Part shown: positions 1 to 64,000 of the stretch, in pieces
How the letters are laid out: the number at the start of each line of letters is the position of its first letter
Position numbering within the stretch: the first letter of the stretch is position 1
Assembly (NCBI GenBank): GCA_030704615.1
Contig: CM060734.1
Location: 63,240,001-63,304,000 of the forward strand
Length of the DNA stretch: 64,000 bases
Reading direction: 5' to 3'
Origin: Takakia lepidozioides
Taxonomy: Eukaryota; Plantae; Bryophyta
Made by a program: the position numbers and the translations under genes
The notes under the pieces: generated by a model
The model's input: the letters and a program-made list of their open reading frames with translations, nothing else
Database searches by the model: none
What the model was told of the DNA's origin: nothing

Positions 1-424
1 AGTCTCCGTTTCTTGCAGCAATCCGTGGCTCGGTGCTGCTCCCCCCTCAATCACATTCCCATTTCTAGCACGCTCCTCCGATTCTTGACAGTAGCGGAGC
101 TCTGCAGGCTCCGCGCTAGGGTCAGCAGCGCTGCGGCCCGCGGCCATGCCTCCCTCGCACCTCCCACTGCCGAGCTCTCTCTCCCCGCTCCGCACCCTCC
201 TTCTACCCCTAGCTCAACGAATGGTGACGGATAAAGTTCCCAACCCGCATACATCCATCCATGAGCTCCAAGGCAGAGGCGGATTGGGTGGGGGTCTATC
301 TACAAGGCACGTTAACTTATCATCGTCTTCTCCAAACTGCGCTTCTCTCTTGTCTCCTCTTTCCTTGCCTTTCCTTTTCTTTTCTCGTCTTCTTCGCTTC
401 GCTTCCTGGCTGTAGCCGTGTACG

Positions 425-1222
425 ATGGCGTTTGTAGCAGGTTACTCGCAGGCTTTGAAAACTGGTTTGGCGGTAGACGCCATCTCCAACAGAGAGGCAT
501 CGTCAGCAAAGGCTTCGTCGAGCCTAGCTCCAGTAAATGCAGTTCACTTGACGGAGGGCTTACTTGGGAGAGCCAGCTTCATCACCTCAACAGGAAGTCG
601 TCTTTCTCGCTCTCCTTTTGTAGAGTCGTCACTGACGGGAACCTCCGTCTGTTTTTCTAAACCTGCCAGGCACAGTCTAAAATCTTCCTGTGCGATTGCC
701 AAGGCTTCTGCCGTGGGAGAAGACCCGGACTGGAATGACGATGACTATATTGTGTTAGGCTTGGCTCACTGCTTTCAAAAAGATGACGATGGAAAGCTCA
801 AGGACGCATTGATTGTGGAGCCCGTTACTGCTGGGACCCTTGAGTGTATGGAGAATGGAGGGGTAACATGCTATAAGCACGCAATCGCCTCCACTTTAGG
901 TGTGGCCCTGCAGCAGGATATCTCGTTGCTGCCTGAGGAGTACTCAATGGGTACGTTTTGTGTCGAGTTCGATTTTCGGGCCAAGTGCGCTTCCCGGACT
1001 TGGAAGAGGGACCACCCCCGTGAACACCTCATGAATCTGGTGCCCAAGAGTAGGGTGCGATCGGATTTCAACTTCTCCCTTGAAGACAAGCGTGTTTTGA
1101 ATGTCGAGGTGGTTGTGAATGACTCGGATAACATCAAGCAGGATATGAGCATTGATGTCTATGGGAGACAGAAAGAGGACGAACTGCAGAAAGAAATCTC
1201 AACTTTGTATGGTAGTGTGTGA
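425..1222 (+). CDS. Intronless, probably plastid-targeted protein resembling a conserved cyanobacterial hypothetical protein
   Basis: 265-aa ATG ORF. The first ~95 aa are Ser/Ala-rich like a transit peptide (ending ...CAIAKAS), followed by a globular domain (DDYIVLGLAHCF...IVEP...RTWKR...FNFSLEDKRVLN...DNIKQ). The resemblance to a cyanobacterial family is recalled from memory, not from a search. Confidence 0.75.
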   Translation: MAFVAGYSQALKTGLAVDAISNREASSAKASSSLAPVNAVHLTEGLLGRASFITSTGSRLSRSPFVESSLTGTSVCFSKPARHSLKSSCAIAKASAVGEDPDWNDDDYIVLGLAHCFQKDDDGKLKDALIVEPVTAGTLECMENGGVTCYKHAIASTLGVALQQDISLLPEEYSMGTFCVEFDFRAKCASRTWKRDHPREHLMNLVPKSRVRSDFNFSLEDKRVLNVEVVVNDSDNIKQDMSIDVYGRQKEDELQKEISTLYGSV

Positions 1223-2099
1223 AAGTTTTCTCTTTCACTATGCAGTGCTGGAGCTTTAGATTTTGATGAGTTTAAGAGATGGCATTTGTTTGTCTACTCA
1301 TTCGGTGCTGATGCCCATTATTAGATCGGAAAGAATCTTAAATTGCTAAGGCAGAGTGATTGTCAGATGACTGACGGGAAGGCAGCGTCTGGTGTCAAAA
1401 TGATGTACTGGAATGCCACTACAGAGATAGCCGTTCATCTATCCATGAATCCTCTGATGTCTCTCCTCTCCCTCCCATGCACTCTACTCTCTTGGTTGTC
1501 TAGAGCCCTTTCTGGCCTTTTTCCACTTTCCACGGAACGCTTCTAAAACCAAGCGATTGTTACTGTTGTTCTCAGCTTAAGTGCCTGGGTGCAGCATCGG
1601 TGTCAATCTGGGTTTGCACACAAACATTGTTTCTTGGCGTTGTTGGGGAAGGCTGCTTGCCCAGAAAACTATCATACTTCTCAGCCGAGGCCCCAGGGTT
1701 GGGGATTTTCGAAATCAGGAAACTTGTGCATACCTCTCAATATCTTAGTGACCGAGCATAAAGGGCGTGGAGCAAGAGCAAGAAGTTCCTATCATGCATT
1801 CCTTGGTGTCAAACGGATTCCCAAGGAGCAACCCTGCATTCTTTTTGTGCCTTCTTTGGTGAGAACAGGCGACAGCGGCCTTGGAAAACTTCTGGTGGGA
1901 TTGTAGCCTTGCTTGCATACGTGGAATATTCTGAAAAACGACTTGAAGATTTCGGAAAATGTCTTGGCTGCGGACTGGTATATTAAAAATTCAATACTAG
2001 TACAACACTGGTATGTACGTATGTACCTCTTGGTACTTATGTAGTTACTTTAAAAATAAAATAAAAAATAAATTAAGGGGGAGCAGGGGCCCTTTTAAT

Positions 2100-3700
2100 C
2101 AAATTAAAAGAAACAAAGGTTTACATTAAGGTGGAAAAAATAACCACCAGGGAGGCCGTAGAGGCTCACTGAGGGGGAACTTCCCCGTGACCAAGCATAC
2201 TAGCTAAGAACAAATGAAGCGGAGTAGTGCATGAGGAGAGATTAAGCAAGTGAGCCTAAAGAGCAAGGCTGATAAGCAGCCAAGGAGAAAGATAACACTG
2301 AGTAGAGCTGCCTGGTGGCAAAAGTAGTACCCAAGTCTAGAGCAGGGGAAAAGTTTGAGAAAAGATTCTTTGAGCTACGTGCTAAAAACGCAGCTGAGTC
2401 CTAGACTTGGCAACTCGAGGCTTCTTGTGCCTCCAGTTGAAGTCCACATCGTCCCCATCACCAGGGGATATCCCATGAATTGGGAGTGGAGACTTTCCAG
2501 CAATACCGCATGTTGGGAAGACTGGTTCCAAGAATGTCATTTTTACCCCAGGACTGTTGAAAGCTAATGATGCCACGTTGTTCTGAAGATCTGGAAACAG
2601 CTGCACACAACATATCCCAAGCCTTCCTTCCGACAGTAAGCAGGTCTTGATAAATGCAAAAAAGCACAGACCTGCCCCTGGGGGGTCTCCCTTCAAAAAC
2701 AAGAGCACATCTAACCTTCCAGAGGTTCCATAAGGTTAAAGCTCTTAGACTTGCCCACACAGGGCAAACAGATGGCTCGTGAGCAGGCCAGAAATTCAAG
2801 AGCAGAAGAGAGGAGGGGGCTGGGGATGGAAAAGACTCCCTTACTCTAATTAACTCCTCGGGCCACTTTAGACAAACACAAACACCATGAAACCAGCGGT
2901 CAACGTCCTTTTAGCAGCTCTTTCCAGCTACCGAGACTGCCACATGTACCTTTGAGCTTTCCATTGAAAGCCCATCTCTAAAGTATCCGCAGGCCGAATG
3001 AGCAAAAGCGTTCCAATGAAGGACCACTACCATATATAGACTTCATCCCAAAGATCACCATTTCTGGCTGCTGCCTGGAACCCCACTGCAGTAAAACTGG
3101 TAACTTGGTTGACTGCTATGGATCTTGATCTTTTGTGGACATCAACTCTCTGGAAGCAGAATCCAAGTAACAGCAATTGCAGCTCAATGCTCTGGGGCTC
3201 GGGAGCAGATGATGATGGCGAGAAGTGAGAAAGTGGCAATGTACTTTTACAAGGGGGTGCCTTTGAACTTGCAGTATGCTCGGGTATATTGACGTACTAG
3301 TGTGGGGTTGTGAGACTCGAGACATCGATTGCTTTGTAATGGTGTGAAGTGATGATGAGCTGTTCACACGTTTCATAATCACCGAATAATGGTGGCAGAG
3401 GAAGCTGGAGGAATGTGGGGAGTGCCAAACTTGCCTGATTCAGGACAGCTATAAGCACAATCATGGCGGGGAAGAAAGCCGCCAAGGCCAATGGGAAGAA
3501 TAAGCGCAGCTGTGGTCCCTTCTCGTTTTGTAGCACTCGGTATTCTCTGATTGCATGGGGTTCATAAAACCACCATCTTGTTATGAAAATAACATATATA
3601 TATCAGCTCTAGAGGCAGGAAAATGGGCAGCTGCACGCTACCAGCAGAGGCAACTTGATCAAGCTGTAGCCCAAACATCAGACCTGATTACAGACAGGTA
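2100..3700 (-). mobile_element. Degenerate L1-type LINE, ORF2 3' end (zf-RVT region)
   Basis: Minus-strand fragments WDEVYIW..VLH...ES.KVH (decayed zf-RVT) and W...LWNLWKVRCALVFEG, typical of plant L1 ORF2 C-termini. Many stops; boundaries approximate. Confidence 0.45.
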
Positions 3701-6561
3701 AATTTGGGCGTTATGAACTCTGTCAGATGAATCTCTACTAGAAACAACGAGGTGTGTAGAGAGCAAACGCAGGTGAAGGATCACAGATAGGTATGAAAGA
3801 GGGAAGACGAAGGCCCCAATTAGTTTCCAGCCCTTCGTGATGGCAGTTATGCAGAGTAGGGTCTGCTCCGGCACACCTTGGGGCATGGTATTCCTTTACA
3901 AAACTGCTTGATCTTGTCAAGTTGTGAAGAGAGAGAGAGAGAGACCACAGCATTCCACAGCGCGGCGGGATCGAAGAGAGGGCCTCGGATGGAGAAATCA
4001 GCAAGGCAGGACTTCTGAGTGAAAGCAGGCATACGAGGAAATTGTGCCCTTCCTGCTGCCCATGGAAAACACGCTTGGAAACGAGTTATATTTGAAATGA
4101 GCTCGGACACATGCAGTACAAGTACGCAATGTTCATAGCGAGGGTGGCTCATGGCAGATGATGGCAGGGGAGAGGTAAGGGCCGGCAACTGTGCAGTGCA
4201 GGGAGATGATAACAAAAACAACCCACGAAAGAAGAGTTCTGATCGGAGACAGAGAGGGGAGACAGAGCGAATTGCAATAACTAGGAACACTACATGGGGC
4301 TCACACATTCGTATACCTGATCCTTTTAGTCGGTGTTCATGACGAGAAGCAAACATCCCAAAGCAACTTGAGCGTGTACCAGACATGCAGGCCTCCCAGA
4401 ACGAATAGAAAGTATGAACCCCTGCAAAAAATTGAGGAGGAATGGCTCCCACTTTAGGGTTTGGCGATGTAATAGTGGATGAGGTTCGATGCCCTGTCAG
4501 GTCCCCACCATCTTATCTGTTGAAGATGTACCTACTCAAGGGCAGGCTGCAAAAACAGCCACACACATCACTGCAGTGACTGTACATGAAGGCTTTCAGA
4601 CAAAACTTTCTCTTGGAACTAGTGCTGCTGGGGACAGTAGTCAAACGTCCCGTTGCGCACATACTGGCCTCTAAATGTCCAATCTTCCGAGCTCACCAAG
4701 GCATTCCACAGTAGCTGTAAGAGGTCACCGAATGGCTGCACGGGGCTGGTGATCTCACGTTCATGAAACAGCCCACCCATCAAGCCAGTCGACAGGTACT
4801 CATAACCGCCCTCTCTTCACCTATCGGAATGCTCCAGAGGATTTGTCTCACCTTCTGTTTACTGTTAATCTGAATCTTCCTTCACAGAGATTTTTCAGAT
4901 TTTCTGCATCTTGCAGAGCTGGCCGGATAGATCTGTCCAGGGGCAGCATCTGAAGTCCACAACACCCAACACACCGCTACGAAGAGTCAGTGTGCCCCAA
5001 GTGCGATAGCAACCGACCTACAGTCCGATCAGTCATGTCCACGAACTCTGCCTTTAAAGATCCTTATTACAGTGTCTACAATCTACAGCCGACCGATCAC
5101 CAATGCCAACAATTTTATGTCATTCTAGACTCCTCAAAACTCTGTCGCAGGAGTTTTACGTGAGTTCTAGTTTGCAGGAAAACTAGTGGAAATTTTGTCA
5201 ATCCATTCCAGCTGCAGCAAGCAGACAATACTCCCTTCCACCCTGCGGCCAAATACTAAGCTGGACATGCCCAACATTCACTCTATAGATGACGACTTCA
5301 CACAGGTCTAAAACTGAGATATAGACACAGCTGGGAAAACCAAATCTTGATGAAGCATCAGCTGCCGCTGAACTCAGAGGAACCTGGCACCAAGTCTTGA
5401 GCTCATCCCTACATCTGTGCATATTGTTGCTCCTATTCCCCTCGCCATGTCGACTGCTATAGCGAGGTAGCCTCGTGGAACTTTAGAGGGCAGCATCGCA
5501 GCAGCCCCCATTGCTTGCACTGTCTTCTGTCTCTTGGTCGGTAATGGCAATGAGCACACCCACGAGTCAGAGAGACGACTGTTTACAACTGTCTGGCACG
5601 CCTGCCTTTTCTGTCTGACAATAATTAAATAAATATTAATCATATTTCGGTCCTCGTGTGATTGGAGTACAACTGTGAATTGTTCTGTTCATCAAAAAAC
5701 AAACTAAAAACATTTGTTCTTTTTCCCGCTTTTTATCATCATCATTATTATTCCATTATTTAGGAAAAAAAAATTATTATTATTTTAACAACAAGGGACC
5801 CTGAAATTGAAGCTATTTATTGAAGAATTAAACCCCCATCTGTTAGAAAAAAATAAAAAAATAAAAAAAACCCCCAAAGACGTCACTACACACCACCACG
5901 GTTCGGAGGGCGAATCCGCGAGGACCAAACAAGAAAATTCGCTCTCGGAGATGACGGAGATGCCCATTTTTAAGATAATACTGAACAACTTTCGATTATT
6001 TTTCACTTCGGTTGTGTATTAAGGTCGGGGTCTTTTCCCCTAGAAAAATAAATTGTGAGAGAGTCATTGTTCAATCTACTGTGCTAGAGGCCCATTTTTT
6101 ATCTTCTTATTTTTTGAGAGGGAAACACGGGAGCTTCCTTGGGCATATCTATATATATGATGCCAAGAGGGGCAGTAGCCGCAAGGTGAAGTGACTCTTA
6201 ACTACGCCGGCTTTGGCCGGAGTCTTCTTCGTCTTCTATATGACGTCAAACCAAAGTTAACACTGTGGGTATTTCTGCCTGTCGGGGTACTCCTCACGAC
6301 GGGGCCATTTAAAGACAAAAATCTTAAACTTCATTCCGCGTCGTAGTGGGGTCATCGACGAACACACAGAGCGACCAGACTTGGACGGAGTGACACGATA
6401 GACATGTTGTGGGTCAATTATAGAGGGACCAAAAAAATGGAATAGTAAATACAAATAAAAAGACGGACAATTTTATTTTCTCATTTGTTTATTTTCAAAA
6501 GACGGACATTGGTGTTGTTAATTCCGCTGGGAGACGGCCAACATAGTCGGGCACCAGAATC

Positions 6562-6982
6562 TTAGTTTGGGCCTATGGATGGATGTAGTGGATGATACGG
6601 ATGAATGCTGTTGCATGCGAAATCGGAATCAGTGTTTTTATCTCTGGCGAAATTTCGCACCTTTTCGACCTCCAAAACAATTCGAATATTCTGTCGTAAA
6701 TTCCCTATTTTCTCATGGATGAAATCGCCAAAATTCTCCAAAAACAATATAAATCCTGGATGAATTCGCCCAATATGGATGATACACATGGATGAAAGTA
6801 CAGAGGAGGATGATTCTGTCCAAATTTCAGTGGATGAACAGAAAATATGGCTAACTCTTGGAAAACTCAGTAGCCACTCCTGTGATTTTCCAAATTTCAA
6901 AAAATAAACACTTGAAGTTAGTGGGCGTATGGATGGATGTAGTGGATGATTCAGATGAATGCTGTTGCATGCGAAATCGGAA
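6562..6982 (+). repeat. Two ~65-bp direct repeats (6562-6628 and 6918-6982)
   Basis: TATGGATGGATGTAGTGGATGAT..GATGAATGCTGTTGCATGCGAAATCGGAA occurs twice. Confidence 0.85.
6630..6913. mobile_element. Putative MITE-like insertion
   Basis: ~285-bp AT-rich segment with imperfect terminal inverted repeats (CAGTGTTTTTA...GAAATTT / AAATTTCAAAAAATAAACACTTG), lying between two ~65-bp direct repeats. Confidence 0.35.
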
Positions 6983-7195
6983 AGCATGCAGCTACCTAAT
7001 ATAGTGGAAAGACAGGTAGGAAAATAGGTAATACGGTAGGCATGTAGGTAGGGTGGCAGGTAGGTTGGGAGGGTAGGAAGGGGAGGAGAAAGGGAGCGCT
7101 TTCTCTCTCTCTCTCGTTCTCTTTCTCTTTCAGAGAAACTGCAGTAGCGGTCAGGCCATCGCTGCGGGGTCTTAAGCTTATTAGAGCATGCAAAG

Positions 7196-10100
7196 ATGCG
7201 GATCAGGAAGCAGCAGCGAGTGGAGACAGCCTCGGGTGCCGTGTGTACAGTTACAGCACTAGCAGAAGTTAAGGATGTCAGATCTATGATGCAAGGTGAG
7301 GTCAATGTGGCCCGAGCTTGTACTCCATCGCGGCCGTGCTTTAGTTGGTTAGATAAGCTCAGATATAGCAAGGGATTTCAGCCTGCAGAGCCTCATGTTG
7401 GAATAGAAGATTTTGTGTGGTCTCTTGGAAGCCGGGGGTCCATGTCCTCCCATAGAGACTCGCAGTCGGGATCCCCTGCAGTTTCCTGCAGCTTCTCGCT
7501 CGACAAATGTGAGGGATTTTCAGATGCAGTAGTCGGAAATTCTGAGCAGGAGGGGGTAACGGCACCAGAGTGTGCAGGTAGTGGGATTGCAGACGGGGAG
7601 AGAAAGAGAAAGCCTTTAATTCGGGATCATGAATGTAATGTGACGGGTACTCTTCCTTCAGGGTTACCGAGTCGCTTCCATGCTGTTAAGCTAGAGAAGG
7701 ATAGTTCTTGTGCCTCTGAATTGACCATGTCTGCTTCGCATGGAAGCCTGAGTCGGCACTTGCATGGCTCGCCGCAGTGTGCTGTAAGAGTGTCGTTGAA
7801 TGGAAGTTCACTGACTAAGGTAAATCCAACAGGAGAAACCTCAGGGGAAACATCAGATCCTCGATTACAAAGTGATGCAAGCTTTCCAAAACCTGACAGT
7901 GTGAAGACTGCAGTTCGTGGGAGGGAAGAGGAAGAGGCGAGGGACATTGAAGCACTCAAGGCCCGACCCTTGGGGAAAGTCTTTGCAGATCCTTTCGGTA
8001 TGGAAAAGTTTGACGCGCGCGAGGAAGGTCTTGGGATTGTGACTGTCGGCTTCTCTGTGAAGAAGAACAAGAGAAAGCAAGAGAAACCGCGGCTCTGTCG
8101 CAAGGCCTCCGATTTGACGGAAAAAGACACCAACAGTTCATTGTTGCAGGGAATTTCGGAGAGAGATATGAGTAGTTCTGATGATTTGCAGAGGGAGACG
8201 GTTGGCAAGGACTTGGACGGCCAGGTTTTGTGGAAACAAGGTAACGTACCTGTGTTCCGGCACAGCAGAAATGGCAACCTATTAACCCTGCGATTTTATG
8301 TCACTTTCATACACAAGCATTGCTGGATGCATGGAAGGTTTGCAGGCCATATCTATAAAGGCTGTTCCGCTCAAAGACAAATACTTGCTTTCGCAGGTTC
8401 AAGTACTTTAAAGCGGACTGGGAGTGTAATCTCTTCTAGGAAGAAGGGGTTCAGAACGCCACACTTTGGTGAGGAAAGAGAGGATGATTTTACACGTGAT
8501 GTGATGCCTCCCAAGGCTAAAGCAAGAAAGAAAGCACATGCTAACCGGGATGCAACTTCAGCTCCAGTAAGTTCTCCTTTTTCTCTGCAGGAATCTTCGC
8601 CCATTTATGACCTTGATCTTGAGGTGCTGCCGGTGTGGGTTCTCTGTGTATGTCAAGTTCATTGGAATAGTAACTTTACCTCGACCACTACTGTAGTCCT
8701 CGTTAGTTGCGACGATATTCCCGCGATTCTTACGCACCTTATGCTGCATATCATGCTAGCGAGCATGGCGTTTCAAATGCGGTTCTGGATTGCATCTGCA
8801 GTTTGGAACGTAGTGTACGGAATGTGAGTGGCAGCATTTTGCTTCTCTGTGGCTTTCGTGCATTCTTCAACGACGCACAGCTCTACTGAACATAATAGCT
8901 AGTCTGTTCCGATGCTCTCAATGAAAAGCATTAATACTTTTCAATCAGCTTAATAGCAAGGGCCTGTTACTTTTGTAAAGAGGTCTGTCCAACTTGAACA
9001 GTTGGTCAGTATCCCTGAAGTCTTCAAATTTTTAACTTCACTCTGGCCTATTGCACGCATTGAAATAGACTATTCTCTTAGCTCCTGCCACCACTATCTC
9101 GGGGAGTCACTCCTTGTTAAGTGAACAATCTAACCACCAGTGATTGAACTTGGCATCAGCCCAACTGAAGACGACCTTTGTAGAGGGCAAAATGTTGCAG
9201 ACTTTATCATAAATAACTTCTGTTGCATTGCCCAAGCTCTGCATATTCTGAGAAGTCAGGTAACTGTAAACTGGAAGACTGCAATATGCTACCTTTACAG
9301 AGTTGTTTTCGGTGAAATTTCATAACAGAACATAACGGATCTGATGCGATAATACTGCAGTACTGACTCCGCCGTTTTTACCGAGACTTGAAACTTGCTG
9401 TAGACTTTGTGTTGTTGGTATTTTAACCCAAGGATATTCAAGTGTTAAGGGCTGCCAGTCATCAGGCTGTCACATTATTAACTGCACATGTTATAATCTC
9501 ACCTATGCTTCTGAGGACCAAGAGAAAGTTGCAGTCTGATGGAGGTGTTTTCATCGGAATTAAGTGGATTTTCTGATATTGTGTTTACAATTATTGACAC
9601 ATGCAACATGCACAGCAGGTGGAAAGAGAAACTGACTAGCATTTATGATCATATATTATCCCTCTACTGTCAGGCAGATGGGCCAGTCAGGAAAAGGCCA
9701 AAGGTGGTGCAGCCAGGGAGGCTGGGGAATTCTGTGCCACAAAATACTCAGCAAAGGTGGGTTACATCTCATGTCCGTAGCTTGACTTATGTAGCTCACA
9801 GACCCTTTGAAAATAGATACAAATAATTGGGGTCACATGACGAATTGCATGTTGTATATTTCGTTCATTTGTGAAAAGCAAGCTCGACATTTATCAATCT
9901 GGACAACAACCCAATTGATCACTCTTGTCACATGAAGAGTTCAATGTGATTTGAAACGTTCAATATTAATTTCACTGAGATGTATCCATGCGGTGTATAT
10001 AAGTTCATATGTATGTAAGTGCAGTAGGAATTGATCATGCATGATCTGATCATTGTGGTTCCGACAATGTGTTGTTGGGGCTGGCAGGTCTAGGAGGAAA

Positions 10101-11534
10101 AGGAGAGTCAGTCCTGCATCAATTGGTAAGTGTTTCTGTCTATAACTTTACACTGTGTGTATGCATGCAGGAAACTAACAGTCTGGGACATTGCATTATT
10201 TTATATGGCTTCAAGTTGCAGTTAACATGCCCTATGGATCCAGCATCACCCTAGCAAAACTAAACTCACAGACACTCCCTCTCTCACACACACAAAATGA
10301 AATGAAGTAAAAACTGTAGGTATCAATAGTTTCTCTCCCCTGACCTGTGTGTGCTCGCATAGTCCTTCGGTCTACCACTTCTCTGGCTGTCCTCCATCTT
10401 CCCTTAAATATGTCGAGTTTGTATATTACAGGAGCGGGCGACTTCAGAGGTGTCCCTGAACTATCATCAAGGTCCTCACCACCTAAAGCACCTACATGTA
10501 CAGCTCTGGCCCCGGACCATCCAGCCAACCAGCCAAAAGAGAGCCTCTTGTACTCAAACTATCAAGTCTTTTTGCAAGCTGGAAAGTCTGGTCTCACTGC
10601 TCGGGAGGCAGTCTCGAGGATTTTGGAACAAGGCCTTCCAGGTCTACATGAGGGTGGCGTTGTCCCTCGTGTGCAAGTCGGCAAGCTGTTGCGCAACTCT
10701 CCCTACTTCATGGAACTTGAGGAGGGACGGTTTGCTTTATTTAGTGCGATAGTCGGCGGGGAGGAAACTGTCAGTCATGATGACTCTATGCAGGCCTCTC
10801 CGTCCAGGCCAGAGAAAACCCCCAAGCAGATTGAAGCTGAAGAACGGACTGAAGCTGCAAAGAAGGCAAGACAGAAGGGTACGTGGCAGTATTGGGCTGC
10901 ACTTGCTGCCATTAAGCGTGCTCGGACAGGAAAAGTGTGGCACAAGGAGCCAGGCGGAGGAGGGAAGTCTGGCCCCACTGTCAAAAGCCACATTGCATTG
11001 AATAGAATGAAAAGAAAACATCAAGAGTCAGCCAAGGAGGGTTTGGTTTCTAGTGAAGAACCGCTGGAGGGCTCCAAGGGACATGTAGGAGAACCATTAC
11101 AAAGTGGAAGTAGGAAAAGGTTGAAGCTGGTGAAGCAAGAGGGCATTTTGGGACTAGGTAATCGATGCAACAGGTCCGATGGTAAAGGCTGGCACTGTCC
11201 ACTGCTTGCAAAAGTCGGCTACCATTTGTGTGATCATCACTTAGATAGGTTGCGGTACAAAGGAAGTTGTAAGCTGAAGAGGCCAATCCCTATGATGGTG
11301 GAGGATGAACCTCCCGCTATAAGCCCAAGCTCTGTGTCAGCTGATCAGTTGAGAACCCTGGGAGACTCGTGGTTAGTGAGAAAGAAGGCAGTGGGACGGG
11401 CGCGCACTGGCCGTCCATCTCCTTACTTAGATAAATCTGTTGTAGGGAAGTCTGATTCCAGCATCCCACAACCTCCAGGATCTTTAGATAGCGTCTCCCC
11501 TTCCCAAGTTTCTTTGAAGGTTGAAATCCCATAG
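7196..11534 (+). CDS. 6-exon nuclear protein (~823 aa) with a HARE-HTH winged helix and a WRC zinc finger
   Basis: GT-AG model that stays in frame: 7196-8240, 8397-8566, 8591-8623 (or 8632), 9674-9756, 10088-10125, 10432-11534. The last exon has YQVFLQAGKSGLTAREAVSRILEQGL...P...F...GRFAL (HARE-HTH-like) and RCNRSDGKGWHC...YHLCDHH (WRC, C3H). Several basic NLS-like tracts. Confidence 0.75.
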
Positions 11535-12770
11535 CTGTAACCCATGCAGTATTGTACTGAAGCTTGTTTCCATTTCTAGGCAGTAGATTTCTCCAATGAC
11601 AGCAACAGCTCAAACACACATTTGACTCTGCTATGCAAGGTCGAACCTTGGGACTTGCTTTAGTGCCACCATGAATGTGCTCTGGAACGATGATAACAAA
11701 CAGGTGAACCCTGCGGCAGGACTGGGTCTCCAACTAGCAATTGCATAGTTTGCCAAATAAAGGACTCATGGCAAACTATTTCCATTTCTTATCAAGAGTC
11801 AGCAGGGGCTTTCAGAGACACACTGGGCCCAACGCTCCAGGAATCTGACCAGGTCAGTTGATTTGGTTGTTGCAGGATCTGCGTGGACACTGAGAGATTA
11901 AAGGGCTTGAAGCATTCCTCGCTATTGAGTAGTAGTGCCAGCAAAACAGAAAGTGGCAGAAGCACTGTAAATATTCTGGTTTGCCAATGGACATCCAGGG
12001 CGGGTTTTCTTGTGCCTGGGCTGTTGATCTTCTGGACAATGGTGAAGAATTGAAACAGGTGCCGAGGTTGGTAGTCACTCGCCCTAAAAATGTCCATTTT
12101 TCTTGTCCACCTGCCCACACCTCACTGGAAGGCATCTGATTCTATGTGCATCAACTTGGCCAGTCTTCAAGGTGACTTACAAGTTGCCAGTGTTATGGCT
12201 GCACACCTCATGTCCCGTCCAACAGTCCATCCCTCTTTCAGCAAAGCTGTCAAATGAAATTCTGGCAGAACCTTGGAGACTCTACAGATGCAGTTGAAAG
12301 CTCCGAGCACAAATTTTGGAGGGTGCAAGTCTCATTGACCAGATGCTGTCAGGCAGCCTCTAAATGGAGATTGTCCACACGCATCCCAAGTGTTAGCCAA
12401 GTCAAGCATCAGCCCATCTATTGCGTGGCAGCATAACAATGCTGCTGATAAAGCATGGTAGAGAGGCTTATGGCTGCTTTACCATTTCAAAGCTCTGCAA
12501 TATTCCATGGAGGTGATATTTAAAATATGTTGCCAGGCACATGCTTGTTTTTTCTTTCGGACTCCAGCAGGTGTCCATACCAGCAGCCACTCAAAAGTTA
12601 TATTTTAATGGTGGCCTGCCCGTGGTCTCTCATAAAAGTTGCTGACCTTCCAAGTTTTGACCTCCTGCAACACAAGGCTTTGGATGTAAAGACCTTGTTG
12701 GAGAGTTCCAAACTTGGCATGCATTACTTGGCCTTGGCCATCTGCCATGGGTGACTTCAGCATGCAACAC

Positions 12771-15700
12771 TCAGATGGTGGTGGAAACTGCATTGCATCT
12801 AGTCCAACATGAGTAAAAATGTAACACAACTCTCCAAACTCTAGCAGGGAAGGGACAATCTGTCAGGCAGTGCTCGATGGACTCAGGGTGTGACATGCAC
12901 AAACCGCAAGTAGCATTGTTGAATAAGGTCTTGGCATTGACAGGCAAGATTCTATGAGCCAGTTTCCACAAGAAGCCTGAGATTTTGGCAGCCCTTTGTT
13001 TTTTCCATATATCTTTCCACACCGAGTCCCAATTGGCTAATGACACATTCAAATGCCCCCACTTTTCGGACCACCTGGAGAAGAAGGTTGTTATGGGTCT
13101 CAACAACGAGTAACCTATCTTTACCGAATAAGCAAAGAAAGGGGAGTGGTGCTCATCCTTCCAGCTCCATTCCTCGGGGTCGAACTGTAAAGCAGCCAAT
13201 GGGTAACGTAGAAATCAAGTGAAACTGGAGTGCAAGGCCCATTGCAATTCCCCCCCCTGCGGTGGGGCTGGGTTGGCATTTCCTTTGTCATCAAGCACCC
13301 TTATAAGGTACAGAGATTGCTTGTGCAAATCCGCATAGCCTGTCAGCTGCAGGTTGCCCTCATATCTGAAATGAACTGAATTCCAGAGGCTATCTGATCA
13401 TTCATAGAAAGGACCAGCATGACAGTACCACCTCAGTTGGTTGTTGCAGCTGTCCAGGTTGGCAAGGCCTCCCAGTCACCTCCATTTCTCAGCAAGTCAG
13501 TTATGGAATCTGGCACGTCTGCAAGAAGAGAAGGCCATGCAGCTGCACGTCTGGCCCCTATACTCTGTGTCACTGTGGCTGGTGAGAGGTAACTGCCCTG
13601 CTCCCAAGTATTGCCCAGATGAGTAAGACCTTTGTGCTCCCACTTTGGTCTTTGCAGGGACAGTGTTTGCGAGTTGAAAACATTGTTCCAAAACAGAGGT
13701 TGTCGCCAGGCCTCCGCAAAGTTTGCTGGTGGTCTTTGAGTAAGCTTGTCCCTAAGAGATTGCCAAGCAGCCCATATGGATTGCCATGGGCGGGATCCCA
13801 AGTGCACGTTCACATTTTCCCCTTGAACAATCCAGCGAAGTGAATCTACCCACAAGTGGGATGAAGAGGGTTTGGCACCCATCAAGTAAGGCTGGATCAA
13901 TTTACTCCATGGGTTGTGACAGTGCGTAATGGCCCTAGGGATCCACTTGGCTAAAAGAGCCTCGATTTGTGCCGCTAGATCCAAAATTGCAACCCCCCCC
14001 CTTCTTTTTGGGCTAGCATAGTTGCTCCCAAGAAAGTAGAGCCCATCTTACCGGAGTTTGCACTGTTGCGCCCCAGTTAAAATTCCGAATAAGAGCTTTT
14101 ATCTCTTTCACCATGGAGGTTCCTGGGTCCCACACTGTTGCAGAGAACCAACAAGAGGCCAGTAGAACCTGGTTTGCCACCAGTGCCCGTCCAAAAATTG
14201 AGAGCATGGAGGAGCTCCAGTGGGCAAGAGATCTTTTCAATCTGGAAAGTACATTCTACATTCTGCTCTGTTGGGACACATCAATTCCAACCTGATGGCC
14301 CAGCAGCGTGTGGGATTCCCCTTCCTGCAGCCATCGGAGGCCAATGTCTTCCCCCCAAGCAGCATAGTGAGCAGATGAAGCTTGACTCTACAACACCAAG
14401 AGAAGTCCCACCGACTTTCCCCAATTGATTTTCAAGCCAGAGCCAAGACAAAAAATGTGCAGGGCTTGAAGCGCATGATCAATGTTGTCCCAGGATGAAT
14501 TGTCCAGCAGTAAGGAGGTATCATCAGCATACATTGACAGCTTGACCATTTCCGGCCGGAAGGTAGGTAAATGAAGGCCCACAATGTCCTGCCTGGCTTC
14601 AAACAAGTGCCCAAGAGAATCTGCCGCAATGAGAAAGAGGAAAGGTGCCAAAGGGCACCCTTGTCTCACCGACCTAGAGATCGGGAAGGATTGGGAGATG
14701 AATCCATTCACCATTACCTTACTAGAGGCAGAATGAAGAAGGATCCTTACCCAAGACAAGAAATGACCACCTAAACCTGTTTTTTCCAAAGCAGCGAGGA
14801 GGAAAGTCCAGTCAATAGAGTCAAAAGCTTTTTCAAAATCCAACATCAAGAAAGCAAGAGGCTGATTGTTCAGATTTGCCCGGTAAAGCGCTTCATGGGC
14901 TAGCAGGATGTTATCCAAGATCATACGATCTTTAAGAAAACCGGTCTGCTCTTTTCTGATGATCTGAGGCAGCAAGGGCTGGATTCTCAAAGCAAGCGCC
15001 TTGGCTATAATCTTGTATATAGAGTTGAGTAGGGTGATAGGTCGGTAGTTGGTTACGTTGTCCCTCTCCCCCTTTTTGTAGATGAGAGTGATAAGGCCTT
15101 CGGAGATCTGAGAGGGCATCACCTGCTTCTGGAGGATGTCGTTGGTCATACCCAAAAAGTCATCTCCAAGAGTTCCCCACAAAGATTTGAAAAGCTCAAT
15201 GGGCAGACCATCTGGACCTGGGCTTTTAAGAGATGCCAGGGCATCTACTGCCTTACCCAGCTCAGACTCAATAAAGGGTTCTGCTAACTTGGATTTATGT
15301 GCAGCAGATAGGGCACAGGGTATATTTCTCAAGAGAGCATTTCTTGCTTCATATATCTCTGGAGTGTGCTCCCTTTTTTCAAAGAGTTGTCTGAAGAAGC
15401 CGGTTGCAATGGTGGCCATCTTCTTCGGGACAACACTTGGAATGCCAGCATCATCACGCAAAGAGGGGATCAAAGTAGAAGCACGACGCTGAGCAGCTTT
15501 AGCAAAGAAATATTTAGACATTTTTTCCCCCTTCAGCGACCAATTTACCCCTGCCTTGACCCTAATGAACTGCTCCCTGGAATGTAACAACAAAGAGAGA
15601 GCTGTTTTGTAGGAGATCATGGTTTGAGGGTCATCTCTACCTTCTTGAAGTTGGTACTGACAGACATGAAGGCATTTTGTGAGTGCCCTCTCTTTTCTGG

Positions 15701-18700
15701 AGGTGTCTTCGGCCTTTTTCCTAGACAAATCCTGACAGATGCCTCTCAACATCTGCAACTTGGATAGAAAGAGGAGAGTGGGTGAGGTGAAAGGTAGGTC
15801 AGCAGAGGACCAAACTCTTTGCAGCTCTAGAACAACCTCTGGGTCTTTGAGGAGGGAGGGGTTGAGCTTAAAGAAACCCCTACCCTTTGCTCTTGTCCCC
15901 GGGGTGTGTAAAGAGAGATTGACAATGGAGTGGTCAAAACCAGGAGGCACTGGGCCCAAAGGGGATCTGACAGTCCAATTTAACAGGTGCTCAGAGCAAT
16001 AGATTCTATCTAGACGAGCCAGGGAGAGATTTGGAGACTCCCTGTTATTAGACCATGTAAATTTCAGCTCTCCCTCAGCTGGGTTGGTGGCATCCAGCAA
16101 ACCCACCGCCATGCATAGAGAGTCCCAAGAGTTTCTTTCAGCAACAGACAGGCCATGAACGTTAGAACCGAAGCGATCATTATCAAACTCTACCATGTTA
16201 AAATCCCCACCCACAATCTAATGTTGGATGTCACCAAGCTACAGCATTTTCAATCTAATAAGAGACCACAGCTCTATACGTTCCTCCTCACTATTGGGAG
16301 CATAAACATTTAACACCCCCACACTCCCAATCGCTGGACCCATATGCAGAACAACAAGCTGAACCCTACCCTGAAGCCATATGTCATTAGGAAGAACACA
16401 GGGCCCTAATGAGGGGGAAATAAAAATTGTTGTGCCACCTCTAGTGTCAACGATCGTGGGGTTCCAGAATGCGGAGGCAGGAGGCCACATAGAAGTCCCC
16501 AGAGATGCAATTTTTGGCCTGGTCGAGCTATGCTCTTGGAGAAAGATTAGAGAGGATTTGTTTATGAGGTTGGAGGCCCATCGTCTGATTCTGGCCCTTT
16601 TTGGGGCTGAGTGATCAGAACCAATGCCACGGATATTCCACGTAGAAAGAGAGAAATTCATTGTACTGCCAGGGCAAGGCCCGCGTTGATCTCGCGATTT
16701 GATGGCGAGGTAGGTAAGAATTTGAATTTAGTCCTCTTGTCCCAGGGTTGCAGCGTATTTATCCATTTAAAACCAGCAGGAGGTGGCAGTAAATCAGGTA
16801 GGTTCCACACAAAGACCTGTCTCGACTTCTTTCTTTTGCTAAGACATCCCAGTTCCAGGAATTGGTTCCTGCTGTCTGTTAGCATAGAAAGATCTAACAG
16901 GGAGAGATGCCAAGAGAGCGTTGAAGAGAGGTAGTCAACAGCAAATTTTGAACACAAGATGTTGTATGATTCACACCATCCTGGTAGAATTTTAAGGGCA
17001 AGCTGCTGATGCTCCAGCACAAGGGTCCACTCACGATTCCTATTTGTCTCATCATGCACAAAGAAGATGAGTGGAGAGGGAGAAGAAGCATGAGGAAACA
17101 TGCTTACCGGTGGGGGTGAGTCCACAGTTTCCTCTGACTGTCCCATTTCTTCAAAGCATTTGCTAGCCGCATTGGATGAGAACAGCATGTCAGTGTCGTT
17201 ATACAAGATTATTGCTCTGTTTGTGGGCTCCACCTCCCGGGAGATGTTGCTCGCTTGGACTGCCTGGTCTGCTAGGCCCTTGAGCTTCTGCAGACTTGTA
17301 AGTTCAGCCACCATGCGCTGCCCTTCTTCCATGATTAAGGAGCTACGAGCCCAGGTGTTTGGGTCCTTCACCCTGCAGTGCAAGCCAAAGGCGTCTACCC
17401 ACAGCCCTTTGTTTGGTCTGACCGTTATGTGCAGGTCTTTGACATGGAAGATCGGAAGCACATGTACCACCGCCAGATTAACAAGGGCATTGTTGTTTTC
17501 AACCATAATGCCTATGTTGTGGACTTGAGATAGAGAGAGGGAGATGTTTGGAAAAAGTCCGTGAGGATCTGGCCGGTGAGCTGCAGTGTGATGTCTTTTT
17601 CTTTTCCCACACTTAGCTCCTTGGTCATGTCTTCAGTGACCCAGGCTGAGCAAAAGCCTTCCCCATCCTCCGGGACGCAAAAGTTAGTGTAATCGTCAAA
17701 GAAAGTCTAGACGAGCGGGGTCACACAGATTGCTGCCCTGTCTCTCGCATAAATCGATCCTGGGGCCCAGCCAGTCAAAGGCCTACTTTTGAAGGAGTGC
17801 AGCTCAAGGAAGGAAATCGCCAGGTTGGTGCTGTCCAAGAGTTGCAGCTCTTCTTGCGAGAAAAGGAACAAGGCCCAAGCTTCCTTCGTCCTGACTGGGT
17901 GAAGATCATATGGCCGGTTGGGATGAACCCATTTGGACTTGTCGTCACTTCGTTTCTTTTTTTTGGAGGACGGGCCTGCCTGAAGCCTTTCTGCATCCGA
18001 TTCCAAAGCAACTTGCACTATAGTACCTGGAGCCACCAGTTAAATGAGGAGCCTGCTTTGTCGTTTGGCATGCACGAGGGCTTGGAGGATTCAGAGCCTT
18101 TTGGCTTGCCGAGCTTTGGGCAGTTGGAGGAAATATGGCCTTCTCCATTGCAGATGAAGTAGATCGTGGAGATGAGTTCTTCTTTGATTGCAATGACTAT
18201 GAACGAATCATCCAAAGTCGGCAGTTTGATCGAGGAGCCAATCCGCTCAGTCTCTGGCATTAAGACAACCAACTTAGGTACTCCGCTGTCTTTGGAGTAG
18301 TCATAAATTGCAGCTTCGTTGTCAACGCTCCTGATGTTGTCTTGAACCGACTCGTAGACATTCAACGAGCCAATGAAGGTGGCAAAGCTGGCGCCAATCT
18401 CTGGTAGGGCAGTCAAGTAAGTGGCAGGGAGGTAAGGAATGGCGATGACCCTTGGTTTCCACATCACACCCTCTTTGTGACCCCAATCGTGGATCCAGGG
18501 GAAGAGGAAGACCTTGACCGCAGACATCTGCGTGTTGAATTTTAGAGCCAGCTCTGCTTCCTCCGATGAACTAAAAAGGGCCAAATAGAAACCTCTACCC
18601 ATGGAGAGGCAATAGTGATGGGGAAGACCTCCCTCCGCTCCGAGGTGCTCCACTATCCAAGTGCGTACCGAGCTCCTAGATTTAAGTTTCCCAGGGAAAT

Positions 18701-19013
18701 AGATGAGGATCCCCCTTTGTGTAAGCTTTTCCATCTGCGTTTTGAGCTTTCCCTTGTCCAATTGCAGAACTGGCTGACTGGTGACCATCTAGGGTATGGA
18801 GTCGTCCCATAATGCATCCTCTGCCCTGGGAGATTGCACGTATGTGGATGGGCTTGGGCCTTTGCCCAAAATGGAATCCCCCGAACCGTTGGAGGTCGGA
18901 TAGTTTTTAACAATCCATTTTGCCTTCCCTCCGTTTACCGCCAGAGCAGAACCAGGTCGTCTTGTAGAGCCTCCTCTGCTTCTGCGTCTGCTTGAAGTTC
19001 CCCTAGTGCTCAT
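12771..19013 (-). mobile_element. Near full-length L1-clade LINE (ORF1 plus APE endonuclease-RT-zf-RVT ORF2), inactivated
   Basis: ORF1 19013-16658 with a decayed zinc knuckle (FICNGEGHISSNC). ORF2 from 16661: TWNIRG, LQE, NVYAPN, GGDFN, RLDRIY, FDH (endonuclease); KSPGPDG, YRPITLLN, LDFEKAFD, RQGCPLAP, YADD (RT); CGLC..ES.EHCL.DC (zf-RVT). A few stops and frameshifts. Confidence 0.93.
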
Positions 19014-19879
19014 TGTCCCAGCTTGGAGGTGGGGAAGTGTGTGCTACCTGGAATCGGACAGCCTCACGATCACTAGCCACACACCAAGCACAACCAAGAT
19101 TAGTGAGAAAAGCCCTGCATGGAACATGCACTTCACCAATGGAGACAAGAGATGGCAGTAATTGAAGATGGAAGAGAGAGAGGAGATGCCGGCTTGAGAT
19201 GGTTGCAGGCTCTTCCAGCAGGAAGCAAACTTAAACTAGAGATAGAACACCAAATAGGTTGTGAGAGAAATGGAGCCACAACATATCAATGCAGGTTGGG
19301 GGAGAAGGCAAGCAAGAAACCGAGCTGTATACAATTCAAGAGGAAGGGCTAGAGTGAACACTTCCCTCCACTTCACCGTCATAATGAGAGAAGGCGCATT
19401 ATGGAACGCAGAGAGTCTATGCGGCGCTTTCAATTTCAGTGCATCAGGCATTCACGCTGCGCAAGGATGGAGGTTCGCAGACCTTAGCTGGAGTCGCAGA
19501 GAAACTAAAAGGAGTCTATCAGCTGGAAAAGAAAAGACTGAGCTTGCAGGGGGCCATAGCTGCCAAAGAAGCAGTCTTGGGGAGTCGTGCCACAACCTAA
19601 GGAAGGCGGCCCATCAATGCAGAGAGGAGATGGAGCAGCTGATGATGAAAGGGGAGAAAACCAAGGGAGGTAGAGAAAAGAGAGAAGTGGGGAAACGAAA
19701 AAAATTCTTGTTAGAATATGAGTTGGGGATTCTGGCCCATAGAGACGTTTCTGTCGTCTTTAGGGGATACTGAAAGCTGTGCCTAGCTTTAGTACATCTT
19801 AGCTTAGCCGAGGAGGTGCAAGGAGTTTTGGTCATGGACTTTCATGGAGCAGGATCTACCGTTTTTTGTCCACTCAACC

Positions 19880-22210
19880 CTGCAACTGCCCAACAGCTCA
19901 TTTTCTTGGGCCATCTGCTTTCTACTGCTGGCATCAGTCTTGACCCTGCTAAGATCCAAGCTATGTAGAACTATCCAGCCCCTCGGGATAAAACATGCGT
20001 TAAAGCCTTCTTAGGCTTGGGTTCTTACTATCGTCGCTTCATCTTTCAGTTTGTCAAACTAGCTGCTCCACTCGCTCACTTGTTATCCAATGATGCTCGT
20101 TTTGTATGGGGTACTGCTGAAACGTCCACATTTGAGAAGCTCAAAATTGCACTAACCTCTGCTCCTGTGCTTGCTTATCCTGATTTTACCTTGTCATTTA
20201 TCTTGCAAACTGATGCCTGCAAGCTATCTCTGCTGTGTTGAGCCAGATTCAAGATGATCAGAAGCATGCCATCGCATATGCCTCTCGCCGCCTTGATAAA
20301 CATGAGTGCAATTACTCTATCACTGACAAGGAAGGCCTTGCAGCTATCTTTGGAGTCAAATATTTTCGGCAGTATTTACATGGCTGTCATTTTACCATTG
20401 AAACTGATCATCTACCTTTAAAAGCCTTGCTAACCCCTCATGAACTCACTGGCAGATTAGCTCGGTGGGCTCTCATTCTGCAAGGCTATGACTTTACCAT
20501 CTCCTACAAGCGTGGGAAGGATAACATTAATGCAGATGTTTTGACTCGAGACGAATCCAAAATCCCTGCACCTTACACTACCTTAAATGATCTAGTCTCC
20601 CCTGCTGCACGATCTCTATCACCTGCTGAGCCTGTTTCAGATCCCTATGTCTTATGTCATTTGCTGGACTATCCTTATGTTCCTCTAGATTTGCTTGACA
20701 CTTGGGATCTTCTTCAGTTTGATGTTGGTTGACTTTCCCCTAGTATTGGCATGAATTCTGGTCTGGTATCCTGCAGACGAGTCTGGTACTTTCCCTTACC
20801 TCAGAACTGCTCATCTTGTCTTGCGCCTGCCTTGGTTTGTTTCCTGACCAAGGGACTGAGCTGAGCCTTACAGCCTGTTTGCCTCCTCATAAGCAGCCAA
20901 CTGAAAATGAAGTCAGGATTACGAAAGGAAGAGAACGGGGGCTGCCACTTTCTTCTCGCATGCACTAACCTGCTGTTGTGTGGCCATGAATGATGTAGGC
21001 ATGGATGATCCATTATACGATGCTCTTCTCCATAGGTGCAAAACCGGCACCCACCTTAGTGGCATATCCAAGCTACTCATGAGGCAAGTAATCTATCACT
21101 TACCCAGCCACCGGGAAAGTGAAGGGAGATTGTACAAAGTCACTGCTTTGGAAGGTACATCTGCTGTGGAAGTCCCTTTTAGGTCCGCTGTCCCTGCTTT
21201 GCTCGAATTGTATCATGCTTCTACTTATGCTGGCCATTTGGGGGTTGCTAAAACTGTCAAGAGATTACATGAGCAATATCACTGGAAATGCTTAGTTAAA
21301 GATGTCTCAGCTTTCATTGCAAGGTGTCTGCCCTGTCAAGCTAAAACCATCATACCTAGAACCGAAGCTCCCTTACCTCTACATCCAATCCCGGTGACTG
21401 AACCATTTGCCAGGGTTGGCTTAGATCTAGTCGGACTCCTTAAATCCACGTCCAAGAGCCATACATATCTTACGGTTGCAACGGACTACCTGACAAAATG
21501 GGTTGAGCTCCGACCTCTGGTTGCTAAGGATAGTGATGAGGTGGAGCAGTTCTTCTTTGATAAGGTGATTCTTCGTCATGGTTGCCCTCTGGAAATCCTC
21601 ATGGATCAAGGCACAGAGTTCTGCAACCAACTTATGGAGATTGTCTTGTTTAATCTCAACACTAAGCATGCCGTTACTGCTCTTTACAATCCCCAATGCA
21701 ATGGTTTGACAGAACGATTTAACAAAACTATATGTCATATGCTCGAGAAGAATGGGGCACTCATTGATGAATGGGATATTGCTGTGTCTATTCTGCTCTT
21801 TGCCTACATGACTTCTATCCATGCCAGTACCAAGATCTCACCTTTTGAACTTTTGTATGGTAGGAAATGTAGAACTCCTTTGCATATCTCCTGGCTACAG
21901 GTCTCGGCTACTGAGCCTGAAAATTGGGAAGTATTTTTGCTTTCCATGGATGCTAGACGACGTAGTTTGCGTGAAACTGCAAAATCTAACATTGTGTTTG
22001 GCCAAGCTGCTCAGGCCAAGAATTACAACCGTCGTGTTGTGTATTCTGAGTCATTCAAGGTAGGTCAGTCTGTTTGTGTGAGGCTCCAGCCTGATAAGCA
22101 GATTTCCAAGACCAAACGAAGAATTGATGGCCCTTATCTTATCTCTGATATTCTTCCTGGCAGACAGTATGTCTTGCTCCCCAACATGCCTCTACTCCTC
22201 ACTTAGCTAG
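19880..22210 (+). mobile_element. Ty3/Gypsy pol fragment (RT thumb, RNase H, integrase)
   Basis: FLGLGSYYRRFI, LQTDAC, AYASR, ETDHLPL, LARWAL; integrase HHCC (YH...GHLG...CLPCQ), LDLVG, MDQGTEF, NGLTERFN. 5'-truncated and frameshifted. Confidence 0.92.
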
Positions 22211-22686
22211 CTCCATTCATGTATCACTGTTTGTTCCATGCACTCTTACTTTTGATCTAACCTTTGTGAATGTTGAGAACCATCAAGTGATTTTCACCCC
22301 CACAGCTCGGACAGCTCGCCCTCAAAACATGACATCCTCTTCTTTAGACTAGTGTTTGAATTTTGTGCTAGTTTTCTGCACCAATTGTAGCACTTGGGGT
22401 TTTTCCTATGGAACGTTTTGTCCTCCACCCAGCTTGCAGGGTAAGGTTTTCTTCCCTAGGTTTTTTCATCCCTTGTGTGTCGGGTGTGTAGTTTGATTTG
22501 GCTAGGCTTCATTTTTGTTCTTCCTGAGCTCATCACTCGCAGGAGCTCGCAATTTCTTGTGGCCCTAGCAGGCTTCACATATGTGGAGCTGGGATTCTTT
22601 CTCACCTTACTTTTCAACATGGATGAATGGAGGAGGGATGCGCTCCGGATGATTTAAGGGATGGACGAAGCCATGATGAAGTCTAG

Positions 22687-22960
22687 CTAAGTCCCTGAAC
22701 TGACTGGCCCTGGAATTGGAAAAATGGCGCCGAATTTCGGTTTTCGGTGCCAGCCACCCTAGGAACTTAGCCATTTTGGGAGCCCTGAACTGGAAATTCG
22801 GCGCCATTTTCCCAGGTCCGGCCCGAAAATGCCTAAGTCCCAGAACTGACTGGGCCTTGAACTGGAAAAATGGCGCCGAATTTTGGTTTTCGGTGCCAGC
22901 CACTCTAGGGACTTAGCCATTTTGGGTGCCCTGGACTGGAAATTCGGCGCCATTTTTCCA
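22687..22960. repeat. Two tandem ~146-bp units, each with an internal inverted repeat
   Basis: Units start at 22687 and 22833. Each has AAAATGGCGCCGAATTT and, ~55 bp later, its reverse complement AAATTCGGCGCCATTTT. Confidence 0.85.
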
Positions 22961-24489
22961 AGGACCAATTTATATGCGCCACATGAGGCCTCTAACATCC
23001 TGAAATGCAAGGACTTGAAAGGAAGGCATTGCGTATATACCTGTACAGAAGGCGCATTGCTGCTTTGTCCGCGTTCGGCCGGTCGGTGAACTCGTGGCTC
23101 CTGCGGGCATGGGGTATGACTGTCCCTACTCCTCATGTTGGGCTTACCTCCCTTGTTTACTTACTTATCTGGACCCTAAAATCATTCTTTTTTGTCTAGT
23201 GGTAATAAATCATTTTGTAGCCTATCCCCTGTCCCACGCCGGTCCCACATGGGACACCGGTACCAGAAAAGAGCCCTAGTCCCACCCCATTCCGTGCTCT
23301 ACCCCACCTTGGCCTAAACTGTAGATTGTAATAATAACGACTTGTATAGCGGGGACACGGGGATGGTGACTAGGGCTTGTGGGAACAACCGCCAGCGAGG
23401 TAAGTTTATCCACCAAAGTGGCCCCCAATTGATATGCATAGCGCAGTTGGAAGGAGCAGCTTTAGGCTCATGGTGATGGTAATGGACATGGGGATTGCCT
23501 CATGCAGCTCTACGTCCTAGCATACTTAGGCTTTGCTGAGAAGACAATCACATCCTGGCATGCGCACCTTCAACCAATCTGCCTTCAATGTTCCACCGCA
23601 CACTCTACATTGTATCAAATTTTACACACACAGCTCTGCCACTTCTAATCCAGACAGCCCTGGAAAGGCTGCAACAAGCAGAAGACAAGGCCACCGCACA
23701 CATGAGGATGGTGCATCTGTTTCCGATAACCCAGTGTGATGTTGTCATCAAAGATGTCCTTCTGTAGTAGCATCACACAAACCCACTCAGGGAATAGTTT
23801 CTTGGCAATGCATTTTGATGATTTGCTTGAATTCAGTACGCTTATAAGAAACAGAGTGCACAAGAGAAGCTGAAATGGAGATAAAGGGCATCATGTAAGT
23901 CCATATACTCACGAGCACTCTGGTAAGATTTGTTTGAATCCATGAGGTGGTAAGCTGTTGTTGACAGCCTCTTGAAGAGTCTAGCTATGTTCATCCAGGT
24001 GTCAATAGCCTGCAGAACACAGTAAACATTTTATCGGACTTTTGTTACGTGGCTCAAGGGAACCATGCAGTAGCACCTTGGTGCTGTACGTGGACGGAAG
24101 CATGACCAGCCCAGCAACTATGATCAAACGACTTTACCATCAACATACTGAGTCGCAAGCTATTTTCCGTCACTCCGGGGGGACCAACAAAACCAGTGGC
24201 CTCTGCCTTGTAAATCGGGACCAATGACGGTTTCCGCCAGAACACATGACTCCAACCTCCTCATCCATGCTGCACTTCGTCGCCAGTCATGCACAAAATT
24301 CTAGAAGTATATGGTTTTCATTGTCGGAATCCAGTCCTTCCAAGGCATGCTGCTCTCTTGCGACTCTTCAAAAAAGGTACTCTCCTTTTCTCTTTGTAAT
24401 CTGGACCAAGAAATCGCAAGCAAACGTATTACAAAAAGTGGTGGTAGAAGTAAATCGCTTACAATTTGCACCATGCATCTCTGCTTTTT

Positions 24490-25330
24490 GAAGTCTTTTG
24501 GCTTCGGAGGATTTGACGCCGCCTCTGGAGAATACCCTTGTTGACATGTATGCCAAATGCGGGAGCATGAAGGATGCGCACCAAGTGTTTGACAATAATG
24601 CCCAGCGGAATGTGGTGTCATGGAGTGCAATGATCGGAGGATATGCTCAGCAATGGTGTGGTAGGGAGGACGGGTTGACGCCCAACAGTGTCACGTTCAT
24701 TTACGACCTCAGTGCGTGCGCCACCATGGGAGTGCTGGAAAAGGGCAAAGAGGTCCATTCTGACATCCTAAGCTGGAATCATGCTGGATAACAAACTGGA
24801 AACCGCCTTTGCTGACATGTATGCAAAATGTGGAAAGCATGAAAGATGCCCGGCAAGTGTTCGACAATATGGTTGCACGAGATCAGGATCCTTGAGCTTA
24901 TGTGTTGCTATCAAGCATCTATGCTGCGGCTGGCAGGTTATGATAGAGCGAACTGAGAAGAATGATGGATGACAGAGGTGTCAATAAGGAGGCAGGGCGC
25001 AGCTGCATTGGGGTTGACAACCAGGTGCATACATTTGTCGCAGAATTGAGAAAGAGCTGAACAGATTGTCTGACGGAGGCTGGATACGTGCCTGACACAC
25101 GCTTTGTACTGCATGATGTGGAAGAGGAACAAAAGGCCACGCACAGTGAGAAGCTGGCCATTGCTTTGGGCTCATCAGCACGCCTCCCGGGACACCTATC
25201 CGTGTCGTAAGAAATCTTCAGGTCACCGCCACCAAGTTCATCTCAAAGACTGTGTGGCGAGCAGTTGTTTTACGGGATCCCAGCCGCTTTTACCACTTCC
25301 AAGATGGGTATGTATGTTCTTGTGGAGATC
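24490..25330 (+). pseudogene. Heavily deleted PLS-PPR-DYW pseudogene (copy A)
   Basis: [64 protein letters not shown] and [11 protein letters not shown] fragments, with frameshifts and deletions. Confidence 0.88.
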
Positions 25331-25832
25331 AGTGATGAAACAGGCAACATTCATGAAACTACAATTGTGCCTCTTTAAGGATGAGGGCCAAGAGCAAAAA
25401 AGGTTATATACTCTCGTTATTTGTGTACCAAAGAGGGAAGTTGAAAGACTCATCGATTCCTGCACTTTTTTACACGCCACATGATCTCAACCCGGAGATT
25501 CTGCTCTTTATTGGTTAATGTTCTTCGCACAAGTCAGACCCAAGTAGGCCATGGCTTTTAGGTGTTATCCTCAAGACTCTGGTCATCAGTTAATATAAAT
25601 CCAGGCTGACTGCTGAAGCTTCCACTAGGCAAGCTATCCCTCAGGCTCATGTCCTATACTCCTGATCCAGAATCTTTCTAAACCACACTCATATAAACAA
25701 ACTTTCTTTTGGGGAACAGTAATTATATGTCTCTGTTTACAATATTTTATCTCTGCCTTTGACCTGCAATGCAAATGTGAAACTTGTGGGCTTCAAAAAT
25801 GTTGGATAGTTTATATGGAGACATACTCTCGA

Positions 25833-28800
25833 CTATTGAAGAGCTGCAGCACTGGAGGTAGGGGCTATAGTAGTCTGGGAGGACACTCCTACGTTTGGAG
25901 TTTTCAATGCAGTGGTGCATGAGGCAATCCCTACAGGGGCATCTGGCACCTGATGAGGAGGTATTGAGACTAGCCGTGCCAGTCGTGGGGCTTCATTGCC
26001 AGGCTGGCCCTGCTGCTGCATGGACGTGGCTGCATAAATCTCTGCTCGAGCCACCTCCGTTGCGAACTGGCTTGCTGTCAAGAGTAGCACAAACCTTATT
26101 ACAAGTCTCCAAACTGTGCTTTGCAAGTAAACAACATGATATGATCTGCATTAGGACCACTAAGGTAGCAAGACTGACCCAAATTGGACGAAACAGTGTG
26201 CCATTTAACAGCAATACCGACACGCACCTCGTCGCTTCCCGACTGAGATAATCCTGCGAAGACAGTCCCGAAACTCCAACAGAATAACGCGCTCTTGTTG
26301 GGCGTACAGCTGTGCTCTATGCGATGAGTTTGAATTGCTAAACTCCCCTGAACAAGGTCCTCCTGACGGAGAAGGAGGAGCTGTGAACAGAGGGTCCTTT
26401 TCATCACACATCAATGCCAGCGTTCCTGGAGACATTTCTCTCTGTTGAAACGCATTATCAGCCTCCACTTCATCAGCACCAGTAGCTGAGGGCACTCGGT
26501 CGAGGGACGCTGTATCTCCTCTCTGTTCATCTCTCCTTCCATATGATTTTGGCTCGTTGCTTTCTTCCTCCCTCCCAGTTGTTGGAATAGGCTCCTTCGA
26601 CCTCATACTGGCTGCACTCTCTGCTCCTGCTCGGGCCATAGTATATGGTAGCGCGTGCTCAGCTGTCACTCACAAACAGCAGATGTGAATCTACTCAGCA
26701 CATAAACGCTCCCTCTTCTTGAAATGGAGCCAGGAGGTCTAAGATAGTAGCATAAAACTTAGCAAAGTACCTCAAAAGTCACAGAAACATGTGCACAAAT
26801 GTAAAAGCAAGAGTATACCAAGGAAAGCTTTCTGAGCCTCAGCGGAGACAATCACAAGAAGTTTGCATAGTTCCTGGATGGCATCAGATTGGACAACTCC
26901 TTCAAGCAATGACCTGTATCCACACCATTCTCAAGAAATAAGTTTGAAAGAGATGGAAACAAAACAAGATTCCACCCCCTGGCGACATACTCATTGTGAC
27001 ACAAGATCACTCAGATTGAGTGGTACCACACAGATATGGTAAATGCAGAAGGCAAAATCGAATGGTAAAGCAACGTACCTGTGCACGATTTTAACAGATG
27101 GGGTTACCGATGATCCTCCCGGCACTGGGGGCATAGCTGTAACTGGTGCATTCACTGTGGTGCAGACACTTGTTGCCATATTTGGCTATGAAACACCCAG
27201 AACCAAACTCCAACATCTCAGGGAAAACCACAAGTGATCCTCAGTTTCAAGCAGGTTCTCTAGCATTCTTTATAGCTGAAGTTTCTTCAGCAATGCTGGT
27301 TGATAGCCCTTGCACTCCAATTGAACATGAATAGCATCAACTAGGAGAGGCTGACTGTATTCTTGCCGCACTCATGGTAGATTATCAAATCCCGTCATAG
27401 AACATAGATACCCAGCTGTTGGTGACATCATGCACACCATAAACTTCTTAACCAAAGCTGGCATGAGAAAGGCACCTGCATTTGCAGAGAGGGGGTTCTG
27501 CGGGGCAGCCCTTGCTCCTTCAAACCAGGCCCAGCAAAAATAAGCTCGTGCGTTCTCCGTTTTTTCATGGGAGGAGAAGGAGACAAGTAACCTGGTCCAG
27601 AGGGCCCAGCCCCATTGACTGGCATGTGCTGCATATAATTCACACCTACGGGGTGTTCACCGTGAAAAAGCGCTCTTCTCTCCTCACTCCCTTCAAAATT
27701 TTTACAGTCAACACATTTGCAGTTATCTGAGCAAAGGATGTTAGCTTGGAAACACTCGCAATACTTCTTCAAGCACCCTGACTTTTTGCAATGACACCCT
27801 TTGTTGTGTTTTCCAGCCAGTGGTTGCTCTCCAATGTCCTCCTGTACAAAATACACAAACAAATTAAGTTTCATTAAGTGCCTACCACTGCTGAAAAATT
27901 TCAGTGCAAGACGTTCCAGTATGAATTGACTGCCGATAATTTAAGATAATGCTCAATCAACCCTGTAAGTGGTATGTGTGAGTATATGGAGATTTCAGCT
28001 GAGTTCTCTCTCTCTTTCTCTCTCTCTCGCCCTTTTGGGGCCTAGTTATTGGGCAAACCACACACAGCAGGTTGATGCTTGTGTTAAGGGATTCCTAGAG
28101 GATATCTGGAAAACCCGGATCAGTTGTTTATTCCAAGGTAAGTCTTACTACCGGCATCAGCCCCTGACAAAGGTGGGTTCTGTCCCTTTGTGTTCCGCTC
28201 AAACTGGGAGCGGGGTTAATGGCCACAAGGCTGCGGCAAACAACGTCCTATTAGTACATTCTCTCTCTCTCTCTCTCTCTCTCAGTTAGGCAGGAAACTT
28301 CCCTGAACTTGTCTCCAGTCTGTGAGATGGGTGAGGCCATCATGGATGACGTTAAAGGTTTACCCAATCTCGGCACTAGACTGAAATTTAAATTCAGGGC
28401 GGGAAACCTACCTTTGAACAGCAAACAGACGGTGACAGGAAAGGGTGATTGCAAATACCCGTTGTGTGGGCAACCTGAAGACAGTATCCACTTTCTGATT
28501 CATTGTCCTGGGGAATCTCACCAGAGAGTCACCCTCTTCAATTCCGTCAAGGGAATTGTTCCTGTACCTCTGTTTACCCGCTTTGAAAATCTCGAGGCTT
28601 AGCCAAAAGCTCAGGCCCTTTTGGGGTCTAGTTATTGGGCAAATCACACACCACAGATTGATGTTTCTGTGAAGGGATTTCTAGAAGATATCTGGAAAAC
28701 TGGGCTCAACTGTCTATTTCAAGGCAAGTCAAAATACCGGCGTCAGCCTCTGACAAAGGTAGTTTCCGTCCCTTTGTGTTCCGCTCAAACTGGGCGCAGG

Positions 28801-31039
28801 GTCAATGGCCACGAGGCTACGGCAAACAATGCTATATGAGACATTCTCTTTCTCTCTCTCTCTCCACTTTCTGATTCATTGTCCTGGGTGCTCTCACCAG
28901 AGAGACGCCCTCTTCAAATCCATCAAGGGAATTGTTCCTGTACCTCTGTTTACCAACTTTGAAAATCTCGAGGCTGAGCTAAAAGCCCAGGCTCTTTTTT
29001 GGGGTCTAGTTATTGGGCAAATCACACACAGCATATTTACGTTTTGTGAAGGGGTTTCTAGAGGATATCTGGAAAACTCAGATCAATTGTCCGTTTCAAG
29101 GTAAGTCATACTACCTGCGTCAGCCCCTGAAATGTTTTTGGCCATAGCCTTTTCAGGGGCAGAAACATTATGTTCCACCCAAAATGGGCGAAGGGCACGT
29201 GGCCATAAGGCTACGGAAAAAAAAGTCTTAAGAATACATTTTTTCTACACATTATTAGTTAGTTCCATCCAAACTGGGCATGGGGTCGATGGCCACAATG
29301 CTACAGCAAACAACATCTTATGAGCACATTCCATACTTTAGTTACCCAGACTGGAACTCAACAAAAGAAAACCAGCCATATGAAAGGAAGTCTTACCCGG
29401 ATATCTCGTAGACTGGGACTACTGAATATTTTAGGACGGAAGGCATTGGGATTGCGTTCAAGGGTGGCTTCAACTGCTTCTTGTCTGACTGATTCATTCT
29501 CAACATTGTTGCAACAGTTGACACAGTTGCATCCATCACAGTATGTGCCTGAAGCAAAACACTCGCAATACCTGCAGCACCCAGGAAAGGTTGAAGGAAA
29601 GGTTGCTTGCAGCAAATGTTCCTGCCCTTGGACACTGTGCGGAGTCCATGACCCTGTCCAATCCAAAGAGAGTGGGAGACATATCAAAACAATTATAGCC
29701 TAATGAAGAGGATGTGTACTCACAGTTTCAAACACCGTGAATTTTTGCAATTGCATTGCTTGCACTTTTTGGGCGTTCCATCCTTTGCATCAAATGCTGA
29801 CCTTGACCTTCCTGCCCTTGGAGATGCATGCTTCCTAATTTGACCAACCAACCTCTAGTTAGTCCTCTGCAACAAATGATGAAATGCCTAAACACAAGGC
29901 AGGGAATCAATTGTGCTCAGTGTAACATTTTTGGACCATATTGCAAGCACCTGCTTGGTTGGTTGCCTTAATATTTCACCCTACATACAGTGCAATCCAG
30001 AGAAGGATACAAATACAGTCACAGAAAGGATGCCCCCCTAGGTACCAATAGCAGGGAAGGGTGCCCCCATATGTAGCCAACCAAGATGAATAAATGATAC
30101 TTTGTCCTGGATATTTCACAAGCGACTTTGCCAGGCCTCTACGCAAACAAGCTGTGGAAGTCCAAGGAGAAGTCCAGACTCAACAAGCAGTTCATCCCCA
30201 TATTGAAGTTGGTGTCATCTGGCAGAAGCTGAAACGACCCAAAGGTTCCAATATCAGAAACACAGAGGTCTTAACCCCCAATAATGAAAGTTTTGTGTAC
30301 CATACAAGGAAAGCTGTATTGACCACATGGGACCATCTGACCACCATACATGGATGTGAAGTCGAGCTGCCGGGGAACAGGTTTCCTTGCAGGGTGTTCT
30401 CCTTGCAGAGCCTGCCCAAGTCCTGTGCCAGATATAGAGGCTGGTGAATGGTCCAGATCCATTGGTCGAAGGGCAACTCTGCAATCCCATGTAGAACACC
30501 ATTTTGTCAGTATGCAGTCAAAGAAGACCTGGAGGTGATATGAAGAAATTTAGGAAGGTCACATGCCTCTCCCTAACATAGCAGGTGGTTTGTTCATCAT
30601 TGGCGATTTGAGACCTCTTTCAGTCTAACACATCCAGGGTCTTGCTATATTCAGCAAATTAGGGTGTGATCGACCTTACCCTCCCCTTTGATCGCTTTAA
30701 GTATTTTGGCTGGGGGAAAGACATACTCTCTCCTAAGTGTCTTTGCTGAGAACAGACCTTGGCAAAGCAGAAGATGGTGGTGCAAATCCCAGAGACACGG
30801 ATTGCTGGGCACCATTTGAAGCCCCTGCCGCAGCACTTGATCCTGCTGAAGTCCCTACCAGAGCAAATTCAGAACAGCCAATAGCGGTGAGCGTTGTTGA
30901 CTGAGGAGTTCAATTCGACCAAAATGGAGAAGCTTGGGAAGAGTAGACAAGAGCAAAAGATACCTTGCACAGCAGAGCCTGTATCCGTCACTCGAATCTG
31001 ATCTGATTTCTCTCCCACCAACTTTTGATTGTCGACCAT
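25833..31039 (-). CDS. Tesmin/TSO1-like CXC (CPP/TCX, LIN54-like DREAM subunit) protein, multi-exon
   Basis: Exons 31039-30964, 30842-30758, 30478-30301 (RQLDFT motif), 30138-30101, ~29836-29725 ([13 protein letters not shown]), ~29571-29398 (YCECFASG...[10 protein letters not shown]), ~27842-27476 ([21 protein letters not shown]), then further exons including [12 protein letters not shown] and [17 protein letters not shown] to the stop at 25833. Phases of the first five exons checked. Confidence 0.9.
28004..29335 (+). mobile_element. Four head-to-tail 5'-truncated non-LTR retroelement 3' ends with (TC)n tails, inside a TCX intron
   Basis: Copies ~28029-28284, 28285-28864, 28865-29250, 29262-29335 share GGCCACAAGGCTACGGCAAACAA...TACATT(CT)n. 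The longest encodes [12 protein letters not shown]...[17 protein letters not shown], like a LINE ORF2 C-terminal zinc finger. Confidence 0.8.
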
Positions 31040-31096
31040 GCTGCTCGGATTGGCTGACGTCTACATATAAATGGCTGTAAGCAAAGCTCGGAAGGA

Positions 31097-31159
31097 TTCA
31101 AATCGTATTGGGTCGGCTTACACCAGAATCAGAACTCGACAGCAAGCCTTGCCGGGAAA
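31097..31159 (-). promoter_or_regulatory. Candidate E2F (TTTCCCGG) and CHR (TTTGAA) elements upstream of the TCX start codon
   Basis: Minus-strand TTTCCCGG at 31159-31152 and TTTGAA at 31102-31097, with CCAAT boxes nearby. Short motifs, TSS unknown. Confidence 0.25.
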
Positions 31160-32721
31160 GCAGGCTTTGGGTGTTTGTAACAGAAGATTTTCTTTATGAC
31201 TTGGAGGATCGAAACAGATCACCACAGAAAACGATAGAGTAATTAAAATAAACCAACAGAGGTCACTTGTGAGGGCTCGGGGTGGCTTCAAACAAGGTTT
31301 TTGGGCGGATAACTTGATGAGATGTCAAGGCAAGATGAAGACAACATGGGGAGAGGACGGAAACTTGAAAGAGAAACGAGTAGACATCGGTATCCAAGGG
31401 ACCGAGCGAGGGAGCTTATCGATCAAGTGGGAATCAGAGAGAAATTCTACGATCAAGCTCCAGGGTACAGAAACTCATGTCCCGGGATGACATTGGAGAA
31501 ACTGAATACATTCTCCAACAAACACTATTGAAGTGTGGACACAACAGCATAGGGGGTACCAGAAAGGTTGAACAAAGAGACATACAAACACGCCAGTCCG
31601 AAGAACCACATAGACACGTAAGACACAAATTTAAGGCGAGACCGAAGAAAGAGAGACGCGGAGATTGGGAACAGTAAGAAGTGATAGAGAGGTAATGGGA
31701 GCGATGTGTGGGAAAGCACACACATAGCGTGCATCCACCATCGCTGCAAGCAGGCTGGCTTGCCCTAACTCAGTAGCCCCGCCCTGCGCTCACACAAGAG
31801 TCAAGATTTTAAACAAAACAAAACAAAGGAATCACGCCAACATTCAAAGTTGCCACGCCTTCACCCGCTCCCCCACACCGCCATCGTCCTCGTTCCTAAC
31901 GTTACCACGGCCATGGCATCGACGGAGACCGTTTTCGGACGAATGTCTCTGGACGAGGTTCGAGGCTCAACGTCTAAAGATTCGTTCAGTTTCTGTGGTT
32001 TAAGAAAGGAGATAGGGGCCCAAACTGAAGTGAGCAGCGAAGGCAGAGAATGCACGCTCAAGCTCTAGAAAGGGAAGACGACTGCTACATACATGGTTGG
32101 ACTTCTATGATCTCCCGGAGTGGCCTGCTCCTCTCCCCTTTGAGGAAGCCACGCTTTATGCAATTTGAGTTTTTTGCACAATTATAGAGGAGGTGAGTCC
32201 AGCTCCTCCAGATGACTTCTTTCAGAGGACTACCAACTTGCGATGGTTTTTGGTGGCTCCTTTAGTTCTCCTCCAGTTTGACCCAGGAGAGTGGATTTGG
32301 AAAAAAGAAGAATAAGAGGGGAAACAATATGAGTCGGCCGGGAACTTCGTCTTCTCTGATGAGAGGTCACAGGACTTGGCCCTTTTTTGCTTTGCTCCAT
32401 CTCACCAAGACATTGGATACTTTCCAAGCTCTGTCTCAATCATATGTACCTACAACAAAATTGGGTCTCATTCTCCCTCAACCTCCCTTCTTCATCTGCT
32501 TCCCGACATTTGTCTCAAGTTATGATGACATGCCATCAACTTCTCCTTCCTAAATCGAATACTCCGGGAATAGAGGCTCGAGATTTTGCGGCGTTTTCAA
32601 TCCATATGTGAGAGCAGCATTGATTTCGGCTCACATTCATGATGTTGCCACGAGGCGAACTACAAGGTGTGGCTTAATGTACGATGTGAAGAAGTTTGTC
32701 CATCCTGCAAATGTGCGCTCA

Positions 32722-35700
32722 TCTGTTTTTGGGTACTTTCCTGTTGCCACTTGGCAGTAGCATGTCAGAATCAGTCCAAAGCACAGTAGATCGACCCAAC
32801 GAGTTTCCTCGCAGAATTCAACATAACAACTTATGGACGATTCTAATACGAGGAAAAAGCAGGCTGAAAGAAGAAGCTGCCCTCACCACATTGTCCTTGA
32901 ACTTGTGTCATGACCCATGGAGGATTCAACTGACCATGAACACAAAAGGACCTCTTGTTGCTTCTAGTGTCTGTAGTCAGGTGATCTCGGATTGGTCTGT
33001 GAGAACCACCTTGGTGCAGCTGAGCAGCCATAGATTGAAACACCTCCTCCTAAGACCAAGTACCTTGTAAACACCAGGAAATTAGAAATTATGATATTTT
33101 CCTGACCCCAGCCAATGGTGGGACCATCAACACAAAAAGGTGAATGCCTGTAAGATACAGAGAGATGCAGATAACAAGATGCACTGCAGAGCTTTGTTGG
33201 AAATTGTTATACTCTCTCTCCCAAGCGCATTTTTAAACTCTTGGGAACTACTGTGCGATGGTAGAGTTTGGGTGTTTGCTAGAACAAATGTAGGCTGGCA
33301 TTGTCAGCTGGTAGCAGCAAGAGGAGGATCTATATATGACTGGTGCATAGGCAGGGATAGCTGAAGGAGCAGGGATAGAGTGTGGGTCCAGATTCATCCA
33401 AGTGGACTGGATTTCAGGCACAAGATTACCTATGATTTCCTGTGGATTGATAGCTACAAGAAACCTGTATGGGTAGATGGTCAACTGGAAGCAGCAGCGG
33501 AAGCGGTGCCACTATCGATAAAGTCAGGCACTGCTGATGCAGGCACCTTTTTCAACACATTTCAGCCTGTTTTTCCCTCTTATCAGAATCGTCCCTAAAT
33601 TTTTGTGTTGAATTGTTCGAGTTAGCTTGGTGAGTGAGTGATTTTGACATGTTACTGCCTATGTGGCAACAGGAAAGTATCCGAAAACAGATAACAGAGA
33701 GGAGGAGAAGCTTGGAATGAATATCTTTCCAAGCCCAGTCAATGGTGGGACAATCGAAGCAAAAAGGTGCTCTGTGAGGCAGGGCGACTGAAAGAGGCTC
33801 TACAGACGTTAAACCAAGGAGGCATTTCAGCAGATTCAGATATGTCTGTCTCTTGCGTAAGTGCATCAAGATGAAAGGAAAGCTGGAAAGCAGGTGCATG
33901 CTCACACATTTTTCTACAAAACACCCTTACCGACATGTATGTTAAATGTGGAAGCATCGAGGATGCTCACCAAGTGTCTAATAGAATGCCTGAACGAGGT
34001 TTGATCACGTGGAATATAATGATGGCAGGATTTACCAAGCATGGGTGTGGTAGGAATGCTTTGGAGACATGAGCAAATGATGCGGGAAGGGGTGAAGCCC
34101 AATCGGGTCACGTTCATTTGCATCTGCAATGCATGTGCGAGCCTGGCAGCCCTGGAAAAGGGCAAAGAGGTCCATGGTGACATCGTCAACGCAGGAATTG
34201 TACTAGATGTTGTTCTGAACACTGCTCTGATGAACATGTATGGCAAATGTGGAAGCATCAAGGATGCAAAGGGACTGTTCGACAATATGGCTGAACGAAA
34301 TGTGGTGTCGTGGAACGCGATGATTGCAGGATATGCACAGCAGGGGCGCGGGATGGAGGCTTTGGAGACCTATGAGCAAATGATGCGGGAAGGGGTGCAG
34401 CCCAACCACATTACGTTTGTTTGCGTTTGCAATGCGTGTGCAAGCCTAGGATCCCTGGAAAAGGGCAAAGAGGTCCATGGTGACATCGACAAAGCTGGAA
34501 TTGTACCAAATGTCATCCTGAACACGGCCCTGGTGGACATGTATGCCAAATGCCATAGCATTGAAGACGCAAAGAGGTGTTTGATTATATGGCTGGTGTC
34601 ATGGAACGCGATGATTGCAGGATATGCACAGCAGGGGTGTGGGATGGAGGCATTGGAGATCTATGAGCAAATGATGCGGGAAGGAGTGAAGCCCAACCAC
34701 GTCACATTTTTTTGCATTTGCATTGCATGTGCGAGCCTGGCAGCCCTGGAAAAGGGCATAGTTGTCCATGGTGACATTGTCAAAGCTGGAATTGTACCAA
34801 ATGTGATTCTGAACAATACCCTCGTGGACATGTATGCCAAATGTGGGTGCATTGAGGATGCAAAGGGAGTGTTCGACAATATGGCTGAATGAGATGTGGT
34901 GTCTTGGAGCGTGATGATTGCAGCACAGCAGAGGCGCGGGTTGGAGGCTTTGGAAGCCTATGATCAAATGATGCAGGAAGGAGTGAAGCCCGACCACATC
35001 ACATTTGTTTGCGTTTGCAATGCGTGTGCGAGCCTGGCAGCCTTGGAAAAGGGCAAAGAGGTCCATGGTGACATTGTCAAAGCTGGAATTGTACCAGATG
35101 TTGTTCTGAACACGGCCCTGGTGGACATGTATGCCAAATGCCATAGCACTGAAGATGCAAAGGGAGTGTTCGACAATATGGCCGAACAAGATGTGGTGTC
35201 TTGGAATGTGATGATTGCAGGATATGCACAGCAGGGGCGTGGGATGGAGGCTTTGGAGACATATGAGCAAATGATGCGGGAAGGAGTGAAGCCCCACCAC
35301 ATCACGTCTGTTTGCGTTTGCAATGCGTGCAAAGAGGTCCATGATGACATTGTCAAAGCTGGAATTGTACCAGATGTCATTCTTAACAATACCCTTGTGG
35401 ACATGTATGCCAAATGCGGGTGCATCGAGGATGCAAAGGGAGTGTTTGACAATATGGCCGAACGAGATGTGGTGTCCTGGAACGCGATGATCGCAGGATA
35501 TGCCCAACATGGTTGTCATAGGGAGGCCCTGCAACTATTTGAAGGAATGCAAAAGGAAGGCTTGAAACCAGACAGCATCGCCTTTACATGTGTTCTCTCT
35601 GCATGCAGCCATGCTGGCCTACTGGATGAAGGAAGATCCTACTTTGATTCCCTGCGTCGAGATCATGGTGTCACTCCGACAGTGAAGCACTTTGGCTGCA

Positions 35701-36383
35701 TGGTGGACCTTCTTGGATGTGCAGGGCAATTGGATGAGGCAGAGGACCTCATTAATAAAATGCCAATCAAACCAGATGCTGCAGTGTGGAAGGCCTTGCT
35801 AGGTGCCTGCAGAATCCATGGCAATGTGGAGATGGCTGAATGTGCGGCAATATCTATTCTCAAGTGGAATGAACAGGATGCCGCAACTTATGTGTTGCTA
35901 TCAAACATCTATGCCGCAGCTGGCAGGTGGGACGATAGTGCAAAGGTGAGAATAATGATGACGGTCAGAGGGGTTAGAAACGACCTGCTGCATTGAGGTT
36001 GGCAACCGGGTGCACACCTTTGTTGTAGACGACAAATTGCATCCCAAAATTAAGGAAATCCATGCTGAGCTGAGAAGTTGTCTGGGCAGATGAAGGAGGC
36101 AGGATATGTGCCTGACACGCGCTTTGTATTGCACGATGTGGGGGAGGAGCAAAAAGAATTTTCTCTTTGCCACCACAGTAAGAAGCTGGCCATTGGTTTT
36201 GGGCTGATCAGTACATTCCCTAGGACGCCTCTCCGTCTCATTAAGAATCTCCGGGTGTGTGGTGACTGCCACACCTCCACCAGGTTCATCTCAAAGATTG
36301 TTTGCCGAGTGATTGTTGTACGGGATGCTAACCGCTTTCACCACTCCGAAGATGGGGTTTGTTCTTGTGGGGATTACTGGTGA
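32722..36383 (+). pseudogene. PDF-motif/PLS-PPR-DYW pseudogene (copy B, 7 PLS triplets)
   Basis: PDF half-exons (FPDPSQWWDHQHKK; IHPSGLDFRHKITYDFLWIDSYKKPVWVDGQL; KPSQWWDNRSKK) precede a PLS array, E1/E2 and a DYW domain ending CSCGDYW. Frameshifts, TGA at 34890, and catalytic HSE changed to HSK. Confidence 0.9.
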
Positions 36384-39300
36384 AATGATGTTTTTGTGGA
36401 AAGATGCAAGTGACTTGCTTCATGCATTGATCTGTGCAGCAGCTACTCAGTTCATCCACCATTTCCTGAGAATTCTGACCATGATGTACTGTTGAGGGCA
36501 TTTTCTGTGGCATGGTAGTGGGTCTACCCAGCATAGGTGGGAAGTCAGCCCATACTTGTACTTGACGGGAGCAGGTAATGAGTGAAGGGGGAAGTTTGAC
36601 TGACTCCGGTGATAGTGGAAGAAATTAGAGTGCTGTCCTAATTCTGGTGTGGGTGGGGGAGCTTGTCCAGTGAATGCGATTCAAAACAAGCTTGATCAGA
36701 GGGGCAGCCCGCACAAGTTTGTCCAGCATCTTAAGTTTAGACATGTTTGATTGTTTCTTGCGGTGCTGCTTCAGATAGAGCTCTTGACTAACTCGCATGA
36801 ATGTTGTCAAAAGCTAGCCTTAACTTACTTCGTGAATTGGATTTGCATGACTCCCTCACACTGTAACATCGGTTTTTGCATGTTGGAGTTCAAGGTCGGG
36901 GTGGATTCCACCTGCTTACCTACAGTTCGAGACCAGCATGGATGAATCAATCCTGCATTTTTCATGCAACAATTGGCAATACTGTCAGTCTCCCAGGAAG
37001 CAGGTGCCGATCGCTGGCATGACTCCCAGTGTTCTCAAACAACCGAAAGCCCTCCTTGATACTCCTATATATCAAGGACCAATGACAAGGTATAAGTATC
37101 AGCAAGCATAGTAGGGTGGGTGCACAAATCAGAATGGGGCCTGACCCCACATGAACCTTGGCGGGCATGTCTCTCTCTCGCTGGTCTAGGAATTCTCCCT
37201 GTCCAAATACAATATTATCGATGAGAAATACCTCCTTGTAGATGCGGCCATGTTGGACTATGAGGCTTGGAGCCTGTAATATCTCCTGCCTAATTGGGAC
37301 CCTTCTCCTTTATTTGCTACGTGGGATATCTGCGTCATGGACACTTTTTTGGATACTTTTTGACTCGTCTTCTTTGGTGATCGGGCGGTGGTTTGTGGAT
37401 GTGATTTAAGGCCTGGCATTCTTCGCTAAGAAAAGCCAACCCACTGGAAATTTCTGCAGCTCATGCCATCTGGGCAAAGGCTTGAGGAGGTTCCCTCGAG
37501 CTAGATAGGCTCTACGGGCAGTTAGTTGCGAGGCATCCACAGCAAGCAAGCGTGGGTTCGTACCAGCCCAAGTACAGCCCTTGAATCAATCAAGGATATC
37601 ATTGACCACAGACTAGGCTTGCAGCTCTCCACCAGAGAGTGACGCTTGGTTTATTACGGGGAGGTTCCTTCTCCTGGGCACAGCTCGGTATCTGCGAGCC
37701 CCGACACTCTGAGGTTGCCTGAACGCTCACTCAACCAGGTGAAGGCATCAACAATATCTGGAGAGCCAATTTACACGAGGCCCTGGCACCCTCTTACAAC
37801 GAGGCATCCATCAAATATCAAGTTGGTGGTTAAGCTCTTTAGAGCTCATGATGAGCCCATAAATTACACCATGCCTGATAGAACCTACAAACCTGGTGAA
37901 CGGGTGTGGAAATACTACACAGAGCTTAAAAATACAGTTTGCAAGGCCATTCCTATACCTTCTCAACGAGCAGCTGTTCTGAAAACTTCAGAAGCACCCA
38001 TATAAAGATGAGCAGCAAATCGTAGAAATGATTGATGAGAGGATGCGTTTGAAAGTAGCATCTAAAGCTTCACCATAGGTGCCAGCTGCTCATGCTACAT
38101 TATTTCATGGGGGACATATTTTGGGGAGGATTGAGAAAGGGGGTGGTTTGTGTTACTGCGGTTGGAGAAAGTATTGCGAATCAAAGCGGGCTCCAAGTTG
38201 ACATCACTGGTTGTCAATGTCATGGTTTTAGTCATGGTTATCTAGAATTACCTACTTCTAGTTAACTAGGACAATTTAGATATTTATATTTATATTTTGT
38301 GTGTTGGGATGTCATTGGGCCTCACATGCCAAGTGAGGTGTCGAGCCTCACTTGGGACATGGGGATAGGTTTTCCCCTTGTGAGGATGGAGGAGGCTCAT
38401 CTTCTTGTAGTTGAGCCTCCATGAGCTTCTCTCACCTCCATAGTTCTTGGTATTGAGAGGGAGTGTGTTGAGGGCTTTGTAGGGTGGATTCCCTTAGCAA
38501 GGGTGCCCTTGGCTTGACTTAGTTTATGTGACTAAAGGCTTGTTAATGCTCATTTCACTATCAAGCTAGGGTTAAGCAAGTTCAAAGTATGGATGTTGTG
38601 GAAGAGAAGCCAAGGAGCTACATATGTTTGGGCAAGCACTTGGATAGCACTAAGAAGCTCAAAATGTTTAGAAGGAGAGCATGTGAAGAAATCTTCCAAT
38701 CATGGTGGTGTGGAGCCAAGCTTAGGGCGCCATTGGAAGGGCTTGGAGAACATATGGTGGGAAATCCTTGAAGGGAAATCATCATTCAATGTATGCATAG
38801 CTTCACCCTAACTATGTAATGTGACAAGAGGAAGAGGCAATACTTGGCTATTCATGCTCTTGGTGGTGCGAGCTTTGTGGTGGATAGTTGACTAAGCAAG
38901 TGGTGCATGTGTGGAGCATGCTCTCTTGAGTTTGTAAGTTCAAGTTTGAGAAGGGAAGCTCTTGAACAAGCAAGAGGTGAAGGCCTTGAGATCCATTTGT
39001 GTGTGAAATGGAGAGGTGTTGATTCATGTTAGGATGAAGGAGAGCAACACATAGGCCAAGAGGTCATGGAACATGCATTCAAATGACCAAGGGAAGCACA
39101 TGGATGATGGATTGGTGCAAGACCCCAAATGAAGCATATGACGTAAGAGTGGGATCCAAGGCAGATTGCTTGGAAGCATTATTGTAAGTGACAAGCATTG
39201 CTCCTACACATTTGAGATAATTTGTGTTGATTTGGAGCAATTGTCAAGTAATGAGGAGACAAATGCATGATTGTTCGGCAATGGAGATATGATAGTTTGC

Positions 39301-39510
39301 AATCAAAATCCCAAGGACTAGAAGGGGGATTGATTTGGTGGACAATGACTTGCAAGTTGAGTTAGACCACTCTTTGTTGCACATTGGGGTGGAAGAGAGC
39401 AAGAAGATGTCTCTTATGACCACCTAGAGACCATATTTTTGTTTGAGTAGAAGCATAGAAGTCAAGGATTTGCATTCTAGCTCTTCATTATAAACCCTAG
39501 TAGTGTATGC

Positions 39511-39900
39511 TCAGACTATACCTCTGTTAGTATACCAAACAAGAGCTTGTCCCTTTGACTATACCTCTGTTGAGGTATCACCATATGTGAACCCTAATGT
39601 GAGACTACACCTCTGTTAGTATACCAAACAGGAACTTGTCCATTTTACTATATCTCTATTGAGGTATCACCATATGTGAACCCTAATCAGCTCAGACTAT
39701 ACCTCTGTTAGTATACCAAACAGGAGCTTGTCCCTTTTACTATACCTCTATTGAGATATGACCATATGTGGACCCTAATCAGCTCAGACTATACCTCTGT
39801 TAGTATACCAAACAGAACCCTCATTTTCAGACTATATCTCTGTAAAAGTATCATCAACATAAGGGACCCTAACAACCTCAGACTATACCTCTGTTAAGGT
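39511..39900 (+). repeat. Tandem array in the LTR: ~92-bp dimeric unit with nine copies of the core (G/T)ACTATACCTCTGTT
   Basis: Cores at about 39514, 39557, 39603, 39646, 39695, 39738, 39787, 39830 and 39881, with alternating spacers (AGTATACCAAACA.. and GAGGTATCACCATATGTGAACCCTAAT). Confidence 0.9.
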
Positions 39901-42580
39901 ATCAACATTGAAAAGACTTGGTGAAATTTAATGGCCTTTGGAGGATTGTTTGGAAGATATTTGAGGGCCTTTGGAGGAGTGTTTAGAGGATCTTTGGGGT
40001 CCTTGGAGGAGTATTGGAGGACCCTTCGAGGAGCTTTGGTGGAGAATGTTGAAGAGCTCTTGAAGGATTGATTGAGGGATATTTGAAAGATACTTGCCAC
40101 GGCCATACAAGCGAGTGGATAGAGACAGGAAAGAGAGTGGTAAGATGAGAGCATTCTGGGGTTAGGAATCGCTTTAGTTTCTCTTCTCCATAGTCTTTCA
40201 CCATCTCCGTAGACCAAAACATTTCCGTAGGTGGAGGCAAGAGTCAATCCGGGTTTGGGCTGGGGTGTTCTTACAATAGCGACACTGTGGAGTGTTTTTG
40301 TCTACGTTAGAAACCTATTATTCCTGCTTGAATCAGTAGCCGCAACATGTTCTCTACCCGGTTACCTTGTGGAAAGTGAGGATTAGAGACAGGTTGACAA
40401 CCGGTTGGGTTGTAAGTTTTCATCACGGAGGTGCCACCAGTTGCTGAGGGGAGTGCTGGTACGAGCACCAGCGATACTAGTAGGTACACAAGACGAGGTG
40501 TGCGGTTTATGCCACTTTCACCTTCACTATCTTCTGAGGAAGGTTTAGACACGGAGTCAGGAGGATTCTCGCCGAGGGTGCAAGTCATTTCCGTACTATT
40601 TTTGTGGGACACGATGGAGGAGATGTATCGAGCTACCAAGGGGCCACGTAGGTACTCTGGAGTTGTGGGCACCATCGAACTTGATGACTTCATATAAGTA
40701 GTTTGACAGTTGGTGTGATTTGCAGCAAATGCGCAATCCACAACTGTTTACGCCTTTTATGGCGTGGAAGGGGCTATTCCAGCACCTTGAGGGGCCGCCC
40801 ATGGATGATTACCAGGAATTTAGGCGGGGACATGCGGTGAAGATTGAGGAGTGGCGAAAGTATTGGTCACCTAACTATGTCTCCATCACTAGAGGCACAA
40901 GGGCAGCGGCGACACCAGCAGTTACACAAACATCTCCAACTGCAAGCACTAGTAGTGGGACAAGTGGTACAGGAGCTGGGAAATCCACTCAAGCTCGTGC
41001 TGCAGCACCAGCACCCGTGCCTGCCTTAAACCCAGTTGTGGAGTTCTTCGAGGAGTTGATGAGAAACTACCAAGGGATAAGGACAGAGAAGTTGCGGAGC
41101 TTGCAAGAGTTCCAACGAAGGTCTACTGAGAGTTTGAGGGAGGCTTACACTCGCATGAGGCGCTTGATAAACGTAACCCAAGGGGTTACAGAAGCTCAGG
41201 CAGTCTAGTTCTGGTATAGGATCCTGGATATGGAGCTGAGGAGAGGGGTGCGGGATGCAACTCTCCGACAAGTGGACCAACCCACCTTAACAAATGTGTT
41301 TTTATTGGCAGAGCGGATAGAGCTCAATATGGTGGAGCAGCGAGTGGTTATGGTGGGGTTTGGCAAGGAGACACAACGAAGTGGGGCTTCTAGCCAACAA
41401 CAACCACTATCCCAACATAGCCACGAGTGTCATTGGGGAGAGTTGGTGTGGCTCGGGAAATGCCAGTGGGTGGTGGTGCAAAGGAAGGTGCAGCCAGTAC
41501 ATTGTTGGGGGCGGCTACGGCAGTTTGCCAAACTCCATTATTTTCTACAATGACCATTGCAATGTCGGGGATTCGGCCAGCTGCTGTATTCAAACTAGCA
41601 GCTAGACTCTGTGAGAGTAATGATGCATCGGCATTATCTACGGAGATAGCAGATAAGGTGTAGTCTATGGATGCTTTGGATTCGAGGGTGAAGTCAGCCA
41701 GAACTGCGTCATAGCAAGCGGCAGCTGCAAGGTTGCAGGAGTTGTCGGCTAGGCCAGCCATTGAGCGCAACATGGTGACTCTTGGGGTAGTCCTGGTGGA
41801 CATTCAGGATGGAGTGTTTCCATTGGTGGCCTAACCGGGAGGAGGTATAGGCCACTGCGGGTCTTCTTGGACTCGGGAGCACAGCCATTGATGTTGGGGA
41901 GAGCAGCAATTGCAGGCTTGGGCCTTACAGAGGCGGATTTGGAGTCTTGCCCTTTCCAAAGTCAAACATCTTTGGGCGGTTCAAAGAAGGCACGAGGGAT
42001 TACGCGCCATGAGCTCTTCATTCGATTGCAGTCAGATCATCCTACAGATGGCTCTGTCATGAGAGCTAAAGCCATTGTTACGGATGCAATGTCTTATGAT
42101 GTGCTTGTTGGTGGGGGTGTGTTATACCCAACGAGCTTTACTTTGGACTTTTGGGAGGAAACGACATCCTACAGGCCAGAATGGCAGTTAGGGGATGGTC
42201 AACGTGTACTGCTCCCATTGCGGTTTATTGGGAATGTAGCGGAGGATCATAGGAACATGATGCCCACATTGGCTGCATTCTCAGGGGTGGTGGCTTGGGG
42301 TGGTGAGCTCTTGGAGGGCAATAGCCATGTAGATGATAGGTCACCACTTGATGAGGATAAACAATTGGCATACAAGGCTGATTTGCTTCCTCATGTGTCT
42401 GTTCATATTCCACTGTGGGGTACAGTTGGGAATTTGCATTGAGTAGCATGCGAGTGTGTGCACCAAGCATGGCAGGAGGCCTATCCATTGGTGAGTGAGG
42501 GGAGTTCAGTGACATCACCTAGACCTCCTCAGTTAGCTCATTTGGACACAATGCCCATTACCTGGCAACCACCTGACTCA

Positions 42581-43520
42581 GGGATTTGTTTGCTAGACAT
42601 ATTTGGAGGCATGAGCACTGGGCTTGCAGGAGTGTTGCAAGCAGGGATTAAAGTATGCAAGTACTTGTGTGTGGAGAAGGATGAGATAGCTCGGCGTATT
42701 TCTATGCGCCACATCGCCTTGCTCACACACCGGTATCTTGAGTTGTTGCCTCTCTCAACAATTCAAGGGTATCAAAAGGCCTTGCCAGCAGACATTACCT
42801 TGCTGGGGGCGGATGATTTGGACCGGCATGGTGCCATTGACTTGGTGATAGCTGGATGGCCTTGCCAATGACACTCTCCCGCAGGTCATGGGAATGACTT
42901 GCATGATGCACGATTGCATTTGTTTTGGGAGATGTTGAGAGTGTTGTGTGACTTACAGATGAGGCAAGTGCAACCTCTAGCCTATATCTTGGAGAATGTT
43001 CCTCTTATGGGGGACTCTCGGGCTAGGGTTATGGCCAGTGTGCATCAGGTGCGGTCTTGGATTAGATCGGCGGTGTTATTGGATGCAGCAGCGGTGGGAT
43101 CATTAGCGCATCGACCTCGATTGTGGTGGACCAATCTTGCACCACCAGAGCTACTCAAGAGAGCATACGATTCCATTCAACGGCCACCCACTCTCAAAGT
43201 TGAGGGCATTTTGGACCAAGGGAGGCAACCATAGAGGGTACGACATGATGACCGTCCACCTCTAGCAGTGGTAAATCGAGTGGGGCAGCCACGTGCAGCC
43301 TTGCCTACGCTCATGAGCTTTCCCTCGTCTCATGTTTTTCGAGACAATGGTCCTGGGTTGATTTGGGACAGTGTGCTATAGCAACTGGTGGAGCCCAATG
43401 CGGATGAGCGAGAGCGGGCAATGGGATTTGCCTCGGCCACTACAGCTGTGCCAGCTCTATCAGAGGCATCACGACGCCAGATGTTGGGTCAGGCAATGGA
43501 TCTCAATTGCTTGACATGGG
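42581..43520 (+). pseudogene. C5-cytosine DNA methyltransferase domain (DNMT3/Dcm-like) within the retrotransposon pol
   Basis: Motif I LDIFGGMSTG, II VEKDE, IV IAGWPCQ, VI ILENVP, VIII AHRPRLWWTNL, IX ERERAMGF, X RRQMLGQAM. One reading frame shared with the protease, broken only by point stops at 42869, 43232 and 43379. Confidence 0.92.
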
Positions 43521-46500
43521 TTATTGGCTTGTGCATGGCTGAGCAACGGAGATTGCAAGCATTGGTGGCTATTTCTGCACTTCCATTGGATATTGCACCA
43601 TCTCTGCCAACCAGGAAGGTGGAGGCAGTGAGTGGGGGCGAGCACATGATCATGGGGTGCAAACACCCATGGTAGATGTGGGATGAGATGCGCAAAGAGA
43701 GAGTCATTGGATCTCTCAAGCAGCAGTATGAGGAGTGGGGAGAGCCATACATTGAGGATCAGTTGGAGGCCAAGGTGGCCAATGTTTTTGAAGAGGTTGA
43801 GAATGTTTTTTCCCCAGAGGATGTTCTGAAGGTGGCTATGGCGGAGCAAGTGGAGGCTACGCCACGGTCAGGGTAGGCGAATAAAGCCCAAGAGTTTGCT
43901 ACTAACAACCAAAGGATACATCTCCTATTTCCAAGCCTAGTGTACCCAAGGTTGCAGTCATTGAGGACAACTGGGAACCAGATGTTGGACCTACAGTCAC
44001 CAGAGAAGAGAAGCGGAGGATCCAACGATTTCTAAGGGCTTATAGAAATTGCTTTGCCTTCGGTTTGAAGGATTTGGGGAGTTTGAAGGGCCAGGAGATT
44101 TGTATTGATTTGGCAAGTGACACGCCAAATTTTCGAAGGCCCTACAGGTATAGTGATATGGAGAGGTCTTTGATCCAGTCACGGACTATGGAGTTGTTCG
44201 AAGCTGGATTGGTGGAGTTGTCAGGCGGGGAGTATGCCTCGGCAACAGTGATGTCAGCTAAGAAGGATATCTATGGCAATTGGACAGAAAGGAGGATGTG
44301 TGGGGACTACCATCCTGTGAACCGTCAGACTAAGTCCGATAGATATGTCATGCCAACTCCAGAGGAGATCTTTGATGTCATTGGGCATGCAAAGGTGTTT
44401 AGCACATTGGACTTGCGATCCGGTTACCACCAGTTGCCAATCAAAGAGGCTGACAAGCAAAAGACGGCATTCTGCGGGATTGACCAACATGGGAATGATT
44501 GCTTGTACCAATGGCGGTTCCTACCGTTTGGGTTGAAGAATGCTCCTGCAGAGTTTCAGAGGGTCATGGATAGGATTCTTGCGGGGCTAGACTTCGTCCG
44601 GTGCTACATTGATGACATCATTATCTTTAGTGCTACGATTGAGGAGCATGAGAAACACCTTCAGATGGTGTTTGAACGTTTGAGAGCGCATGGGTTGAAA
44701 TTGCACCCTGGGAAGTGCAAGTTCTTCCACAACTAGATTGAGTATCTGGGCCACATGATATACCCTGGAGGATTGGGTGTTCAAAAGACGAAGGTGGAGG
44801 CCATTGCACGCATTCCACGCCCCATCGATATTAGCAGAGTTCGTGCTTTCATGGGGTTGGCAAACTACTATTGACGGTTTGTCAAGGGATTTAGTAGCAT
44901 TGCAAAGGCTCTTACCAAGTTGACCAAGGCGGGTCAGGAGTGGCAGTGGGAGGAGGAGCAGGAAAAAGCCTTTGAAGAACTTAAGGCTCGATTAACTTCT
45001 GCGCCTATTCTGAGGCGGCCTATTCGGGGGCGGTCTTTCCAGCTACATACAGATTGGAGTATGCTGGGGATTAGAGCAGTGCTCACATAGGTGGATGATG
45101 AGGGAAGAGAGTTCGTAGTAGCATATGCTAGCCGCTCGAACAATGATGCCGAGGCAAAATATAGTTCCTATGAAGGGGAGAGTCTAGCTGCAGTATGGGC
45201 AGTGGCACATTTTAGATGCTACCTCTACGACAATCTCTTCACCCTTGTCACGGATCACCAGCCATTGAAGTGGTTGATGGAGTCAGACAAGCTTACATGG
45301 AAGCTTGCACGGTGGGCACTTATGCTTCAAGAGTACGACTTCCAGGTGGTGCATCGAGCCAGAATAGTCAACCAGGATGCAGATGGATTGAGTTGCAATC
45401 CATGCACAAGTGAGCTTGATGATTCAGGAGCTCATTAGCATGGTGAGACGGACGAGGAGATGGTGCCAGGATGGCACGCATCTGCCTTTTTATGCAGCGA
45501 TGGGAGCTCAAGCTGGTCCATCCAATGTAATTGGTCATAGAGATAGTGTGCATGACAATCCAAAGATCAGTGATGAGCTTGGTGGTGCTAAGGATGTACA
45601 TGAAGATGTAGCAGTGTTGGCCTACCTTCGTACGAGAGAGACAACAGCCAGTATGACTGCTAAGAAGAGAGATCGGATCCTACAACGAGCCAAGAGGTTC
45701 AAATGGGAGGGGACTTACATACTCCGAGTATGGGAGGATGGATGAGTGAGGATTGTGCCTCATCCAACACAACAAACGCGATTGGTACGCCATGCCCATG
45801 AGGAGTTGGGACATTTTGGGGTGCAGCGCACTCATAGTTTGCTGCAAGGACAGTATTGGTGGCGGGGCATGCACACGGATGTGCAACAATTACTGGCAAG
45901 ATGCATGGTGTGTGATAGAGTGCGGGCTTCTTTCAACGCCCCTACTCTACAATTACATCCTTTACCCATTATGGGTTTGGGCTATCGTTGGAGTCTTGAC
46001 TTCGCAGGCCCATTGCCACTAATGATTCGCCATAACAAATATGTGCTAGTGATGGTGGAACATTTCTCCAAATGGATTGAACTGGTGGCATTGCCTGACA
46101 AGGCAAGTGAGGGGGCTGCGTATGCATTCTTAGATCGAGTGCTTAGTCAATTTGGTGCTCCAGCCGAGGTACTCACGGACCAAGGGAGAGAGTTCTTGGA
46201 GGAGTTTTCAGGCTTTGTGTGAGCAAACCTTGATAGATCACCGCACTACTTATCGGGATTATCTCGAGGCTGATGGCTTGGCTGAGAGGGTTGTGCAAAT
46301 AGGCAAGCGAGGCTTGCGTAAATATGGCTTGCAGAAGGGACACTTGGGAGATTGGGACCTTCATCTACCTTGGTTGGCCATGGGTTACAGGTTTAGCATG
46401 CAAGCATCACTTGCCTTGTTCTCGCCTTATTTCCTTCTCTTTGGCCGAGAGCCAGATTTGCCTGCATCTATTCGTAGGGAGACTGCAGTATTCTTCAACC

Positions 46501-46889
46501 TTGATGATCCGGATGTGTGGACACAAGCATGTGCCCAACGGGTAGAGTTGTTCAAGAGAGTCATGCCTATGGCTTTTGATAACCTTACTATTGCCCAACA
46601 CCGAGACACATTGAGATACGCCACTATACGTGGAGGGGGATATCGGCCAGGTGTTCGGCGTTTCCATCTTGGGGACTATGTGTATCTGCAGCAGATAGCG
46701 CATACGACTTTGGATGTCACAGCAGGTCGTGTGATTCTAAGGGCCCGGGAGGTGTTGCCTTCAGGAGTGTAAATTGGAGGGTCGAGATGACATGGTATGG
46801 AAGGACCGCACAATTGTGCGCCATGTCACCTTCCACATATGGATGGGAGGATAGATCCCAACCTTGCAGTGGTACTTGTAGGGTTGCGT

Positions 46890-47025
46890 TGCATGCTATG
46901 TGGGTATGCTGGTGGTGTCGCGACCATGTTGGTGTATGACAAATGTTGAAGGGGGTGGCACATGGGATGCTTGACACCGCCACTTGAGGAGGTTCCCAGT
47001 GGAGAATGATTGTGTCCACGATGCC
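46890..47025 (+). other. PHD finger at the integrase C-terminus (decayed)
   Basis: CMLC...MLVYDKC*RGWHMGCLTPPLEEVPSGE*LCPRC matches a Cys4-His-Cys3 pattern with the typical P.L..VP.G.W.C..C signature. Confidence 0.85.
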
Positions 47026-48269
47026 TTGGACAGAGGTAGTGGGGCATGATAGTGGCGAGGTTGGCAAGTGATCCAAGGTCTAGCTAAGGAGTTCAATGAC
47101 ATGGACACCCAATTGAAGCCATGGATTGCAGGAAGGCAAGTAACGATGGGGCTACTTTTGCACCCGACCTCTTAATCTATTGACTTCAGATAGTAGGACT
47201 TGGGCGATTGATGACCAAACGATGATCTTATTGGGATGGATACTTGTTAGCTATCTGGTGTTAGAGGGACCTAATCACCGGCTAGGGGGGCGATTGTGGT
47301 ATAGTTTTCTAGGATTGTGTGCTTAGATTGTGTGGTGGACAGCGATGTATGTTGTGGTACGATGCTTAGGTGCACGACAGCTGTCATGGTTTTAGTCATG
47401 GTTATCTATAATTACCTACTTCTAGTTAACTATGACATTTTAGATATTTATATTTATATTTTGTGTGTTGGGATTTCATTGGGTCTCACATGCCAAGTGA
47501 GGTGTCGAGCCTCACTTGGGACATGGGGATAGGTTTTCCCCTTGTGAGGTATACCCTATTTTTCTGAAGGGTATATGCTAAAATGAAAGGTATGTCTAAT
47601 CAGGGTATATAAGGTAACATACTGCAAATTTTCTCCCTGCCTTGCTTCATCAGCCAATACTTTGATGCTGGACAAATGAGCAGTGCCACAGCTTGGTGAC
47701 AGTGAATATTATTCAGGTTTACTTTGCACTCGCCATTTTGATGGCTAACGTCACTCTTGACACCAAGCCGATGGGTTTATATCTAGTGCCGTCTGCAATA
47801 GTGAGCTGGAGCCACACTCACTGCTGCCGGGTGTAATTGATTAGTATGAAAATGACAAAAAAAATTAAGCAACCTTTAAACGAAAGGGATCGTTCGAAAA
47901 GGGGCTGAACGATCGAAAAATCAGAAACCCTGTCAAACATGAACTTATGGTCTCTGCACGGTGTTTTGAAATTGGCTCCACCAACTATAATGCTCCAGGG
48001 AACCCACCCTAAATTACCTCATACATGTTCCTTGTAAATGGTGGCCCCCCTATGAGATCCTGCGGTTGTGCTCTGCCAAGAGTGTGACGATCTGAAGGCC
48101 TGAAACTGACTATGCTTGTCATTGCATCCACGAGCATCGTTGCTAATGTAACTAACTTAGTGGTGACCAATATACTTGATGTCGTGCACCTAAGCATCGT
48201 GCCACAACATACATCGCTGTCCACCACACAATCTAAGCACACAATCCTAGAAAGCTATACCACAATGAT

Positions 48270-48592
48270 AAGAGTGTACTCATAAGATGTTGTTTGCCGT
48301 AGCCTTGTGGCCATTGACCCCGCGCCCAGTTTGAGCGGGAACAAAAGGAACAGAACCTACCTCTGTCAGGGGCTGACGTTGGTAGTAAGACTTACCTTCA
48401 TATAAAGAATTAATCCGGGTTTTCCAGATATCCTCTAGAAATCCCTTCATACAAGCATCAATCTGATGTGTGTGATTTGCCCAAAAACTAGGCCTCAGGA
48501 GGGCCTGGGCTTTTGGCTCAGCCTCGAGACTTTCAAAGTTGGTAAACAGGGGTACAGGCACAATTCCCTTGATAGAGTTGAAGAGAGCGTCT
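48270..48592 (-). mobile_element. Fifth 3'-end fragment of the TC-tailed non-LTR element seen at 28.0-29.3 kb
   Basis: [21 protein letters not shown]...[20 protein letters not shown]...GHKATANNIL, near-identical to the intron copies. Confidence 0.85.
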
Positions 48593-48889
48593 CTTGAGAG
48601 AAGTGGAAGACAATGAAAACTCTCAAAGCATGAAGCAATCACACTAAGAACAAACCCTAGTCTTTCCAAGTGAAATCCACTCTATCACATAAACTAAGTC
48701 AAGCCAAGGGCACCCTTGCTAAGGGAATCCATCCTACAAAGCCCTCAACACACTCCCTCTCAATACCTAGAGCTATGGAGGTGAGAGAAGCTCATGGAGG
48801 CTCAACTGCAAGATGATGAGCCTCCTCCAACATGTTACTAAAGATACATCAGTGGAAAATTCCTTTACTTGGCAAAAACAGTGAAGCTC

Positions 48890-49160
48890 CACTGGCCATA
48901 CCCAGTAATACTACCTTGCTGTGTAGCCCTCTGCTTACTCACAGAAAATTGTTCCTGCAGGATTAACATTTCTCAGTCCACAGGGGAGATAGATAGAGGT
49001 TGAGGGATGAAAAAGACGTATGCTGCAAAAGCACTGCTTAGTCGCTTTAGGTACTCTTGATCCAGGGTTCAGAGGTGAGGTTCGTTTGTTGGTCCTAAAA
49101 ATCCACAAAGGATACCAATCAGAAATTGCAAAGGGCAGGTAATTGCCACGTTATCTGCTC
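48890..49160 (+). pseudogene. Possible degenerate dUTPase-like fragment, probably from a retroelement
   Basis: KHCLVALGTLDPGFRGEVRLLV...EIAK/GQVIATL resembles dUTPase motifs III (G.IDxxYRGE) and IV. Frameshifted. Confidence 0.35.
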
Positions 49161-50297
49161 TACATAACACAAGTCTATTGGATGACCTTGTAGACTAGTT
49201 GGTCATGCTTGCCAGCACTGTGCCAATTCCCTTCCTTGGAGAGTTATCCTGGTCTCAGTGAGGAAGACAGGACGGACATCTCTAGTGGACCAAGAATCTG
49301 GCTTCACAAGCCCGTTTTAGTCAAAAAGGAGTGCCCACAGTGTATGGAGCATCCTGTTGAGTCTGAGAGAGGGTGACCATCTGCCCAGTGAGTACCCAAG
49401 AACTGTTTTGGGGGTGGAAGAAATAGACATGGTGGGAGCCAGCAATAGGGAGGTAGGAACAGGAGCGTAGAGCGATGTACAAGAGCTACGGGAGTAAGAC
49501 TTGTGACCAGCCTTCTAAAGAATCCACACCAGCGCTGAGAGGGTATATAAAAAGGACCGGAGGGCTCTGCTCTTGGTGGGCTTTCCCACCTCCAACTTAC
49601 TTTTTCCTAGCTAAACAGCACGCAGGGCCACCACTAAAAAATGGCGTCAAACAGGTACCAGCCGTAACTACATACTAGCTCAATAAGTTTCTAGGATACT
49701 ATACATGTTAAGGACTGTGATCTGGTCATTAAGAACCAAGACTACCTCTGTTTAAAAGGCGTTTATTTTAAGAAGGCCTGTTTTTGGATTAGTCTCATTT
49801 CTGCGTGTGGATATTCCACAATGTAACTTTACTAGCTAAAAATACTTCGACATGAACTTGACTTGTTTTGGAGGGAACCCTCTGTTAAGTTACTTTAGAA
49901 ACCAACCCAGACCATGCCAGAAAAACATGCTGTAAATTAGAATACTAATATACCATATAAAATGAGGGTGGCAGTTAAACTAGACTTACTGAACACTAAA
50001 GCTCGTGTCCAGCGGACTTCCTGAGTCAGAAGTGAAGTTAATACCTCCTGAGCTTTCTAGTTCTCCCTACGCTAAGGGCAATTTTGGGTTGCCTTTCTAC
50101 CTATGCTGGGTATACTCCACTATCGGCTCTTGGAGGGTTGATATGCCAGAGGAAATGTCTTCACCCAGTACATCCGACCCAATATTCTCAGGAAATGGTG
50201 GATAAACCAAGGAAATGCCAGGAAATGGTGGATGAACTGAGTAGCTACGTAGATCAATGAATGAAGAAAGCTCACCACTTCCCAGGAAAACGTCGTT

Positions 50298-53200
50298 TCA
50301 CCAGTAATCCCCACAAGAACAAATCCCATCTTCAAAGTGGTGAAAGCAATTAGCGTCCCGTACAACAATTGCTCAGCCAACAATCTTTGAGATGAACTTC
50401 GTGGCACTGTGGCAGTCACCACACACCCGAAGATTCTTGATGAGATGGAGAGACGTCCCAGGGACGGTGCTGATCAGCCCAAAGGCAATGGCCAGCCTCT
50501 CACTGTGGTGGCAGAGAGAAAATTTCTTATGCTCCTCCCCCACATCATGCAATACAAAGCGCGTGTCAGGCACATACCCTGCCTCCTTCATCTGCCCTGA
50601 CAATCTTCTCGGCTCAGCAAGGATTTTCTCAATTTTAGGATGCAATTTGTCATCGACAACAAAGGTGTGCACCCTGTTGCTGACCTCAATGCAGCAGCGA
50701 CCTGGCTCCTTTCTAACCCCTCTGACCTTCATCATTTCTCTCACCTTTGCAGTATCATCCCACCTGCCAGCTGCCACATAGATGTTTGATAGCAACACAT
50801 AAGTCGCGGCATCCTGTTCATCCCACTTGAGAATAGATGTTGCTGCACGTTCAGCCATCTCCACATTACAGTGAATTCTGCAGGCACCAAGCAAGGCACT
50901 CCACACCACATCATTTGGTGTCATTGGCATTTTGCTAATGAAGTCCTCTGCCTCATCCAATCGCCCCGCACGGCCAAGAAGGTCCACCATGCAGCCAAAG
51001 TGCTCCATTGCTGGAGTGATGCCATGTTCTTGACTCAGGGAATCAAAGTAGTATTTGCCTTCATCCACTAGGCCAGCATGGCTACAGGCAGAGAGAACAC
51101 ATATAAAAGTGATACCGTCCATCTTCAAGCATTCCACTTGCATTTCTTTGAGTAGTTGCAGCACCTCCATATCACAACCATGCTGGGCATATCCTGCAAT
51201 CATCGCATTCCACGACACCACACCTCATTCAGCCATATTGTGAAACACTACCTTTGCATCTTCGATGCTCCCGCCTTTGGCATACATGTCCATCAGGGCA
51301 GTGTTCAGAATGACATCTGATGCAATTCCAGCTTTGATGATGTCGCCATGGACCTCTTTGCCCTTTCCCAGGGCTGCCAGGCTTGCACACGCATTGCACA
51401 CACAAACAAACGTGACCCCATTGGGCTTCACCCCTTCCCGCATCATTTGCTCATAGGCCTCCAAAGCCTGCATTCCACACCCATTCTGGGCATATCCTGC
51501 AATCATTGCATTCCAGGACACCACATTTCGGTCAGGCATATTGACGAATACTCCCTTTGCATCCTCGATGCTCCCGCATTTGGCATACATGTCAACCAGG
51601 GCAGTGTTCAGAATGACATCTGGTGCAATTCCAGCTTTGATGATGTCAGAATGGACCTCTTTACCCTTTTCCAGGGCTGCGAGGCTTGCACATGCATTGC
51701 AAACACAGACAAAAGTGATCCGGTTGGGCTTCACACCTTCCTGCATCATTTGCTCATAGGTCTCCAATGCCTCCATCCCACACCCATGCTGGACATATCC
51801 TGCGATCAATGAATTCCAGCACACCACATCTCATTCCATCATGTTGTTGAACACTCTCTTGGCATCTTCAATGCTCCCACTTTTGGCATACATGTCCATG
51901 AGGGCACTGTTCAGAATGAATCTGGTACAATTCCAGCTTTGATGATGTCGCCATGGACCTCTTTGCCCTTTTCCAGGGCTGCCCGGTTTGCATGCACATT
52001 GCAAACGCAGATGAATGTTACACGGTCTGGCTTCACCCCTTCCCGCATCATCCTCTCATAGGTCTCCAAAGCCTCTATCCCACACCCTTGCTGAGCATAC
52101 CCTGCGATCATCACATTCCAGGACACTATATCTCGTTGGGGCATATTGTCGAACACTCCTTTGCATCTTCAATGCTCCCGCATTTGGCATACATGTCCAC
52201 AAGGGTACTGTTCAGAATGACATCTGGTGCCATTGCAGCTTTGATAATGTCACCATGGACCTCTTTGCCCTTTTCCAGGTCTTCCAAGCTCGCACATGCA
52301 TTGCAAACGCTTACAAATGTGACCCGGTTGGGCTTCACCCCTTCCTGCATCATTTGTGCATAGGTCTCCAAAGCCTCCATCCCGCACCCATGCTGGGCAT
52401 ATCCTGCAATCATCGCATTCCAGGACACCATATCTCTTTGGACCATATTGTCGAACACTCCCTTTGCATCCTTGATGCTCCCACATTTGGCGTACATGTT
52501 CATCAGGGCAGTGTTCAGAATGACATCTGGTACAGTTCCAGCTTTGATGATCGCCATGGACCTGTTTACCCTTTTCCAGGGCTGCCAGGTTCGCACATGC
52601 ATTGCAAACGCAGATGAACGTTACACGGTCTGGCTTCACCCCTTCCCGCATCATCTGCTCATAGGTCTCCAAAGCCTCCATATCCTGCGATCATTGCATT
52701 CCAGGACACCATATCTCGTCGGGCCATATTGCTGAGTACTCCCTTTGCATCCTTGATGCTCCCACATTTCGCATACATGTTCATCAGGGCAGTGTTAGAA
52801 CAACATCTGGTACAATTCCAGCTTTGATGATGTCGCCATGGACCTGTTTGCCCTTTTCCAGGGCTGCCAGGCTCGCACATGCATTGCAAACGCAAACAAA
52901 GGTGATGTGGTTGGGCTTCACCCCTTCCCGCATCATTTGCTCATATGTCTCCAAGGCATTCTTACCACAGCCATGCTTGGTAAATCCTGCCATCATTATA
53001 TTCCACATGATCAAACCACGTTCAGGCATTTTGTTGAACACTTGTTGGGCCTCCACAATGCTCCCGCATTTAACATACATATTGACAAGGGTGTTGTGTA
53101 GAAAAACATTTGGCTTGAATCCACTTTGGATAATGTGAGCGCGCACCTGCTTTCCGGCTTCCAGGACTTTCATCTTGATGCACTTATGCAAGAGACAGAC

Positions 53201-55900
53201 ATAAGTATCAGAATCTGCTGAAATGCCTCCTTGCCTCAGAATCTGTAGAGCCTCCTTCAGTTGCCCTGCATCACATAGCATCCTCACATGCCCAGAAGAG
53301 GTGTTGTGGACTCCCTCTCTTGGTCCTCCTTTGGAGACTGTGGTCATGGTGGAGGTGCCTGATTTTTTCAACTGTGCCACTGCTACTGCTTCCAGCTGAC
53401 TATCCACCCATGCAGGTTTCTTGTAGCTATCAATCCACAGGGAATCATAGGTACGCTTGTGCTTGAAATCTGGCCCTCTTGGATGAATCTGGATACACCC
53501 TCCATCCCTGCTCCTTCAGCTATCCCTGCCTCGGCAGCAATACTGCTGCTAGCAGCTGACAGTGACAGCCTAATTTTTATCTAGCAAACACCCCGACCCT
53601 ACTTATCAAACACTAGTTCCTATCCTGAATTGATCCCAAGACATCACAAAATGCTGGGGAGGGAGAGAGAATGACAATTGACAAAGAAAGCTTTGTGATG
53701 AATCTTGTTGTCTGCCTCTGCTTGTAATCTAACAGGCATTCACCTTTTTGCCTGGATTGTCCCACCATTGACTGGGGTCAGAGAAACATTCCTTCCAAAG
53801 CTTCTCTTTGTCTCTGTTTTCAGTTATTGGATATTTGCCTGTTGCCAGTGGCAGTAAAATGTCAAAATCACTCCAAACCACCATAGGTCTTCTGTTTTTT
53901 GTTTGTTGCCAAATTGGCAGTAACATGTCAAGATCACTCCGAACCACCATAGATCCACCCGACAAGCTAACATGCAGAACTGAACATGACAAATTAGGGA
54001 CGAATCTGATAAGAGGACAAAACAGGCTGAAACGTGTTGAAGAAGAAATTGCCCTTACCACATTGTCCTTGACCTCGTGTCATGAAAGCACCTAGCTTTT
54101 CTTGCACCCAAGGAGGATTCAACCAACCATCAACCCAAAGGACTTCTTGTTTGCGTTGCTTGTGTCTGTAGTCAGGTGATCTCGGATTGGTCTGTGAGAA
54201 CCACCACAGTGCAGCTGAATAGATTTAAACAAGGCCTCCTAAGACCACGCTGATCCTCCCGATTCAACCAACCATCAACCCAAAGGACTTCTTGTTTGCG
54301 TTGCTTGTGTCTGTAGTCAGGTGATCTCGGATTGGTCTGTGAGAACCACCACAGTGCAGCTGAGTAGATTTAAACAAGGCCTCCTAAGACCACGCTGATC
54401 CTCCCGATTCAACCAACCATCAACCCAAAGGACTTCTTGTTTGCGTTGCTTGTGTCTGTAGTCAGGTGATCTCGGATTGGTCTGTGAGAACCACCACAGT
54501 GCAGCTGAATAGATTTAAACAAGGCCTCCTAAGACCACCCTGATCCTCCCGAGTACCTTGTAAACACCAGAAAAAGAACAAATCATGATACTGACAGGAA
54601 TAGCCCACTTCTGTAGAATGAACAAACTTCTTCACATTGTATATTAAGAAAGCCACACCTTGCCATCCCACCATTGTGAAGGATCTTTTAAAAACTCATG
54701 CCAACGCTGCTCCATGCTCCAAGGTAGACCTTCGTGTCCGAAACTCCGACGGTATCAACAATTTGACCAGTTCCTTTTACGGAGGAGTGCCAGTGAGCTT
54801 TCAACAACATTTGTGCAAGTGACTGTGGGCACGATTGGACTCTACACAATGAGGAACATACCAACACGTCTGAACTTACACAGATGCTAAACAAGCTTGT
54901 GCATGACAGGCTGCCCCTCTAATCAGGTCACTGTGAGTCATACTCACTTTCATCTGCAAGCTTCGAAGGAGCTCCACCATCTACACCAGAATCAGCACCG
55001 CACTCTGATATCTCTCCACCATCACCAGACTGTTCTTGTGGCATGGCAATTAATTTTTCTTTCACCCAAGGAAGATTGAACCGACCCTCAATGCACATGC
55101 CCTCTTGTGTGCCCTGCTTCCGTCTGTAGTCTGGAGATTTTGGAGTGGTCTGTGAAAACGACCAGGGAGCAGCTGAGCAGCCACAGTCTCATCCCCTCCC
55201 AAGCACCATGCAGACTCCAGGGGAAAGACCTTCTGCATCCTACTTTCATTCCCATCTTACGAAGAACAACCTATGACACTGAGAGTAAAAGCAGTTTATG
55301 CAGAGAAAAGCGATTCTAACTTCAATCAACAACTAGGTGTACAATCGAGTCCACACAATATGATCATAGCAGACTTCCTTAGAAAGCTCACCTTGTCAAC
55401 GCTGCAGTCCCACCATTGTGAAGGATCTATAAAGAACTCCTCCCAGCGCTGTTCCATGCTCCAGCGTTGACCTACGTGCCCGAAATCCCAGTTATCGGCC
55501 TTGTCTTACTATCCCGTGTGCTATCTTGCTTCTTTGCCCATGCTGTTGAATTGCTCAGAAGAGCCTGGATCCTACGGCGCATACAACACAGCGACCCCAA
55601 AAGGGAAGCGGCACAGTGTTTCGGGTTGTCACCTAATTTGAATTGCATCCCTGAAGGTTGACGAGGCGCCATATCCACCACATGCAAGGAATTCCGTCCT
55701 CTCCGCATTGCTAATGGGGATGCGGCTCCACAGTGCATGACGCGAAGCCTCTGGCATTACCGGAACGAAAGGACAGGGCCTTGGATATGGGGTCGGCCAT
55801 GGAGGCATAGGATGTGCTGAGGGATGACGCCTGCTTTGAGGTAGCTACACACGATGGCAGCACCACCCTCTTTCTCCACACCACCCCATCATCACGCATT
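50298..55900 (-). pseudogene. PDF-motif/PLS-PPR-DYW pseudogene (copy C, three PDF motifs, 8 PLS triplets)
   Basis: Same exon layout as copy D (e.g. 55471-55392 QRWEEFFIDPSQWWDCSVDK; 55149-54948 TTPKSPDYRRK...PWVKEKL; last exon IHPRGPDFKHKRTYDSLWIDSYKKPAWVDSQL running into the PPR array). Several frameshifts and TGA stops (51831, 51225, 50373). Confidence 0.92.
54116..54550. repeat. Three near-identical tandem 145-bp copies covering an acceptor site and a PDF half-exon of copy C
   Basis: GATTCAACCAACCATC... starts at 54116, 54261 and 54406. Confidence 0.95.
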
Positions 55901-56539
55901 GCAGACTTTACCAAACATTCCAGATGCCTGTGAGATGAAATCCCGGAACAATTTTCCAAATTCCGGGATATGTACAGTCTCGTAGCTAATTGTTAGGACC
56001 GGCTTGTGATTGTCGTCCCCCTCGTCTCTCGTGAATCACTCGTCTCCCGCCGCTTGCCTTGTTTCTTCAACAATTGTAAGTTAATTTATGGGCACGCTTC
56101 AAGTCACGAGATTGATGAGCGCCACTTGTGAATTTCGACGGATTCATGGCTGTGGCATGCAATCTTGGAAGCCTCTGCCTTCCTTCCACCTCTCTCCTTC
56201 CCTCATCCCTCCAGTAAGAGGCTCTGTGTGGCCATGTTCCCCACTACCTTATGCTCTGTACCGTCAACTCCTCGATTTCTCCCCTTCCTCTCTGCTTCGC
56301 CCTCGCCGGCATTCCTTTTTTCTAGCTGTGGCTCTCCGTGAAGTGAGATTTCTGTGGGTCCGTCTCTGACGGCTTGATCAAAGCCTCTGATTTTGTGTGG
56401 GTTTATGTGCGCCTTATGGCCTATTCAAGGAATGAATATCAGCAGAGCTTTCTGCGCCCTCTGGTGTTCAGTGTTGGCTTGCTCTCTGGCTCTAGGGTGT
56501 GAACTCTTTCTCCACTTACGATTGCAAGTAGACGCGTGG

Positions 56540-59500
56540 ATGGCAGCGTCGTCCGGTGTTCTCCTGACCGCGCATGCCGACTCTTCTAGACCCAAGGCCC
56601 TGTCCACCCGCTTCGGTTATGAGGGAAGCGTCGCGTCATGCAGCGGGTTGTGTGGCTGGGCTGTGGAGCTGAAAGCATGCCCCTTAGCAATGCGCAGAGG
56701 ACGGCATCCCTTGCATGTAGTTGCTGTGGTGCCTCGGCAACCTTCAGGGATGCCTTTCAAATCAGGTGATAACACGAAACACTTCGCGATTTCCCATCTT
56801 GGTTCGCTAAGTTGTGTTGTATGCGCCGAAGTATCCAGGCTTGAATTGTCTTTTGAGCAATTCAGCAGAAACAGTACTCTGGGCTAAGAAGCAAGAAAGC
56901 GCAAGGGATAGTTAGACAAGGCCGATAATTGGTGTATTTCCCACGTAGGTCAACGCTGGAGCATGGACCAGCGCTGGCAGGAGTTCTGTAAAGATCCTTC
57001 ACAATGGTGGGACTCCAGCGTTGACAAGGTGAGCTTTCTTCATTTAGGACGTGAAGGAGTCTTAGGGAGTTGGACTGAACTCTGGTATGATCATATAGTG
57101 TGGACTGGATTGTGCCCCTAGTTGTTGAGTGAAGTTGGAATCTTGCTTTGTTCCGCTAATATTGCTTTTAATCTCAATATCATATGTTGTTTTCCTAAGG
57201 TGGGAATGGAAGTAGGATGTGCAAGGTCTGTCCTGGAGTTTACTTGGGCGGGTTGAGACTGTCTCTGCTCATCTGCTCCTCATCGTTTCCTCAGACCACT
57301 CCAGAATCTCTAGACTACAGACATAAGCAAGGCACACAAGGGGGCGTGGGCATTGATGGTTCGTTCAATCCTCCTTGGATGAAAGAAAATTTAATTGCCA
57401 TGCCACAAGATCAAGAACAGTCTGGTGATGGTGGAAAGATATCAGAGTGCGGTTCTGATTCTGGTGTAGATGGTGGAGCTCCTTCGAAGCTTGTAGATGA
57501 AAGTGAGTATGCCTCACAGTGACCTCATTAGAGGGCAGCCTTGTCATGCACAAGCTTGTTTAGCATCTGTGTGTCAATGTATGGATGGAGATATCAACAT
57601 ATATGTTAGTACTGTTGGTAACATCAATTACATGTTCATGAAAGTATGTTGAAAGCTACACTAGCACTCCTCCATGAAGGAACTGGTCAAATTGTTGATA
57701 CTGTCGGAGTTTCGGTCTCAAAGGTCTACATTGGAGCATGGAGCAGCGCTGGCATGAGTTTTTAAAAGATCCTTCACAATGGTGGGACAACCGCAATGGC
57801 AAGGTGTGGCTTTCTTAATATACAGTGTGAGGAAGTTTGTTCATTCTACAAAAGTGGGCTATTCCTGTCAGTATCATGATTTGTTCTTTTTCTGGTGTTT
57901 ACAAGGTACTCGGGAGGATCAGCTTGGTCTTAGGAGGCCTTGTTTAAATCTATTCAGCTGCACTGTGGTGGTTCTCACAGACCAATCCGAGATCACCTGA
58001 CTACAGACACAAGCAACGCAAACAAGAAGTCCTTTGGGTTGATGGTTGGTTGAATCCTCCTTGGGTGGAAGAAAAGCTAGGTGCTTTCATGACAAGAGGT
58101 CAGGGACAATGTGGTAAGGGTAATTTCTTCTTCAACACGTTTCAGCCTGTTTTGTCCTCTTATCAGATTCGTCCCTAATTTGTCATGCTCAGTTCTGCAT
58201 GTTAGCTTGTCAGGTGGATCTATGGTGGTTCGGAGTGATCTTGACATGTTACTGCCAATGTGGCAACAAACAAAAAACAGAGGACCTATGGTGGTTTGGA
58301 GTGATTTTGACATTTTACTGCCACTGGCAACAGGCAAATATCCAATAACTGAAAACAGAGACAAAGAGAAGCTTTGGAAGGAATGTTTCTCTGACCCCAG
58401 TCAATGGTGGGACAATCCAGGCAAAAAGGTGAATGCCTGTTAGATTACAGAGAGAAGCAGGCAACAAGGTGCATTGCAAAGCTTTCTTGGGACATTGTCA
58501 TCCTCTCTCTCTCCCCAGCACATTTTGAAAGTCTTGGGAGTAATTCTGCATAGGAACTAGTCTGTGATAAGTAGAGTTGGGGTGTTTACTAGAAAACATC
58601 TAGGCTGTCAAGGGGAGGATCTATGCATTATTGCTGCTAAGGCAGGGATAGCTGAAGGAGGAGGAATGGAGTGTGCGTCCAGATTCTGGAAGCAGCAGCA
58701 GTGGCACAGTTGATGAAATCAGGCACCTCCACCATGACCACAGCTTCCAAAATAGGACCAAGAGAGGGAATCCGTAGTACCTCTTCTGGTAGTTCTGGGC
58801 GTGTGAGGATGCTATGTAAGGCAGGACAACTGAAAAAGGCTCTACAGATGTTAAACCAAGGAGGCTTTTCAGCAGATTCAAATACTTATGTCTGTCTCTT
58901 GCTTACGTGCATCAAGATGAGAAGCCTGGAAGGCGGAAAGCAGGTGCACGCTCACATTATCCAGGGCGGATGCAAACCAAACATTTTTCTTCACAACACC
59001 CTTGTCGACATGTATGTTAAATGTGGGAGCATTGTGGATGCACACCAACTGTTCAACAAAATGCCTGAACGCCGGTTGATCACATGGAATATTATGATGG
59101 CAGGATTTAACAGGCATGGGTGTGGTAAGAATGCCTTGGAGACGTATGAGCAAATGATAGGGGAAGGTGTGGAGCCCGACCACATCACGTTTGTTTGTGT
59201 TTGCAATGCATGTGCGAACTTGGCAGACTTGGAAAAGGGCAAAGAGGTCCATGGTGACATCATCAAAGCTGGACTTATACCAGATGTCATTCTGAACACT
59301 GCCCTGATAAAAATGTATGCCAAATGCGGGCACATCGACAATGCAAAGGGAGTGTTTGACAATATGGGCAAACGAGATGTGGTGTCCTGGAACGCAATGA
59401 TCACAGGATATGCCCAGCGTGGGTGCGGGATGCAGGCTTTGGAGACCTATGGGCAAATGATGCTGGAAGGGTTGAAGCCTAACCGTGTCACGTTTGTTTG

Positions 59501-60605
59501 TGTTTGCAATGCGTGTGCGAGCCTGGCAGCCTTGCAAAAGGGTAAAGAGGTCCATGGCGACATCATCAAAGCGGGAATTGTACCAGATATCATTCTGAAT
59601 ACTGCCCTGGTGGACATGTATGCCAAGTGCGGCAGCATCGAATATGCAAAGCGAGTGTTCGACAACATGGCTGAACGAGATGTGCTGTCATGGACCGCAA
59701 TGATCGCAGGATATGCCCAACATGGTTGTCATAGGGAGGCCCTGCAACTATTTCAAGGAATGCAGAAGGAAGGCTTGAAGCCGGACAGTATCACCTTTAC
59801 ATGTGTTCTCACTGCATGCAGCCATGTTGGCCTACTGGATGAAGGAAGACGCTACTTTGATTTCCTGAGTCAATATTATGGTGTCACTCCGACAGTGAAG
59901 CACTTTGGCTGCATGGTGGACCTTCTTGGACGGGCGGGGCATTTGGATGAGGCAGAGGACCTCATTAGTAAAATGCCAATCAAACCAGATGCTGTGGTGT
60001 GGAAGGCCTTGCTTGGTGCCTGCAGAGTACATGGCAATGTGGAGATGGCTGAACGTGCGGCAACATCTATTCTCAAGTTGGATGAACAGGATGTCGTGAC
60101 TTATGTGTTGCTGTCAAACATCTATGCCGCAGCTGGCAGGTGGGACGATAGTGCAAAGGTGAGAAAAATGATGAAGGTCAGAGGGGTTAGAAAGGAGCCA
60201 GGTCGCTGCTGCATTGAGATTGGCAACAAGGTGCACACCTTTGTTGTAGATGACAAATTGCATCCCAAAATTGAGGAAATCCAAGCTGAGCTGAGAAGAT
60301 TGTCTGGGCAGATGAAGGAGGCAGGGTATGTGCCTGACACGCGATTTGTGTTGCATGATGTGGGGGAGAAGCAAAAGGAATTTTCTCTTTGCCACCACAG
60401 TGAGAAGCTGGCCATTGCTTTTGGGCTGATCAGCACGGCCCCTGGGATGCCTCTCCGTGTCATCAAGAATCTTCGGGTGTGTGGTGACTGCCACACAGCC
60501 ACCAAGTTCATCTCAAAGATTGTTGACCGTGCAATTGTAGTACGGGATGCTAACCGCTTTCACCACTTTAAAGATGGGGTTTGTTCTTGTGGGGATTACT
60601 GGTGA
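56540..60605 (+). CDS. Intact 7-exon gene: transit peptide, 2.5 OSB-type PDF motifs, PLS PPR array (12 motifs), E1/E2 and DYW deaminase (copy D, ~914 aa)
   Basis: Exons 56540-56765, 56949-57028, 57295-57502, 57724-57803, 57981-58113, 58334-58428, 58683-60605. All GT-AG, phases 1,0,1,0,1,0, total 2745 nt with no internal stop. HSE, CGDC and terminal DYW intact. In-frame ATGs further upstream (56405 etc.) are possible alternative starts. Confidence 0.85.
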
Positions 60606-61039
60606 CGATGTTTTCCTGGAAAGGTGCAAGTCTGGAAAGGTGCAAGTCTGTTGCTTCGTTCATGATCTGTACAGCTATTTTGTTCATCGACCGTTGATCC
60701 TGAGAATATTGGCCATGATGTACTGTTGAGGCATCTCCACTGGCATATCAAGCTTCCAAGAGCCCATAGTGGGGTCTATCCATCATATGTGGAAAGTCAG
60801 CCCATAATTGCACTTGACTGGAGCAGATGAGTGAAGCAGGGGTTTAAATTGACTCTGGTGAGAGCAGAAGGAATTCAGAGTGCTGTTCTGATTGTGGTGT
60901 GGAAGGTGGGGCTTCTTTGAAGCTTGAAGATGAAATTGAATACAATTTGGATGAGATTCGAGGGGCAGCCTTGTGCACAAGTTGGTTCAGCATCTTCATT
61001 TTGGACTCTTAAGAGAAATCCGAACCCGAGACATACCAC

Positions 61040-63360
61040 TCATCCTTTAACAACTGAAGGGACGTAGTGTCTTTAAGAATTGATGGGTTCAACTTGAAGT
61101 AGCCACGGCCACGCGAGTGGGTGCCGGGGGGTTGCAGAGACATGGCTTATACAGAAGCATGATCAAAGTCGGGAAGAATAGGCCCCAGGGGTAGCAACTA
61201 GACCACGCCAGTGGAGGCTTTTAGCAGTAAATACGGTCTAGGCGGGCCATACTTAGGCAAGGGGGCTGACGCATGTTCAACCAGATCAGTGGCAGATTCG
61301 GAGTCCTCTAGCCGAACCGAGAAGCATAGCATATCCCATGCTCTAAGCAATTGAGAACCGAGCTCTGAGCGATCAGAATAGATGTCAACCATATTGAAGT
61401 CACCAGCTATGACCCAGTTTTGCACGAGAGGCAGCTCCAAAATTCTATCTCTAATGAGATCCCATAAGGTCGCACGCTCTGAGGACTGGTTAGGGGCATA
61501 TAAATTGATGAAGACCTCCTTGATAGAAGACGAGAGCGAGGGGGAAGCAAGGATTGCTGTGCCCCCACGGGAGTTTAAAATCGTTGGGTTCCACCACACC
61601 ACGTGAGTAGGCCAGAAGGTATACCCAATTGATCTAATCTTGTTGTCGTCAAGCTTAGTTTCTTGCAGGAAAATAAGGGAGTTCGTTGTCTGAAGAGATG
61701 AAGCCCAGAGCTTGACTCATCACCTCTTGGGCATGGAGGCATCGGAGCCTATGCCTCTGATGTTCCACGTGTGACGATCCCAACTCATGTACGCAGGAAG
61801 AGATAGCCCATGGGACAATTCCCATGATTTGATGGCCATGGTGAAGTTCAAGGGAGCTGCACTTCGTAAGGAAGAGAATCAAGACAGTCATCTGTCGTAA
61901 TGAGAGAAGTATGAGGAGCCGAGGCAAGCTGATGAGCCAAAAAGACAGTGTCTTGAGAGGGATGTGATGAAGAAGTAAGAAGCAGCTTCCGCACATAGGC
62001 CAAGAACCGGGGAGACTCGCATCCTCCATTAATTTCGGGCGTAAGAAACAGAGCCCTGAATTAGGCATCTATCCACACGGTGAGTTAGAGCCCAGCGAGA
62101 GCTGGGGAGATAGCATCAATCAAGGAGAGCAGCTGCATGCAATAAGGGAGAAGAAGCTCACCGGGGATGGGGAGGGAATGGCCAAATCCATTGAGGAGAA
62201 GATCTTGTGTCCGAAGGAGGCTCAGACTTAGATCGAGCGTTCCGTTGGGCATACTGAATCTCGTCCACAATCTTCAACCCTGCAGCATAAGTGGCAAAGA
62301 GATATCTCCTGTTCCCCTCTTCACCAAAGTCATCTGGGATCTGATTCCCTGCCAGCACGTTAGGAAAGAGAAACTAGCATCTTGAAGCATTAATTCGGAG
62401 ATCCTCATGGTAGGAAAAAGGTGAATAGAGTAGTTAACAGAGGTACATTGATGAAGGAATGCACCAAAGAAGATGGAGGTGCTTGAAGTAAGCATTAGAT
62501 GCGGGGAGAGCAGAGCGGAAGATATTTTGGATTTTGAGGAGAATGACATCCGTCTCTTTTCATTGGGACAGCGAGACCAAGTCTTCCGGGAAAAGATATG
62601 AGCTAATGAAGGTACCGTTCCCTGTGGCCAGAATAGCCGGGGCACCATCTGGAAACCTGAAGATAATGGGAATGATGTGGATGGCAACGGTGAGAGGCCC
62701 ATCAGGCAGAAATCATCAGGCAGCATAAGTCTGTTGAAGGACTTCAGAAGGCTCCGAAATTATCAGGAGCACCTTCTGCAATTTGAAAAAGTGCCGCTTC
62801 CGCACGACAGCTGGATATGAGGGGGATAGGAGAAGATAATACCTCATGGGCACTGAGGACGCGAGAAGAGGGTGGCATAGAAAGCACCCGGGGCCATTCG
62901 GAGGGAGGAAGATCCTGGGGAGATAAGTCATTGCGTGAGCGAGGTCGAGAAGAAAGTCCCCGGATCCTCATCGCGGAGCCTTCAGCATTTGCCTGGACAT
63001 CAGCCACAGAGGGAGAGAGAACGTTAGCAGTATTTGAAATCTTGTTATAAAGAGGGCAGTCCACTCCAACGAGCCCTTCCTTGTGGCAGAGATGACAAAT
63101 AATACTTAAACATTCCTCAATCACCACAACTGTGATAAAAGAGCTATCCAGAGTGGGCAATTTGAGAGAGGCTTCTGGCATCCAGACAACGATTTTAGGA
63201 ATTCCAGAGTCCCAGGAAGCGTTGAAGTGAGCATGCAAGTCAATACCATCCAGCAAGTAGAGGGGAGAGTGCAGAAGAAGGGAGGTAACGTTGCACGTGA
63301 GGTGGACTAGCAACACAGCTAAGTCCCAACACGCCTCACTGCAAAATGCGAAGCACACTC
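61040..63360 (-). mobile_element. Degenerate, truncated L1 LINE related to the 12.8-19.0 kb element
   Basis: DSGIPKIVVWMPE..LKLPTLDSSFI...CHLCHKEG...DCP matches ORF1 of the first LINE. ORF2 start MSWDRHTWNIRGIGSD at 61788, then WNPTI..RGGT, NLYAPN, AGDFN and RGRGYFKLNP. Confidence 0.85.
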
Positions 63361-63639
63361 ATAATATTCTCAAATGATAGAGGTTCTTCTTAACTCTTGT
63401 ACACCTCATTTGGGATCAACAGCTCAAATACTTATTCAGAACACTGGGAGTCGCACTAGCAATCAGCACCTGCTTCCATGCATAGTAGCAGTGACGCTGA
63501 TTGTGGCATGAAACTATGCACAGTTGTTTCATACCTACTCCCAAATTTGGTCTCGAACTATAGCAATTGTGTTCTCAAGTGGGTGGAGTAGGTGGACTTT
63601 GTCCCCCAACTTTGAACTACATGCACAAACTTGACGTTG

Positions 63640-64000
63640 TAGTGTGAGGGAGTCATGCCGCATCAATCAATAACAGAATACCCAAATACCATTACAATCA
63701 CTATGTGAACTTCCAAGCGCCGCCATGGGATTGAGTCATGGTGGTTTTAAGTCTAGCTTTTGACAACATCCATGCAAGTTAGTCAATGGCTCTATCTGAA
63801 GCAGCACCGCAAGAAACATGCAAACATGTCCAAATTTAAGATGCTGAACAAACTTGTACCGACGGCTGCCCCTCTAGTCAAGCTCATTACATATCGTATG
63901 CACGTATGCACCTCCATCTTCAAGCTCTGGAGAAGCTCCACCACCCACACCAGAATGGGGACAGCACTCTGATTTCCTTCTGCTATCACCAGAGTCAGTC
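63640..64000 (-). repeat. Inverted copy of the 3' flank of the PPR-DYW genes
   Basis: The reverse complement matches 36595-36870 (downstream of copy B) and 60850-60990 (downstream of copy D). Confidence 0.85.

Follow-up and report, generated by a model that had tools for sequence, protein, structure and literature searches.

Retroelements that encode a cytosine DNA methyltransferase (MTase) of their own are known from dinoflagellates and from the charophyte alga Klebsormidium (PMC5890265), as an earlier note on the DNA studied here had stated. KnitGypsy-Dnmt3 of Klebsormidium nitens combines the Gypsy domains with an intronless Dnmt3-related MTase in its polyprotein (PMC5890265). SymbioDIRS-Dnmt3 also carries a Dnmt3-type domain in a split-repeat retroelement but differs from the element described below in its tyrosine recombinase, its dinoflagellate host and an MTase that lies in the same ORF as the reverse transcriptase (RT) (PMC5890265). 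DIRS and PAT elements bear a methylase as well, albeit of the adenine type (PMC5890265). Plant Ty3/gypsy clades in REXdb share the order Gag-protease (PR)-RT-RNase H (RH)-integrase (INT) and target duplications of 4 or 5 bp; two-ORF Gag-PR layouts and self-priming (in Tcn1) are also on record there, and the words "methyltransferase" and "PHD" have no occurrence in the main text (PMC6317226). A 2025 follow-up reports MTase-bearing elements "in streptophytes and dinoflagellates" (PMC12344493). What makes retroelements retain DNA methyltransferases has been an open question since 2018; the hosts known so far are algae for which genetic tools are scarce.

Here we describe such an element in a 64,000-nucleotide stretch of DNA from the moss Takakia lepidozioides (the window). 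The earlier note knew of no description in embryophytes, and the literature searched, which lies outside subscription papers, Repbase, theses, the main supplement to PMC5890265 and the supplements to PMC12344493, where bryophyte rows may be present, agrees: it yielded just the 2018 study of de Mendoza et al. and its 2025 follow-up, with no land-plant description, and the available text of five further papers (PMC8557442, PMC11982613, PMC6453930, PMC5784723 and 10.1101/363937) makes no mention of the family. Because the lineage is old and shared with algae, the T. lepidozioides element extends an already described kind, the MTase-bearing Gypsy element, to land plants. KnitGypsy-Dnmt3 has an alga as host and this element a land plant. 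The former has been called an acquisition of the K. nitens lineage, whereas the present family ranges over bryophytes, Closterium, Mesostigma and a chlorophyte. The accessible text of PMC5890265 describes KnitGypsy-Dnmt3 with no mention of a PHD finger, target duplications, a circle model or a conserved stop ahead of RT. What appears to be new is a predicted readthrough layout together with circularly permuted ends that an integrase would have made.

A Ty3/Gypsy element with a DNMT3-like domain

The element lies between its ends at 38218 and 48180 with its coding region on the plus strand, and its domains follow the order Gag-PR-DNMT-stop-RT-RH-INT-PHD. A leader with four tandem units of ~92 nt (39513..39877) precedes Gag (40614..41415), which is interrupted by stops and frame changes, and an aspartic protease with a DSG motif (41834..42199); both give weak Pfam matches below the cut-off. 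Beyond the MTase lie the RT (43969..44733; RVT_1, E 6e-30), the matched part of RNase H (45091..45435), a DDE integrase with an H2C2 zinc finger and one frame change (45746..46769) and, at the integrase C-terminus, a PHD finger with two stops (46860..47030), for which the open relative L033 gives a Pfam PHD match at E 3e-10. Decay is extensive, with 18 stop symbols in seven tblastn segments and ~6 frame changes. The Gag-PR-RT-RH-INT order with a DDE integrase is that of Ty3/Gypsy elements, and the RT, RNase H and integrase, taken with a Pfam DNA_methylase match, bear out what the earlier note had read, a Ty3/Gypsy element of land-plant type that encodes a C5 MTase itself.

The MTase domain itself spans 42581..43540 on the plus strand and follows the protease in a single frame (41765-43876). 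Three point stops (42869, 43232 and 43379) alone break it, as the earlier note had seen, and the domain reaches ~43540. With X in place of these stops, the window domain matches Pfam DNA_methylase at E 3e-11 (43.7 bits; cut-off 22). Its motifs, FGG, VEKD, GWPC, ENVP, HRPR, ERER and LGQA, stand in canonical, unpermuted order and free of introns, in the protease frame and between protease and RT, just as had been claimed; the motif numbers used here follow the general C5-MTase scheme. SAM-binding motif, catalytic PC, ENV and RxR thus occur in the sequence typical of C5 cytosine MTases. An identity as DRM was considered and rejected, since the motif order is permuted in DRM.

Sequence and structure comparisons both place the domain nearest to DNMT3. 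Among solved structures, the best sequence match of the window domain is DNMT3A (E 2e-11), followed at a distance by bacterial MTases (E 1e-3 or worse), DRM2 (E 0.02-0.03) and DNMT2 (merely E 0.1). A model of P0050, a close natural relative with 68% identity (pLDDT 72, pTM 0.76, from an 18-row alignment), finds DNMT3A and DNMT3B first, with DNMT3A at the top (E 1.5e-15); its target-recognition region is weakly modelled (pLDDT <50 at residues 249-304). The nearest solved relative is therefore DNMT3 by the sequence of the window domain and by the fold of the P0050 model. The structural alignment gives ~21% identity to DNMT3A, whereas domains from algae and from other retroelements reach 37-50%; phage and plasmid MTases, among the rows listed, are 23-32% identical, and an ESM Atlas search with the MTase returned phage-rich MTase clusters only. 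The host DNMT3 of animals and non-seed plants has the fold and the unpermuted motif order in common with the element domain, but the latter lacks the PWWP and ADD domains and the introns, as judged against the available text of PMC6453930. We identify the stretch, on these comparisons, as the broken DNMT3-like MTase domain of a dead Ty3/Gypsy copy. The three stops recur in 0, 4 and 2 of 28 loci from elsewhere, respectively.

Purifying selection on the methyltransferase

Against 28 full-length copies, the window MTase gives a median pN of 0.25 and a pS of 0.72, in a sample made up mostly of one subfamily and with synonymous sites close to saturation. Over the 25 pairs that are not saturated, omega for the MTase is 0.13, and between three subfamilies (pairs of the window, L020 and L033) it is 0.13-0.20. 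The pN/pS ratio of the MTase (0.34) falls between those of RT (0.23) and protease (0.43). Of the 29 MTase domains, five are free of stops. The catalytic PC is retained in 28 of 29 copies, and so is ENV. These ratios place the domain under purifying selection (omega about 0.13), a property that it has in common with the MTase of KnitGypsy-Dnmt3 (PMC5890265). By the dN/dS comparison that the earlier note had proposed, the domain does not evolve neutrally.

A conserved stop between methyltransferase and reverse transcriptase

The ORF1/RT junction is readable in 39 of 57 sequences, and an in-frame stop precedes RT in 39/39, always 45-69 nt before the RT anchor (TAG in 28, TAA in 11). The context CAR-YYN follows the stop in 37/39; in the other two, a second stop replaces CAR. 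UAG-CAR-YYA is the type I readthrough signal of TMV, which works in plants, less well with UAA (PMC2754532). The strict CAR-YYA form occurs in 7/39 rows and additionally in L062, across four subfamilies and in both fully open copies: these are L033, L062 and six rows including the window, which has UAA, with 30 rows relaxed and two decayed. In the window, this family-wide stop, a predicted readthrough site by its context (PMC2754532), lies at 43903..43911 (plus strand). Type I readthrough as described for TMV thus shares its strict context with both open copies and, with UAA, with the window; the family differs in that the signal divides Gag-PR-DNMT from RT and that one subfamily has CAA-CCC. 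The form CAA-CCC-ATG accounts for 29/39 junctions, all in one Sphagnum-like subfamily (by similarity to P0028), and these rows could also fit re-initiation.

L033 and L062 are fully open from Gag to PHD save one stop. In L033, Gag to MTase is open for 1369 codons, followed by one TAG and, in the same frame, RT-RH-INT-PHD for 1047 codons; L062 has the same layout, and in each the sole stop is TAG-CAR-YYA. Database proteins end at the corresponding point. Motif X was found in 19 of 30 proteins, of which 18 terminate 77-148 residues past it, and Marchantia and other ORF1 proteins end at a distance past motif X that matches the stop. Five folds of the sequence 3' of the stop, made without shuffle controls, revealed no RNA structure in common.

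In these frames the MTase forms the C-terminal part of a Gag-PR-DNMT ORF, and the conserved stop with its readthrough context suggests that it is probably produced at the level of Gag. The earlier note's phrase "inside Pol" is therefore loose. The domain does lie in the protease frame and before RT, but it closes the Gag-PR ORF, and RT-RH-INT-PHD stands beyond the conserved stop. One protein, P0181, has an MTase that runs into RT without a stop; this protein and the layout in which the MTase follows RNase H (see below), likewise without the stop, indicate that the predicted high dose is not family-wide.

Split terminal repeats and target-site duplications

The termini are laid out as A-coding-B-A-B, a circular permutation, rather than as two equal LTRs around a coding region, and KnitGypsy-Dnmt3 has the same DIRS-like order (PMC5890265). 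The left copy of the target-site duplication, TCAA (38214..38217, plus strand), is followed by repeat A1, which begins with TG and forms the 5' end (38218..38531, its 3' limit being provisional); a contig at unique-sequence depth spans the passage from flank to element. On the right, also on the plus strand, a polypurine tract (PPT; 47284..47290), a motif that likewise precedes B1 in five loci, is followed by repeat B1 (TG...CA; 47295..47379) and by the first part of A2 (47382..47549). The near-palindromic B|A junction between them (47373..47388) has as its halves the two element ends and is the predicted integrase site. The right end was later flipped by a 1.3-kb inversion (47550..48832) that contains, on the minus strand, the rest of A2 (48685..48829), an inserted high-copy repeat, repeat B2, which forms the 3' end and ends in CA (48180..48264), the right copy of the target-site duplication (48176..48179, minus-strand TCAA) and what was once the right flank. 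Read through the inversion, TCAA flanks the element on both sides. The earlier note had LTR copies that differ by about 3%. The figure stands, at 12/398 compared bases (3.0%), but the repeats are split A and B rather than paired LTRs, and the 168-nt repeat is part of A.

Other loci end in the same way. The 3' order B-A-B occurs in L010, L025, L038, L044, L048 and the window, and B was found upstream of A1 in none of 12 loci inspected (10 distinct sites). L015 and L016 have a single terminal B, which fits one-LTR circles or later recombination. Target duplications of 4 bp flank all four elements with both ends mapped (the window, L025, L038 and L016), so that the element has the TG...CA ends and the 4-5 bp target duplication of Ty3/Gypsy elements. 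L016 (13371-13490) and L044 (8060-8180) have nearly the same right flank, the former with one B and the latter with B-A-B; possibly this is one insertion site in two plants, A having been lost in one by B-to-B recombination.

The PPT stands directly before B1, where a 3' LTR should begin. In one subfamily, the bases after A1, at the position of the primer-binding site (PBS), pair with the inside of A over 16 nt in 3/14 loci, two of which are one insertion, where the control maximum is 6-9 nt; complementarity is 9-10 nt in 4/14 loci and at control level in 7/14, and the window, L020 and L062 revealed no such pairing. Together, the PPT before B1 and the pairing of post-A1 bases with A suggest that B+A behaves as the LTR. 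At six A2|B2 junctions, a 2-nt spacer is present in four, like the 2 nt between PPT and B1, while one junction keeps PBS-position sequence and one keeps PPT-side sequence. The A2|B2 junction thus resembles cDNA ends that have been joined, remnants of PBS and PPT being the mark of junctions in two-LTR circles. A two-LTR circle that is cut open at a palindrome inside the LTR would fit the PPT, the PBS-position sequence and the A|B junctions.

A different origin of the termini, in which template switching like that of PAT/Ngaro elements produces a linear A-coding-B-A-B cDNA without an end-joined circle, strikes us as rather unlikely, although it is the best of the alternatives. PAT/Ngaro elements share the A1-internal-B1-A2-B2 layout (PMC8969392, PMC7192593), split-direct-repeat DIRS elements are defined by this very repeat order (PMC8969392) and DIRS-1 cDNA is mostly linear (PMC7192593). 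A linear product would also account for the absence of the mirror circle product, A-B-A-coding-B, which was found at none of 10 sites; this speaks against the circle, since cutting at its second B|A junction should give that product. Traits of LTR elements, on the other hand, are the DDE integrase, the 4-bp duplications, the PPT before B1 and the variability of the A2|B2 junctions, where leftovers from the PBS side and the PPT side occur, and target duplications are absent from DIRS elements (PMC8969392), PAT/Ngaro elements having a tyrosine recombinase and no target duplication (PMC8969392, PMC7192593). Membership in DIRS/PAT/Ngaro was considered and rejected, the element having an rve integrase and target duplications, not a tyrosine recombinase. 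The permuted LTRs and target duplications would point instead to integration from circles, a form of LTR-element DNA usually regarded as a dead end. An LTR finder designed for a pair of equal repeats would set the limits of such an element wrongly.

An old lineage in bryophytes and algae

The domain is neither restricted to this copy nor a one-off capture, an outcome that the earlier note had set against its own reading: relatives are widespread, many copies exist in the same organism, and the domain recurs in Marchantia, Riccia, Calypogeia, Sphagnum, Closterium, Mesostigma and Scenedesmus. Protein searches returned 48 longer, 160 similar-length and three very long relatives, a profile search gave 477 cluster representatives at E <=1e-30, and 56 metagenome loci belong to the family. 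Named bryophyte relatives from the protein searches are Marchantia polymorpha (46-68% identity), M. paleacea, Riccia sorocarpa, Calypogeia fissa, Sphagnum fallax and S. troendelagicum; named algal relatives are Closterium and Mesostigma, which are streptophytes, and the chlorophyte Scenedesmus. Among 30 proteins looked up, six are from Closterium and one from Mesostigma, and Klebsormidium was absent among the organism-named relatives in these protein searches. Many unnamed gene models labelled "DNA methylase" in the genomes of bryophytes and algae are pieces of this element.

Two layouts recur. In bryophytes, Closterium and Mesostigma, the MTase follows the protease; in Scenedesmus and many other proteins it follows RNase H, and 51 proteins with an RT have it between RNase H (or RT) and integrase. 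In a quick MTase tree with phage outgroups only, which omits five short rows (three Sphagnum, two Mesostigma) and has no host DNMT3, DRM, MET1, CMT or Klebsormidium rows, the window falls together with Marchantia, Calypogeia and Sphagnum-like rows (SH-aLRT 99), and the post-RNase H layout forms one clade (SH-aLRT 99). A quick RT tree without an outgroup, without P0355 and without host DNMT3 and Klebsormidium rows joins the window with Marchantia and bryophyte-type loci (99) and these with Closterium (98). The placement of Closterium differs weakly from tree to tree, as the MTase tree puts it weakly with the post-RNase H group (87) and the RT tree with the bryophyte elements (98). In a clade of chlorophyte type formed by P0171 and related proteins, the MTase stands between RNase H and integrase; the domain may have changed place inside a single retroelement lineage or been transferred from one lineage to another. 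To judge from this distribution, the lineage is old and common to bryophytes and to streptophyte and chlorophyte algae, and its range points to one old lineage rather than a Klebsormidium oddity.

In T. lepidozioides itself, 5006 contigs of one run fall on the 1.6-kb MTase region, where summed contig depth is ~1.2e5, against 65 in the flank. Contig numbers and depth indicate many divergent domain-bearing copies in this species but give no copy number. Two runs guessed to be RNA contain short pieces, 85-90% alike, that leave the element at 42706 into the same foreign flank; these have no bearing either way on expression of the whole gene.

An MTase element was found in none of 26 candidates among viral contigs and in one of 150 candidates among prokaryote genomes, the latter being a whole retroelement contig in a cyanobacterial bin. 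This contig, L062 (1-9206), is a fully open family member assembled as a circle, and its presence in the bin is likely plant contamination. P0068 is likewise named as a protein of a bacterial metagenome-assembled genome.

Proposed life cycle and function of the enzyme

Our overall reading, to which we assign a probability of roughly 60%, is that the window holds a dead copy of an element whose live copies would make a DNMT3-like enzyme at Gag level, package it and use it to methylate new cDNA, which would pass through a circle to DDE-mediated integration. Ribosomes would pass the UAG at a low rate, leaving RT and integrase scarce and the MTase abundant, and the stop before RT predicts a high dose of enzyme per particle. 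The protease would release the MTase inside the particle, and the freed enzyme would methylate CG in the cDNA, so that new copies would arrive pre-marked. With B+A as the true LTR, reverse transcription would yield B-A-coding-B-A, the ends of which would join into a two-LTR circle; the integrase would then cut this circle open at the B|A palindrome in the upstream LTR, and the PHD finger could steer integration via histone H3 tails.

Methylation of cDNA is the likely role of the enzyme, favoured by the position of the domain, its predicted dose, its intact catalytic motifs and the CG activity known from Symbiodinium. The DIRS-Dnmt3 domains of Symbiodinium have been demonstrated to methylate CG in yeast, and the Klebsormidium Gypsy domain gave no methylation there, a result that its authors deem inconclusive (PMC5890265). 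Synonymous-site CpG depletion is 0.23-0.39 in the element, 0.23 in a LINE and 0.33 in another Gypsy element without a visible MTase, both in the same window; since it is no stronger than in elements without an MTase, there is no self-methylation footprint. A bolder form of this reading, in which the ancient lineage normally inserts a two-LTR circle and a DNMT3-type enzyme at capsid level methylates that circle, including the CGs of the integrase site, is possible but tentative. If both the circle and the capsid dose hold, the family would be a retroelement between the LTR and DIRS life cycles, with copies in Marchantia. Methylation mutants of Marchantia polymorpha exist (10.1101/363937), and with family copies in that species the question of why the enzyme is kept becomes testable.

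It is unlikely that an active MTase would instead work mainly on chromosomal DNA, at integrated copies or at the insertion site, and so restrain the family or shape chromatin. Gag-level expression is expected to give free enzyme, and the presence of MTase and PHD in one element resembles DNMT3A, which has a reader-plus-catalyst layout; here, however, the PHD sits on the integrase beyond the stop and not on the MTase. The open copies are strongly CpG-depleted (0.32-0.40), but elements without an MTase equal them. Self-restraint was raised as an option by de Mendoza et al. (PMC5890265), whereas Marchantia has a full host methylation set (PMC5784723). More doubtful still is that the domain is retained for some role besides DNA methylation, for example to bind the ends of the cDNA or the palindrome at the junction, or to methylate RNA of the element. 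The lack of DNA activity of the Klebsormidium domain in yeast (PMC5890265) and the poorly modelled target-recognition region (pLDDT <50) would agree with it, but PC, ENV and the SAM-binding motif are nearly invariant and the best matches are DNA enzymes, with DNMT2 at just E 0.1. A one-off capture of a host DNMT3/DRM gene or a bacterial dcm, carried neutrally, can be dismissed as highly improbable despite the distant likeness to DNMT3A and to phage and plasmid MTases (23-32%), given the same position in liverworts, mosses and streptophyte algae, the purifying selection, motifs unpermuted unlike those of DRM, the absence from the viral contigs searched and a single prokaryote-genome match that is a whole retroelement contig; for this copy it is refuted by a family-wide, constrained domain.

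Other features of the window

The neighbouring genes (PPR-E-DYW, WRC and TSO1-like) are of streptophyte type, as would suit a land plant, and the ESM Atlas matches of the neighbouring PPR-DYW gene lie in Streptophyta. The PPR-E-DYW genes form a cluster of at least three paralogues, 85-90% alike, at 33900-36383 (+), 50278-53515 (-) and 58800-60605 (+), with pieces at ~24500-25300; several are broken by stops or frame changes, and the cluster looks like rapid turnover of RNA-editing factors. Long inverted repeats (53644-54666 and 57796-58528; 619 nt at 96% and 261 nt at 98%, with 145-nt tandem units) stand between oppositely oriented PPR genes. A plant-like 268-codon ORF at 416-1222 (+) has no Pfam match at E 0.001.

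Other mobile sequences share the window. A LINE at 12771-18788 (-) has endonuclease-like and RT frames and an upstream ORF1-like frame. A second decayed Ty3/Gypsy element at 19891-22206 (+) retains RNase H and integrase; it is only 32-46% alike and lacks a match to the MTase. A repeat of ~300 nt in very high copy number, possibly a SINE or MITE, lies inside A2 (48271-48594) and occurs several times near 28-29 kb (28024-29331); its flanks are varied and AG-rich, and its summed depth is ~1e6 in a DNA run and ~3e4 in one presumed to be RNA.
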